Source of the DNA: Candidatus Sumerlaeales bacterium
Lineage (GTDB): Bacteria; Sumerlaeota; Sumerlaeia; Sumerlaeales; Sumerlaeaceae
Direction of reading: 5' to 3'
Length of the DNA stretch: 64,000 nucleotides
Assembly: GCA_038243585.1 (NCBI GenBank)
Contig: JBBSQY010000003.1
Span: 67,703 to 131,702 of the forward strand
Made by a program: the position numbers and the translations under genes. Shown in pieces: positions 1 to 64,000 of this stretch (its first letter is position 1; the number at the start of each line of letters is the position of its first letter). Under the pieces are notes generated by a model. The model did no database searches, had not been told where the DNA came from, and saw only the letters and a list, made by a program, of their open reading frames with translations.

Positions 1-1342
1 CATTGATATACGTGATGCCTGCTTCGATGTCGCGCATGGCGCGAAATGCGGCGTTTATATCGCGGGTATAAAGGGAGCTGCTTAGCCCGTAGACCGTGTC
101 ATTCAGTACGTCAATGGCTTCATCCAGGTCTTTGATTTTTAATACGCTGAGGACCGGGCCAAAGATCTCTTCCTGGGCGATGCGCATTCCTCGTTTTACA
201 CCGGTGAAGATGGTTGGCTCGATAAACCAGCCCCGGGCGTAGTCTCCATCCGTAAGCGCGTTCCCACCCAGGGCCAGGCTGGCGCCGTCCTCATTCTTGC
301 CAATGTTAATGTAATTCATGACGCGGTCGCGCTGAATTTCGTTAATGATTGGGCCCATCTGGATGCCCTTGTGTAGCCCGTTTCCGACCTGGATGCCACG
401 GGCGCGTTCGGCAAGCTGCTCCACAAACTTGTCGTGGATCTTTTCATGCAGAATCAGGCGGGAGGTTGCGGTGCAGCGCTGGCCGGTGGTGCCAAAAGCT
501 CCCCAGAGAGCGCCCTCTACAGCCAACTCGATATCAGCGTCGTCCATAACGATCATGGCATTTTTACCGCCCAGTTCCAAGCTCAGGCGTTTCAGCAAAG
601 CGCCGGCCCGCGAGCCAATTTCTTTGCCTGTGTTGCTGGAGCCTGTGAACGAGACAGCAGGGATGCCGGGGTGGTCGACGATGGCGCGGCCAATATCGGC
701 ACCCTCACCGCAGATCAGATTGATGGCTTTAGGGGGAAGACCCGCTTCCAACAGAATTTCTACAAACTTTACCGCAGTGGCCGGGGTGTCCTGGGCAGGC
801 TTTAAAATAGCGGTATTTCCGCAGATGAGTGCCGGGAAAATTTTCCAGGTTGGAATGGCCATGGGGAAATTCCACGGAGTAATCATACCGCACACGCCGA
901 TTGGCATACGCAGGCTCATTCCGAACTTATTGGGAAGTTCGCACGGTACAGTGTCTCCAAAGAGCCGGCGTCCTTCTCCAGCTGCATAATAGGCGGTGTC
1001 GATACCCTCCTGCACGTCGCCGCGGGTTTCTGAGAGAACCTTGCCCATTTCGCGGGTCATCAGCTGCGCCAGTTCTTCTTTGCGCGATGCCATTATGTCG
1101 CCGGCGCGATGAATGATCTGGGCGCGGCGGGGCGCGGGTACCAGGCGCCATTCACGATACGCCTCTTCCGCTGCTGTCACGGCCTCATCCAGTTCCGGCT
1201 TGCCACCTGCTGGAAATTCTCCAATAACATCGTTTGAATCGGCAGGGTTAATGTTTTTAAAGGAGCCGTCCGAACCGGTATCCACCCATTTGCCTGCGAT
1301 ATAATTTTTATACTTTTCTACGCCAGATGTTGAAGCACTCAT
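1..1342 (-). CDS. Aldehyde dehydrogenase family protein (3' end runs off the window)
   Basis: Manual reverse-strand translation from ATG at 1342 (AAGGA upstream) gives MSASTSGVEKYKNYIAGKW, then ITPWNFPMAI, SFTGS, LELGGKNA, FGTTGQRCT and EEIFGPVL, all ALDH motifs. Not in the ORF track because it is truncated. Confidence 0.93.
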   Translation of the reverse strand, partial: MSASTSGVEKYKNYIAGKWVDTGSDGSFKNINPADSNDVIGEFPAGGKPELDEAVTAAEEAYREWRLVPAPRRAQIIHRAGDIMASRKEELAQLMTREMGKVLSETRGDVQEGIDTAYYAAGEGRRLFGDTVPCELPNKFGMSLRMPIGVCGMITPWNFPMAIPTWKIFPALICGNTAILKPAQDTPATAVKFVEILLEAGLPPKAINLICGEGADIGRAIVDHPGIPAVSFTGSSNTGKEIGSRAGALLKRLSLELGGKNAMIVMDDADIELAVEGALWGAFGTTGQRCTATSRLILHEKIHDKFVEQLAERARGIQVGNGLHKGIQMGPIINEIQRDRVMNYINIGKNEDGASLALGGNALTDGDYARGWFIEPTIFTGVKRGMRIAQEEIFGPVLSVLKIKDLDEAIDVLNDTVYGLSSSLYTRDINAAFRAMRDIEAGITYIN

Positions 1343-1439
1343 TGCGGTTTCCTTTGCTTTGCGTTTGTGCTTTAATACACATGACGCGTTTATGGTAAGT
1401 GCAAGTGGAAGAATAAGATGTTTTTTAATGGAGGATAAG

Positions 1440-1871
1440 ATGGCTGAAAAAATAATTGATCGAATCGCGGCAGATCGCATTGCCGCCATGAAAGCACGTG
1501 ATGCTGAGCGCAAACAAACTCTGGACTACATCCTGGGGGAACTGCAAAAGGCGGAGAAAGCACCTTCGGCAAAGGGAGATACGGCCACTCCGGTGTTAAA
1601 GGCTTATGTAAAAAGCCTAAAGGATTTTATCGCACAACACGGGGAGCAGCGCCCGGTGGAGGCGGCGAGATATCAGAAGGAAATCGATATACTCATGGAT
1701 TATCTGCCGCGTCAATTGTCGGACGAAGAAGTTCGGACGGAAATTTCCGCGATAATGGCGGCGGGTGTAGCGACTAAAGGTCTCGTAATGGCGGAACTGA
1801 AAAAGCGACATGGGGCCGCGCTGGACGGCAGACGTGCGGCAGACATCGCAGGCGAAATGGCTGAAGGGTAA
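1440..1871 (+). CDS. GatB/YqeY domain protein
   Basis: AAMKARD...YLPRQLSDEEV...KGLVMAELK...LDGR pattern of YqeY. GGAGG lies before the ATG at 1440. Confidence 0.8.
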   Translation: MAEKIIDRIAADRIAAMKARDAERKQTLDYILGELQKAEKAPSAKGDTATPVLKAYVKSLKDFIAQHGEQRPVEAARYQKEIDILMDYLPRQLSDEEVRTEISAIMAAGVATKGLVMAELKKRHGAALDGRRAADIAGEMAEG

Positions 1872-1924
1872 GGAGCAGCCGGTATAATATACGAGTACCT
1901 GACCGGATGACTAAGATGCGTTAA

Positions 1925-2755
1925 ATGAGCATTCTGAACAGACACATGATGTTCGCGATAGCGGCGCATGGGGCGTTGGCATTTTTGCTGCTGCTTGCGC
2001 GGGCGCCGGAGCCTGCTTCCGCGGCCAACGCCGGACCAGCCGGGCAATTGTTTTTCCGTCTTGTGCCGCCGCCAGAGGGGAAAGCCACGCAGTTTATGGT
2101 ATCGACAAATCCGACCGCTTTGCCTCCTCAGGGGCAGGATTCACTGCCAGATGGAGAGCTGGCGAAAGGCGGAGACCTGGATATGCCGGCGGAAACAGCA
2201 GAGGCTGAAATATCAGACTCGGAACTCAGCGAAATTCTTGCTAAGGATCGTGAAGCACTTCGAGCGGAACTTAATCAACTGACGAAAATAGCGCTGGCTG
2301 AACCGTTGCCGAAGGTTCCGTTGCCTATGCCGCCGCCGAACGCGGGCAACAACGGAGGCAGCACCCGGGGCCCGGAGGGCGCTGTGCGTGAGCTTGACCT
2401 TGATGGCTACCCTGAGGCCGTGGTGGAAGATATCATGCAGAGATACAAGCTGAAAGTGGTGACGCGACATATCGACGGCGGCGGACGGGGGCAAAATTTC
2501 CTAAGTAGCGCTTCGCGGGGAGAGAACGAGCGATATTTTGGTGGGGGACCAGTCCCGTCAGGGGTTTATGAGATTTTTCAATTGAGCCGCGATAGCGTTG
2601 CTGTAATGAGCAGGCTTGAAGAAGACGCGCTGAAAAAACGTGGAATGGAGCCTCTGAAATCCCGGGTCGTTAAAATTGTGTTTGGCATTGTAAAAGAAGG
2701 AAAAGAGAAATACGTATTGGGTGTGAAATCCTTGGAAGCCGAGGTGGTGGAGTGA
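1925..2755 (+). CDS. Hypothetical membrane-anchored protein (TonB/TolA-like N-terminal anchor, Pro-rich linker)
   Basis: 276-aa ORF with N-terminal hydrophobic helix AIAAHGALAFLLLL and PLPKVPLPMPPP linker. Overlaps the next gene by 4 bp. Confidence 0.6.
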   Translation: MSILNRHMMFAIAAHGALAFLLLLARAPEPASAANAGPAGQLFFRLVPPPEGKATQFMVSTNPTALPPQGQDSLPDGELAKGGDLDMPAETAEAEISDSELSEILAKDREALRAELNQLTKIALAEPLPKVPLPMPPPNAGNNGGSTRGPEGAVRELDLDGYPEAVVEDIMQRYKLKVVTRHIDGGGRGQNFLSSASRGENERYFGGGPVPSGVYEIFQLSRDSVAVMSRLEEDALKKRGMEPLKSRVVKIVFGIVKEGKEKYVLGVKSLEAEVVE

Positions 2756-3273
2756 TGGGAACATACGAAGTACTAATTACTAATAATGGATTTCAGCGAT
2801 TCTTGGCAATGGTCGGGGTTGGAGCTGATATTAATACGCCTGACATGACGGCGACCACATTGTTGGTCATCGGTATATTTCTCCTGATGCTGGAAATTAA
2901 GATAGTGAGCCAGGGGCTGATCGGTTTTCTTGCAAGCCTGTGTCTGATTGCCGCCACGGTAATTATCTGGCGCGATGGATCATCATTCTGGGGCGTGCCG
3001 GTCGTGTGGGTTATTCCCGTTATCGGATTAGTGATGGTGCTTGGAATTAGCCTGTCTGTACTGGGCGTGAAGGCTTATCAGGAGAAAGTTGTGTCTGGGT
3101 ATGAAGGGTATATCGGGGAGGTCGCTGTGGCTTCTGAAGCACTTGGGCTCACAGGGCAGGTTTTTTTTCGGGGAGCATACTGGCAGGCCGAGAGTTCCAC
3201 CCCGGTCGCAAAGGGAGAAAATGTCCGCGTCGTGGCGGCCGAGAAGCTAAAGCTATACGTAGAGCCGGTTTAA
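2752..3273 (+). CDS. NfeD family protein (short form, C-terminal OB fold)
   Basis: Three hydrophobic segments, then SGYEGYIGEVAVA...GQVFFRGAYWQAES...GENVRVV...LYVEP typical of NfeD-C. Confidence 0.85.
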   Translation: MMGTYEVLITNNGFQRFLAMVGVGADINTPDMTATTLLVIGIFLLMLEIKIVSQGLIGFLASLCLIAATVIIWRDGSSFWGVPVVWVIPVIGLVMVLGISLSVLGVKAYQEKVVSGYEGYIGEVAVASEALGLTGQVFFRGAYWQAESSTPVAKGENVRVVAAEKLKLYVEPV

Positions 3274-3422
3274 GACAGATAAATAACAATGGCATGATGC
3301 CGGGGCTACTTCGTGGGCTGGGGCATGAAAAACCGAAAAGCTTTGTAGGCGGTTAGCAATAAGTTAATCACAAAAGCGGAGTTCGCTTTTCAATTTTATA
3401 AAACCGAGGGAATTCGTTACCC

Positions 3423-4643
3423 GTGCAATTTAGTCTTGACCGCTTTTACCGCATAAATCGGCGAGCCCTTATCTGGGTGGCGCTGTTCGGCTTAATATAT
3501 ATTTTGAGGGACTTTTTCGCTCTTATTTTTCTAGCCTTTCTTATCGTTAGCTTCACCCTTCCGCTAATCAATTATCTTAAGCGGGAAACCCGAATTCCCC
3601 GAAAAATGATCATCATATCCCTATATCTGTTTATCTTCGTGGGACTTTGTGGGCTTATTAGTTACGTGGTTCCAAAAGTGAGCACTGAAGCGCTGACTGT
3701 CGTGAACGAACTGTTTTTCCTGCGTGATAAAGTGGATACGGCGCGTTATGATATCGTTGCTCAAAATCCAAATCTCAAACCCGCCATGGCTTTTATCGAT
3801 AAGCTGAACTTTGACTGGCCGGCGTATGTGAAACGGATTCAGGATCAGGGTCAAATCTATTTAAAACAATCAGTCGGTATGGTATTTACAGCTGTAACAA
3901 CTCTTTTTCTTTCCTTGCTCTTTGCATTTCTCGTAGTGCTGGATCTGACGCGCCTTAGGGAAGAAGTGCGTAAACTTGGGCGAAGCCGCCTACATGATTT
4001 TTATGAGCAAAGCGCTGAGCCGGTAGTACGTTTTGCTGCTGTTATTGCAAGGTCTTTTCGGGCGCAGGCAATGATCGCTATATGCAATACGGTTCTTACG
4101 TTAGCGGGGTTTTTAATCTTGGGCCTGCCAAAGGTGGCTCTGCTTTCGATTATCGTGTTCTTCTTCAGCTTCATCCCGGTCCTGGGGGTATTTGTTAGCA
4201 CTGGGCCAGCGGTATTGGTAGCGTTAAATGCCGGCGGATACGTGCTTGGAATCAAGGTTATAGTTTTCATTGTCCTGATTCATATGATCGAAGCTTATAT
4301 TTTAAACCCGCTCATATATGGGCAACACTTAAAGTTGAACCCCGTCGTGGTATTAATCATCCTTTACGTGGGGCATCATTTTTTTGGTGTGTGGGGTATG
4401 TTGTTGGGCGTGCCGGTTGCATACTATTTTATCCATTACGTTTTTCAAGTTCCGGAAGAACCGGTGCGTGTGCCGCTTTCAGAGCCGGAACCACGCGCAA
4501 AGCGCTGGGGTTGGGGGAGGACGCAGTCCTCGCAGTCAAGCGCCGAGGAATCTGCGGGAAATGGCGCGGTTGAAAGTGTAATGCACCAAGTGGATCCAGA
4601 GGTTCCGGTGAAGCCAGTGCCCGGCACCGGCGACATTGCCTAA
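3423..4643 (+). CDS. AI-2E (PerM/UPF0118) family transporter
   Basis: Multi-TM protein with SFIPVLG, IEAYILNPLIYG, LNPVVVL and GVWGMLLGVP motifs. Confidence 0.9.
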   Translation: MQFSLDRFYRINRRALIWVALFGLIYILRDFFALIFLAFLIVSFTLPLINYLKRETRIPRKMIIISLYLFIFVGLCGLISYVVPKVSTEALTVVNELFFLRDKVDTARYDIVAQNPNLKPAMAFIDKLNFDWPAYVKRIQDQGQIYLKQSVGMVFTAVTTLFLSLLFAFLVVLDLTRLREEVRKLGRSRLHDFYEQSAEPVVRFAAVIARSFRAQAMIAICNTVLTLAGFLILGLPKVALLSIIVFFFSFIPVLGVFVSTGPAVLVALNAGGYVLGIKVIVFIVLIHMIEAYILNPLIYGQHLKLNPVVVLIILYVGHHFFGVWGMLLGVPVAYYFIHYVFQVPEEPVRVPLSEPEPRAKRWGWGRTQSSQSSAEESAGNGAVESVMHQVDPEVPVKPVPGTGDIA

Positions 4644-4859
4644 TCCGCCCTGCGACAGAATGACGCGCAAACTTAACTTTCAATGACCGAAATGTCGGAC
4701 TTCGGCTGGTTTACCTAAAGTTGACAATACTTATATTATGAGCGAGTTGTTGATTTTAATAGGGTTCCAAACGAACTGCTTTAAATAAAGCTTATGGCAT
4801 ATCCTTCGCCTGATACTCTTGCGGATTAACAGTCCGAAAGAATGTTGATGGAGTGATTT

Positions 4860-6365
4860 ATGATAAAACACACTAACTCTTTAGCGGCAATTGTTGCATT
4901 CTCAATGACAATGGGATCAGCATGGGCTCAGCCCGCTGCCGCGCCACAAACAACCGGCACTTCACAGTTGGCCCCACCGCCACCTGACCAGGTGCTCACG
5001 AGATACACGTTTCGCAATGTCGCGAAAAAAGTGACGCCTTCCGTCGTTAATATTAAAATTAAAAGCAACATCGTTATGGGTCGCAACAGTCAAATACCTC
5101 CGGGGTACGGACTGGATAAAGAGATGCGAGAGTATCTCGAACGGCTTTTCGAAAGTGAGAGTTGGAACAAGAACCCCGGGTATGGCGAAGATTATAAGTA
5201 TGCTCGTTCTGGCAGTGGCGTCCTAATTCGTGAGGACGGCTATATCGTGACCAGCATGCACGTAGTCGATAATGTTGAGGGGGAAGACATTGAAATTTCG
5301 CTATCGGACGGTCGCAAATTCACTAATATTGAAATCGTGGGAACAGACAAACTGACCGATCTTGCCGTGATTAAAATTAACGACGCTGCCACTTCTGCGT
5401 TGCCCCATCTAGAGTGGGCCAATAGCGATTTGATGGAGGTCGGAGATCACGTGATTGCTGTCGGAAATCCGTTAGACTTTACAAACAGCGTTTCCGAGGG
5501 AATAGTAAGTGCCAAACACCGGACCATTAACAAAGCCGCTATCGAGGATCTGTTGCAGACCACCGCGATGATCAATCCTGGAAACTCTGGCGGTGCACTG
5601 GTGGATTTAGACGGTAATCTGGCAGGTATTAACATGGCCATCGCCACAAGTACCGGTATGTGGAGCGGCTTGGGTTTTGCGATTCCCAGCAAGTCCGCCA
5701 AAGTGGTTACCGAGCAAATCATGAACAAGGGCAAAGCGCTGCGCGGTTACCTTGGCATTCAAATGGATGAGCTGAAAATCGGGCTTGCCAAACAACTTGG
5801 TTATGACCAGGATTATGGTATTGCTGTGGTCGATGTGACAGCAGGTACAGCAGCCGAAAAGGCCGGCATTCAGAATTACGATATTATTGCCAGCGTGAAC
5901 GGCACGAAGATAAAAAACCTCTTCGATATGCATCGAAACATTGGAAATGTGCCAGCAGGCACCTCTGTAGAGCTGGAGATTTGGCGCGATGACGGCGACG
6001 GAAAACTGAAACAGATAAAAGTGCCGGTAGTTCTGGGGGAACGGCCTGACGATCAGTCTCTGCAAAGTAGCAATCCCGCCAAACGTCCGGAGTTGCCAGG
6101 CACCAGTCCAGACGACAAGCTCCTCGGAATGAAGCTGGAGCCGGGGCCTAACAATTCGGGCCTGCTGGTTAAAGATGTCAGCCCGAAATCCCCAGTGGAA
6201 GAAGCGGACATTAAAGTTGGTGACGTGATCCTCCAGGTTAACCGCAAGCCTGTTTCGTCTGTGGAAGAGTTTAAAGAGGCGCTGAAGAGCAGTAACACGG
6301 GAAGCCACATGCTTTATATTGAACGTAACGGAACTGCAATGCTGCAGATGGTTCCCGGCGACTAA
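4860..6365 (+). CDS. htrA: HtrA/DegP-type periplasmic serine protease with two PDZ domains
   Basis: Signal peptide (AWA), GSGV, triad His (TSMHVV), Asp (TDLAVIK) and Ser (INPGNSGG), GLGFAIP, and two PDZ-like segments (RGYLGI; KVGDVILQVN). Confidence 0.93.
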   Translation: MIKHTNSLAAIVAFSMTMGSAWAQPAAAPQTTGTSQLAPPPPDQVLTRYTFRNVAKKVTPSVVNIKIKSNIVMGRNSQIPPGYGLDKEMREYLERLFESESWNKNPGYGEDYKYARSGSGVLIREDGYIVTSMHVVDNVEGEDIEISLSDGRKFTNIEIVGTDKLTDLAVIKINDAATSALPHLEWANSDLMEVGDHVIAVGNPLDFTNSVSEGIVSAKHRTINKAAIEDLLQTTAMINPGNSGGALVDLDGNLAGINMAIATSTGMWSGLGFAIPSKSAKVVTEQIMNKGKALRGYLGIQMDELKIGLAKQLGYDQDYGIAVVDVTAGTAAEKAGIQNYDIIASVNGTKIKNLFDMHRNIGNVPAGTSVELEIWRDDGDGKLKQIKVPVVLGERPDDQSLQSSNPAKRPELPGTSPDDKLLGMKLEPGPNNSGLLVKDVSPKSPVEEADIKVGDVILQVNRKPVSSVEEFKEALKSSNTGSHMLYIERNGTAMLQMVPGD

Positions 6366-6588
6366 ATAACAGAAATTCCTTTTGGTTCCCGGCGGCGGTG
6401 ACAATACTGTTCCCCCGGCAGGTTTCCGTCGCCGGCGAGCCAAAGCATTAATCTACAGGGCTTTTGACTGAAAACAATAGAAATTGAATCTTGCGTGGAC
6501 TATTTCCGGACGTACCGATCTTTAAATTGTAGGCCATGCGGCTTTAAACCGAGTATGACTTGACGGTGAAGGGTAGAGAAAACAACCA

Positions 6589-7626
6589 ATGAATTCTGAA
6601 CTTGATAATCTTTCAGCGCAGATACGCGAAGCCAGCACTTTTGTCGACAGGATAACATCCGAGGTCGGTAAAGTGATCGTAGGTCAGCGTTACATGATCG
6701 ATCGCCTGTTGATCGGCCTGTTGTCCAACGGCCATGTATTGCTGGAGGGCGTGCCAGGACTGGCAAAAACCTTGGCAGTTAAAACTTTGAGCCAGGCCAT
6801 TAGTGCCGACTTTCAGCGAATACAGTTTACGCCTGACCTACTACCGGCCGATCTTGTCGGTACGCTGATTTTTAATCAGAAGGAAGGGACGTTTGAGCCC
6901 CGCCGCGGCCCTGTGTTTACGAACCTTGTGCTGGCCGACGAACTGAACCGCGCGCCGGCCAAAGTGCAGAGCGCATTGCTTGAGTGTATGCAGGAGCACC
7001 AGGTAACCATTGGCGACACCACTTACCCGCTGCCGGAACCATTTCTCGTGCTGGCTACGATGAACCCCATCGAACAGGAAGGCACCTACGCCCTCCCCGA
7101 GGCACAGGTTGATCGGTTCATGTTGAAATTGAAGGTTACCTACCCTTCTAAAAAAGAAGAACGTGCGATACTCGATCGCATGACCGATCCTCAGTTACCT
7201 GCGGCCGAGTCAGCAGACGCCGTTACTTCCAGTGAGGTTGGAGACAGTTTTGGAGTCCGTCCTGTGGCTACGACTGCGGACATTATGACAGCGCGCCATC
7301 TGGCAAAGCAGATTTATATCGACGAAAAAGTAAAAAATTATATTCTGGATATTGTTATCGCTACGCGCCGCCCGGAAGAATACAAAATTGATGTTGGGCA
7401 GTATATTGAATACGGGGCAAGCCCTCGCGCGACCATTAGTCTGGCGCTGGCGGCAAAGGCATATGCGTTCCTCCGTCATCGGGCTCACGTAACCCCGGAT
7501 GACATTAAAACAATTGGAATGGACGTATTGCGTCACCGGGTCATTACAACTTATGAAGCGGAAGCCGAAGAGATTTCCAGCGAGGATATCATAAAGAAAA
7601 TCTTTGATGAGGTGCCGGTGCCCTGA
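6589..7626 (+). CDS. moxR: MoxR family AAA+ ATPase
   Basis: GHVLLEGVPGLAKT (Walker A), RIQFTPDLLPAD, LADELNRAPAKVQSALLE, NPIEQEGTYALPEAQVDRF, GASPRA. Confidence 0.96.
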   Translation: MNSELDNLSAQIREASTFVDRITSEVGKVIVGQRYMIDRLLIGLLSNGHVLLEGVPGLAKTLAVKTLSQAISADFQRIQFTPDLLPADLVGTLIFNQKEGTFEPRRGPVFTNLVLADELNRAPAKVQSALLECMQEHQVTIGDTTYPLPEPFLVLATMNPIEQEGTYALPEAQVDRFMLKLKVTYPSKKEERAILDRMTDPQLPAAESADAVTSSEVGDSFGVRPVATTADIMTARHLAKQIYIDEKVKNYILDIVIATRRPEEYKIDVGQYIEYGASPRATISLALAAKAYAFLRHRAHVTPDDIKTIGMDVLRHRVITTYEAEAEEISSEDIIKKIFDEVPVP

Positions 7627-7681
7627 TGCGGCTTGTTAGCGCGGGCAATGCATGGGCTCATGCCTGGAAAGTCATCGACCA

Positions 7682-8560
7682 ATGATCCCAAATGAAATCT
7701 TGGCGAAAGTTCGCCAAATCGAGATATACACCGATCGGCTTGTCAACGATGTGATGGCGGGGAGCTATCACAGCACCTTCAAAGGGCGTGGCATGGAGTT
7801 CGAGGATGTGCGCGAGTACAATCCGGGAGACGACGTAAGAGCTATCGATTGGAACGTAACTGCTCGCACCGGAACGCCCTTCATTAAGCGATTTCGCGAA
7901 GAGCGGGAGCTAACAGTGATGCTGATGGTGGATCTGAGCGGAAGTACCGATTTCGGAACCGTGGACCAGACCAAGGGAGAAATGGCGGCGGAGATGTGCG
8001 CACTGCTGGCGTTTAGCGCTTTGAAAAACAACGACCGGGTTGGGCTTCTCATTTTTACGGATCGCATTGAAAAATTTATCCCGCCCAAAAAGGGCAAGAA
8101 TCACGGTCTGAGAGTAGTGCGTGAAATCCTTTTCCACAAGCCTATGCACCGGGGCACAAGCATACCAGTGGCAGTCGAACATGTTATGAAAGTATTGAAG
8201 CGCAAAAGTGTTGTGTTTCTAATCAGCGATTTTTTGCCTTCCGCCGGCCTGCGGAGACCGCTGTCCACTCTTAACAATCGGCATGACCTGATCGCTATCA
8301 GGATTAGCGATCCTCGGGAGCGTGAGATGCCGGCTATGGGGCTGGTGCAGTTCCATGATCCAGAGACCGGACAAGTTCTTTTTGTTGATACATGGAAAGC
8401 GGACTTTCGCAACAAGTACGCAGAGGTAACCGAGCGGGTCAGTAAAGAGATTTTACACCTTTTCAAGCAATTGAAAATCGACAGCATGGATGTGCAGACA
8501 GGCCGTCCGTACATTGAAGCAATGGTTCAGTTATTTAAACGGAGAGCGCTAAGGCAATAA
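7682..8560 (+). CDS. DUF58 / vWA-like protein
   Basis: GRGMEFEDVREYNPGDDVRAIDWNVTAR, DLSGS and ISDF motifs. Sits in the usual position after moxR. Confidence 0.93.
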   Translation: MIPNEILAKVRQIEIYTDRLVNDVMAGSYHSTFKGRGMEFEDVREYNPGDDVRAIDWNVTARTGTPFIKRFREERELTVMLMVDLSGSTDFGTVDQTKGEMAAEMCALLAFSALKNNDRVGLLIFTDRIEKFIPPKKGKNHGLRVVREILFHKPMHRGTSIPVAVEHVMKVLKRKSVVFLISDFLPSAGLRRPLSTLNNRHDLIAIRISDPREREMPAMGLVQFHDPETGQVLFVDTWKADFRNKYAEVTERVSKEILHLFKQLKIDSMDVQTGRPYIEAMVQLFKRRALRQ

Positions 8561-8561
8561 T

Positions 8562-10028
8562 ATGAAACGTCGACTTCGCCAACACCCACAGCATCACCCA
8601 TCGCACAACGAACAGGACGGCAGGCGGAATCGCCGTATGCCTTACGGGCTTATCTGGCTGGTCCTCACAGTGCTCGTTCTGGTGCTGGTCATTGTTTATG
8701 ACCGGCGATCCATTGACCAGGCTAAAGGTCATATTGAGACCGGTCATGAACTGGAAACTACGGGACTCTACATCGAAGCGCTGAACGAGTATGAGCAGGC
8801 CTTCGAAAATAAGCGCCTCGGCCGAAAAGCCAAAGGCGACGTAGCGCTGGCAATGGCAAACATCTATTATGAGTACTTGGAAGACTATCCGACGGCAAAT
8901 AGATATTACGTTCAGGCTCGTCAGATTTCACCTTCAACAATGAACGCGGAGGATGTGCAGGAGCGCGCCAGGAACGCCGCCGTCCGAGCTAAAGGATCCG
9001 GCGTTTTTAAAGCCAAACCCACAAGTAACAACGGTGTCACAACAAAGACGATTATCCAACGGGTTGATCTGTTGCAGGCACCCCAGGCTGACTTGCAGGG
9101 ACCTGTAGTAGCTACCTACAATGGTGGCGAAATTCGAGCAGGCCACCTGCTGCGCGCGTTAGAAAAACGCCCTGAATTTTTGCGTCCGGATTTTCGCGAG
9201 AGTCCTGAAAAGCTTGAGAGTTTTCTGAATGGCATCGTGCGTGAAACGATGGCCTACGAGGCGGCGGTAAAAACCGGAGTCCATAAGGATCCCGATGTGA
9301 CCTCCCGTCTGTACGATTATCAAAAGTCGCTGGTGACCCAGCGTTACCTGGTGGATCGCCGCGAAGAGGCTATGGTAGTGGATAACGCCGACGTGGAAAA
9401 GTATTACCGTGAGCATTTAAACGATTATGTGAAGCCTGGCCAGATCAACGTATCTGTTATAAAGTCGGACTCTGAAACTTCGGCGGCGGAAATTCTGCAG
9501 ATGCTCAGGACGGGCCAGCGTTTTGAGGAAGTAGCCACGAGCTTCTCCATCGAGCAGACTTCCGCGGCTCGCGGCGGAGACATCGGAACGATAACGGAAA
9601 AAGACACGTCGGTTAGTGGAGTCGGTGAAGTGCCGCGGGTCGTCGAAGCCTTGTTTAAGTTACCTGTATATTCCGTGTCCGAAGTGACGCCGGTCGGCGA
9701 TTCCTATTATATCTTTCGGATCAGCAGTGTGGTGCCTGCTCTTAACATCACGCTGGACGAGGCACGAGGTAAAATAGAAAACATCCTCCGTGGACGCGCA
9801 GTGGATCAGGCTCGTTCAGGACTGGATGAGGACATGAAAAAAGTCTTCGACCCACAAGTGAACGAGGAAGGTCTTGAACGGTTTTGGGATTTTGCGAGGC
9901 AAACCCACAGCCTTAATGACGACTCAACCACGGCTTCATCCACAGCGACCGAGTCGTCGTCCGATGCGGATACGACCACTGTAAGCGTAACCGACTTTAG
10001 TTCATCCGGGAGCGCCACTGTTCATTGA
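8562..10028 (+). CDS. Membrane-anchored TPR + SurA/PrsA-like parvulin (PpiC) foldase
   Basis: N-terminal TM, two TPR-like helical pairs, GPVVATYNGGEI, VEKYYREHLNDY, FEEVATSFSIEQTSAARGGDIG, LDEARGKIENIL. Confidence 0.8.
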   Translation: MKRRLRQHPQHHPSHNEQDGRRNRRMPYGLIWLVLTVLVLVLVIVYDRRSIDQAKGHIETGHELETTGLYIEALNEYEQAFENKRLGRKAKGDVALAMANIYYEYLEDYPTANRYYVQARQISPSTMNAEDVQERARNAAVRAKGSGVFKAKPTSNNGVTTKTIIQRVDLLQAPQADLQGPVVATYNGGEIRAGHLLRALEKRPEFLRPDFRESPEKLESFLNGIVRETMAYEAAVKTGVHKDPDVTSRLYDYQKSLVTQRYLVDRREEAMVVDNADVEKYYREHLNDYVKPGQINVSVIKSDSETSAAEILQMLRTGQRFEEVATSFSIEQTSAARGGDIGTITEKDTSVSGVGEVPRVVEALFKLPVYSVSEVTPVGDSYYIFRISSVVPALNITLDEARGKIENILRGRAVDQARSGLDEDMKKVFDPQVNEEGLERFWDFARQTHSLNDDSTTASSTATESSSDADTTTVSVTDFSSSGSATVH

Positions 10029-11134
10029 GAACTGTACGCGCCATAGTCTCTTCTCTGTTGCCCTTATTGCTGTTGCTTCCGGCGGCACACGCTGCTGCTC
10101 AGCAGGGAGACAGCTATCCAAGGGTTGAGACAAGGGTGGAACCCACGTCAGGAACGGTGGGGGCGCGATTCAGTCTCATTGTTTCGGCGACAGCACCTGA
10201 TCTCCAGAATCTGGAGACGCTTCCGCTATTTGAAACTCAAACCACGTGGACGGCGATAGGTGATCCGCAGGTTTCTGATTCTCCTCGCGGCGCCCTTCAC
10301 ACGCGCACCTATACTTATACGATTGTTCCCTTTGAAACCGGACGTGAAGCCGTTCCCGCAATTGCAGTGACTTACTCTCCCAAAGACGGTGCCACGTCAA
10401 ATACGGTGCTTTCCGAGCCGCTTTGGGTTGAAGTGAACAGCGTGCTAAGCGGCAATGGGTCGGCCTCGGCGCTGAGAGAGGTAAGCCCGCCAACGGCGCT
10501 GCCAGTTCCAGCCGCAGTTGTGTGGACTAGCGCAATAATACTACTATTATTGGTAGGTCTACTCGGCTGGTGGTTGTGGCGTCGTTACTCAGCCAGACTG
10601 AAACGAATGCTTGGCCGTGCGCTTTCGCCGCCAGAGCTGGCTCTCAAACAGATCGACGACTTGGAAAACGAGCGGCTGATCGAACACAAAAAAATCAAAG
10701 AATTTTATACGCGCCTGTCCGACGCTATGCGAGAGTATGTTCAAGCCGCTTACGGCGTCCAGGCCATGGATCTTACTTCCAACGAGCTTCTGCGAGAGCT
10801 CGACGAGCGGGCGGGTTATCAGCCGGCAGAGAACGCGGACGGATACCGACGCGCTGTCGCCCGCCTGTCAGAAATGCTGGACGAGGCCGATTTGGTAAAG
10901 TTTGCTCGCCTGATGCCAGAAGTATCCCGATGCCGCAAAGCTTTGCAGTCCGGTCGCGACGTTGTTATGCTAACCAAATATAGATTTGAACCTGTAGAAG
11001 ATCCCGCATCCAATAGGCGCAATGCACGCGTTGGGGGCCCGCCTTCGCCGCCTCCAGTACCATCGCCGGCTGCTGGTCCCACAGCGCCTCCATACCCCGC
11101 TGAATCTAATCAGCAGTCAGAGGGGTCGAGATGA
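10025..11134 (+). CDS. Bat-cluster membrane protein (BatD-like Ig domain / DUF4381-like)
   Basis: TTG start overlapping the upstream stop. Signal peptide, beta-rich domain, TM, then KEFYTRLSDAMREY...AMDLTSNEL...ADLVKFA typical of the gene preceding batA. Confidence 0.8.
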   Translation: MRTVRAIVSSLLPLLLLLPAAHAAAQQGDSYPRVETRVEPTSGTVGARFSLIVSATAPDLQNLETLPLFETQTTWTAIGDPQVSDSPRGALHTRTYTYTIVPFETGREAVPAIAVTYSPKDGATSNTVLSEPLWVEVNSVLSGNGSASALREVSPPTALPVPAAVVWTSAIILLLLVGLLGWWLWRRYSARLKRMLGRALSPPELALKQIDDLENERLIEHKKIKEFYTRLSDAMREYVQAAYGVQAMDLTSNELLRELDERAGYQPAENADGYRRAVARLSEMLDEADLVKFARLMPEVSRCRKALQSGRDVVMLTKYRFEPVEDPASNRRNARVGGPPSPPPVPSPAAGPTAPPYPAESNQQSEGSR

Positions 11135-12150
11135 ATCTGGATGGCCTGAACTCATTCGCGGCGGATCAATACGGCGATTCTATATTTAGGGTAGGCTTGC
11201 CCTGGGTGCTTCTACTTTTGCTCCTCCTGCCTTTTTTGCTCTGGTGGCTTCGCCATCGGGAACGTCGTCGCACTACCACTATCTCTCTTCCAGTTGCGCA
11301 GCTGGCCACATCCATTAGCGCTGGAAATCCTCGGCGCTGGCGACTGATGCTGGACGTTATGCGCATTGTGGCCCTGGCCCTCTTCATAATCGCAATGGCC
11401 CGCCCGCAGTATGGCCGTATAGAGCGAGAAACCTTTAGCGAGGGTATAGATATTGCCCTGGTTCTGGACGTGTCGCTGTCCATGCGCGCAGGAGATTTTC
11501 AGCCCAATCGCCTGGAAGCCGCAAAAGACGTCATAAAGCAGTTTGTACTGGAGCGGCGGGGAGATCGCCTGAGTCTTGTGATTTTCGGCGGCGAAGCAGC
11601 CACCCTGGTTCCGCTTACGCTTGATTCAGACGTGGTTTATTCCTTTGTTGAGCGGGTACGTTTTAATCTGGTCAGTGGAGATACCACTGCCATCGGAATG
11701 GGTTTGGCCACGGCGCTCGATCGTCTTCGCGAGAGCAAGGCCAAAAGTAAAGTCGTTATTCTGCTTACTGATGGTGAAAACAACGCTGGCAAAATCGACC
11801 CCCAAAAAGCCGCGGAAGCCGCCCGGGCACTAGGCGCAAAAGTTTACACAATCGGCGTAGGCAGCAACTCGCCACAAATCGGACCCTTCGGTATGCGGGT
11901 GGATGCCGGGCTGGACGAGGCCAGTTTAACCAAAATGGCAGAGGTCACTGGAGGAAAATACTTCCGGGCTGGAGACGAAGAGAAGCTGCGTGATATTTAT
12001 CAGCAAATTGATAAGCTTGAGAAATCAAAAATCGAATCAACGCAATTTGACAATTTTAACGAACTTCTCCACTGGTTCGTTCTGCCGGCCCTCTGCCTGC
12101 TCCTCATCGAACTTGCCCTTAGATCAACGAGGTTTATTTTATTGCCATGA
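11131..12150 (+). CDS. batA: vWA domain protein BatA
   Basis: N-terminal TMs, AMARPQ, MIDAS DVSLSM, PNRLEAAK, TAIGMGLA, ILLTDGENNAG, KVYTIGVG, TGGKYFRA. Confidence 0.92.
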   Translation: MNLDGLNSFAADQYGDSIFRVGLPWVLLLLLLLPFLLWWLRHRERRRTTTISLPVAQLATSISAGNPRRWRLMLDVMRIVALALFIIAMARPQYGRIERETFSEGIDIALVLDVSLSMRAGDFQPNRLEAAKDVIKQFVLERRGDRLSLVIFGGEAATLVPLTLDSDVVYSFVERVRFNLVSGDTTAIGMGLATALDRLRESKAKSKVVILLTDGENNAGKIDPQKAAEAARALGAKVYTIGVGSNSPQIGPFGMRVDAGLDEASLTKMAEVTGGKYFRAGDEEKLRDIYQQIDKLEKSKIESTQFDNFNELLHWFVLPALCLLLIELALRSTRFILLP

Positions 12151-14291
12151 GATTCGCTATTCCCCATATGCTCTGGCTTCTTATCCTATTGCCAGTTGTT
12201 GGCGCGTTTCTGGTTTGGGCGGTTGGGCACCGGAGGGCGCTGCTGGGCCGCTTTGGCTCAGACAAGGCTCTGGCTAAGCACGGAATCGCTGCCATAAATG
12301 CCATAAGCTGGGTGCGCATTGGTCTCTTTCTCCTGGGTCTTGCCGCTGTCATCTTAGGCTTGGCCCGGCCACAGTGGGGCTATCACGAGCGCCAAGTGGT
12401 AACACGCGGTGTCGATATGGTTATTGCCGTTGATACATCCGCCAGCATGATGGCTAAGGATTTTCCGCCAAACCGCCTCTCGAGGGCAAAAGATCTGTTG
12501 AAAAACCTGATTTGGGAAGCGCGGGGGGATCGGGTCGGCATAGTTGCCTTCTCAGGCAGCGCTCTCGTCATGTGCCCGCTCACTTTGGATTATAACATGG
12601 CTGCCACGGCATTAAAAGCGGTGGACGTGAACACGGTATCGACAAGAGGGACAAACATCGGAGCGGCAATTAATGCGGCCAAAGGGGCTTTTGATATTTC
12701 TGGATCCAACGACCGCATATTAGTGCTCCTCACTGACGGCGAGCAAATGGAGTTGACGGAAGAGCTCGATGCGGCGATAAGCGAGGCCAAAGAAGTTAAC
12801 ATAAAAATCTTCTCAATCGGCCTCGGCACCGCTGACGGAGCAGTTATACCCACCATGGCTGGACCGAAAAAAGACGCTACAGGAAATGTTGTCCGTACCA
12901 GCCTGGATTTTGAAACCTTAAAGAAAATTTCTTCTGCAACGGGCGGTCAGGCGATTCGCGCGGAAAAAATCGGCGCCGGAGAGATCGCCGATATTACCAG
13001 CGCTCTTTCTCAATTCCGGGGCCGCAAACAGCAGGATAAGACTTACAAGGTTTTCCATGATCGATATCCATGGTTCCTTGGAGCAGCGCTGCTCTTTTTT
13101 GTCGCGGAGGCGCTGCTGGCAGGAGTCCATCACTGGAGTTGGCTACGCCGGAGGCGGAGAATCGCTTCTGGAACAGGCTTATTGTTTGTCGCTATTGTCA
13201 CCGGCCACGGTGCCGCGTTTGCCTACCCCGGAGAGGATTTTGTTCGGTCAAGAGACGCCCTGCAAAAATACCGTGCCGGAGATTACAATCAATCTACTTC
13301 CCTTTATGATCAGGCGGCGAAGCTGGATCCACAAGATCCGCAGATTCATTATAACTTGGGTGCCGCCGCTTCGAAAGCGGGTAAGGTCGACGCTGCACGG
13401 GAAGCTTTTGGAAAGGTATATGATCCGACTCAGCCCGCGCTGAACGCCGAAGCAAGATTTGGAATGGCGATTCTAAACCATCGTGACGTGCGAAAGGTTA
13501 TCGCCGAAAACAAAGAACAGTGGGCTCCTAAGCTGGCCTCGGGTGATGAGGCCGCGACAAAAGAAGTTAAAGATGCCATCAGTAAGCTGAAGGAAATTAT
13601 TGGCGAGTACAAGGAAACCATTCTTGCCAAGCCGGACGACATTGACATGAAAGCCAATTACGAATTGGCGAAGAAAGACTTGGAAGAGCTGGAAAAGCTG
13701 CTGCAGGATAATCAGAGCGAACAGCAGCAACAACAACAACAGGACCAGCAACAGAAAAACGAAGAAGAAAAGAAAGACGAACAGAAGCAAGGCGAAGATC
13801 AGAAGGACAAGCAGGATTCTCAGGGGAAAGAAGGTGAGAAGGGCAAGGACGACCCAAAACCTGGTGAAGATTCAAAACCAGGCGAAAATCCCCCTGAGGA
13901 TAAGCCGAAGGATAACCCTGGAGACCAGCCCGACGAGGAAAAAACTCCAGAGGGCAAAGAAGATGAAAAAAAGCCGGGAGAGGACAAGCCAGATGACGCA
14001 ACCGGCGATAAGCCCGGTGACCAGAAAAAGCAGGACGGGAAGCCTGACCCAAAGGGAACTCCTGCGCCAACCCCGACACCATCGCCAACACCAACAGGCA
14101 CTTCTGGTCCGGGTGAAACTCCCGGGCAGGGGAGCGAACCTTCCCAGCAGGGTCAGCCAGTTCCTGTGGGCCAGATGAGCCCTACAGACGTTGACCGTTT
14201 ACTGAATACCCTACCACCCGAAGATCAGCGCGCGCTGCAATTGATGATGGGCGCACCGACCGATCAGCAGGACATGAAAAATGACTGGTAG
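12147..14291 (+). CDS. batB: vWA + TPR protein (BatB-BatC fusion)
   Basis: LARPQWG, MIDAS DTSASM, LLTDGE, TM, TPRs (YNLGAA; ANYELA), Q/E/K/D/P-rich linker, terminal KNDW. ATGA overlap with batA. Confidence 0.88.
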   Translation: MRFAIPHMLWLLILLPVVGAFLVWAVGHRRALLGRFGSDKALAKHGIAAINAISWVRIGLFLLGLAAVILGLARPQWGYHERQVVTRGVDMVIAVDTSASMMAKDFPPNRLSRAKDLLKNLIWEARGDRVGIVAFSGSALVMCPLTLDYNMAATALKAVDVNTVSTRGTNIGAAINAAKGAFDISGSNDRILVLLTDGEQMELTEELDAAISEAKEVNIKIFSIGLGTADGAVIPTMAGPKKDATGNVVRTSLDFETLKKISSATGGQAIRAEKIGAGEIADITSALSQFRGRKQQDKTYKVFHDRYPWFLGAALLFFVAEALLAGVHHWSWLRRRRRIASGTGLLFVAIVTGHGAAFAYPGEDFVRSRDALQKYRAGDYNQSTSLYDQAAKLDPQDPQIHYNLGAAASKAGKVDAAREAFGKVYDPTQPALNAEARFGMAILNHRDVRKVIAENKEQWAPKLASGDEAATKEVKDAISKLKEIIGEYKETILAKPDDIDMKANYELAKKDLEELEKLLQDNQSEQQQQQQQDQQQKNEEEKKDEQKQGEDQKDKQDSQGKEGEKGKDDPKPGEDSKPGENPPEDKPKDNPGDQPDEEKTPEGKEDEKKPGEDKPDDATGDKPGDQKKQDGKPDPKGTPAPTPTPSPTPTGTSGPGETPGQGSEPSQQGQPVPVGQMSPTDVDRLLNTLPPEDQRALQLMMGAPTDQQDMKNDW

Positions 14292-16236
14292 CTGCGTCAG
14301 AGTAACTTTGCAGCGGTTCCTTCTTTTCTTTGCGATGGGATTATGTACCAGCCTGTGCCTCGCTCAGCGTAACAGCACTGTTTCGGCGTCGGTTCAACCG
14401 GCGCAGGTTTCCGTCGGCGATTCGATTATATACGAAGTATCGGTTAATCTTACGGGATCGGGACAACCGTCAGTTGCCGTGCCCGCGATCAGCCCTGATA
14501 CTGGCTTGTCGAATCCCACACCCGCGGGTCAGCAAACAAGTCTTGAAAGTTATATCGTCAATGGGGACTTCCGCAGTGTACAGCGGATCACATACGCATA
14601 CAGCATTCGTACGAGCAAAGAGGGTACCTTTACTATCCCGCCATCCACGGTTACTATCAACGGGAAAACTGTTGAGACGCAACCGGTTGAGGTCGAAGTC
14701 CGGAGCGTGCCGAAGGCTACCAATGTTCCATCGGAACTCGAGGGACTGGTTGTTGCGCCGAATGTGTCAGGCAACCCGGAACTCCAGCGAAAACTGACGG
14801 GGGTTATTTTCATTCTGCCTGTTCTGTCTAATAACGACCCCTATAATGGCGAGCAGGTTCGAATATCTTACCATCTTGTTATTGAGCCGAAGGCACTGGA
14901 AGACGCTGGCTTATTACCACACACGAATCTGGATGGGGTAAAAGTTCCCCCCATGAACGAGTTTATCACCGAAGAGCTTTACCCGTTTCCGCAGGACCTC
15001 AAGTTTCAGGAACGCAAAATTGGCGGCAAAATCTATCTCGTGGCACCGGTCTATGAAGCGGTTATCTCATCCACTAAAGCAGGAAAGCTACAAATTGAAC
15101 CTTTCCAGGTGAGCATGATTTTTTCCATGCGAAGCCGGGGCAGACAGGCGTCGTCTCCTTTTGGAAACGATCCGTTTTTTTCATCTATCAACCCTCTATC
15201 CGTCATGGGTGGAAATTCCATTCAAGTAATTGCACAATCGCCACTTTTAAGTCTGAACGTAAAAGCGGTTCCCGAGATCGACCGTCCTGCCAATTTTGCC
15301 GGGGCAGTGGGCACTTTCAAAGTTTCCGCCGAAGTGGATAAAAAAACGGCTAAAGCCTTTGACGAGACAATCGCGCTGGATGTGACAGTCGAAGGAGTTG
15401 GAAACACCGATTCTCTGTCCCCACCGACCTTGCCCTCAATGCCCGGATTTACTGTGCTTGGCGAACCTGAACAACAAACTACAGGCCATAAGGTTGAAGA
15501 CGAATACGTGTCCGTTAAGAAATTTTCTTACACGCTTAGGCCGACGGTTTCCGGCGCACAAACAATTCCTCCGGTTGAGATGAGTTACTTCGAACCCAAA
15601 ACCGAAACCTTTATAAAGACAGGGAGCGAAGCAATTCCATTAAGCATCTCGCCGGGAACGCGACCAGCACCGGCGCCGACTCCTCAATCTGTAGAAGACG
15701 AGCCGGAAAAAGCGCCGCCGGCTGAGCTCGACCTGCGCTACATTTCTACTGAACGCCTTTCCGATCCCAACTCCGGCCTAAATCGTTTCGCAGGTTTTCC
15801 GGGAATGGTAACATTTTTGCTACCCCCATTTTTTCTGGCTGCTGCCGGAATGGTCGCATGGCGACAAAAGCAATCCCAGCATAAGTTATCTGATCCGATA
15901 AAGCTCGCGCGAGTGTCATCAGCACAGCACCTTAAAGACGCGCAGGTTGCTTTAGATGCCGGGAAAAATCAGGAAATGGCTTCTGAACTCGCCGAGGGAA
16001 TGCGGCTCCATTTTGCTTCTCGATTCCGAATTACAGGCGCAGAGGCAACCATTCCTGCACTGGAAGAACATCTCACACGCAGCGGTGCGCCCTCCGAACT
16101 GACCGCTGCTATGACCAGAGTTCTGGAAGTTTGCGACAGCGCTCAGTATGCTCCGTCTTCGTTAAGCAAGGCTGACGGGCGAGAACTTTACACAGAAGCA
16201 ATGCGTGTTCTTAAAGAGTCGGAGACTTTCATTTGA
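14281..16236 (+). CDS. batD: BatD family protein
   Basis: Signal peptide, repeated Ig-like segments, FAGAVGTFKV motif, C-terminal TM and CDSAQYAP. Confidence 0.88.
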   Translation: MTGSCVRVTLQRFLLFFAMGLCTSLCLAQRNSTVSASVQPAQVSVGDSIIYEVSVNLTGSGQPSVAVPAISPDTGLSNPTPAGQQTSLESYIVNGDFRSVQRITYAYSIRTSKEGTFTIPPSTVTINGKTVETQPVEVEVRSVPKATNVPSELEGLVVAPNVSGNPELQRKLTGVIFILPVLSNNDPYNGEQVRISYHLVIEPKALEDAGLLPHTNLDGVKVPPMNEFITEELYPFPQDLKFQERKIGGKIYLVAPVYEAVISSTKAGKLQIEPFQVSMIFSMRSRGRQASSPFGNDPFFSSINPLSVMGGNSIQVIAQSPLLSLNVKAVPEIDRPANFAGAVGTFKVSAEVDKKTAKAFDETIALDVTVEGVGNTDSLSPPTLPSMPGFTVLGEPEQQTTGHKVEDEYVSVKKFSYTLRPTVSGAQTIPPVEMSYFEPKTETFIKTGSEAIPLSISPGTRPAPAPTPQSVEDEPEKAPPAELDLRYISTERLSDPNSGLNRFAGFPGMVTFLLPPFFLAAAGMVAWRQKQSQHKLSDPIKLARVSSAQHLKDAQVALDAGKNQEMASELAEGMRLHFASRFRITGAEATIPALEEHLTRSGAPSELTAAMTRVLEVCDSAQYAPSSLSKADGRELYTEAMRVLKESETFI

Positions 16237-17033
16237 AAAGCATGAGCGCATTGCTGAAAATCCTGGTAGTCACCATGGCTTTTTGTGTTTTCCCAACGCA
16301 CGGTCGGGCTGCAACCACTATGACTTTACAAACTGCCAATGATCTGTTTGCCGCGGGCAACGCCTTCTATCGGGGTCAGAATTTTGAAGCTGCCCGAGAA
16401 GCTTATCAACAATTGCTTAACGCAGGGTATGACACTGCGCCTGTCCTTTATAATCTTGGAACCGCGGAAGCGCGGATGGGTAGCGCCACCCAGGCGCTCG
16501 CACACCTGGCAAGAGCTGAAAAACAGCGTCCGCGTGATGGTAACATACAGGCTAATATTGCTTTCGTAAAAAAAGCACCAGTGCAGTCCCTTAATACAAC
16601 CGCTAATGAATTGGTGGTCAGGGAGTCGATCTGGAGCCGAATCTATGGGTTCTTGACGGCAAGAGAATGGTTGGCGCTGCTGTGGATGGGGCTTATGGCT
16701 GCTTGTACTGGTGGAGTTTTACTGTTCTTCGCGCGCAACGCCCGATTGCACTCGATCGCGCACGGCTTAGTATTGGGTGGAGCAGGATTTATGGCCCTCG
16801 TTACTATCCCAGCCGCTACTCAATATTATCAATCACGTGTAGTCCAAAGTGCCATCGTAGTTTCGCCAGCGGAGTTATTAAGCGGCCCGGCACAACGGTT
16901 TACCCGCATAGCGAATCTTACTCAGGGCCAGATCGTCCGTAACCTTAAGGGTTCTGAAAAAGATTACCTGCATGTAAAACTGGACAATGGTCTTCACGGT
17001 TACGTGAAAAGTGATGCATTGCTCGAGATGTAA
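16233..17033 (+). CDS. batE: BatE-like TPR + SH3-like protein
   Basis: Signal peptide, GNAFYRGQNFEAA...LYNLG...PRDGNIQANI TPRs, two TMs, C-terminal SH3b-like LSGP...GLHGYV. Confidence 0.82.
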   Translation: MKSMSALLKILVVTMAFCVFPTHGRAATTMTLQTANDLFAAGNAFYRGQNFEAAREAYQQLLNAGYDTAPVLYNLGTAEARMGSATQALAHLARAEKQRPRDGNIQANIAFVKKAPVQSLNTTANELVVRESIWSRIYGFLTAREWLALLWMGLMAACTGGVLLFFARNARLHSIAHGLVLGGAGFMALVTIPAATQYYQSRVVQSAIVVSPAELLSGPAQRFTRIANLTQGQIVRNLKGSEKDYLHVKLDNGLHGYVKSDALLEM

Positions 17034-17089
17034 ACCGGGGCTGTCGTTGACGGACAAACGTCTGGCCTCGTCAATCGTCAATTTTAAAA

Positions 17090-18667
17090 TTACCTTGCCG
17101 GTGGTGCAGTCGCGGGACGGTTACTTCTACCTGAAAACCATCTGATTACAAGTCCAATTAACCCCATGGCAACGAGGGACAACCCTAGAAAACTGCCCCA
17201 TATACCAGCTTTCCCCAGCAATGGCGCCAAGGGAGTATCGAGTCCCTGCAGGATCATATAAATTGTATACCCCAGCATAGGCAGCCAGGAAAGGGGCATG
17301 ATAATGATTCCCATAATCAGCAGGGTTGCGGAACTATTGGACTTTTTCGACTTTATGGCCGTGATCCCATCGTTTTTAACTGCGCTACTTGAAGCGGCCG
17401 TTTGTGCAGTCGGGTTGGAATCTGCGCCGGATGATTGTTCTTCCACATTATCTGCGCTGGTGTCAGGGGGCAAAGGAGTGCGACGCAAGGCGCTGATTTG
17501 CGGCAATCCAGACGTGGCAACAAAAGCGTAGCCGCAGGTAGGACATTTTACGCGGCTGTCTTTATTCCCGTCGTAAAGCGATATGGGCGTGCCATCAAAG
17601 GGACACTGCACATTATCCATGGCGTGTCCGGAGTGTTCAACATTAACGAGTTCGCGGGCAGCAAGATCCGATAATCCAGTAGTCAGAACTCGCAGGCGTT
17701 CAATGATGTGATCCTGTTGAACCAGCAGCATGTCGGCGTAGCGCTGCAGGTCCATGCGCCGACGCAACTGGTTCAGATACAGCAGGCAAGGATCATAGGT
17801 ATCCTGCTCGCGCGCATTGAGGCGCTCCATGCCCTCTTTACAGGTCAGATGATAGCGTTCCATCTCCAGATGGAGCGGTTCGAGCACAGTGGCAGTAAAC
17901 GCCCGTTGAATCTGATCAAACCGGGCCAGAGCCAGATGGTTATCCTCAACCGCGTCCATAAGTGGCCGGTGGGATGCCGACGCAGTAAGCACGTTGCGCA
18001 GAGCCTGACTAAAAACGGAATCGCGATATGAATCCCAGCCACGCAAAAGAATTTGGGCCTGAGTGTTCATGCCAGAAGTGTGCTGGTTCCAGTCTAATCC
18101 TCGCATAGAGCACACGAGGCGGTGGGTGAAAGCCAGGTAATCCGGTGAAAGGGGCTGATTCTCAATGGTCAGCGGAACATTTGTGGGCAGAGGAACATGG
18201 CCTGTAGCCGGTGAGTTAAGGACAAGCTTTCCCATTCCTAGAAAAACAGCGGTTACATCCGCCATGCTGCCGGCGGTCCGGTCCGGCTCTACGCTGCCGC
18301 CCGCGATGTTGCTGATTATAAGATAGGTGCGCGCGATCTGGCGGGTTATGAATGCCAGTGCAGTGGTCGGGGTGGCCAATGCAGAAACGGGTACTTCCAT
18401 TGCAAAATGTTCGTTGCCCGGATCCGTACGCACGAGACGTGGTGGCTGGCCGTCATTGATGATCGTAAGGTCGAACATGGCATTACGAAGCCCGATCCAA
18501 TCGCCCAGAACACGAGAAACCACCTGAAGTGCGGGTAGTTCTGTGGACGTCAGAGGCGGAGGATCCAGAATCCGATAATGAGCGCGTACCCCCGCGGCTT
18601 TTTCCAGCGTAGCAAGAAGCTCCAGGATATGTCGCGCCACTGGATCGGCGGCTAAACGGCTATCCAA
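17090..18667 (-). CDS. Hypothetical membrane protein (degenerate zinc-peptidase-like domain, coiled coil, Zn ribbon, 2 C-terminal TMs)
   Basis: 525-aa ORF (TTG start) with DVTAVFLGMGKLVLN, a helical centre, CPFD-x-CPTC and two hydrophobic helices at the C-terminus. Confidence 0.65.
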   Translation of the reverse strand: MDSRLAADPVARHILELLATLEKAAGVRAHYRILDPPPLTSTELPALQVVSRVLGDWIGLRNAMFDLTIINDGQPPRLVRTDPGNEHFAMEVPVSALATPTTALAFITRQIARTYLIISNIAGGSVEPDRTAGSMADVTAVFLGMGKLVLNSPATGHVPLPTNVPLTIENQPLSPDYLAFTHRLVCSMRGLDWNQHTSGMNTQAQILLRGWDSYRDSVFSQALRNVLTASASHRPLMDAVEDNHLALARFDQIQRAFTATVLEPLHLEMERYHLTCKEGMERLNAREQDTYDPCLLYLNQLRRRMDLQRYADMLLVQQDHIIERLRVLTTGLSDLAARELVNVEHSGHAMDNVQCPFDGTPISLYDGNKDSRVKCPTCGYAFVATSGLPQISALRRTPLPPDTSADNVEEQSSGADSNPTAQTAASSSAVKNDGITAIKSKKSNSSATLLIMGIIIMPLSWLPMLGYTIYMILQGLDTPLAPLLGKAGIWGSFLGLSLVAMGLIGLVIRWFSGRSNRPATAPPAR

Positions 18668-19221
18668 TTGATAAACCTGTGCTGAAGGACTGATTTTGTG
18701 CCCAGATACGGCAACAGAATGATATTTTACAAATATGCGTCAAATTTATAACGTCCAGTCTCTCAACTCCTCCAGCGCGGGCCACTGCTGATGTGCACAT
18801 GAAATCACCCTGAGTCAATTAACTCGAGTTATGACACTCAAACAACTGTAAGAGATTCTTCAATACGCCATTCAGCTTAAAAAAATCTGCGAGTCACGAA
18901 TCTCACCACACTGTCAACAATCCGTTTTAGGTAGCCGCTAGGTGTTGCGCTCTGAGCAATATTGAACACATTAAGGTAATTTTGCTGATCCGCCGACATG
19001 TCCGTCATAGGGGATTCTTTGTGGAAAGCGCTTTATTTCTCGCATTTGCTTCGTTTCTAAAGCGGTCAATTCCGTGCTTGACCAAGCGGCACCGACCGGT
19101 TCAGTTATAAACTTCGAATCCGGATTTTGCAGGTCGCACGTGCTTCCTGTAAGAATCTCCCGTGGAAGGGGATAGCGGCTAAGGCCGTTTTCTCCAAAGT
19201 TGACTGTTGAGGGTTCACACG

Positions 19222-21870
19222 ATGATTGATGTTCAAGGTGGGCGCAAGCGCGAGCCAGTCGCCGCTACTGATGAATTGGTAAGTGAAGCGGTCGCCATTG
19301 GCGTCGTGCTGTTGGCGGTGCTGATGACGTTGGCGTTAATTACCGAAGACGCCGGCAGCAACTTGGTCGGACGCGCTGGGTCCGTTGTCAGCGGTGGACT
19401 CACGTTCGCCGTCGGACGGTACGTCGCTTTCGTAGTACCGTTGCTGGTGCTCGCAACAGGCGTGCTGGTGTGGCGCGGAAGCGGACTTCATCGCGCAGGG
19501 CTCAGGATTATCGGGCTCTATGGCACAATGGTAAGCGTCTGTGCCTTGTTAGCGATTCCCTATGCCCAAAGTAATTTTAATGGAGACGACGGGTTTAGAT
19601 CAGGTGGGGCTCTCGGTAATTTCCTGGTACATTCTCAATGCCTGAACCTGGCTGGGTTGCTTGGGACAGCGGGAGCGTATCTGCTGTTTTCCGCGCTGCT
19701 GGTGGTCAGCCTTAGCACTGCCACCGATGTGCGGGTACGGGACACCATCATCGCTATTTCCGACTGGATACGTGGCAGCGGGTGGCGAAAATTTGTTTCT
19801 CCACTAGCGGCATGGGGCGCCCAGTTTACTTCCAGATTAGAGCAAAAGGATAATCTTGACGTAGAGCAACCGTTAGCTGTTAGATTTACTCCACAGGATG
19901 TGCAACCCGAAACCTACGGACGCAGCAGCAGGCTCGCGGCAGGACTCGACGCTGCTCCCGCTTTGGCCCAAGCACCGGCAACTGCTGCAACTACTGCAAC
20001 TACTGCAACTGCTCACGTCGCGCAGACGAATTACATTCCTGCATTTGCTCCGTCAACACCCACACCTGCTGTTCCTGTGGCCAGTGTCCCGGTGCAGGGA
20101 TGTCCCGGTTTGTCACTCGTTTCCGATGACGAAGACAATGATTTGGTAAGCATGGCGGAGGCCGGTCCAGGAATCCAGAGTGAGCTTGCGCTGATAAAAC
20201 CTTATCAGACACCACACTACACGATTCTGAACGCTCCTCCGACCGTTGTAAACGCCATGACCAATGAAGAGGTGGCGGAGATTTGCGAACGCCTGGAGAA
20301 AACCCTTGGTGAGTTTAACATCGTCGCCAGCGTGGTACAGGTAACGCAGGGACCTACCGTCACTCGTTATGAAATGCAGCCGGCTGCCGGGGTGAAGGTG
20401 GCGAAAATAGCGTCCCTTGAAAACGACATAGCCATGTGCATGAAAGCGGAAAGCGTTCGCATCATCGCGCCAATCCCCGGAAAGGGAACCGTTGGTCTGG
20501 AAATACCGAACAAGAAATCAAAGCCGGTTTTCCTACGGGAAATGCTTGAGACGGACGTATTCCGAAATCACCCGTCCCCTTTGGCTTTTGCCCTGGGCAT
20601 GACCATTGGTGGTGAGCCCTTCATTAGTGATTTGGCCACCATGCCCCACGTGCTTATCGCCGGTCGTACCGGCTCCGGTAAATCCGTTTGCCTGAACGCT
20701 ATTATCTGCTCTATTCTTTTTCGCATGACCCCTGACAAGGTTAAATTCCTGATGGTGGATCCTAAGCGTGTGGAACTCAACGTCTATCAGGCGATTCCTC
20801 ACCTGCTGGCGCCGGTGGTATGTGAGCCACGCAAGGCGGCGGCAGCGCTGACCTGGGCCGTGGAGCAGATGGACGAGCGCTATAAAAAATTGGCGGCAGT
20901 TGGCGTTAGGAATATTGACGGTTTTAACGCTATCGCTCAAAGCGATAAGCCGCACCCCAAGGCAATGGGGCGTCAACTCGCGTATATGCCCCATATCGTG
21001 ATAGTAATCGACGAATTGGCAGACTTGATGCTGATCGCTCGCAATGAAGTGGAAGACAATATCATCCGCCTCGCGCAAATGAGTCGTGCGGTTGGAATGC
21101 ATCTGATCCTGGCGACGCAGCGCCCATCGGTCAACGTTATCACTGGTATTATTAAAGCCAACTTTCCAAGCCGTGTGGCATTTCAGGTATCAAGCAAGGT
21201 GGACAGTCGCACGATTCTGGACGCCATGGGCGCAGAGGCTCTTTTGGGTCGGGGTGATATGTTGTTCAGTCCCGGCGGCAGCCCAAAGCCAATTCGGCTC
21301 CAGGGATGCTACCTGAGCGACGACGAAGTGGAAGCAACCGCGGACTGGGTGAGGAGCCAAGCTAAGGCACAGTATGAGATGCAAGACTTCCTGACCAAGA
21401 AGGAACAGGACGAATTGCGGATGGCGTCCAGCAACACAATGGGTAAAGATATGCTCAGCATGGACGGCATAGACGCAGACGAATCAACAGTGGCTATGCC
21501 TGAAGACGGCGACGATTATGATTTCACTTATCAGCAGCAACGGCGTGACGGCCGTTCTGTTGCCGAGGTGATGAACAGAGGCACATCCCCCTCGGCGCCC
21601 GTTCGTACGCATAATACCGATGAAAGCGACGCCATTGACGAGGAGTTGTTCAGTCAGGCCACAAGACTCATCCTAACACATCGTAAGGCGAGTGTTAGCC
21701 TGCTTCAGCGAAAACTAAAGATTGGCTTCGCCCGCGCAGGTCGCGTAATGGATATGCTGGAAGAACGGGAAATTGTCGGACCAAACGTAGGCAGCAAAGT
21801 TAGGGACATCCTGGTTGATCCGGATGAGTTTATGGCTGAAATGGATGAAGGCGACGATATGCGGTTCTAA
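19222..21870 (+). CDS. ftsK: DNA translocase FtsK
   Basis: 4TM N-domain, low-complexity linker, GPTVTRYE, HVLIAGRTGSGKS, IDELADLM, LATQRPSV, DSRTILD and gamma domain SVSLLQRKLKIGFARAGR. ATG at 19222 follows GAGGG. Confidence 0.97.
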   Translation: MIDVQGGRKREPVAATDELVSEAVAIGVVLLAVLMTLALITEDAGSNLVGRAGSVVSGGLTFAVGRYVAFVVPLLVLATGVLVWRGSGLHRAGLRIIGLYGTMVSVCALLAIPYAQSNFNGDDGFRSGGALGNFLVHSQCLNLAGLLGTAGAYLLFSALLVVSLSTATDVRVRDTIIAISDWIRGSGWRKFVSPLAAWGAQFTSRLEQKDNLDVEQPLAVRFTPQDVQPETYGRSSRLAAGLDAAPALAQAPATAATTATTATAHVAQTNYIPAFAPSTPTPAVPVASVPVQGCPGLSLVSDDEDNDLVSMAEAGPGIQSELALIKPYQTPHYTILNAPPTVVNAMTNEEVAEICERLEKTLGEFNIVASVVQVTQGPTVTRYEMQPAAGVKVAKIASLENDIAMCMKAESVRIIAPIPGKGTVGLEIPNKKSKPVFLREMLETDVFRNHPSPLAFALGMTIGGEPFISDLATMPHVLIAGRTGSGKSVCLNAIICSILFRMTPDKVKFLMVDPKRVELNVYQAIPHLLAPVVCEPRKAAAALTWAVEQMDERYKKLAAVGVRNIDGFNAIAQSDKPHPKAMGRQLAYMPHIVIVIDELADLMLIARNEVEDNIIRLAQMSRAVGMHLILATQRPSVNVITGIIKANFPSRVAFQVSSKVDSRTILDAMGAEALLGRGDMLFSPGGSPKPIRLQGCYLSDDEVEATADWVRSQAKAQYEMQDFLTKKEQDELRMASSNTMGKDMLSMDGIDADESTVAMPEDGDDYDFTYQQQRRDGRSVAEVMNRGTSPSAPVRTHNTDESDAIDEELFSQATRLILTHRKASVSLLQRKLKIGFARAGRVMDMLEEREIVGPNVGSKVRDILVDPDEFMAEMDEGDDMRF

Positions 21871-21885
21871 CTCGCCGCGCCCAGA

Positions 21886-24800
21886 CTACTGGCCGAGTTT
21901 TTTTGAGTCGCTGGGGTCCAGCGCCGCTTCACGACACGCTACCAACAGGTCCATCAGGGCTACCCGTTTGTTCACCGAGCGGCTGGCTTTTAGCACATGG
22001 TCATCCTCTGTCGGTTTGTTTGCCTTGGAGTTTATGTTCTCAGCGGCATTCACCGACTCAAGGCCGCCGCGTGCGTCGTTATTAAACGGATCGATTAATC
22101 GCACCTGCTCATAGGCGAGGCGGGCGCGGAGCATTTCACCGCTCAGCAGCAGTTTCTCGGCCATGAGAAGATAGTCAGGAATAGCTTCGGCTTCTGGCGC
22201 GATCAGACTAATACAGTCGATACACTTCTGAATTAGCTCTGGTTGGTCGTCATGAAGACTGCGGGCTGTGCGGAAGGAGTCCAAAGCATTATCAATATCG
22301 CCCGCGTCAAACTGGCGGTTTCCCAGTCGTACATAATGAACGTATTGTAACGACGGATCATAGGAGTCGCGGCGAATGGCATCGCGAACATCATCCACTG
22401 TTTCCGGCTCACATTGGTCTACGATGCGGTAGGCATTTTCGGCTTCTAACATCTCGCCGCGATTGAGATGAACCTCCGCCAGAATCCGGGCCTGACGAGC
22501 AGCCTCCATAGTGTCTCCTGAATTCAAAAGGAGCTCCACCAGGCGCTGACGGACAGCCGTATTATTTTCATCCTGGGTCAAAATTCGACGATAGGTGTCT
22601 ATGCCTTTAACCGCGGCCGTACTAGCTAGGATGGCCGTGGCTCTGGAATAGCTTACGCGGGCGTCCTCGTGCATGCCGGCGGCTTCTTGGGAAGCCGCCA
22701 GGGCGAGACATAGATCGGCGTCTCGCGGTGAAATGGTCAGAGCCGCGTTCAACACTTCCACAGCGGCGGAGGGTTCATGGCGGTCCATGTACAGGTTCGC
22801 AAGTGTGCGCATTTCCGATAATGCCCTGTTCCGACTTCCCCGGCTAAGAAGGAATGTCGCATACCGCGACCGCGCCGCGGTGTTATCCGGAGCCATTCCC
22901 AGGATCTGCTCGTAAGTTTGAAGAGCCCCCTCAAAATCGCCCCGCCGCTCAAGAGCGTCTGCCAGTTTTCCGTATTCCTGAGGCATATTTTTTTCTGGAG
23001 ATTCAACTTGCGACAGCAGCTCCACGTACCGCGTGAGTATCGCTGGATCATCGGGAACAATGGACGCAAGTTTACGATAGGCTTCAAGGCCTTCCAAATC
23101 CCGGTTCGCTTTTTCGTAAATGTCAACAAGCTCCCGCAGCACATCAGCCTGCTGATCCCGGTTTCCTGTTTTTTCATACAACTCAGCCAGTTGCTCGCGC
23201 ACTTCCGGACTATCCGGTTGTTGGCGGGAAAGACGATCCAGCGTTGCGGTCGCTTCCGAAAACTCGCCACTATCCAGAAGCGACGGGATAAGGCCAAGCC
23301 AAGCGTCAAATGCCTCTTGCTGCATCCCCGCCTCTTCACAAGCTTGGGCCAGAGTTTTGCGCGCTTCCGCCCAAGCAGGACGAAACTTTACAGCTTTGTT
23401 CAGGAGTTCAATGCGGCGCTCCGTGTCTTTTGCGCCCAGCGCAGCATCTGCGGCGGCCCGATAATATCTGGCTGCCAGGTCCGGGTAGGAACTGGCCGCC
23501 AGCATATCTGCTATGCGCTCTCTGCATGGGATATTTTCCGGGTACTGCTCAACCAGGGCTTCGGCCTGATCACGGGCTTCTTCCAGCTCAGCGCGTTCCA
23601 GCAGGATACGAACGATATGCAGATGCTGCTCAATAGCTTCCTCTGGCCTATGCGCATTGTTAAGGCTGCGAGCAAGGTCGCGGTGCAAGGCAATCTGTCC
23701 GGGCGCCAGATCAACCAGTTCATACAGGACAGAAATAGCTTCTTCCTGTCGTCCCTGCTTTTCATGTTCTTCCGCTTCCCGGCGCAAGCGAAGTTGTAAT
23801 TCTTCCAGGCGACCCATCTGGCGGATCATGTCATAATGAGCCTGTTTCAATTGCTGATTGGATGGCACCCAATTTGTGCCCTCGGCCAGCAGACTCTCGG
23901 CCAGTTCCGAATTTCCCGCTTTATTTTCGTGATCGGCAAGCCAAATATACTCTTCGGCTCCCTTATCATGATTTTCCGTCTTGCGGTAAAATTCTAGCGC
24001 CGTCTGATGGACATGACGGTCCTCCGGTAGGGCTTGTACCAATTTTGCCAGCAATGGCGCAACTCGCTGTGCTTCGGTTGAGGTGGCCTTATCCATTACA
24101 TGGAAAACGCTCATACGGGCAGTTTCCATGTCCCCGATGCTGATCGCCAGCTCTCCCAGATGTCTCCATGCCTGGACTGTTCCAGGGCTTATTTGTGTTA
24201 CGCGGCGGTAGCACGTGAAAGCATAAGCCGTTTCGCCGGCCCCTTCATACAATTCCGCCGCTCGCATCCATTCAGCGACAGCTTCCGAAACCCGGTTCAG
24301 GCTTAACAGGGATTCTCCCAAGTCGTTATGGGCGGCGGCATCGGAATTGTCATAATTCAAAATAGTTACTGCAGCCAGGCGAATCCGTTCCGGATCTTCG
24401 GTTTCCCGTGCGACCGCCAGCAGCTGACGAGCGTAAAGGAGGCCTTTTTCAGAATTCCCTGCTCCCGCGCAGCAATCCAGCAATTTTGAAAGCAGGGCAG
24501 TGTCTCTGGGTGACCGCTCAAGTAGACGCTCATATTGACGAAGGGCGCTGGTGTGATCTCCCAGTTTCTGAAACTTTGTTGCAAGGGCGCGAGTGGTTGT
24601 AGTGAAAACTTCAACGTCGTTTGATTTGCCAGATAGCGACGCAAGCTGTTCCAGTATTTCCAGGTTATCGGGATCAAGTTGAAGGTATGATTGAAGTAGA
24701 CGACAGGCCTCACCCACGTTTCGTCGAGAAGCCTTCACATCGGCCAGTTTCCCAGTGAGTTTCCCCATGGCCTCAAGATCACCATTATCCCGAGCATCGT

Positions 24801-27800
24801 TCAACAGCGCCTGCAAAGCCGTTTCATTCCCCGGTTGTAGAGTAAGCACATGTGCATAAATTCGCCGGACCCGCTCATGGTGCTCAGCCTGCTGAAATAG
24901 CTCTGCCGTCTGCAGCCAATTGTCTATGGCGGAATCCGGTGCAATTGATTCCAAACGCGTTGCCAGTTTTTCCCGGAGATCAGTATTTCCCGGCGCCAGT
25001 TGAACAACCCGATTTAAAGCTTCTAAAAGTAAGTCGGTGTTGTTCATCTGCTCTGCCGACACGATAACTTCCTGTAGCAGGGCGACTGCTTCTTCCTGTC
25101 GCTTTTCTCGGACAAAATAGTCGGCCAGGGTGGCCTTCACATAAAGGTTATCAGGCTCCGCGGCAAGAGCCTCCAAGTAACAATCTTCCTCTTCGGAAAC
25201 CGCACCTGACATACTAAACAGCCTGGCGGCCTCCAGTGCGGAACGCCGTGCGTCTGACAGCATTTCAGACTGCCTGAATACCTGCGCCGCGAGGTACCAT
25301 GTATCCGCGGAATCCGGAGCAATATCCAATAATGTAGTCGCAATATCGAGCGCTTCAGAAAGTTTATTCTGGTCTGCCAGGCTTTTGACGCGTTGATGCG
25401 CGATACCGACCAGGAAGGTGCTTCCACCCAGGGTATGGATGGTTTTAAATATTTCAAGACCACGGGCCGGAGTGGTGGTGTCAAGCAGCGCAAGAGCAAT
25501 AATCTGGCTTTGTTTCTGACGTCGCGCCGTTAGGGCCGACCGCAGTTGTTCCCGAGCCACATCGTAGACATCGTCGCCCAAGCGGCGGACCAATGTCGCT
25601 ATGGATTCCGCCGGGATAGCGGATGGTTTCGCCGATATTGCCCGATTGACGTTTGCTATGGCCTGTTCAGACTTCCCGTCTTCTGAGAAAAGCAGGGCGG
25701 CCGTCATAAACTGTGCGGTGGCCTGATCGAGACGGCGGGAGCGTTCGTTTAGTTCAGCCAGAAGTCTGTATTGCTGCGCTGTAGAGACTAAGCCGGCAGC
25801 TTCATCCATCGCTTCAATGGCGGCATCGGTGTCGCCTGACGCAAGGGCATCACTGGCCAGTGTCATTAATTCCTGACGCAGGCGATTTCGGTTTCCGGTC
25901 AGGCGCAATGGTTCGAACAGTTCCTGACGCAGGCTCATGTCATGTGGCGCAAGAGCAATGACCTGAGTCAGCACGCTGATTGCGTCATCGGAATGGCATG
26001 CTGCGGTCCTGGCGCGCGCAGACTTCAATCCCCGTGTCATAGCCCGTGCGGGCGGAAGCATATCCATGTGACGGACAACATAATCGGCATTGAGCGGCGC
26101 AATTTCAATCGCCTGGGCCAAAAGAGCTTCGCGCCGGGATTTGTTTCCGGAATGCTTGTCCAGCTCTGATAGAGCGATATCAATTAATTTAACGGCGGAA
26201 TCGGAGTTCCCGGCCTTACTATGAGCGGCTGCGGCGATGCTGTAATCTTCAGGCAGGGCGGAATCCCCCGCCAGTTTCAACAGATCATCAAACACTTGGG
26301 CGGCATCGGCGGGCTTGCCACTATCTTGTAATATGCGGCCAGCATGGCGAAGATGGTCCTGAGCTCGTGCCGGGCTGTTGCCTTTTCTATAAAGGTCGGC
26401 GATGATCAAGTGCTCAAGTGGGTCTGCTGCAGACTCATGAGCTATTGCTGCTTCCAGCGTCTGCGCCGCTCCCTGGTAATCGCCCTCCGCTTCCAATAGA
26501 TTTGAAAGCTGTTTAAGATATGGCAGCGCCTCCATGGGGCGCTCAGTCTTCATCTGAGCGTCGGTCAGATCTCGCAACAGCGCTGTGGATGCAGGAATTG
26601 TTTCTACCAGGCGTATAAGATCGGCAATCCACTGGTTTTCGTCGACAGAATCTCGACGCTGATTAGCCCACTGGCGGTACAGCGGCAATGCTGCCGGCGA
26701 ACCTTCTATCTTATGCACCAGTTCTGCCAGGGTCCATAAGACGTCCGGGTTGTCAGGGTGCAGCGTAAGAGATTCCCGATAAGCAGCCATAGCACCGACG
26801 CTATCGTCTGAAGCTGCAAAAGTGTCGCCGATATCTGCCAGCGTGACGGCCGCATGCTCTGGTTGTTCAAGAGCCTTCTGAACCTCAACCTTATGCCGCA
26901 GCGCCGCCAGAAGGGCAGGGGACATATCCAGAATCTGGTCCAGAACTTCCAGAGCCGCATTAAACTGGCGGGATTGTTGAAGGAGTCTCGAGACCTCCAG
27001 CAAAGCATTTATCGCGTCGGCGGACTTGCCTAACTCGATGTTAGCATCCGCAAGTAACCGATGAGCTTCAGGGTTAGTGCCGGCCAAGCTGGTCCAGCGC
27101 CGGGCCATCTCCAGTGCTTCTGCGGCCTTGCCGGATTCCAGTAGGTTTCTTCCGCTGTCTGCAACCCACGTCAGGGCTTGCTGTTCATTCTCCATGCCCA
27201 TTAGAGCATCGGCGCGGGCGCTCGTGAGCACTCCGCTTTGACGAGTTAAATTCTCATCCAACCCACAAATGGCGATCAGTGCCGATGCGTTATTATCAGC
27301 GCCGGCAATGGTTGCGGCTGCTTCAAGGTCGGTCAGCGCCAAATCTGGACGTGCCTCGGACAATAGGGCGGTGGCGAGTTCAATCAGTGCGTTGACGTCT
27401 GCGCCATGTATCTTACGCAGATGCTTAAGAAGTGCTGCAAGCTGGGGTGATTTATCTGCGGTAAACTTATGGACTAGCTGAATCTGGTGGGGGAACGCTT
27501 CCGTATATCTTTTTGCTTCTGTTAAAAGTATAGCAAGCAGTCTGTGGACTTCAAAAGGCGCGACGCCCAAAGCGACTGCCGACTGGAGGGTCGTAATAGA
27601 TTCTTCTGTTGCCCCGGCGCTCTTGCTGGCGCGAGCAGATTGCACATAAGCTTCCGTTGCCTTTTCTGGATCCTGCTCAGCGGCGGCAATAGTCAGGTAG
27701 AGTCCGGCCTTTGCAGCGTGGTCAGATAGATCCGCCGCAAGTTTTCGGGCGGCGTCGAAATTGCCGGTCTGAGCGAATGTAACGCCAAGGAGTCGGCTTG

Positions 27801-30735
27801 CCTGGGCGTGGACGTCTGATTTCTTCTCTTGTCCCGAAAGGATTGCTAAGAGAGTATCCTGATCAGCGGCAGTGAAAAGGTTTTTTGATACCACCTGCTG
27901 TAGGGTCGCAAGAGAATGCTTTGCATCCCCCGCTTTAAGATATGCGGCCGCGGCGGCGGAAAAAGCCAGTGCGGCATTCTCAGGCTGGTCAATGGCAAAT
28001 AACGCCGCCCCAAGAGCCTCGTGGGCTTCTGCGCTGTCCGGGGCGACGCGCGTCCGTTCCTTCGCCCATCGTACCGCAGTCTGAGGTGGCCCTGATGCGG
28101 CAAACAGTGATGTAAGTTCCTCGGCTGCAGCCTGCGCGACGGGAACAAGCCCGGTAGCTTCGCTCGCGTGAAACAGCGCTTCCCAGGAAGCCGCAGAAGT
28201 TGGGCCTGCGACTTGAGCGGAATTCGTGCATCGGACAGCGCTTTCCGTATCGCCCTGCAGAGAATACGCTGTAGCGGCTTCGGCATACGCCTTGGCGGCG
28301 GCGTCACTTGCGCCGGTGATTTTGCATACCTCGCCATACTGCTCACTAATCTGAGGAATCTGCGGTGCAGAGGCGGCGGCCAGCTTCAGGACCTCGCCGG
28401 CGCTTTTCCAGTCACCCTGCATTGAGAGGCGTCCGGCTTGCCGAGCGCGGAGTTGAGCGACCCCTTCGGCTGCATCTAGTATTTCCAGAGATTCAATTGC
28501 ATCTTTAATGAAAGCATCATCATCAGGATACAGATCGGCATAGGCGAGATAGCCAGTTGCCGCTAACGCAGGATCAGTCTCCGCCCGCGTTGCTCGCAAT
28601 AGTTCATCGGTCAGCGGAGCGGCCTCATCCGGCGTCAGAAGCTCCACGGCCAGCATGGCCTGAATTGCTAATGCTTGAACAGAATCGGGATTTAGCGTGA
28701 CGGATTCGCGAGCAAACTGCAGGGCCGTCTCAAAATCTCCAGACGCGCGCAGGGTGGTCGCCACAGAGGAATACTGTTCCGCTGCCTCTGCCGATCGACC
28801 AAGGGACGACAGAAGAAAAGCAATGTCTGAAGGTGCTGACGGATGTGAAGGATCAAGAACCGCCATGCGCCGCGCCGCCTTAAGCGCAGACTCGGCATCC
28901 TCTTCAGCGAACCCCTGGATAACGTTTTGATAGATCAGCCCGACAAGATCCGTTCGTGATACCTGCTCTCCCTGCATGATAAGGCGAGGCGCGGCCTGCC
29001 CATATTCCGAAAGGCTGCCGGCTATAAACTCCAGTATTTCCACTGCTGCGTCGACTTGACCATTATTAAGGAGAGACTGAATGGAGTCAGCTGCCGCTTC
29101 TGCTCCCTGTGCAGGAGAAAGTTGATAAAGAAGCTGAACGTAACGTCGATGATTTTCCAGCTCTGTCGGAGACAGGCGAACCATCAGTTCATAAATATCT
29201 ACGCGTTCTTCCGGGCGAGCCGTTTCCTCTGCGGAAGCATAAAGTAGCCGAAGTTGATCCAAAGCAATATCTGCCGCATTATGATTCGCCAGCGACGCCA
29301 CCATTTGAAGTTTTAATGGCAGAGATATGTCTTTTGAGATTCCGTCCAGCAAAAGTGCTGAGGCATCATTTGCCTGATCGGAGGAATATAGGATTTCCGC
29401 AAGATCAATCATTTCAAAGGCGGCGCGTTGGTCCTGATCCATGGCCTGAAATTCGAGAATCAGCCGACGTCGCAGCGACGCGTCGGCAGGCAACAAAAAT
29501 TTCGCCCGAAGCAGAAGGTCTGCAGCGCGCTCGTGCAACCCGGTCGAAGCGGCTATTTTAGCTCCTTCCGCTAAGTACACGGCCGCTTCGGTCCCACGTT
29601 CCTGGTCGAGAAGCACGCGAGCCAACAGTTCTCTCGCATCAATGTTGTCCGGTTCACGTTCAAGCCAGCTATTTACGGTAGAGACCGCGAAGCCAAATTC
29701 CTGTTGATCAATCTGCTGATTTACTGCGCGAAAAGTATGGTCTCTCGCTTTATCGATGTTGCCAAAATCCGCCAGATGCCGGGCCAGATCCAACCGGGCG
29801 CGAATGTTTTCGCCATTAAACTGGATGACTTTTTCCAGTAGTTCTATGCCTTTTTCGGTGAGTCCCGCAGCTAAATAGGATTTCGCTGCGTTATCATATT
29901 GCCGGGATGCACCGCGTACATTGTGCTGCTGTTCGTACAATCCTGCGAGTTTAATTGGGAGATCCGTACGGGTCGGGGCCTTTTCAACCAACTGTTCAAG
30001 GAGTCCGATGTTATCCAGGTGACGATTTGTTCCTTCGCGGATCTCCACGATTTTTTCCATGCGCTCGATGGCCAGATCATTGTCGCCGCGTCCCTCTGCG
30101 ACTTTGACCCGCATAAAAAGCAGATCTTCATTATCAGGAAATCGCTGGATAGCATCATTAACAAGTGCCTCCGCGTCATCGAGGCGCTGAGCGGACAGGT
30201 AGTATTCGACAATCTTCGAGTACTCTTCAGCGGCGGCTTGAGGGTCTCCCATTTCCGCCTGAATGGAGGCGAGAATGACTCTGGCCTCCGGAAGGTCAGG
30301 CGAGACGGAGATAAGTTCCCGCAACAGCGACTCTGCTTCCGTTAAATCACCGCGATCCCTGGCCGACCTTGCGTCATTTAAATAGGACTCGACAAGATGA
30401 TCTTTCCAGTTTGGGTCCATCTCCAGACCCATCTGCTCTGCCAATTCAATAGCGGCGGAAAGAAGTGATAACTCTTTAGCGAGGGCGTAAAGTTCAATAA
30501 AAGAGCCGCCCGAGTAGCCCGGGCAGGTCTTGATCGTGCATCGAAATGCATGCCTTTCACTATCAACCAGCAAAGATCTGAAGCGCGAATCTTTGTGGAT
30601 GGGACAGAATGCCTTTAGTGTATCTCCGGCATGCTGCACCTTTTCCGAATGGAATCCAATCGCATCCAGCACAGCCACGGCGTTTACGTGAGCGTTGATA
30701 TCCTCGACGAGAGTAATGGCAAATTCAGTACTCAA
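21886..30735 (-). CDS. Giant (2949 aa) TPR-repeat protein with N-terminal CHC2-type (DnaG-like) zinc finger
   Basis: Uninterrupted 8.85-kb ORF. Residues 44-71 are CPIH-x18-C-x4-C in a primase ZBD-like context. The rest is tandem TPR-like repeats with P-D/P-N turns. Confidence 0.88.
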   Translation of the reverse strand: MSTEFAITLVEDINAHVNAVAVLDAIGFHSEKVQHAGDTLKAFCPIHKDSRFRSLLVDSERHAFRCTIKTCPGYSGGSFIELYALAKELSLLSAAIELAEQMGLEMDPNWKDHLVESYLNDARSARDRGDLTEAESLLRELISVSPDLPEARVILASIQAEMGDPQAAAEEYSKIVEYYLSAQRLDDAEALVNDAIQRFPDNEDLLFMRVKVAEGRGDNDLAIERMEKIVEIREGTNRHLDNIGLLEQLVEKAPTRTDLPIKLAGLYEQQHNVRGASRQYDNAAKSYLAAGLTEKGIELLEKVIQFNGENIRARLDLARHLADFGNIDKARDHTFRAVNQQIDQQEFGFAVSTVNSWLEREPDNIDARELLARVLLDQERGTEAAVYLAEGAKIAASTGLHERAADLLLRAKFLLPADASLRRRLILEFQAMDQDQRAAFEMIDLAEILYSSDQANDASALLLDGISKDISLPLKLQMVASLANHNAADIALDQLRLLYASAEETARPEERVDIYELMVRLSPTELENHRRYVQLLYQLSPAQGAEAAADSIQSLLNNGQVDAAVEILEFIAGSLSEYGQAAPRLIMQGEQVSRTDLVGLIYQNVIQGFAEEDAESALKAARRMAVLDPSHPSAPSDIAFLLSSLGRSAEAAEQYSSVATTLRASGDFETALQFARESVTLNPDSVQALAIQAMLAVELLTPDEAAPLTDELLRATRAETDPALAATGYLAYADLYPDDDAFIKDAIESLEILDAAEGVAQLRARQAGRLSMQGDWKSAGEVLKLAAASAPQIPQISEQYGEVCKITGASDAAAKAYAEAATAYSLQGDTESAVRCTNSAQVAGPTSAASWEALFHASEATGLVPVAQAAAEELTSLFAASGPPQTAVRWAKERTRVAPDSAEAHEALGAALFAIDQPENAALAFSAAAAAYLKAGDAKHSLATLQQVVSKNLFTAADQDTLLAILSGQEKKSDVHAQASRLLGVTFAQTGNFDAARKLAADLSDHAAKAGLYLTIAAAEQDPEKATEAYVQSARASKSAGATEESITTLQSAVALGVAPFEVHRLLAILLTEAKRYTEAFPHQIQLVHKFTADKSPQLAALLKHLRKIHGADVNALIELATALLSEARPDLALTDLEAAATIAGADNNASALIAICGLDENLTRQSGVLTSARADALMGMENEQQALTWVADSGRNLLESGKAAEALEMARRWTSLAGTNPEAHRLLADANIELGKSADAINALLEVSRLLQQSRQFNAALEVLDQILDMSPALLAALRHKVEVQKALEQPEHAAVTLADIGDTFAASDDSVGAMAAYRESLTLHPDNPDVLWTLAELVHKIEGSPAALPLYRQWANQRRDSVDENQWIADLIRLVETIPASTALLRDLTDAQMKTERPMEALPYLKQLSNLLEAEGDYQGAAQTLEAAIAHESAADPLEHLIIADLYRKGNSPARAQDHLRHAGRILQDSGKPADAAQVFDDLLKLAGDSALPEDYSIAAAAHSKAGNSDSAVKLIDIALSELDKHSGNKSRREALLAQAIEIAPLNADYVVRHMDMLPPARAMTRGLKSARARTAACHSDDAISVLTQVIALAPHDMSLRQELFEPLRLTGNRNRLRQELMTLASDALASGDTDAAIEAMDEAAGLVSTAQQYRLLAELNERSRRLDQATAQFMTAALLFSEDGKSEQAIANVNRAISAKPSAIPAESIATLVRRLGDDVYDVAREQLRSALTARRQKQSQIIALALLDTTTPARGLEIFKTIHTLGGSTFLVGIAHQRVKSLADQNKLSEALDIATTLLDIAPDSADTWYLAAQVFRQSEMLSDARRSALEAARLFSMSGAVSEEEDCYLEALAAEPDNLYVKATLADYFVREKRQEEAVALLQEVIVSAEQMNNTDLLLEALNRVVQLAPGNTDLREKLATRLESIAPDSAIDNWLQTAELFQQAEHHERVRRIYAHVLTLQPGNETALQALLNDARDNGDLEAMGKLTGKLADVKASRRNVGEACRLLQSYLQLDPDNLEILEQLASLSGKSNDVEVFTTTTRALATKFQKLGDHTSALRQYERLLERSPRDTALLSKLLDCCAGAGNSEKGLLYARQLLAVARETEDPERIRLAAVTILNYDNSDAAAHNDLGESLLSLNRVSEAVAEWMRAAELYEGAGETAYAFTCYRRVTQISPGTVQAWRHLGELAISIGDMETARMSVFHVMDKATSTEAQRVAPLLAKLVQALPEDRHVHQTALEFYRKTENHDKGAEEYIWLADHENKAGNSELAESLLAEGTNWVPSNQQLKQAHYDMIRQMGRLEELQLRLRREAEEHEKQGRQEEAISVLYELVDLAPGQIALHRDLARSLNNAHRPEEAIEQHLHIVRILLERAELEEARDQAEALVEQYPENIPCRERIADMLAASSYPDLAARYYRAAADAALGAKDTERRIELLNKAVKFRPAWAEARKTLAQACEEAGMQQEAFDAWLGLIPSLLDSGEFSEATATLDRLSRQQPDSPEVREQLAELYEKTGNRDQQADVLRELVDIYEKANRDLEGLEAYRKLASIVPDDPAILTRYVELLSQVESPEKNMPQEYGKLADALERRGDFEGALQTYEQILGMAPDNTAARSRYATFLLSRGSRNRALSEMRTLANLYMDRHEPSAAVEVLNAALTISPRDADLCLALAASQEAAGMHEDARVSYSRATAILASTAAVKGIDTYRRILTQDENNTAVRQRLVELLLNSGDTMEAARQARILAEVHLNRGEMLEAENAYRIVDQCEPETVDDVRDAIRRDSYDPSLQYVHYVRLGNRQFDAGDIDNALDSFRTARSLHDDQPELIQKCIDCISLIAPEAEAIPDYLLMAEKLLLSGEMLRARLAYEQVRLIDPFNNDARGGLESVNAAENINSKANKPTEDDHVLKASRSVNKRVALMDLLVACREAALDPSDSKKLGQ

Positions 30736-30822
30736 ACCACCGCCCGCGCGAGAGAAAGAATAGATAATCCAAAGTATGCGAAAACATCACAGCTGAGCTT
30801 TGTCCTGCTAATTAGAACGATT

Positions 30823-33321
30823 TCAAGCCTCCGAGATGCGGATGTTGTCCAGGTACAACGTTCCTGTAGTAGCGAGGTTGTCGCGGATTGACAGCGTGTT
30901 AAAATACTCGGGGGCGACCGGGAGTTTGCTGCCTTTAACAACCTGATCATCGTCAACCCAGGCATCTAGCAATCCCTCAACGAGATCAATTTCGTATTTT
31001 AAATGGCGCCAGGTTTCCATCTGGTAGGGAACGGCTTCACCCTGAACTCTCAAAGATGCAGGACCATTGGGGTCAAGCTGATGTACGATTGTATGCACCG
31101 ACTGCTTGAAATCCTCATCTTTTTCCAGATAAATGCCGAGCAGAAACTTGTTCTTATCGTCGCAGCGAACATCCAGTTCCAGCGTAACCCGACCCTTAGC
31201 CGGAGGGAAGCTTAAATGATATGTCGCGCTGCCTACGCCCTCCATTTTTTCATACATCAGGCATTTTGCGTGTCCTGCTTCTGCAAGATTCGCGACAGAT
31301 AAGGTGGAATAATCGTATTCTCCACGCCAGTCTGATGGTGAAGACCCCTCCGTTTCTTCATCGAAGCTCTGTTGAAAGACGATCTGTTCTGTTGAACCGG
31401 ACGCGGCGATTGCGCCTGCCGCAGACACGGCTGGCTCCAGGCTTTCAGGGACCGATTCGGATTCCTGCGAGGCGTCGCTAAAGCTGCCTCTTAACAGGGC
31501 CTCTAAATCGGCGTCCATGGAGCTGGTGACCTTTGCCGGCGTATTGTCTAACACAGGCGCTGCTGTTGGAAGGACAGGTTCTTCGTCGAAGTTGATGGAT
31601 ACAACCTCATCAGAGGGTGCGATCGTGCTTGCTGGCTCGGCGGATGATTCCGGTGAGATGTCGAAGGCACCAATTGAAACCATGTCGTTATCTTCGACCG
31701 GCGGGCTAGGGGCGGGAACTGGCGCAGGTTTGGCCAGTTCTTCCTCCTCGTCTTCGCTGTCATCCATAAGCGTAAAACCAGCCATTCCAGCAGCGCCCGC
31801 CATGGCAGGGCCGCCTGCCGGGGGGGATGTCATATTTACTGGCTGGCTGGTGATCCCCGCGGGAGTAGAATTAGAAGTCGCGTTGTAGCCACCGTCAGCG
31901 GCTAACGGGTCAATAAAATCCGGTCCGGAGGACGACAATCCGGCGGTTGACGGTAAGTTTTTTACGTTAACTTTTCGCCCTCTTGACTTCATCCAGATAA
32001 GAATAAGGATTAAAGCGATAAAAGCGCCAGCTCCGTAGAGAACAGGCTTGTTTTGCATCAACGCTGCAACACCGTCCGCGCTTTCTGATGACGCAGCGGG
32101 CTGGCGGGCTTCACCGAGGGCCGCCACTTTGCTGCGGGCTTCTCCATTGGTGGTGTCCAATGCCAGCACCTGGCGATATTTTTGAAGGGCTTCGTCATTA
32201 TTACCGGCGGTTTCCGAAGCACGAGCCTCGTTAAGCAGTTGTTGAACCTGCGCCGGATCGACGGAAGTTGAACTAGGTGCGGCCGCCGAAGTGACGATCG
32301 GGGTGCCGCCGGATTTCGCGATCTCTAAAGCCTTCACTCGACTTGCGAGGTAAATATCGTTAGAATCAAGCTGCCTAACATCCGCCAGTGCTTTTTCCGC
32401 GAAATCATAATTACGGTCTGCCATGGCACGCTCAAAGTCACGGTATAACGTAAATATCTGCTGCATTTTTTCACGGTCAGCGGATCGGCTGGTTTCCTGC
32501 CTGCTTACAATCGCTTTTTGATTTTCCGGCAGGTTCTGAATGGTTTCCCGCAACTGCTGAACCTCAGCAGCCGACGCTTCGCCGGATTCCACTTTTTCCG
32601 CCATTTCGAGTACCTGGCGAGTTTGCGTCTGCTCAGACTGCGATAAGCTACTTAGGTCTGCAGATGCGGGGTTCGCAGTATTTGGGCCGCGGAGCCTGTC
32701 ACGATTCACCACACTCGCCAAAGCAAAGCCGGCTTCATTGACCTGCGTCAATAAAGCGTTGGCGTCCGCCTTACGGTTAAACGTACCAAGCATCAGCATG
32801 TGGCGGCCATTTTCCTGGACCACGTCTACGTTGACAAATCCCTCATCTGCCAGAACCTCGCTTGCTCCTTCAGCTTCTGCCGCGGATCCGAACTCGGCCA
32901 CCTGTACCCGAAACACAGATTCCCCACCGCCTGCTGCGGGCGTAGTGCCATCCACAATACCTGAGGGGGTATAGCCGCCGCTTCTCAGCTTTTCCATTAC
33001 AGCATTTGCCGCATCGCGAGAAGCGAGACCACCAATCACTACATCAAAAGTGCCTTCTCCCGATGTCCGGGTTTCAGCTGCCACAAAATCTTCTTTTACC
33101 AGTTCGCTCTTTAAAGAGTTCGCTGTAGCCTCGGTTAGTTTTGGCGCGACAACCACACTGAAATTGCCTGATCCCCCTGCCGCTCCCGAAGGGGCCTGAC
33201 CCCCGCGAGGATTACTTCCACCAGAAGCGGCAGACTGAGCCGCGCAGGTGGAAATGGGGCCAATACATTGACCAATCAATGCAAGGCCGCTGAGACAGGT
33301 GCAAAAGGATTTCAGATTCAA
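30823..33321 (-). CDS. SPOR-SPOR-TPR single-pass membrane protein with acidic linker and C-terminal ConA/LamG-like domain
   Basis: TTG start after AGGAG. Signal peptide, two SPOR-like units (FRVQVAEF...ML-GTFNRKADA), TPR (QKYRQVLALDTTNGEA), TM VLYGAGAFIALILILIWM followed by KSRGRK, acidic/Pro region, beta-sandwich ending LYLDNIRI. Confidence 0.8.
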   Translation of the reverse strand: MNLKSFCTCLSGLALIGQCIGPISTCAAQSAASGGSNPRGGQAPSGAAGGSGNFSVVVAPKLTEATANSLKSELVKEDFVAAETRTSGEGTFDVVIGGLASRDAANAVMEKLRSGGYTPSGIVDGTTPAAGGGESVFRVQVAEFGSAAEAEGASEVLADEGFVNVDVVQENGRHMLMLGTFNRKADANALLTQVNEAGFALASVVNRDRLRGPNTANPASADLSSLSQSEQTQTRQVLEMAEKVESGEASAAEVQQLRETIQNLPENQKAIVSRQETSRSADREKMQQIFTLYRDFERAMADRNYDFAEKALADVRQLDSNDIYLASRVKALEIAKSGGTPIVTSAAAPSSTSVDPAQVQQLLNEARASETAGNNDEALQKYRQVLALDTTNGEARSKVAALGEARQPAASSESADGVAALMQNKPVLYGAGAFIALILILIWMKSRGRKVNVKNLPSTAGLSSSGPDFIDPLAADGGYNATSNSTPAGITSQPVNMTSPPAGGPAMAGAAGMAGFTLMDDSEDEEEELAKPAPVPAPSPPVEDNDMVSIGAFDISPESSAEPASTIAPSDEVVSINFDEEPVLPTAAPVLDNTPAKVTSSMDADLEALLRGSFSDASQESESVPESLEPAVSAAGAIAASGSTEQIVFQQSFDEETEGSSPSDWRGEYDYSTLSVANLAEAGHAKCLMYEKMEGVGSATYHLSFPPAKGRVTLELDVRCDDKNKFLLGIYLEKDEDFKQSVHTIVHQLDPNGPASLRVQGEAVPYQMETWRHLKYEIDLVEGLLDAWVDDDQVVKGSKLPVAPEYFNTLSIRDNLATTGTLYLDNIRISEA

Positions 33322-33450
33322 GGGGCAAGTCTCCTATAATGGTGAACGGGTGTCTGGTACAGATTAAACGCATGGAACAATGCGCGTGGAAGTTAACACG
33401 GGTCAACAATTTACTCGTTAATAAAACGAAAATCCCGCAGTGATGCTATG

Positions 33451-34437
33451 TCAAAATTTTTCGCAACCCTCCGGACGATTCCATCGAGACTCCGGGTTAA
33501 AGTGCTTCCAAAGAAGTTCTGATGTTTTTCCAATGGCGCGTTCGGCTTCGTTTGAGGAGTTCCAAGATTTGTCTTTGTTGTCTTTCGTATATACAGTCAG
33601 TATATAGACGCCACTAGGGGATGCGATGATGGCAGTGTCAGACCGGGAATCGCTGACTGAACCGCCTTTGCTGCCTACATAAGTCATCGGTGGTATTGCA
33701 CCGGGTATGCCGCCGTCAAAATACTGGTGTCCCAGTAGTCTCAGCATCTCATCGGTTGTACTGGTAGTTCCGGCCTCTCCAGACACAATCATTTCCAATA
33801 GAAGCCCTATCTCTCTGGGTGTCGTGCGGCCCAGTCCCCATATTTTTCTTCCATCAGGATCAGAAACGCTTGATCCGCCGACCGTGGAAAAAATGCGAGT
33901 CTTGTCAAACCCGTTGCGTGATAACCATCCGTTTACTACATCAAGACCGATCCACTCGCAAAGCATATTCGTAGCGATATTGTCGCTTACGGTAATCATC
34001 AGGTGCATCAATTCTTTTAATTCCAGCTGTGTTTTATCTTTGTAGTTTTGTATGAATCCCGATCCGCCGAAACTTTTCGCGGCGTCGTAGGGGATCTTGT
34101 CATAGTAGGAATTGTAAGGCCCTGTGCCTTTTGCGAGTAAATCAAAAGCGGTCACCATGACGGCCAACTTGATTGTGCTGGCTGTCGGAAATGGCTCGTC
34201 CGCGTTAATCTGAAACGTTTCGCCGTTACCAAGATGTTTGCAGTAGATTCCCATCACGCCCTGATGACCGGCGACGACTTTTTGAAGGTCGCCTAGTACC
34301 CCGTTTTCAAATTGTGTAGTGGCGGAGGTAACAAGGCTTGCCGTAATTAAGGACGAAGATGTTTGTGAGTCCGCGGCGCTAAAACCTGAAGCCGTGACGA
34401 GGCAAAATAAGCCAACGCTGTAAAGAATGCTTTTCAA
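33451..34437 (-). CDS. Serine hydrolase, class A beta-lactamase-like fold
   Basis: FPTASTIK (SxxK), SDNIATN and SKGG (KTG-equivalent). Signal peptide from the TTG at 34437, preceded by GAGGAG. Confidence 0.88.
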   Translation of the reverse strand: MKSILYSVGLFCLVTASGFSAADSQTSSSLITASLVTSATTQFENGVLGDLQKVVAGHQGVMGIYCKHLGNGETFQINADEPFPTASTIKLAVMVTAFDLLAKGTGPYNSYYDKIPYDAAKSFGGSGFIQNYKDKTQLELKELMHLMITVSDNIATNMLCEWIGLDVVNGWLSRNGFDKTRIFSTVGGSSVSDPDGRKIWGLGRTTPREIGLLLEMIVSGEAGTTSTTDEMLRLLGHQYFDGGIPGAIPPMTYVGSKGGSVSDSRSDTAIIASPSGVYILTVYTKDNKDKSWNSSNEAERAIGKTSELLWKHFNPESRWNRPEGCEKF

Positions 34438-34646
34438 AGGGGATTTCTCCTCGTCTAATCTAATGCGGTAAATTGGGTTACAGAAATAGAGATGGCAAGC
34501 ATGGTCTTGAGCCAAAGAAAAATACCCCACGGTTAAAAGTTAAATCACCTAATGCAGTATTGTTAAATTTTTTCATTTCTGTATTGACAAAAATACACAC
34601 GTCTTGTTGGTTCTTTTTAATCAATTGAAAATGAGTAAGGAGTAAA

Positions 34647-36008
34647 ATGATTGCAAAACGGTTAACGGCATGGATTTCCAACGCTGGGATGCTCACGCTT
34701 TTAATGTTACTTGCAGGTTGCTCCGGCGGGCAAACGGAACATCTTCCGCCGGAGGCGATCGACACCGGCGATACCGCGTTTATGTTAATATGCGCCGCGC
34801 TGGTAATGCTGATGACTCCTGCGCTTGGATTATTTTATGGCGGACTCGTTCGCACCAAAAACGTGCTGTCCGTGCTTATGCATTGTTTTACGGCAATGGC
34901 GGTGATTACGGTTGTTTGGGTGTTTCTAGGCTACTCCCTGGCTTTTTCACCGTCCCTTATAATGATTGGGGATTACAGCATTCTCGGGGGGTTCAACTGG
35001 GCATTTCTTGGAGGCCGCAACATAGGCTTGGATCCACACCCGGTGTATTGCCCTACAATTCCTCACCGCCTGTTCATGATTTACCAGTGCATGTTCGCTA
35101 TCATTACCCCGGCGCTAATCTGCGGCGCATTCGCCGAGAGGATGAAGTTTAAAGCCTATTTGGTCTTCATCGTTATCTGGTCCATCATCGTTTACAGCCC
35201 CGTGGCACATTGGGTTTGGAGCGAGAACGGGTGGCTTAAAAAACTTGGTTCCCTGGACTTTGCCGGAGGCACGGTGGTCCATATGACCAGCGGACTGACA
35301 GCCCTGCTGGTTGCAATCATGATCCGTCCTCGCCGCGGGTTTCCGAGGGAGGCTTTTATCCCCCATAATGTTGTCTACACAGTAGTGGGTACTGGTTTGC
35401 TTTGGTTTGGCTGGTTCGGATTTAACGGGGGCAGCGCTATTGGCTCCGGAAAAATCGCAGTAGTTGCATTTGTATCCACCCATTGCGCCGCCGCTGCCGG
35501 GTCGCTCGCATGGGTTCTGTATGATTGGAAGATGCGCGATAAACCAACGTTGCTCGGTGCCGCGTCCGGTGCAGTGGCTGGTTTGGTCGCCATCACTCCC
35601 GCCGCTGGCTTTGTGTCGGCGTCCTCTGGGATTATCATCGGATTGATTGCCGGGCTGGTCTGCGCATGGTTTGTTCAGTGGCGGGCACGTAAAGGCATCG
35701 ACGACGCCTTGGACGCTTTCGGGATCCACGGGGTCGGTGGAACTATCGGCGCCGTATTGACCGGCGTATTTGCAAGCAATTATTTGAATGGTGCTGTTTC
35801 GAAAGATGCCCAGGGCCTGCTGCACGGGGGAGTAACATTATTTAACGCCCAGATGCTAGCGGTTGTAATTACAATTTTGTACACCGTTCCAGTATCATGG
35901 GCCATCTTGAAAATAGTTGATATGACCATCGGACTCCGCGTAACAGAAGAAGAAGAGCAGATCGGTCTTGATCTAACACAGCACGGCGAAGCGGCGTATA
36001 ATTCCTGA
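34647..36008 (+). CDS. amtB: Ammonium transporter
   Basis: DTGDTAF, LFYGG, DFAGGTVVH, LLWFGWFGFNGGS, DDALDAFGIHG, GLDLTQHGE. Both pore histidines are present. Confidence 0.97.
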   Translation: MIAKRLTAWISNAGMLTLLMLLAGCSGGQTEHLPPEAIDTGDTAFMLICAALVMLMTPALGLFYGGLVRTKNVLSVLMHCFTAMAVITVVWVFLGYSLAFSPSLIMIGDYSILGGFNWAFLGGRNIGLDPHPVYCPTIPHRLFMIYQCMFAIITPALICGAFAERMKFKAYLVFIVIWSIIVYSPVAHWVWSENGWLKKLGSLDFAGGTVVHMTSGLTALLVAIMIRPRRGFPREAFIPHNVVYTVVGTGLLWFGWFGFNGGSAIGSGKIAVVAFVSTHCAAAAGSLAWVLYDWKMRDKPTLLGAASGAVAGLVAITPAAGFVSASSGIIIGLIAGLVCAWFVQWRARKGIDDALDAFGIHGVGGTIGAVLTGVFASNYLNGAVSKDAQGLLHGGVTLFNAQMLAVVITILYTVPVSWAILKIVDMTIGLRVTEEEEQIGLDLTQHGEAAYNS

Positions 36009-36099
36009 AAAGAACATATCTATTCTAGTACAGGATTTGTTATAAAAACACCATGAAACACCAGCCACATATTGAGAAACGAAAGCGATAGGAAAACTT

Positions 36100-36438
36100 A
36101 TGAAACTTCTTAAATGCATTATACAGCCCCACAAATTAGAACAAGTAAAAGATGCCCTGAACAACATCGGCATCAAAGGCATGACCGTCACAGAGGTCAA
36201 AGGCTACGGCCGCCAGAGAGGGCATAAGGAAATTTACCGAGGTCTGGAGTACAATATCTTTTTCCTGCCGAAAATCGAACTAGAAGTGGCAGTAGAGGAC
36301 GACCTGATCGACGAAGCAGTCAAAGTAGTCATGGAGAACGCTCGGACAGGCCACATAGGCGACGGCAAAATCTTCGTGATGGACGTGCATAACGTATACC
36401 GTATCCGCACGGGAGAAGAAGGCGCAGACGCACTCTAG
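36100..36438 (+). CDS. glnK: P-II nitrogen regulatory protein
   Basis: 112 aa with GMTVTEVKGYGRQRG, T-loop YRGLEY, TGHIGDGKIFV and RIRTGE. Adjacent to amtB. Confidence 0.95.
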   Translation: MKLLKCIIQPHKLEQVKDALNNIGIKGMTVTEVKGYGRQRGHKEIYRGLEYNIFFLPKIELEVAVEDDLIDEAVKVVMENARTGHIGDGKIFVMDVHNVYRIRTGEEGADAL

Positions 36439-36457
36439 CCTATTCGATAAAGAATCA

Positions 36458-36499
36458 ATTTCAAGCCGGGTAAACAAAACAGTTTACCCGGCTTGAAAT
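36458..36499. terminator. Probable bidirectional intrinsic terminator between convergent glnK and UGM genes
   Basis: Perfect 18-bp inverted repeat ATTTCAAGCCGGGTAAAC / GTTTACCCGGCTTGAAAT. Confidence 0.8.
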
Positions 36500-36501
36500 A
36501 T

Positions 36502-37917
36502 TTAAGGCTTGTTCGCTTTTAACTCGGGACGACCCATGTTGTTAACGACTTCGGGATGCCATAAGGTTGTTTCGTCTGCCCCGTAGAGGACGTGGTTTAC
36601 CCACTCTACTCCCTGCATAAGGCTGTGATCCTGATTGCTGACTTCGTAGCGCCAAGCGCCAAAACGGCCGCGGCTGCCCACATCGCGCTTTTCCAACTCC
36701 GGTAGCAGGTCAAACATGATCGCGTCACGCTCGACGCTTGGTGTCGGGTAACCGTGTTCCAGGCGTATCTGCCAGGTGCTGATGATGTCGTCCCGGCTTT
36801 CAATCAGTTTCGTGTTCAGCATTCCCTGGATGACTTCTTCCAGCCGCTCTTCTGCAGTGGCAGCCACGGGTTTGTCCGGACTCTCGCTTACCTCAGCCAT
36901 CAGCGACCAGTGTTTTGTAATGTCTGGCACGTTATTGGGAGAATAGTTGCTGAAGACAGTCACCCGGTAGAACGGGCAATCGTCTTCCGGAAAATACATC
37001 CAGCATTTCTTTTCTACATCGGCGCGCGGTTTGCCTTTCAGGCCTACGCCAAAGATGTGGGTAGAGGAATACTTCAATCCCTTCGCCTTTTCCGCCAGCT
37101 CCGGAAGGTCGCTCATAGCCAGAAATTTGTCCACGGGAATGGTGCTCATGACCTGGTCATACTTTTCGACCGTGCCATCAGCCAGGGTGATTTCATGCTT
37201 CTCCGTGTCGACGCTGGTAATTTCCGCTCCGTATTTGACGTGTTCCTGTGGTAAACGGCGGGCGCACTCGCGCCAGACGGCTCCGGTTCCACCACGTTCG
37301 GGAAAACGGAAGGTGTTGTTTGGACCCCAGGACACCGCGTCCGCCTGGTCAAAAATATTATTAAGAACCTTCTCCAAATCGGTTACAGCGACCCGTTCTC
37401 CGATCCAGGTATAGTTCATCTTCTCCGGCTCGTAAGCCCAGACCTTATAGTTGTAAGGGCGCATAAATACACGGGCCAAACCCTCGCCAAAGGTAGCGTC
37501 GATCCACTCACCGAAGTTCGCGGGTTTGCCTGTAGGCGGATTCTTATAAAGGCGTACCAGCCCTGCAACGCACTCTTTCATTTCCTCATGAGGAAGGCGA
37601 CGAATGTTCATTTGGAAAGGGTAAGGCACAAACCGGTCGCGCAGCCAGACCCAGCTTTCCCGCTCATGATGAAGCCAACCATCCTTCCCCAGCAGATCAT
37701 CCATAAGATCATCAAAGTACTTATAATGGGAAAATTGAACGTGTCCTCCCAGGTCCCACGTAAAACCATTCTCATCCACCACCGACCCGGCAAGTCCACC
37801 GGCTTCCGGAGCTTTTTCGAGGAGAAGCCAGTTGTCATAACCAATTTCCGTCAGGCGATGGGCGGCGCCAAGGCCGGTAGGGCCGGCGCCAAGAATCAAA
37901 ATACGAGGGTTTTTCAC
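36502..37917 (-). CDS. FAD-dependent oxidoreductase, probable eukaryote-type UDP-galactopyranose mutase
   Basis: GAGPTG Rossmann motif, WDLGGHVQFSHY, CWMYFPEDDCPFYRVTVFSNYS, HGYPTP, SRGRFGAWRYEVSNQDHS. Confidence 0.8.
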   Translation of the reverse strand: MKNPRILILGAGPTGLGAAHRLTEIGYDNWLLLEKAPEAGGLAGSVVDENGFTWDLGGHVQFSHYKYFDDLMDDLLGKDGWLHHERESWVWLRDRFVPYPFQMNIRRLPHEEMKECVAGLVRLYKNPPTGKPANFGEWIDATFGEGLARVFMRPYNYKVWAYEPEKMNYTWIGERVAVTDLEKVLNNIFDQADAVSWGPNNTFRFPERGGTGAVWRECARRLPQEHVKYGAEITSVDTEKHEITLADGTVEKYDQVMSTIPVDKFLAMSDLPELAEKAKGLKYSSTHIFGVGLKGKPRADVEKKCWMYFPEDDCPFYRVTVFSNYSPNNVPDITKHWSLMAEVSESPDKPVAATAEERLEEVIQGMLNTKLIESRDDIISTWQIRLEHGYPTPSVERDAIMFDLLPELEKRDVGSRGRFGAWRYEVSNQDHSLMQGVEWVNHVLYGADETTLWHPEVVNNMGRPELKANKP

Positions 37918-38011
37918 AAGAAATCCTTAATTATATAATTACAGAAGCAATCTAACGTTTTTTCCGAAAACGGAATTACCTATTTCCGAAACAAAAACAT
38001 TAATAAAACCT

Positions 38012-38070
38012 GTTGGAAAAACATTCCTGACTATCCGGATGCGATGGAAAAGGCAGGAATGTCTATGTTA
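38012..38070. repeat. Degenerate inverted REP doublet
   Basis: GTTGGAAAAACATTCCTGACTATCC matches the 58768 REP at 20 of 25 positions and is followed by an inverted partner containing CAGGAATGT. Confidence 0.5.
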
Positions 38071-38125
38071 TTGCAGTGTTCAATATTAGCAATTAATACA
38101 CTGCTCCGGTAACTCCGAACCGGCC

Positions 38126-39370
38126 TTAGGCTTGGTAGTTCCGCAAAACGATGGTAGCGTTATGGCCGCCAAAACCCAGACTGTTGCTGATGGCGACTTT
38201 GACTTTGGAGTCAACGGCAGTAAGCGGCACGTAATCCAGATCACATTCCGGATCGGGGTTATCCAGATTAATCGTTGGTGGAATCCTTCCGTTAAGGATG
38301 GTCATCACGGTCGCCACAGCTTCAACGCCGCCCGCCGCGCCAATCAGGTGACCAATCATGCTCTTATTAGAAGAGATTTTCAGTTTATAAGCGTGGTCGC
38401 CAAACACAGATTTAAGAGCCATCGTTTCAAGTTTATCGTTTAACGGAGTGCTGGTGCCATGGGCATTCACATAATCCACATCCGTCGGCTGTAAGCCAGC
38501 CGTGCGGAGGGCCATGGCAATTGCGCGGGCACCGCCTTCGCCATTGGGCGCGGGGCTTGTGATGTGAAATGCATCTCCACTAAGTCCGTAGCCCACAATT
38601 TCTGCCAGGATGTTTGCGCCACGCTTTTGCGCGTGCTCCAGTTCCTCCAGAACCATCATGCCAGAACCCTCACCCATTACAAAGCCGTTTCGCTTCGCGT
38701 CAAATGGACGACTGGCCTGCTCAGGGGTATCGTTAGACGTGCTAAGCGCTCCCATATTCGCAAACGCAGCAATAGACAGCGGAGTAACAATGGATTCCGC
38801 GCCGCCGCACATCATCGCAGTAGCATCTCCCCGCTGCACGATGCGCCACGCATCGCCGATTGCGTGGGTTGCAGAGGCGCAAGCGGTAGTAATGGCGCTA
38901 TTCGGTCCCTTAAGCCCGAGATCAATGGAAACCATGCCTGCGGCCATGTTGGGGATCATCTTCGGAACCGTAAACGGCGAAACCCGGTTTGGCCCCTTGT
39001 TAATCAAAATTTCGTGCTGCTCTTCAATGGTCATAATGCCGCCCATGCCCACCCCAATGAGCGTCCCAAACATATAAGGATCGACGCTATCCATGTTTAT
39101 GCCGCTGTTTTTCAAAGCTTCTCGGGCGGCAATCATGGCAAACCGGGTGAAATGGTCCAGCTTCTTAAGTTCTTTGCGTTCGAAGTGATCTTCTGGAGTA
39201 ATATCTTTGACTTCACCCGCCATGCGCACCGCCGCCGTTGATGTATCGTAGCGGGTGATGGGACCAATGCCGGACTGTCCGGCCATCAGACCGTCCCAGT
39301 ATTTCTGCACACCAGTTCCAATAGGAGTAACGGCCCCCATACCGGTAATTACTACGCGTTTAATTTCCAT
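38126..39370 (-). CDS. fabF: 3-oxoacyl-ACP synthase II
   Basis: RVVITGMG, TACAS, SRPFD, NAHGTST, GHLIGAAG, SNSLGFGGHN. Lies downstream of acpP. Confidence 0.97.
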   Translation of the reverse strand: MEIKRVVITGMGAVTPIGTGVQKYWDGLMAGQSGIGPITRYDTSTAAVRMAGEVKDITPEDHFERKELKKLDHFTRFAMIAAREALKNSGINMDSVDPYMFGTLIGVGMGGIMTIEEQHEILINKGPNRVSPFTVPKMIPNMAAGMVSIDLGLKGPNSAITTACASATHAIGDAWRIVQRGDATAMMCGGAESIVTPLSIAAFANMGALSTSNDTPEQASRPFDAKRNGFVMGEGSGMMVLEELEHAQKRGANILAEIVGYGLSGDAFHITSPAPNGEGGARAIAMALRTAGLQPTDVDYVNAHGTSTPLNDKLETMALKSVFGDHAYKLKISSNKSMIGHLIGAAGGVEAVATVMTILNGRIPPTINLDNPDPECDLDYVPLTAVDSKVKVAISNSLGFGGHNATIVLRNYQA

Positions 39371-39452
39371 ATTTATAAAGCCTCAGATTATACATACTTA
39401 ATGGCATCGACGGTTCGCCGCGCACGACTGTTGGACGCTATTGCCAAAATAC

Positions 39453-39492
39453 AAAAAAGCGCGTCAGGCCATCCATAGAAGACCCGACGCGC
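39453..39492 (-). terminator. Intrinsic terminator/attenuator between acpP and fabF
   Basis: On the minus strand: GCGCGTCGGGTC...GGCCTGACGCGC stem followed by TTTTTT. Confidence 0.65.
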
Positions 39493-39544
39493 CTTGTTTG
39501 TCATATTTTCCCAGCCCGCGACTATTCGCGGCTACGACAGCTTA

Positions 39545-39787
39545 TTACTGGGCAGATCCCTGTTTACCTTCGATGTAAGAAACAGCATGGCCTACAGTGG
39601 TTACCTTTTCGGCGTCTTCATCAGGAATGTCGATGTTAAATTCCTCTTCGAATGCCATTACCAGTTCCACGATGTCCAGCGAATCGGCACCGAGGTCGTC
39701 TTTAAAAGACGCCTCATCAGTAACCTGCTCCTCATTCACTCCGAGTTGCTGGGCTACCAGTTCTTTAACTTTTTGAGCTACGGCCAT
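39545..39787 (-). CDS. acpP: Acyl carrier protein
   Basis: [20 protein letters not shown] phosphopantetheine motif. GGAGG upstream. Confidence 0.97.
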
Positions 39788-40152
39788 TGTTGCCTCCGAT
39801 GTTTGTCAAGTTTCCTGCCTGCATTACATTCCAAGGAAGTCCGCAGATTCACAGAAATACCGCGCTACCTAAAAAATCCATAACAATGCACGTCAATAGA
39901 AATATTTTGGGCAGCAGAAAGAAAAACATCATTATCTGGAGTCATGGGTCAACCGCGAAGTTGCAGTCAGATAATAAAATCTGAAAATTCTCTCAACAAC
40001 TGGAATTTGCCGAAGATAAACAATTTCGCGGCGGCCAACGAAGAAAGCAATAATGTCAGGCGTTACTATCAAATTTTGTGGGACAAGCTTCTGAACGTTG
40101 AGCAAGATTATAAGTGTTGTCTTATACTGTATTAATCGAGAGGTCGAGCATC

Positions 40153-40479
40153 ATGTTTAGTTGGCTGGCTCCGTTTGTGGCGCTTTCCGTATTTTTGATT
40201 TACTATTTTTATGGGGCTAAACGCCGTGAGGGCGTACGCGATGTCATGCGTGAAGATTTAAATTTTTATCTGGTGTGCGTGCTGGCCGTGGCAGTGGTCT
40301 CAATAATTGCCAGCATACGCTACGAAAAAGACTGGTTTGATGTGGCGGTCTGGGTGCTGGCAGCGGTGGCGATTGGTGCAATGACCTGGCGGTTCATGTC
40401 CGCCACGCCCGTTGTGGCTAACACGGTCGCCCGGGGACCTCTGGAATCAAATGATGATATGAAGCAACGCGGTCGGTAA
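40153..40479 (+). CDS. Small hypothetical membrane protein (3 TM)
   Basis: Three hydrophobic segments. GAGG before the ATG at 40153. Fills an otherwise empty gap. Confidence 0.6.
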   Translation: MFSWLAPFVALSVFLIYYFYGAKRREGVRDVMREDLNFYLVCVLAVAVVSIIASIRYEKDWFDVAVWVLAAVAIGAMTWRFMSATPVVANTVARGPLESNDDMKQRGR

Positions 40480-40508
40480 ATGGCACATAACGTCCGCCTG
40501 TTACGTAG

Positions 40509-41771
40509 TTACTGGATTTGATTCTGCCGGGCGCTTTGACTTATAAGGGTTGGTTGTATTAAAAAGCCGTTAGAAAACTGCTCTGCGGTGGCATCTGGGT
40601 CAGTAATAGTAAATGAGTAGATTTTTTGATGCGCGTCGTAAAGGATTCCATAATCATCTGCGTCGCCAAGGGCTACCGTCATGAAATATGGTCCTGCTCG
40701 GAACGGTAACGCCGGAATTTGAAGTTTAAGGCGGGTCGTACCCTGCTTCAGAGAGTACGTCGTACCGTACTGGTTGCTGTCCGCCATAGAAACAGAACGT
40801 CCTGGACGTTCAAGGAAAAAGAATATCGATACATTATCGCGATCATTTTTCGCCTCGGCGTCAAAATGAACTTCCAGCGTCTGCCCAGGCTGAAAAAACC
40901 TTTGCCGAACACCGCTGGAATCGCATATTGTAACATTACGCATATTAATTTCCCCGGTTCCGAACCGGGAATAGGGGATAAGCGCCGAGAGTTCCGGCCG
41001 GCTACGCTTGGGATCACCATCAAGCAGATTTGCGAACTGAAAATGCTGGTATTCCTGGACAATATCCGTAATATCGCCGTCAGCCCTTACCTGGCCGCCG
41101 TGCATCCAGATGGCCCGTTCGCAAAGGCTCTCCACCATTTCAGGAACGTGAGAAACGTACAATAGCGTCGTTCCCTGCTCCTTCATATCCTCAAGTTTTT
41201 TCATGCACTTCCACATGAAGTAGCCGTCACCCACAGCCAGCGCTTCATCGATAATAAAGATTTCCGGATTTGTATGGACGGCTATGGCAAAGGCAAGTCG
41301 CAGAAACATTCCGCTGGAATAATGGCGTACCGGAGAATTGAGAAAAGTGCCAAGTTCGCAAAACTCTTCGATACTTTTAAGTTCCCGCCAGATATCAGGG
41401 CGCGTCATTCCCAACAGCGTGCCCTGCAGAAAGATATTTTCGTAGCCGGTCAGGTCACGATGAAACCCGGCACCGATATCAATGATGCCCCCGACCCGGC
41501 CGTTTACCTCGATGCCACCTTCCGTAATGGGGGTGATGCCGGTAATCATTCGAAGCAGGGTGCTTTTGCCGCTGCCGTTTATCCCCAGAAGCGCTACACT
41601 CTCACCTTTGTTGATAGTAAGGTCGATACCTCGCAAGGCCCAGTGTTGTCGAAGGTTCTGATCCCTGTGGGTAATGCGCCGAACCAGGCGCTTTACAGGA
41701 TTAGCATCGTTATCACGCAGGTAATAGCGCTTGCCCAGACCTGTACATTGAATTGCGGGTGATGGCTTCAT
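40509..41771 (-). CDS. wzt: Polysaccharide-export ABC ATPase with Wzt C-terminal domain
   Basis: WALRGI, GINGSGKST, GAGFHRDLTGYENI, YSSGMFLRLAFA, IDEALAVGD, then an RFGTGE C-terminal beta domain. Confidence 0.88.
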   Translation of the reverse strand: MKPSPAIQCTGLGKRYYLRDNDANPVKRLVRRITHRDQNLRQHWALRGIDLTINKGESVALLGINGSGKSTLLRMITGITPITEGGIEVNGRVGGIIDIGAGFHRDLTGYENIFLQGTLLGMTRPDIWRELKSIEEFCELGTFLNSPVRHYSSGMFLRLAFAIAVHTNPEIFIIDEALAVGDGYFMWKCMKKLEDMKEQGTTLLYVSHVPEMVESLCERAIWMHGGQVRADGDITDIVQEYQHFQFANLLDGDPKRSRPELSALIPYSRFGTGEINMRNVTICDSSGVRQRFFQPGQTLEVHFDAEAKNDRDNVSIFFFLERPGRSVSMADSNQYGTTYSLKQGTTRLKLQIPALPFRAGPYFMTVALGDADDYGILYDAHQKIYSFTITDPDATAEQFSNGFLIQPTLISQSARQNQIQ

Positions 41772-41802
41772 TATGCTGTGCGACTACGCGTCCTCAATCC
41801 AC

Positions 41803-42897
41803 TTAATTCCCGGATTGCAACTGGCCAAGCATTCGGGACAGCGATCCCTCAGTCGGGATCCGCTTGATATAGTCATGAGTGACATGGATCGCCGTTGCCG
41901 TGCTTTCCATGTCGCGGGTCATCATTACGTCCATAGTCATAGCGGCAGCCAATTGCTCGTCATCCGTTATATCCCACTCCGAGGTAGAATCAGCACCACC
42001 GGGTGGGCGGTGAGTTATAGCAAGGTCCGCGCTAACTCTAAATTTTTCCCTAGCCTCCCGCAGCTTGCCCATATCTCTCAGCACGTAACCCTGCATGAGA
42101 TAAAGCTCGTAAGCATTCGGATTTGACGCAACACCTTCATTTAAATACTTCAGCGCTTCGTTTCGCTGCTCCTCCGTTTTCATAGACTTTAACCACCAGG
42201 CACCGATCATGTAATTACGGACGTTATGGGGGTCAGACAACGTTGCAAGGCGGTACCAGGGCAGCAGTTCCGTGCCCGCCGTATGTTGATGAGGATCAGA
42301 AGGGTCACGCCACGGTTTAACCTGCCGTTCCAGGGAGCCAATAAAGCCTCGAAAGTCGCTGTCGGCAGTTTTAATTAAAGTTCTCACGACAGAATCATCA
42401 TGATCGTGTCCTTCGTGATCGCTGTGATCATGTCCCTCATGATCATGCCCCTCATGATCACTTGCCGCATCATCGGCGTGGTCATGGTTGTCCTCCTCAG
42501 CATGAGAAGCAACGGTGCCGGGCTTGATAGACAGTGCTTCGTTAATCTCGGGAGACGAGAGCTTATTCTCAAGCACCATTTCTCCGGCACTCGTGGCAGC
42601 GTCTGCGCTGCCAGTCTTCGCCATCGCACGCTCGTCGATGTGCGGTTCATAGCCCACTCCGCTATCCAGGTATCTCTCTGTTTTAACGAAGAGCATATCC
42701 CCCAGGTTTGTCCGGAATTCTCCTAACATAATCGCAAATGCGCTGGCGTTACGCGCCTGGCGTTGCGCCGGGGAATCACCCTCATTGGAGGTTGTGGCAG
42801 AAGGCAGTAGAGAGAGCAGCGCAGGCGACAACAGGAAGAAGGCGCTGCCAGCGATAAATATCTTTTTAACAGGAGACGATTGCCGGGAAGCGTTCAT
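41803..42897 (-). CDS. Membrane-anchored TPR protein with His/Asp-rich insert
   Basis: N-terminal hydrophobic helix, DHEGH repeats, ELLPWYRLATLSDPH, TPR EALKYLNEGVASNP. ATGA-coupled to the permease. Confidence 0.75.
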   Translation of the reverse strand: MNASRQSSPVKKIFIAGSAFFLLSPALLSLLPSATTSNEGDSPAQRQARNASAFAIMLGEFRTNLGDMLFVKTERYLDSGVGYEPHIDERAMAKTGSADAATSAGEMVLENKLSSPEINEALSIKPGTVASHAEEDNHDHADDAASDHEGHDHEGHDHSDHEGHDHDDSVVRTLIKTADSDFRGFIGSLERQVKPWRDPSDPHQHTAGTELLPWYRLATLSDPHNVRNYMIGAWWLKSMKTEEQRNEALKYLNEGVASNPNAYELYLMQGYVLRDMGKLREAREKFRVSADLAITHRPPGGADSTSEWDITDDEQLAAAMTMDVMMTRDMESTATAIHVTHDYIKRIPTEGSLSRMLGQLQSGN

Positions 42898-43691
42898 AGA
42901 GGTTTTCTTTCCAGCAGCATCATTGCCACACCCAGCGCAAACAGCGAAACAATAGCGCCGTAGCCGATCCTTATAATAAAATCGTATCCGGCCAGACCAG
43001 GCTCCCCGGCAGAGAAATTATTAACAAGGTCGAGGCGGCTAAAACCGGGAATGTAGTTCGTAATCCACTCGATGGCTGACTGCAGCGGGTTTAAGACAAA
43101 TAAGGATCGGATGATGTTGATCAGCGCACTCCCGGCGAAAATCACGAGAAAGGCAATAACAATGGCCATTGCCTTTGGCAGCCGGATGCTTAACGCGATC
43201 GAGATAGCCGCTGCCATGGAAAGCGCCGCCATTTCCAGAAAAAACACCTGGACCAGCAAACTTACGGATACCCCGGCAGGCCAGGGCGATGCCAGAAGCG
43301 CCAATAGATTCAGCGCCATCACAGTGGCCGTTCCTGCCAGCCAGGTTGCCAGCCATTTCCCAAGGATATATTGGCGCCGAGCCACCGGCTTCGCTAACAG
43401 CGGGTAAATTGATCGTTGTTCCAGCTCGTCCGGAAACTGCCGACCGGCAAGCAAGACTGTAACGATCATAGAAAGTATCCAGGCCAGTGACAGACCAAGA
43501 TTCTGGATAAAAGCGGCTGCGGCATTGGACTCGGCTCCGACGAAACGCGCCGTGATGGCTCCGACTATGAACAGGCCCATAAACAAGAATACGACAGAAA
43601 TTTCGCGCCGTCTGACCGCTTCCAGAAACACGCCTCTGCATAGCCAGTACATTACCGCGCTTGATTTTACGGCAGAAGCGCTGGCGCTCAT
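42894..43691 (-). CDS. ABC transporter permease (ABC-2 / PilI-like)
   Basis: 6 TM with ELEQRSIYPLLAKPVARRQYILGKWL. Confidence 0.85.
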   Translation of the reverse strand: MSASASAVKSSAVMYWLCRGVFLEAVRRREISVVFLFMGLFIVGAITARFVGAESNAAAAFIQNLGLSLAWILSMIVTVLLAGRQFPDELEQRSIYPLLAKPVARRQYILGKWLATWLAGTATVMALNLLALLASPWPAGVSVSLLVQVFFLEMAALSMAAAISIALSIRLPKAMAIVIAFLVIFAGSALINIIRSLFVLNPLQSAIEWITNYIPGFSRLDLVNNFSAGEPGLAGYDFIIRIGYGAIVSLFALGVAMMLLERKPL

Positions 43692-44464
43692 AGCGGACGC
43701 CTCCTAAAGCTGATATAGGATAGGCTCGCATAAAGAATACCATAGACAAGCCCATAACCGGTAAGCTGCAACATCGTCGTCAGCGGCAATGGCGACCACG
43801 CCTCCGAATGAACGGTCTTCGCCGATAAATCAAAAAGCGTCAGCTGCGGCAAAATATAAGTCAGGGCCAGCAGGCATAAGCGGCCAAAGTCAGACACCAG
43901 GTCATACAGAAACGTCGTGGCCGAAGTTATGACGGCAGAGGTCGCGTAAAAAAGGACGCCTATAGTGATGGCCGCGTCCAGGTTCAGTAGCAAGCTCAGC
44001 CAAAATGACATCCCCGCCAGGATAAGCATCATGATCATTTGAAGGTAGATGAACTGGAGCGTTAGCCCCCAAGGCACAGAGGCCCCAAGGTAGGCAGACC
44101 CCCCAACAAACACCAGCATGAACAGAGCAAGGCAAAAGGCTGCCGCCAGCAGAACTCCCAACAGTTTGCCCACCAGGAATGTCCACCGGCTGATAGGTTT
44201 TGCCAGTAGAGGATAAATAGTGCGGTTAGAGAATTCCCTCGGAAGTTGTCTCGACGCCAGCACAACCGTGGTTATGGCCGTCGCCACGCTCATTATTTTA
44301 AGAGCGGTCTCCCGATAAAACTTGGAAACCCCTTCGAGATTAAAAAAATTAACGGTCATGATTCCGCCAATTAGAAGCAGTGACAACAAGACAACCGCGT
44401 AAATTTCTTTACGCCGAACGGCTTCCAGCAGCACGCCGCGAGCTATTAACCAGATCTGTCTCAT
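43688..44464 (-). CDS. ABC transporter permease (ABC-2 / PilI-like)
   Basis: 6 TM with EFSNRTIYPLLAKPISRWTFLVGK. Paralogous to the adjacent permease. Confidence 0.85.
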   Translation of the reverse strand: MRQIWLIARGVLLEAVRRKEIYAVVLLSLLLIGGIMTVNFFNLEGVSKFYRETALKIMSVATAITTVVLASRQLPREFSNRTIYPLLAKPISRWTFLVGKLLGVLLAAAFCLALFMLVFVGGSAYLGASVPWGLTLQFIYLQMIMMLILAGMSFWLSLLLNLDAAITIGVLFYATSAVITSATTFLYDLVSDFGRLCLLALTYILPQLTLFDLSAKTVHSEAWSPLPLTTMLQLTGYGLVYGILYASLSYISFRRRPL

Positions 44465-45396
44465 TGCCGCGTTCCAGCAGAGTTCCTGACGAGGTCTATA
44501 AAATAATCTTCCAGGGAACGCCTTTTCGATTCAGTAGAGAGAATACTACAACCATTGCGGGCCAGCTTTGCAACTGCGTCAGCATATTGAGCCTGGCCGC
44601 TGGATTCCAGCGTCCATCCAGCATTACCCTGTTTCGGCCCTAGGGCGGCAATCTCCGCAGGCAACTCACCCGAGGCTGTAAAACCCACCTCGAACACGTT
44701 CAGCGGTTCCATTAAGTCCGCCACGGCGGCCCGGGCGACTATGACGCCCTCGTTAATCATAATGACGCGGTCGCAAAGGGATTCCACTTCTGAAAGCTCA
44801 TGGGAGCTGAAAAAAATGGTCGTGCCTTCAGACTTTAATCGAAGCAGAACCTGCCTCAGGTCATGGCGCCCCAATGGATCAAGCCCGCTGGACAACTCAT
44901 CGAAGATCAAGGCTTCCGGTTTGGCTATAATTGCCTGGGCGATGCCCAGTCGCTGCTGCATACCCTTCGAAAAATTTTTGAGCAGCTGGTTGCCTTTTCC
45001 GCCAAGGCCGACTTCCTCAAGAAGAGATGGGATACGCTGTTTTAAATCCGCGCGGGTCAGGCCCTGCAATCCACCGTAAAGTTCCAGCAGTTCACGCGCC
45101 TTCATGAAAGGGTAATAAAGGGCCACCTCCGGCAGATACCCAAGGCGCCGACGACTTTCTACGCTGCCCGCTGCCTCACCAAACATACGCACTGTACCGG
45201 ACGCTGGAAACACGAATCCCATCAGCGTTTTCATCGTCGTCGATTTTCCAGCACCGTTAGCCCCGATAAACCCTACGCACTCTCCGGGGTCCACCGTAAA
45301 TGATATCCCCTGGACGGCGCGATGAGTCTGCCGACCGTTTCGATACTCCACCACAAGGTCCTGCACTTCAATTACAGGAATAGAACCAGGCGGCAT
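44461..45396 (-). CDS. ABC transporter ATP-binding protein
   Basis: GANGAGKST, FSKGMQQRLG, IFDE, SSH switch motif, SLEDYF. Confidence 0.93.
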   Translation of the reverse strand: MPPGSIPVIEVQDLVVEYRNGRQTHRAVQGISFTVDPGECVGFIGANGAGKSTTMKTLMGFVFPASGTVRMFGEAAGSVESRRRLGYLPEVALYYPFMKARELLELYGGLQGLTRADLKQRIPSLLEEVGLGGKGNQLLKNFSKGMQQRLGIAQAIIAKPEALIFDELSSGLDPLGRHDLRQVLLRLKSEGTTIFFSSHELSEVESLCDRVIMINEGVIVARAAVADLMEPLNVFEVGFTASGELPAEIAALGPKQGNAGWTLESSGQAQYADAVAKLARNGCSILSTESKRRSLEDYFIDLVRNSAGTRQ

Positions 45397-45471
45397 AGTT
45401 GGTTTCCTTTAGACTTAAGAATAATAAATTCAAATAAGAAGTTCGGGCAACAAGAGTGGCAGGTCAAGATG

Positions 45472-46071
45472 TTAACTAAAAATTCGGCTACCCGGCTTCG
45501 TTAGCGGAACATTATTAATGCACAGCGGGCAGGATTCTGGTGCATACGTCTCAGCGTCGAGAGCGGCATAGGCGCAGACCGGTTCGTCAGGTGCGAACCG
45601 TCCTCTGCTGCGGTCTACAATGACGGCATACCCGACGACTTGCGCTCCAAGATCCCGCACCATCTGCGCCGTCTCCAGCACGCTGCCGCCCGTGGTTACT
45701 ACGTTTTCAGCCAGGACCACTCGTTCTCCCGGTTTCAGAAAAAAGCCGCGCCGAAGTTCAAACTGACCCTCCGGCCGCTCCGCAAAGATATTGCGAACAC
45801 CGAGGCCGCGGGCAAGTTCATATCCAAAAATGATGGCGCCCAGGGCAGGGGAGACTATAACATCCGGTTTCCACTGAGAAACCATTAAGGCCATTGCTTC
45901 TACGACCCGCGCCGCGACTTCCGATTTTTCAAGCAGCGTCGCGCACTGAAAATACTGATTGCTATGAAGACCACTGCTGAGACGAAAGTGTCCGGACAGC
46001 AGAGCGCCCGAATCCTGCATGAGTTGCGTTGAAGCGGCCGGGGTCGCAGCGATCCGGAGGGTTGATGACAT
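45472..46071 (-). CDS. pyrE: Orotate phosphoribosyltransferase
   Basis: GALLSGHFRLSSGLHSNQYFQ, FAER...LRRGF, PRPP loop ENVVTTGGS, C-terminal CPLC...KPGSR. Confidence 0.9.
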   Translation of the reverse strand: MSSTLRIAATPAASTQLMQDSGALLSGHFRLSSGLHSNQYFQCATLLEKSEVAARVVEAMALMVSQWKPDVIVSPALGAIIFGYELARGLGVRNIFAERPEGQFELRRGFFLKPGERVVLAENVVTTGGSVLETAQMVRDLGAQVVGYAVIVDRSRGRFAPDEPVCAYAALDAETYAPESCPLCINNVPLTKPGSRIFS

Positions 46072-46179
46072 GGGTCAATCCTTATATAAAAGTCGCCGTT
46101 GTGTACAATGAAAGCTGAAACACAATGGACCACAATTAGAAAAGACGCAAATTTTTGCGGGATTTAAGCTGGGGCTCCG

Positions 46180-47226
46180 TTAACTGTAATGCACCTTTTT
46201 GCCGAATACGCGATTTTGAAGAAGCGTTAGAAAAAGAATAATGCTGAAAAGGATATATGCAATGGCCGATGCATAGCCGAGTTCGCGGTACCCGGTGAAA
46301 CCAACTTTAAACATATAGGAAACCAATGTTTCCGTGGTGCCACCGGGCGTGCCACCTGGCGTCATGATAAACATTGGCACGAACACCTTGAAAGCCGCTA
46401 TAAAAGCGATGAGCAGAACGAAAAAGCTGATCGGCGTGAGAAGAGGCCAGGTGATAAATCTAAACTTTTGCCAGCTACCAGCGCCATCCAATTCAGAGGC
46501 CTCGTAATAACTTCTATCAATATTTTGAAGCCCCGCCAAAAAGATAATCGTGAAGTAACCGACGTCGCGCCACACCGATGTTAGAATAACGGAAAACATG
46601 GCCAGCGACGGCCCGGCCAGCAACGGATGCAGCGGGGCTTTCAGTTGCAGCCCTGCCGTCCCAAGCGCCATCTCGACGATTCCTCGTGGTTCATTCAACC
46701 AGCCAAACGTGGGCAGCCCGGATGTTTCAAGCAGATAATTAATCAGCCCGAATTGCTCATTGAACACGTATTTGAACACGACTGAAACAGCGACCCACGT
46801 AGTCACGTAGGGAAGGAAATAGATTGTGCGAAAAACTCCGCGTCCCCAGTTCTGCCCGTTCAATAGCAGAGCCACTCCCAATGCCGCCGCCATCGTCAGG
46901 GGAACGCTGTAGAGGACGTAGTTGACGGTATTGTAGAGCACCTGGTGAAACTGCTTGTCACCAATTGCGCGCAGGTAATTTTCGACTCCCGCCCACTGAA
47001 CATCCGACAACCGTGCAGCGCCGACCCAATCCGTAAGCGAAACCACTATGGAAAAGGCGACGGGCAAAAACCAGAAAGCCAGCAACACAATGGCCGCGGG
47101 AGCCAGGTACAGCCAGGCTTCAAGATTGTCGCGCAGGGTTTTGTGGCTAAGACGAGGAACAAGAGCCATGGCGGCCATCCACAGCAGCAAAAGAGCGCCA
47201 GCGCCAGCGCCTGTAATAAACGACAT
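46180..47226 (-). CDS. Carbohydrate ABC transporter permease (MalF/UgpA-like)
   Basis: YLAPA, FRTIYFLPYV, EAA loop YYEASELDGAGSWQKFRFITWPLL, GYASAIA. Confidence 0.9.
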   Translation of the reverse strand: MSFITGAGAGALLLLWMAAMALVPRLSHKTLRDNLEAWLYLAPAAIVLLAFWFLPVAFSIVVSLTDWVGAARLSDVQWAGVENYLRAIGDKQFHQVLYNTVNYVLYSVPLTMAAALGVALLLNGQNWGRGVFRTIYFLPYVTTWVAVSVVFKYVFNEQFGLINYLLETSGLPTFGWLNEPRGIVEMALGTAGLQLKAPLHPLLAGPSLAMFSVILTSVWRDVGYFTIIFLAGLQNIDRSYYEASELDGAGSWQKFRFITWPLLTPISFFVLLIAFIAAFKVFVPMFIMTPGGTPGGTTETLVSYMFKVGFTGYRELGYASAIAYILFSIILFLTLLQNRVFGKKVHYS

Positions 47227-47242
47227 CGCCTGGTTTACAATT

Positions 47243-49300
47243 TTACCGCAAAAGCCAGGCGACGGCTGCGGCAAGCAGCGTAACCAGCAGAAGAAGACCC
47301 AGGAATTCCATGCGGCGACAATAAAAATGGTAATTCAAAAGCTTGTTCACCGAAGGGCTCAGAGCATAACGCTGAAAACGATTGTCGTTGCACGCAGTAA
47401 CGACCAGGGTCGGGTCCAGTTGAATGGCGCGTCGTAAATGATAAACCGCCAGCTTTTTTCGCCGTAAGGCGGCGCTGCATCGGGCCAGGCGATAATGAAG
47501 AACCGGGCTTCTTGGAAACCGGCAAAGCCCTTCGCTGGCAACGGCACAGGCTTTTGAGTAGGCGCAAATGTGATTATAAAATTCCGCCAGAATCTCATGA
47601 AACTCGCGGGAAAAAGAAGCAAACCTGCGTCCATGCTCCTCCAGCAGTGCGATACCTTCCACCGTGCGACCCAGATGATGGAGCGAATAGGCCTCCGCCA
47701 TCAGGCATTTAAATTCTGGTGCATCAGGGCCGACAGCCGATCCTGCGCCCCCCAGCCTTGCGGCCTGAAAATTTTTCAACGCCGCCCCATAATTTTTCTG
47801 CGCATACCAGGATTTACCCAGGAGCCAGTAAGTCTCCGGAGGGCTTGGATGTGCTGTTAAAAATGTCTCAAGATTCTGGATGCATTGCGTGTGCCTGTCC
47901 AGCATCTGCAGCACAATGGCGCGAAGCGTCTGAATGTCGGCGCTAGCGGGGTAGGTCTCCGCGGCTCGTTCAAGCACGGCGGCGGCTTTAGCTTTATCCC
48001 CTTGCCTCAGCAGAAAGCCAGAGTAAGCCCGATAAGTGCTCGAGCTGATGGTTGCCTGGCTGAACAATGCGGTATACCGCTGTCTGGCCAGGTCGGCGTT
48101 CGCCAATTTTTCGGCCAGTTCGGCGCTTACTAGTAGTGCCCGACGGTGCGCCATGTTTGACGCGATGAACGAGTCGATGCACTGACTTGCTTCGGAGACC
48201 AGGCCGCGTTTCACCAGGTTATCGACCTTTAGCTGAACAATTCGGAAATCCGTTGAGTCATGGCGCAACAGGACTTCCAGCGCCTGAAATTCTTCTTCGT
48301 GATCATTCAGATCCCGACAGAGGCGCACTTTCAGCATCATGGCCCGATGATCCCCCGGCGCAAGCTGCAACGCGCGGTTGACGCTTAACAGCGAATGCCT
48401 GAGCCGACCCCGTTCTGCAAAGGCCTGGGCCAGCAAAAGGTGTGTTTCCGGGTTCCGTTCGTCCAGGGTGCGGCTGCGCCTCAGGTCAAGAATGGCGTCG
48501 TTATACTGCCGCTCGTTCAGCAAAGCCCTGCCCCGGTAAAGGTAGATGAAAGCCAGCTCTACCCCGGACTGGATTGCATCTCCGGCGGCGGCGATTACCG
48601 CAGCCGGCTGTTCCAGTTCCGTCAGCGTTTCAAGCAGAAGGTTCCAGGTCGGCCCATCATCCGGTGACAAGGCCAGATATTCGCGAAAACAGCGCACGGC
48701 GTCGCGGCGGTTGCTCTGGCGCAGAAACAAAATGCCGCGATGAAGTATGGCTTCCGTATTGTTCGGGTCGAACTTCAGCAGTTTGTCATAGGCCGTCAAC
48801 GCCTCGTGATCCTCATGCAGCAAAAACAGGACATTGGCGTAATGCCGCAGGATTTCCAGGTGATCCGGGTGTTCTTCGACCAGGTCATGCAGAATCGTAA
48901 AAGCATCGCGCAGCCGAGATTTTTCTGCCAGAACGCAAGCCTTGTAAATCTTATGTTCGTAATTATCCGGCTGAAGGTGCAGCGCGTAATCAAACTTTTC
49001 GAGAGCCGCTTCGTGGCGACCCGCCATCAGCAGCGCATAGCCGCAATGGCTGTGAAACATGGCTTCCGTGGGAGAAAGAGAAATCGCCGACTCAAAAGAC
49101 CGAATCGCATCCGAAACGCGACCCAGGCGGATAAGCGTTATACCAAGCTGAAAAAGCGCCTCGGCGTTATATGGCTGAACCACGACCAATCTTTCGAAGC
49201 TGTTAAGTGCTTCGTCAAAGTGATCGGACTCAAGCATATCCATTCCCTCGTGAAAAAGAGAGTCGGGCGAATGCAATTCGTATTCATCAAATTCCTGCAT
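47243..49300 (-). CDS. TPR repeat protein with C-terminal TM anchor
   Basis: Many canonical TPRs, YRLARCSA...LRRAIQLDP...DNRF end motif, terminal hydrophobic helix. Confidence 0.85.
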   Translation of the reverse strand: MQEFDEYELHSPDSLFHEGMDMLESDHFDEALNSFERLVVVQPYNAEALFQLGITLIRLGRVSDAIRSFESAISLSPTEAMFHSHCGYALLMAGRHEAALEKFDYALHLQPDNYEHKIYKACVLAEKSRLRDAFTILHDLVEEHPDHLEILRHYANVLFLLHEDHEALTAYDKLLKFDPNNTEAILHRGILFLRQSNRRDAVRCFREYLALSPDDGPTWNLLLETLTELEQPAAVIAAAGDAIQSGVELAFIYLYRGRALLNERQYNDAILDLRRSRTLDERNPETHLLLAQAFAERGRLRHSLLSVNRALQLAPGDHRAMMLKVRLCRDLNDHEEEFQALEVLLRHDSTDFRIVQLKVDNLVKRGLVSEASQCIDSFIASNMAHRRALLVSAELAEKLANADLARQRYTALFSQATISSSTYRAYSGFLLRQGDKAKAAAVLERAAETYPASADIQTLRAIVLQMLDRHTQCIQNLETFLTAHPSPPETYWLLGKSWYAQKNYGAALKNFQAARLGGAGSAVGPDAPEFKCLMAEAYSLHHLGRTVEGIALLEEHGRRFASFSREFHEILAEFYNHICAYSKACAVASEGLCRFPRSPVLHYRLARCSAALRRKKLAVYHLRRAIQLDPTLVVTACNDNRFQRYALSPSVNKLLNYHFYCRRMEFLGLLLLVTLLAAAVAWLLR

Positions 49301-49392
49301 AATCCTGTCAGAAGATATGGCTGGGACTTAGCAGGAAATCAATGGTAAATCGACTTTAACACGTAAATTTTAAGCCTAAAGTTATCAGCAGT

Positions 49393-49770
49393 CTATCTGT
49401 TGCTGCTTTTATCATCCTCGTCTGAGTCGCCACTACACCGGCCGAGCTCAGAAAGCCTGTGGTACATTTCAGTAAACCGCATTAGCCCTATTGTTACGCA
49501 GACGATGCCAATAACCAAAAGCACATAGCCAAGGATCACCATTCCTTGAGATGCGAAAAATTTAATAATAGTAACAGCCACAACTAAAACCGCCAAGGCT
49601 GTCCGTACGTAGGCCAGCAGAGTGCGTTCATTGGCCATAATTGTTCGTTCCACAGCCATACAGTCATTAATTGAACGTGGCTTTTTGGCTATCTGCACTG
49701 GAGTTCCAACAGCAGCGCGGACCTCTGACGCTGTAGGGGCACCGGCTGAAGGTTGTAAAGTTTCACTCAT
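49393..49770 (-). CDS. DUF202 (YidH-like) membrane protein
   Basis: ERTIMANERTLLAYVRTAL plus two TMs. Confidence 0.88.
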   Translation of the reverse strand: MSETLQPSAGAPTASEVRAAVGTPVQIAKKPRSINDCMAVERTIMANERTLLAYVRTALAVLVVAVTIIKFFASQGMVILGYVLLVIGIVCVTIGLMRFTEMYHRLSELGRCSGDSDEDDKSSNR

Positions 49771-50833
49771 AATTAGTAAGAGATTTGGCTCTCCACAGGG
49801 AATGTTCGATAAGGTGATCAATTAACTTCGCAAATGATATGCCCGCCGCAGCGCATTGCTGAGGAATGAGTGATGTGGGAGTTAAACCGGGTATGGTCTG
49901 TGTTTCCAGCATGAACGGAAGAGCGTCTGCTTCCGGCCGTACGATCATATCTGTTCGTGACATACCTTCACAGAAAAGCGCCCGGTGCGCGATCAATGCC
50001 GTTGCCTGAAGACGTTCAATGAGCTCCACGGGAAGGGGAGCAGGTGTCACGTCTTTAGATTTCCCCGGAACATATTTGGCCTCGTAATCAAAAAATTCTG
50101 CTTCCGTGGGAGAAATCAAAGTCGGAGGCATTGCACGGGACACCACTTGACCGTTTTCGACAAAATCCACCACGCCGCATGATACCTCAACGCCCTCTAT
50201 CTTTTCCTCCACCAGAGCCCGCTCATCGGTTTCTAATGCATGCATAATCCCTGAATGGAGAGCTTCCGAACTTTTCACAAGGGAAACGCCCACGCTGCTG
50301 CCGCCGGATACCGGCTTAGTGAACAGAGGATATTTCAATTCTTCTATTCCTGCTGGAAACGGATTTTTGCGCGTGGCCAATACGCTTTTGGCCACCGCAA
50401 GACCGGCCTCGGCGAAAATATCCAGCGATGCGGCTTTGTTAAATGCGAGAGCGCTGGCAAGTATGCCTGAGCCAATATACGGCACGCCAGCCGTCTGCAA
50501 CAATCCCTGGATGGCCCCGTCTTCTCCAAACTGGCCATGAAACGCCAGAAATGCACAGTCTACCTCGGAAATCATACGCTGCAGGGCGGCGGGTAGCTCT
50601 GCTCCCAGATTCTCCTTAACATCGGCTTGCCGAAAAAAATCATCCAGCCACTCTCTCGACTCAGCTCCTTGGATGGCTCTGTCCGAAATCAGCCATTTAC
50701 CTTCACGGGTCACGATAACGGGTGTGACGATACGGCCGTCGGCATAAATCGCCTGACAAACGCAGAGCCCGGAGCTGAGCGAAACCTTAAACTCGGTGGA
50801 GGGACCACCGCATAATACCCAGATATGTTTCAT
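49763..50833 (-). CDS. ddl: D-alanine--D-alanine ligase
   Basis: GGPSTEFKVSL, HGQFGEDGAIQG, KP..GSSVGV, FFDYEAKY, SRTD, TIPGLT. Confidence 0.92.
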   Translation of the reverse strand: MKHIWVLCGGPSTEFKVSLSSGLCVCQAIYADGRIVTPVIVTREGKWLISDRAIQGAESREWLDDFFRQADVKENLGAELPAALQRMISEVDCAFLAFHGQFGEDGAIQGLLQTAGVPYIGSGILASALAFNKAASLDIFAEAGLAVAKSVLATRKNPFPAGIEELKYPLFTKPVSGGSSVGVSLVKSSEALHSGIMHALETDERALVEEKIEGVEVSCGVVDFVENGQVVSRAMPPTLISPTEAEFFDYEAKYVPGKSKDVTPAPLPVELIERLQATALIAHRALFCEGMSRTDMIVRPEADALPFMLETQTIPGLTPTSLIPQQCAAAGISFAKLIDHLIEHSLWRAKSLTNYE

Positions 50834-50931
50834 TCAGCCTCACTGCCGATATTAGTAAGACAAAGTTTCGATTCTGTCCTACTTTCACCGGCGTGAGCTA
50901 TTTCAGAAGCTCGATTGAATTTGCCTGTGCT

Positions 50932-53022
50932 TCAATACAGTGTCCATGCAGCAATGGCCGATGTGTTCATTATATAACCGCGAATGCGTAATGTAAGAGA
51001 ACTCACTACACCAATATCGCCCGCCGCTAAATCGCTAATCTTCACCTGCCAATCGCCCCCCGGTTCCTCGCCCCAGTGGGCAACAGATCTGAAACGCCAG
51101 TGGTCGTAATTATCGCCGGCATCAGACGATTTTAGTACGAGGTCGCTGAGCATGGCGCTGGGCGATTGCAACTGTATTTTAAGGTCTCCTCGGTAAGTGT
51201 GCGTAATGTTACTTTCCAATTCCACATGTTCAATTACGAACCCCGGTATACTCATGACTGGAATCGAAACCGTTACGCCTGAGACGTTATTATCCGGAAT
51301 TGAAAGCGGAACCGGTAATGCAGCTGAAACTTCTATAATCGTCGCCGGCGCTTCTACGTTTTCCCACTGGGCGGTGGTCGTAACCGCATCCAGCGCGTTA
51401 ACACGCCCAAAACCATAATCATGGCTGAACTTACGCCCGCTGCCGTTTGTCTTCCATCCCGGACTGGCAGGGTCATTTATGGTCGCAGTATCGACCAGGA
51501 TATGCATCACATCTCGATAGGTAAGGCTGGGGTTAACCTGCAACATGAGCGCAACCACGCCAGCCACGACGGGCGTCGCGGAGGATGTCCCACTGAAATT
51601 TGTGCGATAGTCGGTCGTGGAGGATCCGGCTGTGCCCGTTATATCTGTCGTGACAATTCCATCAGAGTAGTGGCCGCTTGGGGCATTAATTAAAAGCGCT
51701 GCCCCCGGTTCGCTATAATAGCTGTACGTGCCGGCGGAATTAGAGGCTCCAACGGCAATTACGAACGGACTGTTCGCATAACCGTCCTTGTTGATGTTGT
51801 CATTAGCCGTTCGTCCATTTCCCGCCGCCCAGGCGTACACGATCCCTTTGCCGTTGCGCCCGGTTGTCGTTCCATACTCCAGAGCTGCTTCTGTTAAAGG
51901 CCCAGGCCCCTGGAGCACGCTTCCTGTATCGTTCGGCCCCCAGGAATTACTGTTTATCGATACCTGGTTTTGCGGGATTATCTCTGATGCTTTCCACGCC
52001 ATTGCCGTGGCTTCATCGGAATCTCCAATGGCCGTCGCCAAAAGGCGTAAACCTACTATGCCGGCCCTGGGCGCTACGCCGGATACACCGATGCTGTTGT
52101 TACCGCGCGCCGCGGCTACACCGGCACATGCAACTCCGTGGGCCTGGTTAGGGGATGGGGTAGGGTCGTCGTCGTCGTCGTTGATGTCATAATCCAGATC
52201 CATGCGCACGTTTTCGGTCAGGTCGGGGTGCGATGTTTGCACTCCTTCATCACTTATTGCGATATTGACACCATCGCCGGTGGCCAGGTCCCAGGCGGAA
52301 ACAGCTTTAAGATCGTGGCCTGCTGTGCCTTGCACGGTATTGCTGCCGATGTTCATAAGGTGCCACTGGCTCGGCAACATTGGATCATCATAAGCCGCGC
52401 GCGGCCTTTTCTGTTCTTCAATAAGCGGCGCAGCCCACTCTGCGTCGCCGGACTCCTGCATGGCGTTAGCCGTGTTAAAGCCAGCGAGAATGTCGGTCGT
52501 GGTGTCAACTGTCGCGATAAAAGTGTTGGCGGAGTAAGGTACCGGTCGCAGGTCGGTCAGGCCATATCGAGCCGCTAAAGGCGCTGCTGGGCGTCCCACC
52601 GACAGGCGAAAGGATATCTGACTTGTCAAAAATTTTACAGGCGCGGTTGTCGAAGTTTCCGGGGCGGCCAGAATAGCCTGCGCCTTCACGTTCGGCATGG
52701 ACTTGTGAAGGCGCTGGGCATGGCCAGTTAATTCGGCCAGATTTTGAGCTTTAATATGAACCGTTAATTTCTCATTGCGATCCGAGGTGGTCTGAACTTT
52801 GGCGGCGGGATCCGCAGCCGATACCCCTCGAAGAGTGGCTGACAGGGGCGCAGTTGTTTCCAACGCCAGGGCATCAGTTTGTACATTAACCTGAACTCTG
52901 TGCCGTCCCTGGTAATAATAAGCAGGCACCTGCGCTTGTGCAGGCGACATCGACAACAGACAAGTCAGCCATATGACGCTGGAAATTACGTTTTTAGGAT
53001 TCAAAGGATTCCAAACGAGCAT
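50932..53022 (-). CDS. Secreted S8 kexin/furin-like protease with P domain
   Basis: Signal peptide, Asp (ISDEG), His (HGVACAG), SNSWG, oxyanion WAAGNG, Ser (SGTSSATP), P domain HTYRGDL...WGE.P.GDW. Confidence 0.9.
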   Translation of the reverse strand: MLVWNPLNPKNVISSVIWLTCLLSMSPAQAQVPAYYYQGRHRVQVNVQTDALALETTAPLSATLRGVSAADPAAKVQTTSDRNEKLTVHIKAQNLAELTGHAQRLHKSMPNVKAQAILAAPETSTTAPVKFLTSQISFRLSVGRPAAPLAARYGLTDLRPVPYSANTFIATVDTTTDILAGFNTANAMQESGDAEWAAPLIEEQKRPRAAYDDPMLPSQWHLMNIGSNTVQGTAGHDLKAVSAWDLATGDGVNIAISDEGVQTSHPDLTENVRMDLDYDINDDDDDPTPSPNQAHGVACAGVAAARGNNSIGVSGVAPRAGIVGLRLLATAIGDSDEATAMAWKASEIIPQNQVSINSNSWGPNDTGSVLQGPGPLTEAALEYGTTTGRNGKGIVYAWAAGNGRTANDNINKDGYANSPFVIAVGASNSAGTYSYYSEPGAALLINAPSGHYSDGIVTTDITGTAGSSTTDYRTNFSGTSSATPVVAGVVALMLQVNPSLTYRDVMHILVDTATINDPASPGWKTNGSGRKFSHDYGFGRVNALDAVTTTAQWENVEAPATIIEVSAALPVPLSIPDNNVSGVTVSIPVMSIPGFVIEHVELESNITHTYRGDLKIQLQSPSAMLSDLVLKSSDAGDNYDHWRFRSVAHWGEEPGGDWQVKISDLAAGDIGVVSSLTLRIRGYIMNTSAIAAWTLY

Positions 53023-53038
53023 TAGATAGGCTCATTTA

Positions 53039-54010
53039 CTATATATCAATGTGACCAAGAGCGACATCCCGGGCGAAATAGCTGAGAATTATATCAGCGC
53101 CTGCACGTCGAATGGAAATCAGAGATTCCCGCGCCGCCCTGGCCTCATCTATCCAGCCGTTAGCCGCCGCGGCCTTGATCATGCTGTATTCACCGCTGAC
53201 TTGGTAAGCGGCTATGGGTACATCAAAGCGGTCGCGCAGCAGGCGAACCATGTCCAGATAATAGGCTGCGGGTTTTACCATAAGGATATCCGCGCCCTCG
53301 GCAACGTCGGCCTCGGCTTCGCGCAATCCTTCGCGGCAGTTGGCCGGATTCAGCTGGTGGCTCTTGCGATCACCCGTCGTGGGGCAACTCTGCGCGGCGT
53401 CGCGAAAGGGACCGTAAAACGCCGAGGCATACTTGACCGCATAAGACATTATGGGCAGAGAAGAAAACCCTGCGGCGTCGAGACTGCTTCTAATATGTCC
53501 GATCCGCAGGTCCATCATGTCTGAAGGTGCCACCATATCGGCCCCCGCCAGGGCATGAGACAGGGCCATCTGGCCAAGTACTTCAATAGTCTCATCATTT
53601 AAAATCGTGCCAACCTGGCCGACAATCCCGCAATGACCATGGGAGGTGTATTCGCAAAGACAAACGTCCGTAATAACCATCAGGTGAGGGAAATGACTCT
53701 TCAAAGCCCGGATGGCCCGCTGGACAACCCCGTTTTCCACGCATCCGCCAGATCCAGTTTCATCTTTGGCGTCGGGAATACCAAAAAGCAGTATGCCGCC
53801 AAGCGAGGTACCCGCAAATTTTTCTACATCCCTAACCAGCTCATCCACGCTGAAATTAAAGACTCGCGGCATCGACGCGATCGGCCGCCGGATCCCGGCA
53901 CCCTCGCACACAAACATCGGGTATATCAGGTTGCCGGGAGTGACGGTGGTCTCTTCAACCAAATTCCGCAGACCCGCGCTCATGCGGAGCCGTCGCAGTC
54001 GTGTATCCAT
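53039..54010 (-). CDS. hemB: Porphobilinogen synthase (Zn type)
   Basis: RLRRLR, DVCLCEYTSHGHCG, APSDMMD, YASAFYGPFRDA, MVKP, AYQVSGEY. Start is uncertain (54010 or 54040). Confidence 0.96.
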   Translation of the reverse strand: MDTRLRRLRMSAGLRNLVEETTVTPGNLIYPMFVCEGAGIRRPIASMPRVFNFSVDELVRDVEKFAGTSLGGILLFGIPDAKDETGSGGCVENGVVQRAIRALKSHFPHLMVITDVCLCEYTSHGHCGIVGQVGTILNDETIEVLGQMALSHALAGADMVAPSDMMDLRIGHIRSSLDAAGFSSLPIMSYAVKYASAFYGPFRDAAQSCPTTGDRKSHQLNPANCREGLREAEADVAEGADILMVKPAAYYLDMVRLLRDRFDVPIAAYQVSGEYSMIKAAAANGWIDEARAARESLISIRRAGADIILSYFARDVALGHIDI

Positions 54011-54117
54011 CTTGCCGCGAAATGCAGAGAATTTGATCATAAATTCAATGGGGTTGACTGAGGCATTTGCTCTGCTGGTATTGAAACATAATATGATGAA
54101 CATGGACAGCATAACTA

Positions 54118-55089
54118 ATGGCCTGGGATAAAAAACCGCCAGCGAACCCTCTTGCTCGCGTTGATAAAAAGAGAAAATTCTATTTTCTCCATGGCGACGA
54201 TGAGGCCGCCATTGAGCGCGCTAAAGACCAGGTAGTTACCGCCCATCTTTCTCGAGAAGAACGAGAAGACAACTATTTCGAGATCGTCCCCACCGGCAAT
54301 CCGCCTCAGCTGAAAAAAGTTCTAGACGATGTGCTGTCGGAACTTAGCATGGTATCATTCCTGCCGGATATTACCCGGGTGGTAACCATGTACACGGTAA
54401 ACGACTTTTTCGACGGGAAAAGCGGCGGCAAGGGAGGCAGAAGCAAAAAGAAGGTAGCTGCGGATACAGGCCCGAAAAAGAGTTCCAGCGATCACATGGC
54501 AGCCTTCCTAACGGCGGAACTGCCGTCTCTCCCTGCGGTCCTCATTATTATAGTACTGGAAGATTACGAGAAATTTAAGCGCATAAGCGCGAGCAATCCC
54601 GTAGTGCAGTTCGCTCAAAATCAGTCAGCGGTATACGGCTTCAAGGAAGACAGCCCGCAATTTGCGTTTTTTGATGCCCTCTTCGCCCGGCAGACAACGA
54701 AATCTCTCGAAATCTGGCGTCAGTGGCAGCGCCGGGCGCCCGGATCGCCCCGCCCTTACATGATGCTGGCAAGCCAGTTGCGACTCCTTATCCAGGCAAA
54801 AACCGCCGGCGCACCGGTGCTTCAGCAGCGAGGAGTTAAAAAGTCTGAGTATGGAACTAACTTTATGCCCCACGAAATGGACAAGAACCTTTTCGCACTA
54901 AAGCCGGCTTTCAGAATGGACAAGTTGACTCGTGCCGCCGGAGCGTTTACCTTTGGCGAACTCCTTGCAAGTTATGAAAAGTTGCTGGATATACAGAAAT
55001 ACGCCATTCCCGTATCCACGGATGTTTACGTGCCAGATAGAGAATTGATGGCGGAAACGTGGATTATTGATTTCACTATGCGAAAGTAA
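54118..55089 (+). CDS. holA: DNA polymerase III delta subunit-like protein (shortened)
   Basis: FYFLHGDD, NY..I, SMVSFL..TRVV N-domain, and C-domain FAFFDALF...LASQLRLLIQAK...AFTFGEL...LLDI. Confidence 0.65.
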   Translation: MAWDKKPPANPLARVDKKRKFYFLHGDDEAAIERAKDQVVTAHLSREEREDNYFEIVPTGNPPQLKKVLDDVLSELSMVSFLPDITRVVTMYTVNDFFDGKSGGKGGRSKKKVAADTGPKKSSSDHMAAFLTAELPSLPAVLIIIVLEDYEKFKRISASNPVVQFAQNQSAVYGFKEDSPQFAFFDALFARQTTKSLEIWRQWQRRAPGSPRPYMMLASQLRLLIQAKTAGAPVLQQRGVKKSEYGTNFMPHEMDKNLFALKPAFRMDKLTRAAGAFTFGELLASYEKLLDIQKYAIPVSTDVYVPDRELMAETWIIDFTMRK

Positions 55090-55200
55090 TGTCTAATACT
55101 GCGTGTATTGAAGGCATTAAGCCTGATTACGCAATAGCGTCAATTACAGAGTACCAGTAGCGTTCTCAGAACTATAATGCGGTGTCAAAATTGAGGGAAA

Positions 55201-56058
55201 ATGAAAATCATTAGGCTGGCAACCACCATAGTGATACTGGCAATAGTTGTAACCGCCTCCGCCCAGCGAAAAGCCCAGTCCGGAATCTTCGGTGCTGGAC
55301 AACCAGGCGAAGTATCAGTCGTTCGCATGGAAGCCAAAAAGCTTGGCCTGAAAAACTTTGAGATGGAGTCACGTCAGCTTGATGGGCGACTTGCTATAGA
55401 TGCGTTTACCGCCAATCTCGGCAGCGGAACCATGCAGGGGAGGGGTCTGATCGACTGGAGCAGACCTGACGAGATGCAGCGCATGACCATTCAGGTTCAA
55501 AACGTGGAAGCAATGACGTTGTTGAACGCTTTCAGCGTGAAACTGGACGCGCAGATCGTCTCTCAGGGCAACGCCGTAATTGAAACCCAGTGGCGAGGCG
55601 TCCGCGGCGCGTTACCACGCCAGACCATGAACGGAACCGTGCGGCTGCAATTGGGTCCAGGTCGGATAACCAACGCTGAAGTCCTTCAAAAGGTTGCTTC
55701 TTATACGGGAATTGCCGAACTTCAACAACTGGAATTTCAGACAGCCAATCTCGAAGGAACAATCCGAGACGGCGTCATGAGTATCACAAAAGCCGAGGTT
55801 AATGGTGCCCACGCGTCGGCTGAGGGGATTGGCATTATGGACCTCCGGACGGAGCAGGTGCGACTTAAATTTGATTGCTACGTAAGCCCTGCCATGCTTC
55901 AACGAAGCAACCTACCGCAGGTACGTGCCCTCGGCACAGCCGCTTCTGTAACCGGCGGCGAAAGCCTGATAAAGATTCCACTCCCAGTAATCATGAGCGG
56001 CCAAATCCGCGATCCAGAGTTTACCCTGACATGGGAAACGGGAAACACAAAAAAGTAA
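55201..56058 (+). CDS. Exported AsmA-like C-terminal domain protein
   Basis: Signal peptide, beta-taco style strands (ANLGSGTMQGRG; MNGTVRLQLGPGRI), and terminal IPLPVIMSGQIRDPEF typical of AsmA C-termini. Confidence 0.65.
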   Translation: MKIIRLATTIVILAIVVTASAQRKAQSGIFGAGQPGEVSVVRMEAKKLGLKNFEMESRQLDGRLAIDAFTANLGSGTMQGRGLIDWSRPDEMQRMTIQVQNVEAMTLLNAFSVKLDAQIVSQGNAVIETQWRGVRGALPRQTMNGTVRLQLGPGRITNAEVLQKVASYTGIAELQQLEFQTANLEGTIRDGVMSITKAEVNGAHASAEGIGIMDLRTEQVRLKFDCYVSPAMLQRSNLPQVRALGTAASVTGGESLIKIPLPVIMSGQIRDPEFTLTWETGNTKK

Positions 56059-56089
56059 ACAAGCAAGGCGGGCCGCTGGAACACTTGAA

Positions 56090-56112
56090 GTAGCATAGGC
56101 GTCCCGCCTGTG
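56090..56112. repeat. GTAG-type REP palindrome (family 1)
   Basis: GTAG followed by CATAGGCG-TCC-CGCCTGTG hairpin just after a stop codon. Confidence 0.55.
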
Positions 56113-56234
56113 TAAAGTTCGTTTTTTTCTCCCATCGGGAGTTCAGAGGGCAGCCAGGGGTCAGGGGCGAAGAGACATAGCCCCCAGTATAGCATAGATT
56201 ATCGCGCCCCGAAGGGATGCCAGAGGAACCAAAT

Positions 56235-56957
56235 ATGTCAGTCAAAATCACCGTAACCCAAACTATAAATTTAACCCTCTATTACGTAACGCTATGCGCA
56301 ATAACGCTTCTACTGCTCCCATCCAAAGGGGAAGCGCAAACACGCTCCACCTCTAAATCAAAAACCACAAAAGACCAAGCCAGCCAATCCACTAAAAGCA
56401 ACACCAATCCAAAATCAAACACATCCAGCCATCAACCAACAGAAGCAGACAATCCGATTAACGCTCAGTCCTTTAACGAGTCACTCCTCTCGCGCCTGGT
56501 TTTCGACTTGACCAATATCGAACGCCGCCGCGCCGGGCTGTCCGAGTTCAAGAACAACCAGTACCTTCATGAGTCGGCCACCGGCCACAGCAGAGATATG
56601 GCGGCGCGGAACTACTTCGAACACAAATCCAAAGGGTTCTTCAAAGGCACTGCTCCCCGCGACCGCATAGAAGCCACGGGCTACGCGCCGTCCATGAGCG
56701 CAGAAAACATCGCCATGATTCCAATAGTAAACAGCCAGAGGGTTCAATCCTACCCCGGCCGGCCCCCGCAGATAATCGAAATGGACGTTAACTCCTACAA
56801 CCGAATGGCAGTCTACTCCGTAACGCAATGGATGGAAAGTCCGGGCCACCGTAAAAATATCCTGAACCCGGCACTGAAAGACATGGGCGTCGGTGTGGCA
56901 GTCGGAATGAAAGACACCGTAGCATACGTCTACCTGACTCAGAATTTTGGCGGGTAA
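56235..56957 (+). CDS. CAP/SCP domain exported protein
   Basis: TNIERRRAGL, HSRDMAARNYFEH, AENIA, WMESPGHRKNIL, MGVGV. GAGG before the ATG at 56235. Confidence 0.9.
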   Translation: MSVKITVTQTINLTLYYVTLCAITLLLLPSKGEAQTRSTSKSKTTKDQASQSTKSNTNPKSNTSSHQPTEADNPINAQSFNESLLSRLVFDLTNIERRRAGLSEFKNNQYLHESATGHSRDMAARNYFEHKSKGFFKGTAPRDRIEATGYAPSMSAENIAMIPIVNSQRVQSYPGRPPQIIEMDVNSYNRMAVYSVTQWMESPGHRKNILNPALKDMGVGVAVGMKDTVAYVYLTQNFGG

Positions 56958-56976
56958 GATACTTGCCCCTACTAGG

Positions 56977-57088
56977 GTAGGGACGGCTCGCCGAGCCGTC
57001 CGCCGCAGAGGACCCAAGGTAGGGAAGGCTCGCCGAGCCGTCCGCCACAAAGAGAAATCTAGAGTTTACAAGGCTCGCCGAGCTGTCC
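56977..57088. repeat. Three tandem GTAG-type REP palindromes (family 2)
   Basis: GTAGGGACGGCTCGCCGAGCCGTCC (56977-57001), GTAGGGAAGGCTCGCCGAGCCGTCC (57019-57043) and a degenerate AGGCTCGCCGAGCTGTCC ending at 57088. Confidence 0.8.
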
Positions 57089-57220
57089 GCAGCTATATTA
57101 TTCCCACTTGCACCCTTGCCATGACAATTTTCTCCGCCTTGTCGGTATGTGAATTTCTTAAGACCTGAGCGCACTCAGCTGAGGCAAAATATTTTATAAC
57201 TAAAGATCGGGTTTAGCATC

Positions 57221-58729
57221 ATGGCGCTTACCATGGATACCATCGTATCCCTCTGCAAAAGACGAGGAATCATCTTCCAGTCTAGTGAGATTTACGGCGG
57301 ACTTGGCAGCACGTGGGACTACGGCCCTCTTGGCGTTGAGCTTAAGCGTAACGTGCAAGACGCCTGGTGGCGCGCAATGGTATATGAGCGCGACGACATG
57401 GAGGGGCTGGACGCCGCCATTCTCATGGCCCCACAGGTCTGGGTTGCCAGCGGCCATGTGTCCAACTTCAGCGATCCCCTCGTAGACTGCAAAGGTTGCA
57501 AACGTCGCTTTCGCGAGGATCATCTACCCCAATATTTCGGAATCAAACTTGTTCACGAGGGCGACGACGCTGAAGAACTCGTCGTTCCATCCAGTGGCGA
57601 TGACGTGGACGCCGTCAAAAAGAAAGTCCGCCAAGGCAAAGAGTGGAGCTCAAAGCCCAAAGGATACTGGACCCTGGCTGAAGAAACCGTATGCGTCAAA
57701 CCGTTCTGCCCCGACTGCGGCGGCGAATTGACAGAACCGCGCCAGTTCAACCTCATGTTTGAGACCCACCTCGGCCCAGTTAAAGACAGCGCGTCCGTCA
57801 CCTACCTTCGCCCCGAAACCGCCCAGGGCATCTTCGTCAATTTTGCAAACGTCCAGACCACCATGCGCCGCAAACTGCCCTTTGGCATAGCTCAAATGGG
57901 CAAAAGTTTCCGCAACGAAATTACCCCCGGCAACTTCATCTTCCGCACCCGCGAATTCGAACAGATGGAAATGGAATTTTTCTGCAAACCCCCCGAGATG
58001 TGTGCCCCCGGCGAGTGGGACGACATGCAGTGGTGGGAGCACTGGAAGCAGGAACGGTTCAACTGGTACCTGCGCTACGGCATCCGCGAAGAAAAGCTCC
58101 GCATGCGCGACCACGCTGCAGACGAAATGGCCCACTACGCAAAGGGCTGTGTGGACATCGAATATGAGTTTCCCATCGGCTGGAGCGAACTGGAAGGCAT
58201 CGCCAACCGCACCGACTTCGATCTGAAACAGCACATGACCCACAGCGGCAAAGATCTGCGCTATTTCGACCAGGCCCGCAACGAACACTACCTGCCCTAC
58301 GTCATCGAACCCGCCGTGGGAGCGAACCGCGCCTTGTTGGCGTTCCTCTGCGACGCCTATCGCGAAGAAGAAGTCGAAGGCAAGGAAGTCCGCAAGTTCC
58401 TCTCCCTCCATTATGATCTCGCGCCCATCAAATGCGCTGTGTTCCCCCTGCTGAAAAACAAGCCCGAGCTGGTGGAAAAAGCCAAAAAACTGGCCCGCGA
58501 CCTCAAGCCCCATTTCTACACCGTCTACGACGACACCGCCGCAATTGGAAAACTCTACCGCCGCCAGGATGAAATCGGCACCCCCTTCTGCGTGACCGTT
58601 GATATGGACACGCTGGAAGATGGGCAGATCACCTTGCGCAACCGCGACACCATGCAGCAGGAACGGATGCCAATCGAAAAAGTGCAGCAGGTAATTTCAG
58701 AAGCACTGGCCGCCGCGCGGAAGCGGTAA
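57221..58729 (+). CDS. glyQS: Glycine--tRNA ligase (alpha2 type)
   Basis: [70 protein letters not shown]. Confidence 0.97.
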
Positions 58730-58767
58730 CCAAATCTGACGCTACCTACACAAGCAATATTGAGCAC

Positions 58768-58792
58768 GTAGGACAGACATTCCTGTCTGTCC
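58768..58792. repeat. GTAG-type REP palindrome (family 3)
   Basis: GTAGGACAGACATTCCTGTCTGTCC with an 8-bp perfect stem, downstream of glyQS. Confidence 0.65.
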
Positions 58793-58879
58793 AAGACGCC
58801 CGAGAAACCTGGAAATAATCAATCTTTATTCAGCTTCGCACAGCATTCCTACCCACCACTAAAGAAGGAAAACTTCCTC

Positions 58880-60322
58880 ATGTTTAACCAGACCTTTGCC
58901 ATCGCAGCGGCGATCATTATTTGCGCTGGTACCGCCGTTGCGGAAACCGCCGAGTTTACCATCAAGGACGATCCGGCGCTGGATAAACTCGTGGCCGACG
59001 TTCGGGCCGATTTCCTGGCGGAGCGCACACAAAACCAGCCTGGTTTTACCCGCCTTGATGTGACGCTGCTGCTGCCGGCGGAGGATGGAACGTGGAGGCG
59101 GGGCAGCTACGGTGGGGACACGCTGCATTATCCGGCGAGCGCTGTGAAGTTGGCCTATATGGCCGCCGCGGCCCACTGGGAACGGGTCAATAATAAGCCC
59201 GTTGGATTTCTTGAGCCCCACGTAGGTCCCATGATTCGACACTCTGATAACGTGGCGACGGGCCGGGTGGTAGACGCCATCACGGAAACGACAAACGTAA
59301 CTGACGCAGGCACCACGGCATCCTACGAACAATGGAAGTCCGCGCGCCTCTACGCCTCGGATTTCCTGTCAAGCCGCGGCCTTCTGGAAAATCAGGTGGT
59401 TCACGTGAAAACCTATCCCACAAACAGCGGCGATGTGCCCGCTGGGTTTGAACAGCGCATGTGGAAAGACACCGGAAGAAACGCCATGCAGACCAATGCC
59501 AATGCGTCGCTTCTACTGGAAATCATAAAAGGAAAACTTGAGTCTCGCAGCACCACCTATATGCGAGGTTTGCTGACCCACGACCGGTTGGGCTCAGACA
59601 GTGTCCTTGGCTTCGGCGTGCCGCCGGGGGCCATCTATGAGAACAAGACCGGACGCGCATTTGACACGCTGGCCGATTTTGCCTACATTAAAATGCCCGG
59701 CAACGATAAGGAAATGATTCTTGCCGTGCTGAGCAATGCTTTCATTGATTCCGAAACGAGTCAACCAACCCCCTATGGCGTCAGCGTTTTGGGCGGCTTC
59801 GCGGAAGCAATAATTGAACGGGCGGGACTGGACGTCGGAGCCCCGCCAAAAGTCAAACGGGACAACAGCGATGCAAGTTACTTTACCACCAGCGGCGATT
59901 GGGCAACCTCCACCTCAGCCCAGGAAAAATTCGGGGACAATTACCTGACGGCATCTGGCGCATCCGACACAACCTCGGCCACGTGGAACCTGGCTGTGCC
60001 GGAGGACGGGCTGTATGAGATCTGCATTCGTTATCCCCAGGGGGCAGACTTGGCCGCCGATGCGCCATTTACCGTGACCCACGCCGACGGCGCGACCACA
60101 TTACGCGTGGATCAACGCACCAAAGGTGGCCGCTGGGTAAAACTCGGAGATTATAACATCAAGGCGGCCAAAGGCCAGGTGAGCCTGTCGACGCCCATTG
60201 CGAACAAAACGCAGTCCATCGCGGCAGACGCAGTAAAGGCCACAAAATGGCCGGACGGAACGGGACAAATCAGCGTAGCCGATGACCGGGTGACAAGCGC
60301 GGCAATTGTGGAACAAGACTAG
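58880..60322 (+). CDS. Exported serine hydrolase (beta-lactamase-like) with C-terminal golvesin/xanthan-lyase-type CBM-like domain
   Basis: Signal peptide, YPASAVK, HSDNVAT, NKTG, then DNSD..F...GDW...ATW...GLYEI...VDQR...GRWVKLG...ADAVK. Confidence 0.82.
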   Translation: MFNQTFAIAAAIIICAGTAVAETAEFTIKDDPALDKLVADVRADFLAERTQNQPGFTRLDVTLLLPAEDGTWRRGSYGGDTLHYPASAVKLAYMAAAAHWERVNNKPVGFLEPHVGPMIRHSDNVATGRVVDAITETTNVTDAGTTASYEQWKSARLYASDFLSSRGLLENQVVHVKTYPTNSGDVPAGFEQRMWKDTGRNAMQTNANASLLLEIIKGKLESRSTTYMRGLLTHDRLGSDSVLGFGVPPGAIYENKTGRAFDTLADFAYIKMPGNDKEMILAVLSNAFIDSETSQPTPYGVSVLGGFAEAIIERAGLDVGAPPKVKRDNSDASYFTTSGDWATSTSAQEKFGDNYLTASGASDTTSATWNLAVPEDGLYEICIRYPQGADLAADAPFTVTHADGATTLRVDQRTKGGRWVKLGDYNIKAAKGQVSLSTPIANKTQSIAADAVKATKWPDGTGQISVADDRVTSAAIVEQD

Positions 60323-60478
60323 ATAAGTCCGTCCTTCGGTTTTGACCACTGCCGTTCGTCGCCAGCTCTGCGTCGCCTCCGTTATCAGTCAAAAATTATT
60401 GAAACTTGACATCCGGCATCGAATTCGCACGAACTCCTTATCAACATAAAAAATGATAAGTAAGTAAGGGAAGTAATA

Positions 60479-61189
60479 ATGAAGCTTTACGATAACGACG
60501 ACTCTTCTCCGACGGTAGAAACTACTAATGAAGGCTCTCCCGTATCCCGGCGTCACTTTTTGCGCAACGCCGTTGTGGGCGGTACCGCAGCCGCAGCTAT
60601 TTCAATGGTGCCGGGAAATGCTGCTGCAAAATCCAAAGCCAAAAAGGATAAAATTGACACCGCAGGCCTTTTCCAATCGATCCTGAAGCATGAAAACGAT
60701 CACGTCAATTTCCTTGTTGCAGCCCTCGGTGCTGCCGGCCGTCCAAAGCCGACCTTTGCCGGTCTCGACCAAAAAAAATATAAAGATTTCGTCCTGCTCG
60801 CTAAAACGTTTGAAAACGTTGGTGTAGGCGCTTATCTTGGCGCGGCTCCATCTATAGAAAGTCCGGACTATTTGGCTGTTGCCGGCTCCATAGCGACAGT
60901 CGAGGCGCGTCATGCGGGTGCCCTGAACTTGTTGGTTGGCGAACCTGTGACCATCGACGACGACAGCTTTGATACCGCCCTGACTCTGACGGATGTAGCA
61001 TTAGCCGTGTCTCCATTTATCGTAAGTCTAAATGGCGGCCCCGCATTTACCTATTCCTTAACCCGCTCCCCGGCTAACGACATCGCCATTCTTAATTTTG
61101 CATTGGCTCTGGAATTTCTGGAAGCGGAATTCTACCAGCTTAACGAGCACTTTTTCAGCAGTAAAAAAGGCAACAAACACAAAGGGTAA
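60479..61189 (+). CDS. Tat-exported ferritin-like (Ferritin_2-type) protein, permuted helix order
   Basis: SRRHFL Tat motif, HENDHV, FENVGVGAYLGAA, VEARHA, and C-terminal DIAILNFALALEFLEAEFY. Confidence 0.85.
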   Translation: MKLYDNDDSSPTVETTNEGSPVSRRHFLRNAVVGGTAAAAISMVPGNAAAKSKAKKDKIDTAGLFQSILKHENDHVNFLVAALGAAGRPKPTFAGLDQKKYKDFVLLAKTFENVGVGAYLGAAPSIESPDYLAVAGSIATVEARHAGALNLLVGEPVTIDDDSFDTALTLTDVALAVSPFIVSLNGGPAFTYSLTRSPANDIAILNFALALEFLEAEFYQLNEHFFSSKKGNKHKG

Positions 61190-61215
61190 CATCCAGCAGA
61201 AATCTGATACTTTAT

Positions 61216-61248
61216 CAATGGCCAGATCCTGACGGGATCTGGCCATTG
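61216..61248. terminator. Probable bidirectional terminator between convergent genes
   Basis: 14-bp perfect inverted repeat CAATGGCCAGATCC / GGATCTGGCCATTG with AT-rich flanks. Confidence 0.75.
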
Positions 61249-61251
61249 TAT

Positions 61252-62466
61252 TTATTTATGCAACGGAGCAGACTGCACTGTCTCAGCGGCAGAAAAGCCG
61301 TGACTCGCAACAATCAGGAGCCCCCCGCCGGCGCAAAGCAGCATCGTTAAGGCCATCGGTACCGCTGATCCATTTGCAAGGACGCTAATCGCGCCCGAGG
61401 CCAGCGCAGCAAGCAGCATCTGGATGCTGCCAATAAGAGCCGATGCGCTTCCGGCGAATTTACTAAAGGGCTGTAAAGCCAGCGCCGTAGTGTTTGGAAT
61501 TAATGGGCCCAACGCCATCATGAAAAAGAATATCAGCACACCAAAGACGGCGACACTGTTAACATGAGCAATGCTGGCCAGCGTCAGGCCCAAAGCCATG
61601 AACGTAGCGAAGGTGCCGGCGATCATAATCAGCCGATGTGGAGAGACATACTGAAGCACAAACCGATTGATCTGCGCCCCTGCGATAAATCCCATCGCGT
61701 TCAGTCCAAACACCCAGGCGAAGTGGGTTCCAGATAATTCAAGAACGGCCATGAACAGCAGGGGAGCGCCGCTGATATAAGCGAACAGGCCGGCCATGCT
61801 GAGGCCGCCCGCTACTGTGTAAACGGCGAAATCCCGGTTCCGTGACACGATCCGGTAGTCACGAACGACAGAGCTGGGTTTTAGAGAAACCGTGGGGTCG
61901 GGGGCGCGACTTTCTGGCAGCAGGTAATAAACCGCAATCAGCAATCCAACGCTAAAAAGTGCAAGAGCGATAAAAATAGAGCGCCAACCAAAATGCGCCG
62001 CGAAAAAACTGCCTGCGGTTGGGGCCAGAATGGGGGCCGCACCCATCACCAGCATCAGTGTGGAAAACACCTTTGCGATTTCATGAGGAGGATAAAGATC
62101 TCGTATGATGGCGCGACTGGCCACCATGCCGACACACCCGCCAAGCGCGAGCAGAAACCGGAGGCCAACCAGCCAATAAAGCCCCGGTGCCAAGCCACAG
62201 CCGATCGATGCGGCGGTGAAGCAAATCAATCCAATTATAAGAGGCGTCCGGCGACCAAAACGGTCAATCAACGGACCGCATAGGATTTGCCCCACACATA
62301 TCCCGATAAAATAGCTGGTAAGGGAAAGGCCGACATGCGCGATATCCGTATTGAAATCAGCCGCGATGTCTTCAAATCCCGGAAGGTACATATCAATAGC
62401 AAAGGGTCCCAGCGCGGCAAGCGCCCCAAGGATAAGCATAAGTTGTAAATGTTGACGAGCTTCCAT
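61252..62466 (-). CDS. Bcr/CflA family multidrug MFS transporter
   Basis: ALGPFAIDMYLPG, GPLIDRFGRR, RAIIRDLY, APILAP, GWRSIF, LPES. About 12 TM. Confidence 0.92.
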   Translation of the reverse strand: MEARQHLQLMLILGALAALGPFAIDMYLPGFEDIAADFNTDIAHVGLSLTSYFIGICVGQILCGPLIDRFGRRTPLIIGLICFTAASIGCGLAPGLYWLVGLRFLLALGGCVGMVASRAIIRDLYPPHEIAKVFSTLMLVMGAAPILAPTAGSFFAAHFGWRSIFIALALFSVGLLIAVYYLLPESRAPDPTVSLKPSSVVRDYRIVSRNRDFAVYTVAGGLSMAGLFAYISGAPLLFMAVLELSGTHFAWVFGLNAMGFIAGAQINRFVLQYVSPHRLIMIAGTFATFMALGLTLASIAHVNSVAVFGVLIFFFMMALGPLIPNTTALALQPFSKFAGSASALIGSIQMLLAALASGAISVLANGSAVPMALTMLLCAGGGLLIVASHGFSAAETVQSAPLHK

Positions 62467-62700
62467 AGTCGGTTTGTACTGAACAGTAAGCTTCTTAACT
62501 AATTCAGTGCGCTAAAGGTTATTGTCTTGCTGCCAACAAAATGTGTTCCATCCCAAACGCCCCCCCCTGGGCCTACCATTTAAAAGCGCCGAAGGTGCAA
62601 TTCTATAATGCGAAGCATCAAGATCTTCTTACCAGTAGAGCACCGCCCTTGTCATTGGTCAAATCTAACATGGTTGTAAATTCCTTGCATATTTCCATAA

Positions 62701-62885
62701 AGGACCGAAGGTTCGACTGCATACCAGCCTGGGTCGGAGGCCCAGGTGGTGATCCAAATTATTTCAGGGCTGAAAGCCCGGTGCATAGCGGGAAGAAACC
62801 GGATACATAGATAGCAGCCTAGAGGAACTTAAGTGTCAGAGATTGGGGTTTACTTAAGGTCGAATGTTTCGAGCCTTCAGCCCTG
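62701..62885. repeat. Structured intergenic element (REP/MITE-like)
   Basis: AGGACCGAAGGTTCG, CCTGGGTCGGAGGCCCAGG hairpin, CAGGGCTGAAAGCCCG, and a distal inverted partner CGAGCCTTCAGCCCTG. Confidence 0.45.
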
Positions 62886-63047
62886 CAATGAAACAGTAAC
62901 ATCGTAGCCGTAACCGTTCCCGCATTTTGCTGAGCTGCGCCCAGATATTGTTCCAACTTACAATAAATGTTGACACCGAGGCAACGCTACCGCAGCCCAT
63001 TGATCTGCCACTAAAAAGAAGATCCTTTAATACCGTCAGGAATAGAA

Positions 63048-63782
63048 TTGAACGCTGCTTTTGAGGATGTCGGTCAGCTAAACGCGGAAAGCTTGGTGCG
63101 AGTTTCTCGTTCCCTCACTGGCCTGCACGGTAAAGGCCACTGCATGGAAGAAGTGGCCGATTCGCTGGCCAACCATTTCTACGAATTATTTCGGGCCACG
63201 CCCGACGCACCCTCCCAGTGCTCACTGGTTCGGCTGTTTAAAACCTGTGCTGTGGATGAACTGCCCCAGGATATGCGCCCAATAATTCCTGAGGATGACG
63301 ACCTTGAACACGAGTTGCGTTGTCTGGTTTTGCTTGGAAGCCGGGGCGATCACCCGGATTGGAACTCTCGCCACGATTCAACAAATCATAAAGTCATTTC
63401 CCTTCAGAGCGTCGATGTCGTCGAACAAACCCCAATGATCTCAAACCTGATTCGGATGCTCGGCCTCAATTTGCACGATATAGTAAAACCCAACCCAGAG
63501 CTAAGCGTCGCCGGATATTATCCCCTCAGCGTCTTTTATGTCGAGGATGCTCTGGAAAGTCCATACATTCCCAGCAAGACGAATTTCGTCATCCCTCACG
63601 GCATCAAAAGCGTGGTCGGTTTCGGAGGGTTGCTCACCTACAGCGATATGTTTACCATAGTCCTCTTTTTTAATGTGCCCGTCAGCCGCGAAGTTGCCGT
63701 GTTGTTTAAAAATCTGGCAGACCAGGTGCATCAGTTGCTGATGCCGTTCCAAACAGCCATGCAGATTTTTAAACCGGCGTAG
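63048..63782 (+). CDS. Hypothetical protein, stand-alone putative sensory (GAF-like) domain
   Basis: 244-aa ORF with MEEVA..., LVRLFKT, WNSR, PMISNLI, SPYIP...FVIPHGIKSVVGFGG. I recall this motif set from N-termini of some histidine kinases. Confidence 0.65.
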   Translation: MNAAFEDVGQLNAESLVRVSRSLTGLHGKGHCMEEVADSLANHFYELFRATPDAPSQCSLVRLFKTCAVDELPQDMRPIIPEDDDLEHELRCLVLLGSRGDHPDWNSRHDSTNHKVISLQSVDVVEQTPMISNLIRMLGLNLHDIVKPNPELSVAGYYPLSVFYVEDALESPYIPSKTNFVIPHGIKSVVGFGGLLTYSDMFTIVLFFNVPVSREVAVLFKNLADQVHQLLMPFQTAMQIFKPA

Positions 63783-63904
63783 TCCTCGAGCGTCTGCGGC
63801 TACGATATAAACGTACTTGATTTTTTTAAGGCAATGAATAGGCTCACCGGCGCTGTTGCCAATTAAATCGAACTATATCAAGGTCACAACCAAGGAGACA
63901 CACA

Positions 63905-64000
63905 ATGGCAACCGTTCGTAAATCCCACACCGTCTGGTCCGGCGATCTGAAATCCGGCTCAGGCGAAGTCACCTTCGACAGCTCCGGCATCGGCACCCAC
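63905..64000 (+). CDS. osmC: OsmC family peroxiredoxin (5' fragment)
   Basis: AAGGAG then ATG. Translates as MATVRKSHTVWSGDLKSGSGEVTFDSSGIGTH, matching the OsmC N-terminus. Truncated by the window end. Confidence 0.8.
   Translation, partial: MATVRKSHTVWSGDLKSGSGEVTFDSSGIGTH

Follow-up and report, generated by a model that had tools for sequence, protein, structure and literature searches.

A SPOR-domain membrane protein and a giant zinc-finger TPR protein form a conserved gene pair in Sumerlaeota: a candidate pole landmark and type IVa pilus scaffold

Based on the comparison of 75 Sumerlaeota genomes, we conclude that a membrane protein with two SPOR domains (the landmark) and the giant zinc-finger TPR protein encoded next to it form a gene pair that is real, conserved and undescribed in the literature searched. 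We propose, with moderate confidence, that the landmark is a FimV-like marker of the cell pole and that the giant is a cytoplasmic scaffold positioning or controlling the type IVa pilus (PilMNOPQ/PilT). This points to a phylum-wide pilus placement that proceeds without the known targeting devices (a LysM landmark, AMIN domains on PilQ or the Mgl switch), and it offers the first functional handle on the family of TPR proteins headed by a primase-type zinc finger.

Neither a description of the landmark-giant pair nor a treatment of Sumerlaeota together with DnaA was found in the literature searched, which comprised main texts and few of the subscription journals.

Gene Layout of the Locus

The window, i.e. 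the whole stretch of 64,000 nucleotides analyzed from contig JBBSQY010000003.1 of a Candidatus Sumerlaeales bacterium, contained the features collected in Table 1. The original prediction had described two co-oriented minus-strand genes 87 bp apart and a giant whose stop codon lay 15 bp from that of ftsK. Both statements agreed with the ORF coordinates, the end of ftsK being at 21870. The ftsK start at 19222 was in agreement with the N-terminus of orthologs from the same genus. A promoter and terminator scan of the locus gave a result at chance level.

Table 1. Features of the landmark-giant locus (positions in the window)
Feature	Position	Strand	Basis or remark
Landmark gene, 832 aa	30823..33321	-	ORF; likely signal peptide, two SPOR domains, coiled/TPR region, TM, acidic Pro-rich tail, ConA-like beta-sandwich
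SPOR domain 1 of landmark	32965..33168	-	PF05036, 35.1 bits
SPOR domain 2 of landmark, aa 135-199	32725..32919	-	PF05036, 39 bits
Single transmembrane helix of landmark, aa 426-444	31990..32046	-	Basic residues after TM; C-terminus predicted inside
C-terminal ConA-like lectin-fold domain of landmark	30829..31398	-	Most conserved part; predicted cytoplasmic
Intergenic gap between landmark and giant, 87 bp	30736..30822	-	No terminator-like site found
Giant zinc-finger TPR gene, 2949 aa, soluble	21886..30735	-	ORF and domain search
Primase-type CHC2 zinc-binding domain of giant	30406..30729	-	Ligands Cys44, His47, Cys66, Cys71
ftsK, convergent neighbour, outside the conserved unit	19222..21870	+	Domain match and synteny

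Several other genes flanked the locus. A class A beta-lactamase-like gene (PF13354; window 33451-34530, minus strand) was located 129 bp upstream of the landmark in the same orientation. Divergent from ftsK, and adjoining ftsK also in G002, was a gene encoding 525 aa (window 17090-18667, minus strand), whose product had two CxxC pairs and two hydrophobic helices near the C-terminus and no Pfam match. A Bat-type cluster (vWA-TPR, BatD-like and TPR-SH3) occupied the plus strand at window 12147-17033.

The Landmark Protein

The arrangement predicted for the landmark (signal, two SPOR domains, TPR, transmembrane helix, acidic tail and beta sandwich) was borne out by the domain, hydropathy and fold results. 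The signal peptide, with a peak hydropathy of 1.49, is likely as judged from the sequence only. The SPOR identity was confirmed by a Pfam search, in which PF05036 was matched with 65.4 bits against a cut-off of 21, and 29 of the 31 orthologs scanned were above the cut-off as well. A profile search of the source genome returned the landmark as its sole SPOR gene.

A weak TPR was located at about residues 362-398, and five K/R residues directly followed the transmembrane helix. The acidic Pro-rich tail of 198 aa contained 16% D/E versus 4% K/R, and tails of 130-430 aa were present in the full-length orthologs. A single internal transmembrane helix was recorded for 38 of 40 landmark sequences, and at least three K/R residues after the helix were likewise recorded for 38 of 40. 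The C-terminus and the lectin-fold domain were thereby predicted to be cytoplasmic, a placement which is unusual for a ConA-like lectin fold.

The last 195 residues were the best-conserved part of the protein (35-64% identity) and were modeled as an all-beta domain with a pLDDT of 95.8. A fold search with this model resulted in a ConA-like lectin sandwich (5mqs, Z 18.5, rmsd 2.6 over 172 residues), the closest fold relative being a sialidase accessory domain with 12% identity. The sequence of the C-terminal domain had no match among the solved structures, and an Atlas search with the domain yielded lectin/CBM-like look-alikes only. The longer landmark orthologs (L043:1531-4659 and L062:2562-6053) contained an additional periplasmic lectin-like domain ahead of the SPOR domains; a second copy of the C-terminal domain was not found in the long orthologs. 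The landmark of G015 (L058:1753-5337) ended in the acidic tail without the lectin-fold domain, and the zinc-finger TPR gene still followed it.

In its way of working, the landmark seems to resemble FimV of Pseudomonas and HubP of Vibrio and Shewanella, yet it is not a member of that family. A periplasmic peptidoglycan-binding domain, one transmembrane helix, a long acidic cytoplasmic region and a folded C-terminal domain are common to them, as described for FimV and HubP in PMC5285504 and PMC12918733. According to the same sources, FimV and HubP are also tied to type IVa pilus placement, a tie for which the support in the case of the landmark is comparative-genomic. However, wall binding is assigned to LysM in FimV/HubP and to two SPOR domains in the landmark; no LysM match was obtained in the landmark or its 31 orthologs. 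The C-terminus is formed by the FimV TPR domain there and by the ConA-like beta-sandwich here, whereas the TPR mass of the present system constitutes a separate protein of 1,260-3,820 aa with a primase zinc finger. Neither the landmark nor the giant matched the FimV family in Pfam or NCBIfam.

The division SPOR proteins of the FtsN type have a short cytoplasmic N-terminus, a transmembrane helix near it and a C-terminal SPOR domain. The landmark was rejected as a protein of this type, since its order is reversed, with N-terminal SPOR domains ahead of a helix at residues 426-444.

The Giant Protein and Its Paralogs

The giant had been predicted to be a soluble TPR protein of 2949 aa headed by a primase-type zinc finger, and the domain searches upheld this. 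TPR occupied the protein from about residue 110 onward (Pfam and NCBIfam), and only TPR-type families were matched beyond residue 114. An N-terminal signal was not seen and the hydropathy scan revealed no convincing transmembrane helix; the lone marginal hydrophobic window scored 1.73 at residue 1053. The CHC2 zinc finger scored 20.3 bits (below the cut-off) in one search and 27 bits (above it) in another, and the profile of the zinc-finger family matched the primase structures 2au3 and 1d0q. By sequence comparison, residues 1-110 share homology with the zinc-binding domain of primase. The predicted structure of residues 1-320 had a pLDDT of 96.4. In an alignment of 41 zinc-finger sequences, the Cys-His-Cys-Cys ligands were complete in 38, the basic residues at positions 41, 53 and 65 were conserved in 90-98%, and conserved basic and aromatic residues were present in the sheet region.

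The finger of the giant thus shares the Cys-His-Cys-Cys ligands and sequence homology with the zinc-binding domain of the DnaG primase (PF01807; 2au3, 1d0q), but it differs in the Cys-x4-Cys spacing and in the fusion to TPR, and the giant has no RNA-polymerase/TOPRIM or helicase-binding domain. The giant was rejected as a primase due to the absence of the TOPRIM and helicase-binding domains and the presence of a separate, genuine dnaG (612 aa) elsewhere in the source genome.

Large soluble cytoplasmic TPR scaffolds, SgmX and AgmK/GltI, act at the motility machines of myxobacteria. The giant is similar to them as a large soluble TPR protein and differs in its zinc finger of the primase type. 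The Mgl/SgmX polarity module is defined by an MglB roadblock protein and an MglA GTPase in the genome. This module was rejected, as PF03259 (MglB/roadblock) was matched in 0 of 5 genomes and an MglA-like motif scan of the 90%-complete source genome was empty.

Two further zinc-finger TPR genes were found in the source genome. The product of the first (L092; G000:C49:7638-11765, minus strand) combines a zinc finger and TPR with a complete DnaA domain III but lacks domain IV; a normal dnaA is present besides. The ATPase matched PF00308 with an E-value of 2e-66 and the DnaA structure 8bv3 with 267 bits. As in DnaA domain III/Hda, a complete DnaA AAA+ module is present without the origin-reading domain IV; the difference is that the ATPase comes after the zinc finger and roughly 1,000 or more TPR residues in this paralog, which is distinct from the giant of the window. 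Of 16 paralog loci retrieved from relatives, 14 were of the DnaA-ATPase type. The second gene (L093; G000:C18:10705-12318, plus strand) encodes a small paralog of ~530 aa with a zinc finger and TPR; it was convergent on an engA/der-like gene in the source genome and in G007. In a quick tree, the DnaA-type and the small paralogs each formed one strongly supported group, and the deep branches of the giants were not resolved.

Conservation and Linkage of the Pair

The survey covered 75 genomes of the phylum Sumerlaeota assigned to 18 families (f-numbers). The C-terminal domain of the landmark was single-copy in 71 of the 75 genomes and the zinc finger was present in 72. A zinc-finger TPR gene was located directly downstream of the landmark in 38 of 70 evaluable genomes from 13 families, two of these (G034 and G065) being counted on weak zinc-finger scores and ten on coordinates alone. 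The pair was unlinked in the other 32 genomes, two of them judged from the giant's own locus, including all members of families f7, f9, f10, f13 and f18. Three genomes cut by contig ends and two without a detected landmark were left out of the 70. In the longer-protein search, which scored 8,000 candidates, one of the 18 matches listed was labelled Poribacteria.

The landmark and the giant could be old operon neighbours with separate jobs, where the giant would serve the pilus and the landmark other polar clients. The 32 unlinked genomes favor such an arrangement, and each protein occurs without the other: the landmark in f10, G006 and G037, and the giant in G045, where pili are present and the landmark was not found. 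It was nevertheless considered very unlikely, because the landmark-giant adjacency persists in 13 of the 18 families while the flanking genes vary, and because the SPOR domains and the giant were lost together in G006.

The predicted link of the pair to ftsK was not borne out. An ftsK gene adjoined the pair in three of the 40 genomes with an ftsK match, all three from the source genus, and lay more than 1 Mb from the pair in the closed genome G007. Therefore, ftsK is not part of the conserved unit and its adjacency is incidental; on the same synteny, a partnership with FtsK was rejected. This bears on the main reading of the original prediction, a tether independent of the pilus that, in concert with FtsK, would hold DNA or the replisome at the septum. 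Such a tether would suit the only SPOR gene of the genome, a near-universal single-copy landmark that outlasts the loss of the pilus, and the conserved primase-type zinc finger. Besides the position of ftsK, it is contradicted by the dispensability of the giant for division, given that two good genomes are without any zinc-finger TPR protein and f10 is seemingly without a giant, and we regard it as quite unlikely. What stood of the predicted trans-membrane tether was the conserved co-oriented pair and its FimV/HubP-like anatomy; the FtsK link fell away.

Some unlinked loci had neighbours of their own. The landmark was followed by a Hel308/Ski2-type helicase in two f10 genomes (L046:5828-8713 and L048:6846-9524; one scanned) and by endonuclease V in two f7 genomes (L042:14145-14942 and L044; one scanned). 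In family f9 (L039, L096-L100, L108, L109), a conserved gene of ~550 aa came after the giant, with no Pfam match in the one scanned, and in four f9 loci a convergent pilT-family gene came after it.

Co-absence and Gene Order with the Type IV Pilus

Type IV pilus genes have been reported across Sumerlaeota MAGs (PMC8092238). With the PilM of the source genome, taken from its pilMNOPQ operon, as the query, an ortholog was found in 71 of the 75 genomes and was missing in G006, G037, G010 and G047. The genomes without any zinc-finger match were G006 (92% complete), G037 (91%) and G010 (66%), and pilM and pilO were missing in all three. PilO was not found in these three, in G047 and in two others, and PilQ was not found in G006, G010 and three further genomes. 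The pilQ of G037 was a truncated remnant with an in-frame stop (L095:9569-10261) and had no pilMNOP nearby. In G047, the fourth pilM-less genome, pilQ was on a 3.1-kb contig. In the set of 43 high-quality genomes, the zinc-finger search and the PilM search each missed two, and in both cases these were G006 and G037, which belong to different families; the probability by chance is 1/903. The co-absence is thus read from two good genomes and one 66%-complete genome, all of which are assemblies.

Both G006 and G037 retained ftsK, dnaA and the C-terminal domain of the landmark. They also kept other pilus-like systems, with 6 and 3 PilT-family genes, respectively, versus 8-12 in three others; the source genome had twelve above the cut-off and no roadblock/MglB match. 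The landmark of G006 consisted of the signal, TPR, transmembrane helix, tail and C-terminal domain, both SPOR domains being lost, and no giant followed it although the contig continued. G037 had no comEC match and a stop in dprA, and may therefore be decaying broadly.

Gene order was informative as well. In one genome, G045, pilM-N-O-P-Q was followed after 187 bp by the giant, encoded in the same direction. At 9 of 23 loci, all nine from families f9, f11 and f14, the small paralog was directly upstream of a co-oriented pilT, a link which may go back to a single ancestral event. A search for AMIN domains in three Sumerlaeota PilQ gave no match in any of them. A pilus-scaffold role, given as the alternative in the original prediction, is accordingly better supported than its main reading, owing to the co-absence with pilM, pilO and pilQ and the gene order with pilQ and pilT.

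Proposed Mechanism

Beyond the domain anatomy, we infer each step of the following mechanism, a binding of the landmark to the giant included. SPOR domains bind denuded septal peptidoglycan (PMC5285504), and the landmark would be captured in this way at the wall becoming the new pole. The same source describes that the wall-binding domain of FimV is needed for the localization of PilO and PilQ in P. aeruginosa. In Sumerlaeota, the SPOR capture may take over the task that AMIN domains perform in the targeting of PilQ in Pseudomonas and Myxococcus. On the cytoplasmic side, the acidic tail of 130-430 residues would present the conserved lectin-fold domain for docking, and the giant might bind there or at the pilus base, organizing PilM and the many PilT motors. 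The shared zinc finger could be a targeting or DNA-contact module of the giant, the small pilT-linked paralog and the DnaA-ATPase paralog.

Some observations run counter to the pilus scaffold. Since G006 and G037 keep the landmark in the absence of the pilus core, it must have other clients, which is likely by analogy with HubP and FimV, as both serve multiple clients (PMC12918733). In family f10 (7 genomes, one closed), the landmark and pilM were present and each genome had one zinc-finger match, of the DnaA type where checked; hence, pili in f10 do not require the giant. A query with the last 500 residues of the giant matched 38 of the 75 genomes and missed known giants such as that of G045, so that it cannot show the absence of a giant in f10. 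Given f10, G045, G015 and the landmark outlasting the pilus core, neither of the two proteins is a core pilus part, and they look accessory or regulatory. Also, the pilus model does not account for the retention of the primase zinc finger and of its conserved basic and aromatic residues.

Possible Link to DNA

The conserved zinc finger and the DnaA-ATPase paralog make a link to DNA possible. The family member with a complete DnaA ATPase was lost with the pilus core, so that small soluble domains can be used to test whether the surface machine is directly connected to replication or to DNA coming in.

In one form of such a link, the landmark and the giant would be a polar hub, and the DnaA-ATPase paralog, brought there by the shared zinc finger, would co-assemble with DnaA or inhibit it, so that the pilus state or the pole identity gates initiation. 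This is a tentative idea which we hold to be rather unlikely. A paralog that has a full domain III but not domain IV, in a genome with a normal dnaA, is consistent with it, and so is the number of DnaA-type ATPases, which was two in most genomes and just one in G006 and G037, the good pilM-less genomes. In Vibrio and Shewanella, HubP brings oriC to the pole (PMC12918733), and in Caulobacter pili trigger cell-cycle entry, via a different, c-di-GMP route (PMC7196804). Against it, the DnaA-type paralog had no gene-order link to the landmark or pil genes at the 15 loci screened, and G024 (94% complete) had a giant and a single DnaA-type match. In its widest and similarly doubtful version, Sumerlaeota would have recruited a primase zinc finger and a DnaA ATPase into a pole-anchored scaffold family joining the type IVa pilus to chromosome replication, with the SPOR landmark at the new pole, the giant reaching across the cytoplasm and the paralog gating initiation by the pilus state. 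If true, this would be a direct protein link between pilus and replication, where Caulobacter relies on second-messenger signalling.

Alternatively, the scaffold under the pilus may act in DNA uptake, with the zinc finger, and the DnaA ATPase of the paralog, taking single-stranded DNA that enters via ComEC. The distribution of comEC (69 of the 75 genomes) fits in part: of the three genomes lacking a zinc finger, G037 and G010 had no comEC, but G006 retained comEC and dprA despite the loss of zinc-finger proteins and the pilus core, and comEC was not found in four genomes with zinc-finger proteins. DNA recognition is ascribed to the primase zinc domain in PMC6163395, in line with the conserved basic residues 41, 53 and 65, whereas no competence gene was recognized near the loci, whose neighbours were not systematically annotated. 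We consider DNA uptake unlikely.

Stand-alone proteins of the primase zinc-finger type, 129-142 aa in length, were additionally observed (L110:16857-17246, L112:6332-6760 and L113:6019-6417), and the one in L110 was located about 10 kb from pilQ.

Follow-up and report, generated by a model that had tools for sequence, protein, structure and literature searches.

A genuine DnaG-type CHC2 zinc-binding domain (ZBD) forms the N-terminus of a 2,949-aa protein (hereafter the giant) encoded in the window, i.e. the whole 64,000-nt stretch of a Candidatus Sumerlaeales genome analysed here, and is followed by tetratricopeptide repeats (TPRs) up to the end of the protein. This combination is best explained by a cytoplasmic TPR solenoid bearing the ZBD as its N-terminal tip, every catalytic partner of the domain having been lost. 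To our knowledge, the primase ZBD is known only within primases and primase-helicases; the architecture was unfamiliar to the first-pass annotation of this DNA, and a literature search found no paper describing a ZBD-TPR protein. The features concerned are as follows.

21886..30735, minus strand: gene of the giant, 2,949-aa ZBD-TPR protein (ORF list and translation)
30415..30735, minus strand: DnaG-type CHC2 ZBD, residues 1-107 (PF01807, AF2, Foldseek, VIA-align, hhalign, ESM Atlas)
21889..30414, minus strand: continuous TPR/helical-repeat solenoid, residues 108-2949 (Pfam TPR profiles)
30523..30606, minus strand: zinc knuckles C44-P-I-H47 ... C66-T-I-K-T-C71, pattern C-x2-H-x18-C-x4-C (codons read on DNA)
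30604..30606, minus strand: codon of C44 (read on DNA)
30595..30597, minus strand: codon of H47 (read on DNA)
30538..30540, minus strand: codon of C66 (read on DNA)
30523..30525, minus strand: codon of C71 (read on DNA)

The primase-type domain and the solenoid behind it

The first-pass annotation had assigned 30415..30735 to a CHC2 domain from the cysteine and histidine pattern and had suggested profile and structure searches, all of which agree with the assignment. Compared with the isolated 130-aa segment, the Pfam profile PF01807 (Zn_ribbon_DnaG) gives 27.1 bits (E 3.6e-6, cut-off 24.9), residues 11-107 being aligned to profile positions 7-94 of 98. Over the whole 2,949-aa protein the same profile reaches only 20.3 bits, and because this is below the Pfam cut-off, database annotations miss the ZBD, which stays hidden in entries currently named “tetratricopeptide repeat protein”. 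The top PDB sequence match of the domain is Aquifex DnaG (2au3, E 1.1e-3). A profile built for the family recognises the ZBD of DnaG from the same genome both in a profile search of that genome (E 7.5e-7) and in hhalign comparison (probability 95.7%, E 9e-9). The AF2 model (pLDDT 92.8, the first helix also being of high confidence) consists of two N-terminal helices, a four-stranded zinc ribbon and C-terminal helices. With this model Foldseek ranks the DnaG ZBDs 2au3 (E 4.4e-5) and 1d0q (E 2.1e-4) first, the next match having E = 1, while VIA-align gives Z 10.6 and 10.2, respectively, over 101 residues, then weaker matches to T4 primase (Z 6.5) and Twinkle (Z 5.7) and a next match at Z 3.8, the ZBDs of primases being the top four among 48,161 PDB chains. 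In the ESM Atlas, PF01807 is found on 25 of the 30 clusters nearest to the giant ZBD. Stand-alone CHC2 proteins of ~105-115 aa devoid of a primase core also occur among the ESM Atlas clusters.

The four ligands named initially, C44, H47, C66 and C71, are intact and kept in every relative examined (21/21 giants and 27/27 diverse family members). A regular expression for the zinc knuckles finds 186 of 197 stored family proteins, and seven of the 11 missed ones have C-M-x-H instead, still with the four ligands; of the 186, 170 show a C-x4-C second knuckle, as opposed to C-x2-C of DnaG. These residues are predicted to bind zinc. As many as 17 invariant columns fall within the first 94 residues versus 62 in the remaining 2,855 (20 giants, 22-56% identity), and in the conservation profile of 21 giants residues 51-100 tie as the best-conserved 50-residue window. 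Judged from these alignments, the ZBD of the giant is under strong constraint.

The rest of the protein, described at first as about 2800 aa of TPRs, is indeed covered over residues 108-2949 by multiple strong matches to Pfam profiles TPR_14 (E 1.2e-74, 15 stretches), TPR_19 (E 3.7e-69, 16 stretches) and TPR_16 (E 4.2e-43, 11 stretches), and its C-terminal 204 aa give TPR matches only. Among 21 giants, conservation of the solenoid is highest near both ends, residues 2801-2850 being equal to the ZBD core, and lowest at about residues 900-1150. Whole-protein Pfam scanning revealed no other domain family above cut-off besides repeat look-alikes, and for TOPRIM, helicase and AAA+ domains Pfam and NCBIfam returned repeat families and weak partial matches only, in line with the earlier remark that no TOPRIM, helicase or P-loop motif follows the ZBD. 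The sole Walker-A-like string, at residue 1231, lies within a TPR and has no AAA+ match; PF00308 (DnaA-type AAA+) finds no match in Pfam scanning, and a C-terminal DnaB-binding domain was not found with Pfam or NCBIfam. The lack of a primase core, also proposed previously, is evident from TIGR01391 (DnaG), which aligns over model positions 8-101 of 414 only (25.9 bits versus a cut-off of 283.6), and from the lack of any Toprim family. No membrane helix is predicted in the giant, the maximal Kyte-Doolittle value over 19-residue windows (1.73) being too low.

The reading frame extends on the minus strand from a TTG codon at 30735 to a stop codon at 21886..21888; residues 1-107 correspond to 30415..30735, and the peptide quoted in the first-pass annotation matches the translation of the DNA. 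An equivalent start position is used by 19 of the 20 giant orthologues (2,574-3,055 aa long), the start call of the remaining one, P0012, being ~25 residues further in; together with the confidently modelled first helix, these starts support the TTG codon. One might still suspect an artefact, be it a Cys/His pattern arisen by chance, a misassigned start codon or a 5′ end of the gene that is not translated or is decaying, since no clear Shine-Dalgarno sequence precedes the TTG codon and the whole-protein Pfam score remains under its cut-off. The chance of this is negligible: an artefactual origin of the ZBD is refuted by the orthologue starts, 19 of 20 orthologues being conserved as protein from residue 1 onwards, by the invariance of the ligands, by the confident fold with its primase-dominated structural matches and by the conservation profile, in which few parts of the giant are conserved as well as the ZBD. 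The profile match is significant, the Cys and His residues are kept and the start lies upstream of the motif, these being the points on which the initial assignment could have failed.

The ZBD-TPR family of Sumerlaeota

By sequence comparison the giant is a member of a Sumerlaeota-wide ZBD-TPR family, in which it represents the “giant” class. The ZBD-TPR head is present in 72 of 75 Sumerlaeota genomes in one to five copies each. The family domain is matched at E <= 1e-3 by 264 representative clusters, being N-terminal in nearly all of the matches listed, and named full-domain matches all belong to Sumerlaeota/BRC1 except two, labelled Hydrogenedentota and “bacterium”. Two partial matches sit on contigs labelled Bacteroidetes and Mucilaginibacter. 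Within the same genome the giant is the top match of the family profile (E 3.1e-56) and is accompanied by a 1,370-aa fusion of ZBD and TPRs to DnaA domain III and by a 531-aa form. Thus, the architecture pictured by the first-pass annotation stands, but the picture lacked the phylum-wide family, the paralogue with DnaA domain III and the conserved membrane-protein neighbour described below.

L006:7635-11747, same genome: ZBD-TPR-DnaA-domain-III paralogue, 1,370 aa (TIGR00362 and alignment)

This paralogue aligns colinearly with the giant along the N-terminal 237 residues, which span the ZBD and the first TPRs (E 5e-23), and matches DnaA model TIGR00362 over positions 83-339 of 437 with 331.9 bits; domain IV of DnaA is absent. 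A DnaA-type AAA+ domain terminates 30 of the 150 best clusters, all 30 carriers being shorter than the giants (>=2,300 aa), none of which (0/43 in the same 150) contains it. Source names given to the forms with DnaA domain III are, among others, “DnaA/Hda family protein”, “chromosomal replication initiator protein DnaA” or “tetratricopeptide repeat protein”. This genome also retains an ordinary DnaA and an ordinary DnaG that has a ZBD itself, the complete DnaG being a 612-aa frame with 125 bits for PF01807. The 531-aa paralogue resides on the dnaG contig ~16 kb from dnaG; the giant has no synteny with dnaG.

Primase ZBDs can function in trans, serving the catalytic domain of an adjacent primase, and an orphan ZBD might likewise act on the primase or replisome of the cell, the giant recruiting, sequestering or tuning DnaG at a fixed site. 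The complete DnaG of the same genome and the recognition of its ZBD by the family profile are compatible with such a role. Nevertheless, it is precisely next to the zinc site that the family departs from DnaG, with R51, R53 and the C-x4-C knuckle, and this, with the lack of synteny to dnaG, makes action in trans decidedly improbable.

The SPOR-domain neighbour

Upstream of the giant gene and on the same strand lies a gene for a SPOR-domain protein, with the following features.

30823..33321, minus strand: upstream partner gene, 832-aa SPOR protein of predicted bitopic topology (Pfam SPOR 5.9e-18, translation)
31990..32046, minus strand: predicted transmembrane (TM) helix, residues 426-444 of the SPOR protein
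30826..31386, minus strand: ConA-like jelly-roll C-domain, residues 646-832 of the SPOR protein (AF2, Foldseek, conservation)
30736..30822, minus strand: intergenic spacer of 87 nt between the SPOR gene and the giant

The SPOR protein begins with a signal-like segment, continues with SPOR domain(s) and one TM helix and, after an acidic low-complexity linker, ends in a beta-sandwich. Its bitopic topology is suggested by the hydrophobic segments and by the basic residues after the TM helix, and the predicted position of this single helix would place the C-domain in the cytoplasm; a point against such placement is that ConA-like jelly rolls usually bind carbohydrates outside the cytoplasm. Residues 646-832 have no Pfam family, yield an all-beta AF2 model (pLDDT 91.6) matched in Foldseek by lectin/glucanase-type jelly rolls, contain 51 invariant columns in 12 sequences and are encoded in exactly one copy in 71 of 75 genomes of the phylum.

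No promoter-like or terminator-like site is reported on the minus strand of the 87-nt spacer, which is compatible with probable co-transcription of the two genes. A SPOR homologue is located directly upstream of the giant on the same strand in 10/10 close loci and in 5/10 diverse loci; at the other five diverse loci, where the SPOR gene is not adjacent, the neighbours are CarboxypepD_reg/Big_5 proteins, an MFS transporter or genes without a Pfam family. As read from match tables, at least 30 of 71 genomes encode the C-domain upstream of a ZBD match, on its strand and not more than ~360 nt away, and the genomes with this pairing span 10 of 18 GTDB families, including one genome of another class. 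Among the loci compared, the convergent FtsK neighbour of the giant is confined to the window and two close relatives.

Structure prediction suggests that the beta-sandwich of the SPOR protein may bind the C-terminal TPRs of the giant. The complex scored 0.51 (runs 0.61, 0.16 and 0.51) against 0.00 for the best control, a value which, per calibration, misleads more often than not unless the two proteins were likely partners beforehand. Swapping out the C-terminal piece of the giant dropped the score to 0.00; in the model the partner has pLDDT of at least 84 and the runs have at least 51% of contacts in common. Of 157 solved complexes, 116 attained the calibration mark, as did 2 of 215 mismatches, scores at 0.60 or under accounting for only 18 of the 157 and for both passing mismatches, and the job, with its custom alignments and three chains, is unlike the calibration set.

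Possible roles and likeness to known systems

For the ligand of the ZBD and the cellular role of the giant we infer, tentatively and short of an even chance, a scaffold that is anchored to the envelope and contacts DNA or the replication machinery with the ZBD at its tip. SPOR domains are peptidoglycan-binding, and the SPOR protein would attach the complex to the wall, perhaps at the septum, and bind the conserved C-terminal TPRs of the giant through its cytoplasmic domain. The long solenoid would recruit further proteins, while the distal ZBD would engage single-stranded or primed DNA or a replisome protein, the same target being supposed for the ZBD of the paralogue with DnaA domain III. The giant would thereby connect the envelope with the replication or segregation of the chromosome.

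Hints on nucleic-acid binding are mixed. Giants have invariant basic residues next to the knuckles (K41, R53 and K69), and R53, D58 and K69 are family-specific invariants relative to DnaG; the net charge of residues 1-107 is -6 versus +1 for the DnaG ZBD of the same genome (family mean -0.7, sd 3.2), with basic charge confined to the knuckle core (+2 in the giant, family mean +3.1). Across the paralogue classes only the ligands and P45, G77 and L82 are invariant or nearly so, and therefore the classes may not all share one ligand.

The same data may be read differently, assuming that the ZBD is only a zinc-stabilised structural or protein-protein cap with no nucleic-acid role, that the giant and the SPOR protein scaffold an envelope process (wall or septum assembly, secretion) and that the head of the DnaA-fused paralogue is a mere docking or oligomerisation module. 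TPR arrays are protein-binding modules, and the acidic net charge, the restriction of cross-class invariance to ligands and structural residues, the stand-alone CHC2 proteins and an envelope protein as the only conserved neighbour of the giant all suit this proposal. We consider it somewhat less probable than the reading above, given that the characterised members of this fold returned by structure searches are all ZBDs of primases or primase-helicases, that K41, R53 and K69 are invariant in giants and that 30 of the 150 best clusters join the ZBD head to the ssDNA-binding ATPase core of DnaA.

The envelope-anchored scaffold may be extended to a phylum-specific system of Sumerlaeota, in which the DnaA-ended ZBD-TPR arm would join or regulate the initiator filament on unwound origin DNA, while the giant arm would be fastened via the SPOR protein to septal peptidoglycan, coupling the start of replication, or the position of the fork, to the site of division. 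In its entirety this is a speculative and improbable scheme; if true, it would be a novel mode of cell-cycle coordination in bacteria, with the ZBD as a portable reader of ssDNA or the replisome outside any primase. In any case, one of the largest TPR proteins of the genome bears at its tip a primase ZBD that is kept under strong constraint without an enzyme, and the same genomes carry a primase-type ZBD on a DnaA-ATPase fusion. Should the domain still read DNA or the replisome, the family offers a handle on the replication-envelope link in an uncultured phylum; should it not, the family is a plain example of a nucleic-acid module turned into a protein-binding cap.

Among known systems, the ZBDs of DnaG from Aquifex aeolicus (2au3) and Bacillus stearothermophilus (1d0q) have the same fold of ~100 residues and share with the giant the ligand order C-x2-H ... 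C ... C, the GG motif, the helices that follow and the N-terminal position. The giant ZBD differs in its C-x4-C second knuckle, invariant R53, D58 and K69 and net acidic charge, and the whole protein in having about 2,840 aa of TPRs instead of the RNA-polymerase/TOPRIM and helicase-binding domains. The ZBDs of T4 gp61 (8dvf) and human Twinkle (7t8b), with their weaker structural likeness (the Z scores given above), are carried by primase cores, active or vestigial, that are joined to helicases, whereas the giant has neither. A further relative is the paralogue with DnaA domain III, which has the N-terminal 237 residues in common with the giant, belongs to the same phylum and co-occurs with the giant class in the same genomes; the giant differs from it in having no ATPase, twice the length and a SPOR-protein neighbour. 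Envelope-to-chromosome tethers and giant TPR scaffolds of other bacteria, such as polar or septal organisers, have as a class no specific homology to the giant and offer an analogy solely in the manner of working, which would combine anchoring in the membrane or wall with a long scaffold for protein interactions and a module that possibly faces DNA.

The zinc-binding domain and the repeats behind it

The first-pass annotation described the N-terminal 107 residues of a very large protein as a DnaG-type CHC2 zinc-binding domain (ZBD) with no primase core. According to the ORF list and translation, the following features are assigned to this gene, hereafter the giant:

21886..30735, minus strand: giant ZBD-TPR protein, TTG start, 2,949 aa
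30415..30735, minus strand: residues 1-107, ZBD

The translated peptide agrees with the one quoted in that annotation, and the codons of C44, P45, I46, H47, C66 and C71 were verified on DNA. An equivalent start position is found in 19 of 20 orthologues (in the exception, P0012, the start is called ~25 residues further in), so that the motif lies downstream of the true start, inside the protein.

Six independent lines (Pfam, PDB sequence, hhalign, AlphaFold2/Foldseek, VIA-align and ESM Atlas) identify the giant's N-terminus as a primase zinc finger. The zf-CHC2 profile PF01807 (Zn_ribbon_DnaG; cut-off 24.9 bits), proposed as a check, matches the isolated 130 aa significantly (E 3.6e-6, 27.1 bits, profile positions 7-94 of 98), whereas the whole giant scores only 20.3 bits; because the whole-protein score falls under the cut-off, the family is listed for none of 21 giants. 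Aquifex DnaG (2au3) is the top PDB sequence match for a single-sequence query (E 1.1e-3), and a profile built from 27 family sequences returns 2au3 at E 8.8e-4 and 1d0q at 0.068. When the family profile is aligned by hhalign with the ZBD of the genome's own DnaG, the probability is 95.7% (E 9e-9, 93 columns), and this DnaG is likewise retrieved by the family profile in a whole-genome search (E 7.5e-7). Foldseek with the AlphaFold2 model of residues 1-115 (mean pLDDT 92.8) ranks DnaG ZBDs first: 2au3 at E 4.4e-5 and 1d0q_A at E 2.1e-4 (TM 0.66 on target), the third match having E = 1. Among 48,161 representative chains, VIA-align places 2au3_A (Z 10.6) and 1d0q_B (Z 10.2, rmsd 2.6, 101 residues) at the top, followed by 8dvf_H of T4 primase (Z 6.5) and 7t8b_A of Twinkle (Z 5.7); the next match falls to Z 3.8. 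In ESM Atlas, PF01807 proteins account for 25 of the 30 nearest clusters.

The ligands named from the sequence alone, C44, H47, C66 and C71, are present in 21 of 21 giants retrieved, and they are invariant both in the 20-sequence full-length alignment and in 27 diverse family members (27-48% identity). A four-ligand regular expression matches 186 of 197 stored proteins; in seven of the 11 misses C-M-x-H replaces C-P-x-H with all four ligands kept, two are non-members (P0169, which is the SPOR protein, and P0144, rejected as a low-complexity false positive), and the last two are P0172 and P0178. With these ligands and six lines of matches on one side and the sub-threshold whole-protein score on the other, the reading of the ZBD as an artefact is hardly conceivable. 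In the 20-sequence alignment, 17 invariant columns fall into the first 94 residues vs 62 in the other 2,855; the ZBD is more constrained than the remainder of the giant, and among 50-residue windows 51-100 is tied with 2801-2850 as the best conserved.

Behind the ZBD stretches a TPR solenoid. Beyond the N-terminal domain Pfam and NCBIfam give only TPR-type and look-alike repeat families, the match to the dnaG model TIGR01391 is restricted to positions 8-101 of 414, and the same scans yield no match to Toprim, helicase or AAA+ models. The statement that no TOPRIM, helicase or P-loop follows the ZBD therefore stands; a lone Walker-A-like string at residue 1231 is situated within a TPR and was judged to be chance rather than a functional P-loop. 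The giant thus combines an intact primase-type ZBD with the lack of catalysis. Since none of its segments is sufficiently hydrophobic for a membrane helix, it is taken, on sequence grounds, to be cytoplasmic.

The SPOR protein encoded upstream and a putative scaffold

The gene directly upstream of the giant encodes a SPOR-domain protein in the same orientation; in the 87-nt spacer between the two, no minus-strand terminator-like or promoter-like site is reported. The features of this neighborhood are:

30823..33321, minus strand: SPOR protein, 832 aa
30826..31386, minus strand: its C-terminal domain, ConA-like jelly roll by predicted fold
19207..21870, plus strand: full-length FtsK (4TM, alpha, motor and gamma domains), convergent with the giant, stops 16 nt apart

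The SPOR protein consists, in this order, of a signal-like N-terminus, the SPOR domain (Pfam 5.9e-18, two matched stretches), a single TM helix (residues 426-444), an acidic low-complexity linker and a C-terminal domain of ~187 aa. The latter is the best-conserved part (51 invariant columns in 12 sequences), has no Pfam family and is modeled (pLDDT 91.6) as an all-beta sandwich resembling ConA-like lectin/glucanase jelly rolls. Located behind the sole TM helix, this domain is presumably cytoplasmic, which would be an unusual location for a ConA-like fold.

The neighbor is conserved and single-copy. All 10 close Sumerlaeota loci and five of 10 loci picked across other families have a SPOR homologue at this position; the remaining five have CarboxypepD_reg/Big_5 proteins (two), an MFS transporter (one) or nothing recognizable (two) upstream. 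Of 75 genomes, 71 have a single copy of the C-terminal domain, and at least 30 of these encode it closely ahead of a ZBD match in the same orientation, as counted by eye from coordinate tables in which 150 of 221 ZBD matches were listed; these paired genomes span 10 of 18 GTDB families, and one of them belongs to a different class. Genomes in which the two genes are not adjacent retain both.

Several local variations accompany this arrangement. In three relatives (L016:6204-9899, L011:6404-9928 and L015:5233-8745) the SPOR protein is extended at its N-terminus by a domain of ~200 aa, which the window's copy lacks (alignment A3). In one GTDB family (L029:1298-3352 and L034:15503-17662) a CarboxypepD_reg/Big_5 multi-beta-sandwich protein of 685-720 aa stands upstream of the giant instead, and an ORF of ~560 aa without Pfam family overlaps the giant's stop. 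FtsK was rejected as a conserved partner, being found in two of 10 close loci (L007 and L008) and in none of 10 diverse ones, so that its adjacency to the giant is retained only in the two closest relatives. On the plus strand, the genes at 10025..17033 encode, among others, a VWA+TPR protein, a small TPR protein and a protein with a BatD domain, and this run resembles an aerotolerance-type (Bat) operon.

Physical contact between the two products was approached by complex prediction with three chains (giant 1-400, giant 2540-2949 and partner 645-832), for each of which a separate alignment was supplied. Three runs scored 0.61, 0.16 and 0.51 (median 0.51) vs 0.00 for the best control, which amounts to weak support; at scores of 0.60 or lower the calibration set holds only 18 of its 157 solved complexes together with both passing mismatches (the mark as such is passed by 116 of the 157 and by two of 215 mismatches), and the three chains with own alignments make this job differ from the calibration. 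The partner was modeled with a pLDDT of 84 or more, the runs agreed in no fewer than 51% of contacts, and swapping out the giant's C-terminal piece brought the score to 0.00. The prediction hints that a contact, should it exist, would engage the giant's conserved C-terminal TPRs.

Tentatively, we consider the giant as a possible envelope-to-replication scaffold, in which the SPOR protein would anchor it to the wall and the ZBD tip may contact the replication machinery or DNA itself. That the tip simply binds DNA is disfavored by its net charge, -6 vs +1 in the ZBD of the genome's own DnaG, and by the conservation across family classes, which is limited to the ligands and a few structural residues. 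These two properties speak for the reading of the ZBD as a purely protein-binding zinc cap, which we regard as somewhat less likely than the scaffold.

The ZBD-TPR family and its relation to known proteins

The genome that encodes this putative scaffold possesses three ZBD-TPR proteins, namely the giant and two paralogues:

L006:7635-11747, minus strand (contig 49): 1,370-aa ZBD-TPR-DnaA-domain-III paralogue, by profile matches
L021:1474-3069, plus strand (contig 18): 531-aa paralogue with ZBD, ~200 aa of TPR, Ser/Gly/Pro-rich linker and C-terminal region of ~100 aa

The same genome also encodes DnaA and DnaG in normal form (frames of 470 and 612 aa, respectively; PF01807 125 bits for DnaG). 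The latter could be the object of a ZBD acting in trans on primase, an option that we find improbable for the giant.

The 1,370-aa paralogue has the same ZBD head (PF01807 18.8 bits) followed by TPRs, and its first 237 residues align colinearly with those of the giant (25% identity, E 5e-23). Its C-terminus matches TIGR00362 over positions 83-339 of 437 with 331.9 bits, just under the cut-off of 343.9 and far above the 91.5 bits obtained for Hda; domain IV of DnaA is absent. The trio of canonical DnaA, long fusion and small DnaA-like protein recurs in three other genomes checked. The genes next to this paralogue (sulfatase and succinyl-CoA ligase alpha) are uninformative. The C-terminus of the 531-aa protein belongs to no Pfam family; its gene, which converges with another gene, is separated from dnaG by ~16 kb of contig 18, and a class of ~485-590 aa recurs in many Sumerlaeota genomes. 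A fixed chromosomal position for family genes was rejected, as there is no consistent pattern relative to dnaA: in the closed genome G066 (3.29 Mb) the giant maps to 1.54 Mb with dnaA at 1.06 Mb, while in G069 (6.0 Mb) the genes for the SPOR protein (4.42 Mb) and for the DnaA fusion (4.61 Mb) are roughly opposite dnaA (1.50 Mb).

A phmmer search with residues 1-115 through all of 1.84 billion representatives returned 264 clusters at E <= 1e-3, of which 138 reach E <= 1e-10. Among the best 150 of the 264, the ZBD match is N-terminal in nearly all, and the clusters comprise 43 giants of at least 2,300 aa without ATPase, 30 proteins ending in a DnaA-type AAA+ domain, 13 of 1,200-2,299 aa without AAA+, 24 of 400-1,199 aa and 40 shorter ones, many of the shortest being taken for fragments. 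Pfam on 20 of these clusters found TPR only in 17, TPR with Bac_DnaA in two and a low-complexity false positive in one. All named full-domain matches are from Sumerlaeota (BRC1) except two, labeled Hydrogenedentota and "bacterium". Partial matches of 55 and 50 residues occur on MAG contigs labeled Bacteroidetes and Mucilaginibacter (L017 and L018), which could reflect mis-binning or a wider distribution. The module is present in 72 of 75 Sumerlaeota genomes in 1-5 copies each; the three genomes lacking it have completeness values of 66% (one) and 91-92% (two). The giant is therefore not a singleton but a member of a family with a DnaA-domain-III paralogue.

In a full-text literature search, judged from titles and abstract openings, no publication was found on the ZBD-TPR architecture, the family or the SPOR pairing, and in databases the members are named "tetratricopeptide repeat protein", "DnaA/Hda family protein" or "chromosomal replication initiator protein DnaA". 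The primase ZBD itself is a known domain. The feature clusters closest to query 30391-30735 in ESM Atlas consist of stand-alone CHC2 zinc-finger proteins, ~105-115 aa long and with Planctomycetota as the most frequent label, and therefore orphan primase ZBDs exist outside Sumerlaeota too, in a different form. Within the family, the final Cys pair is spaced C-x4-C in 170 of 186 members, whereas in DnaG it is C-x2-C.
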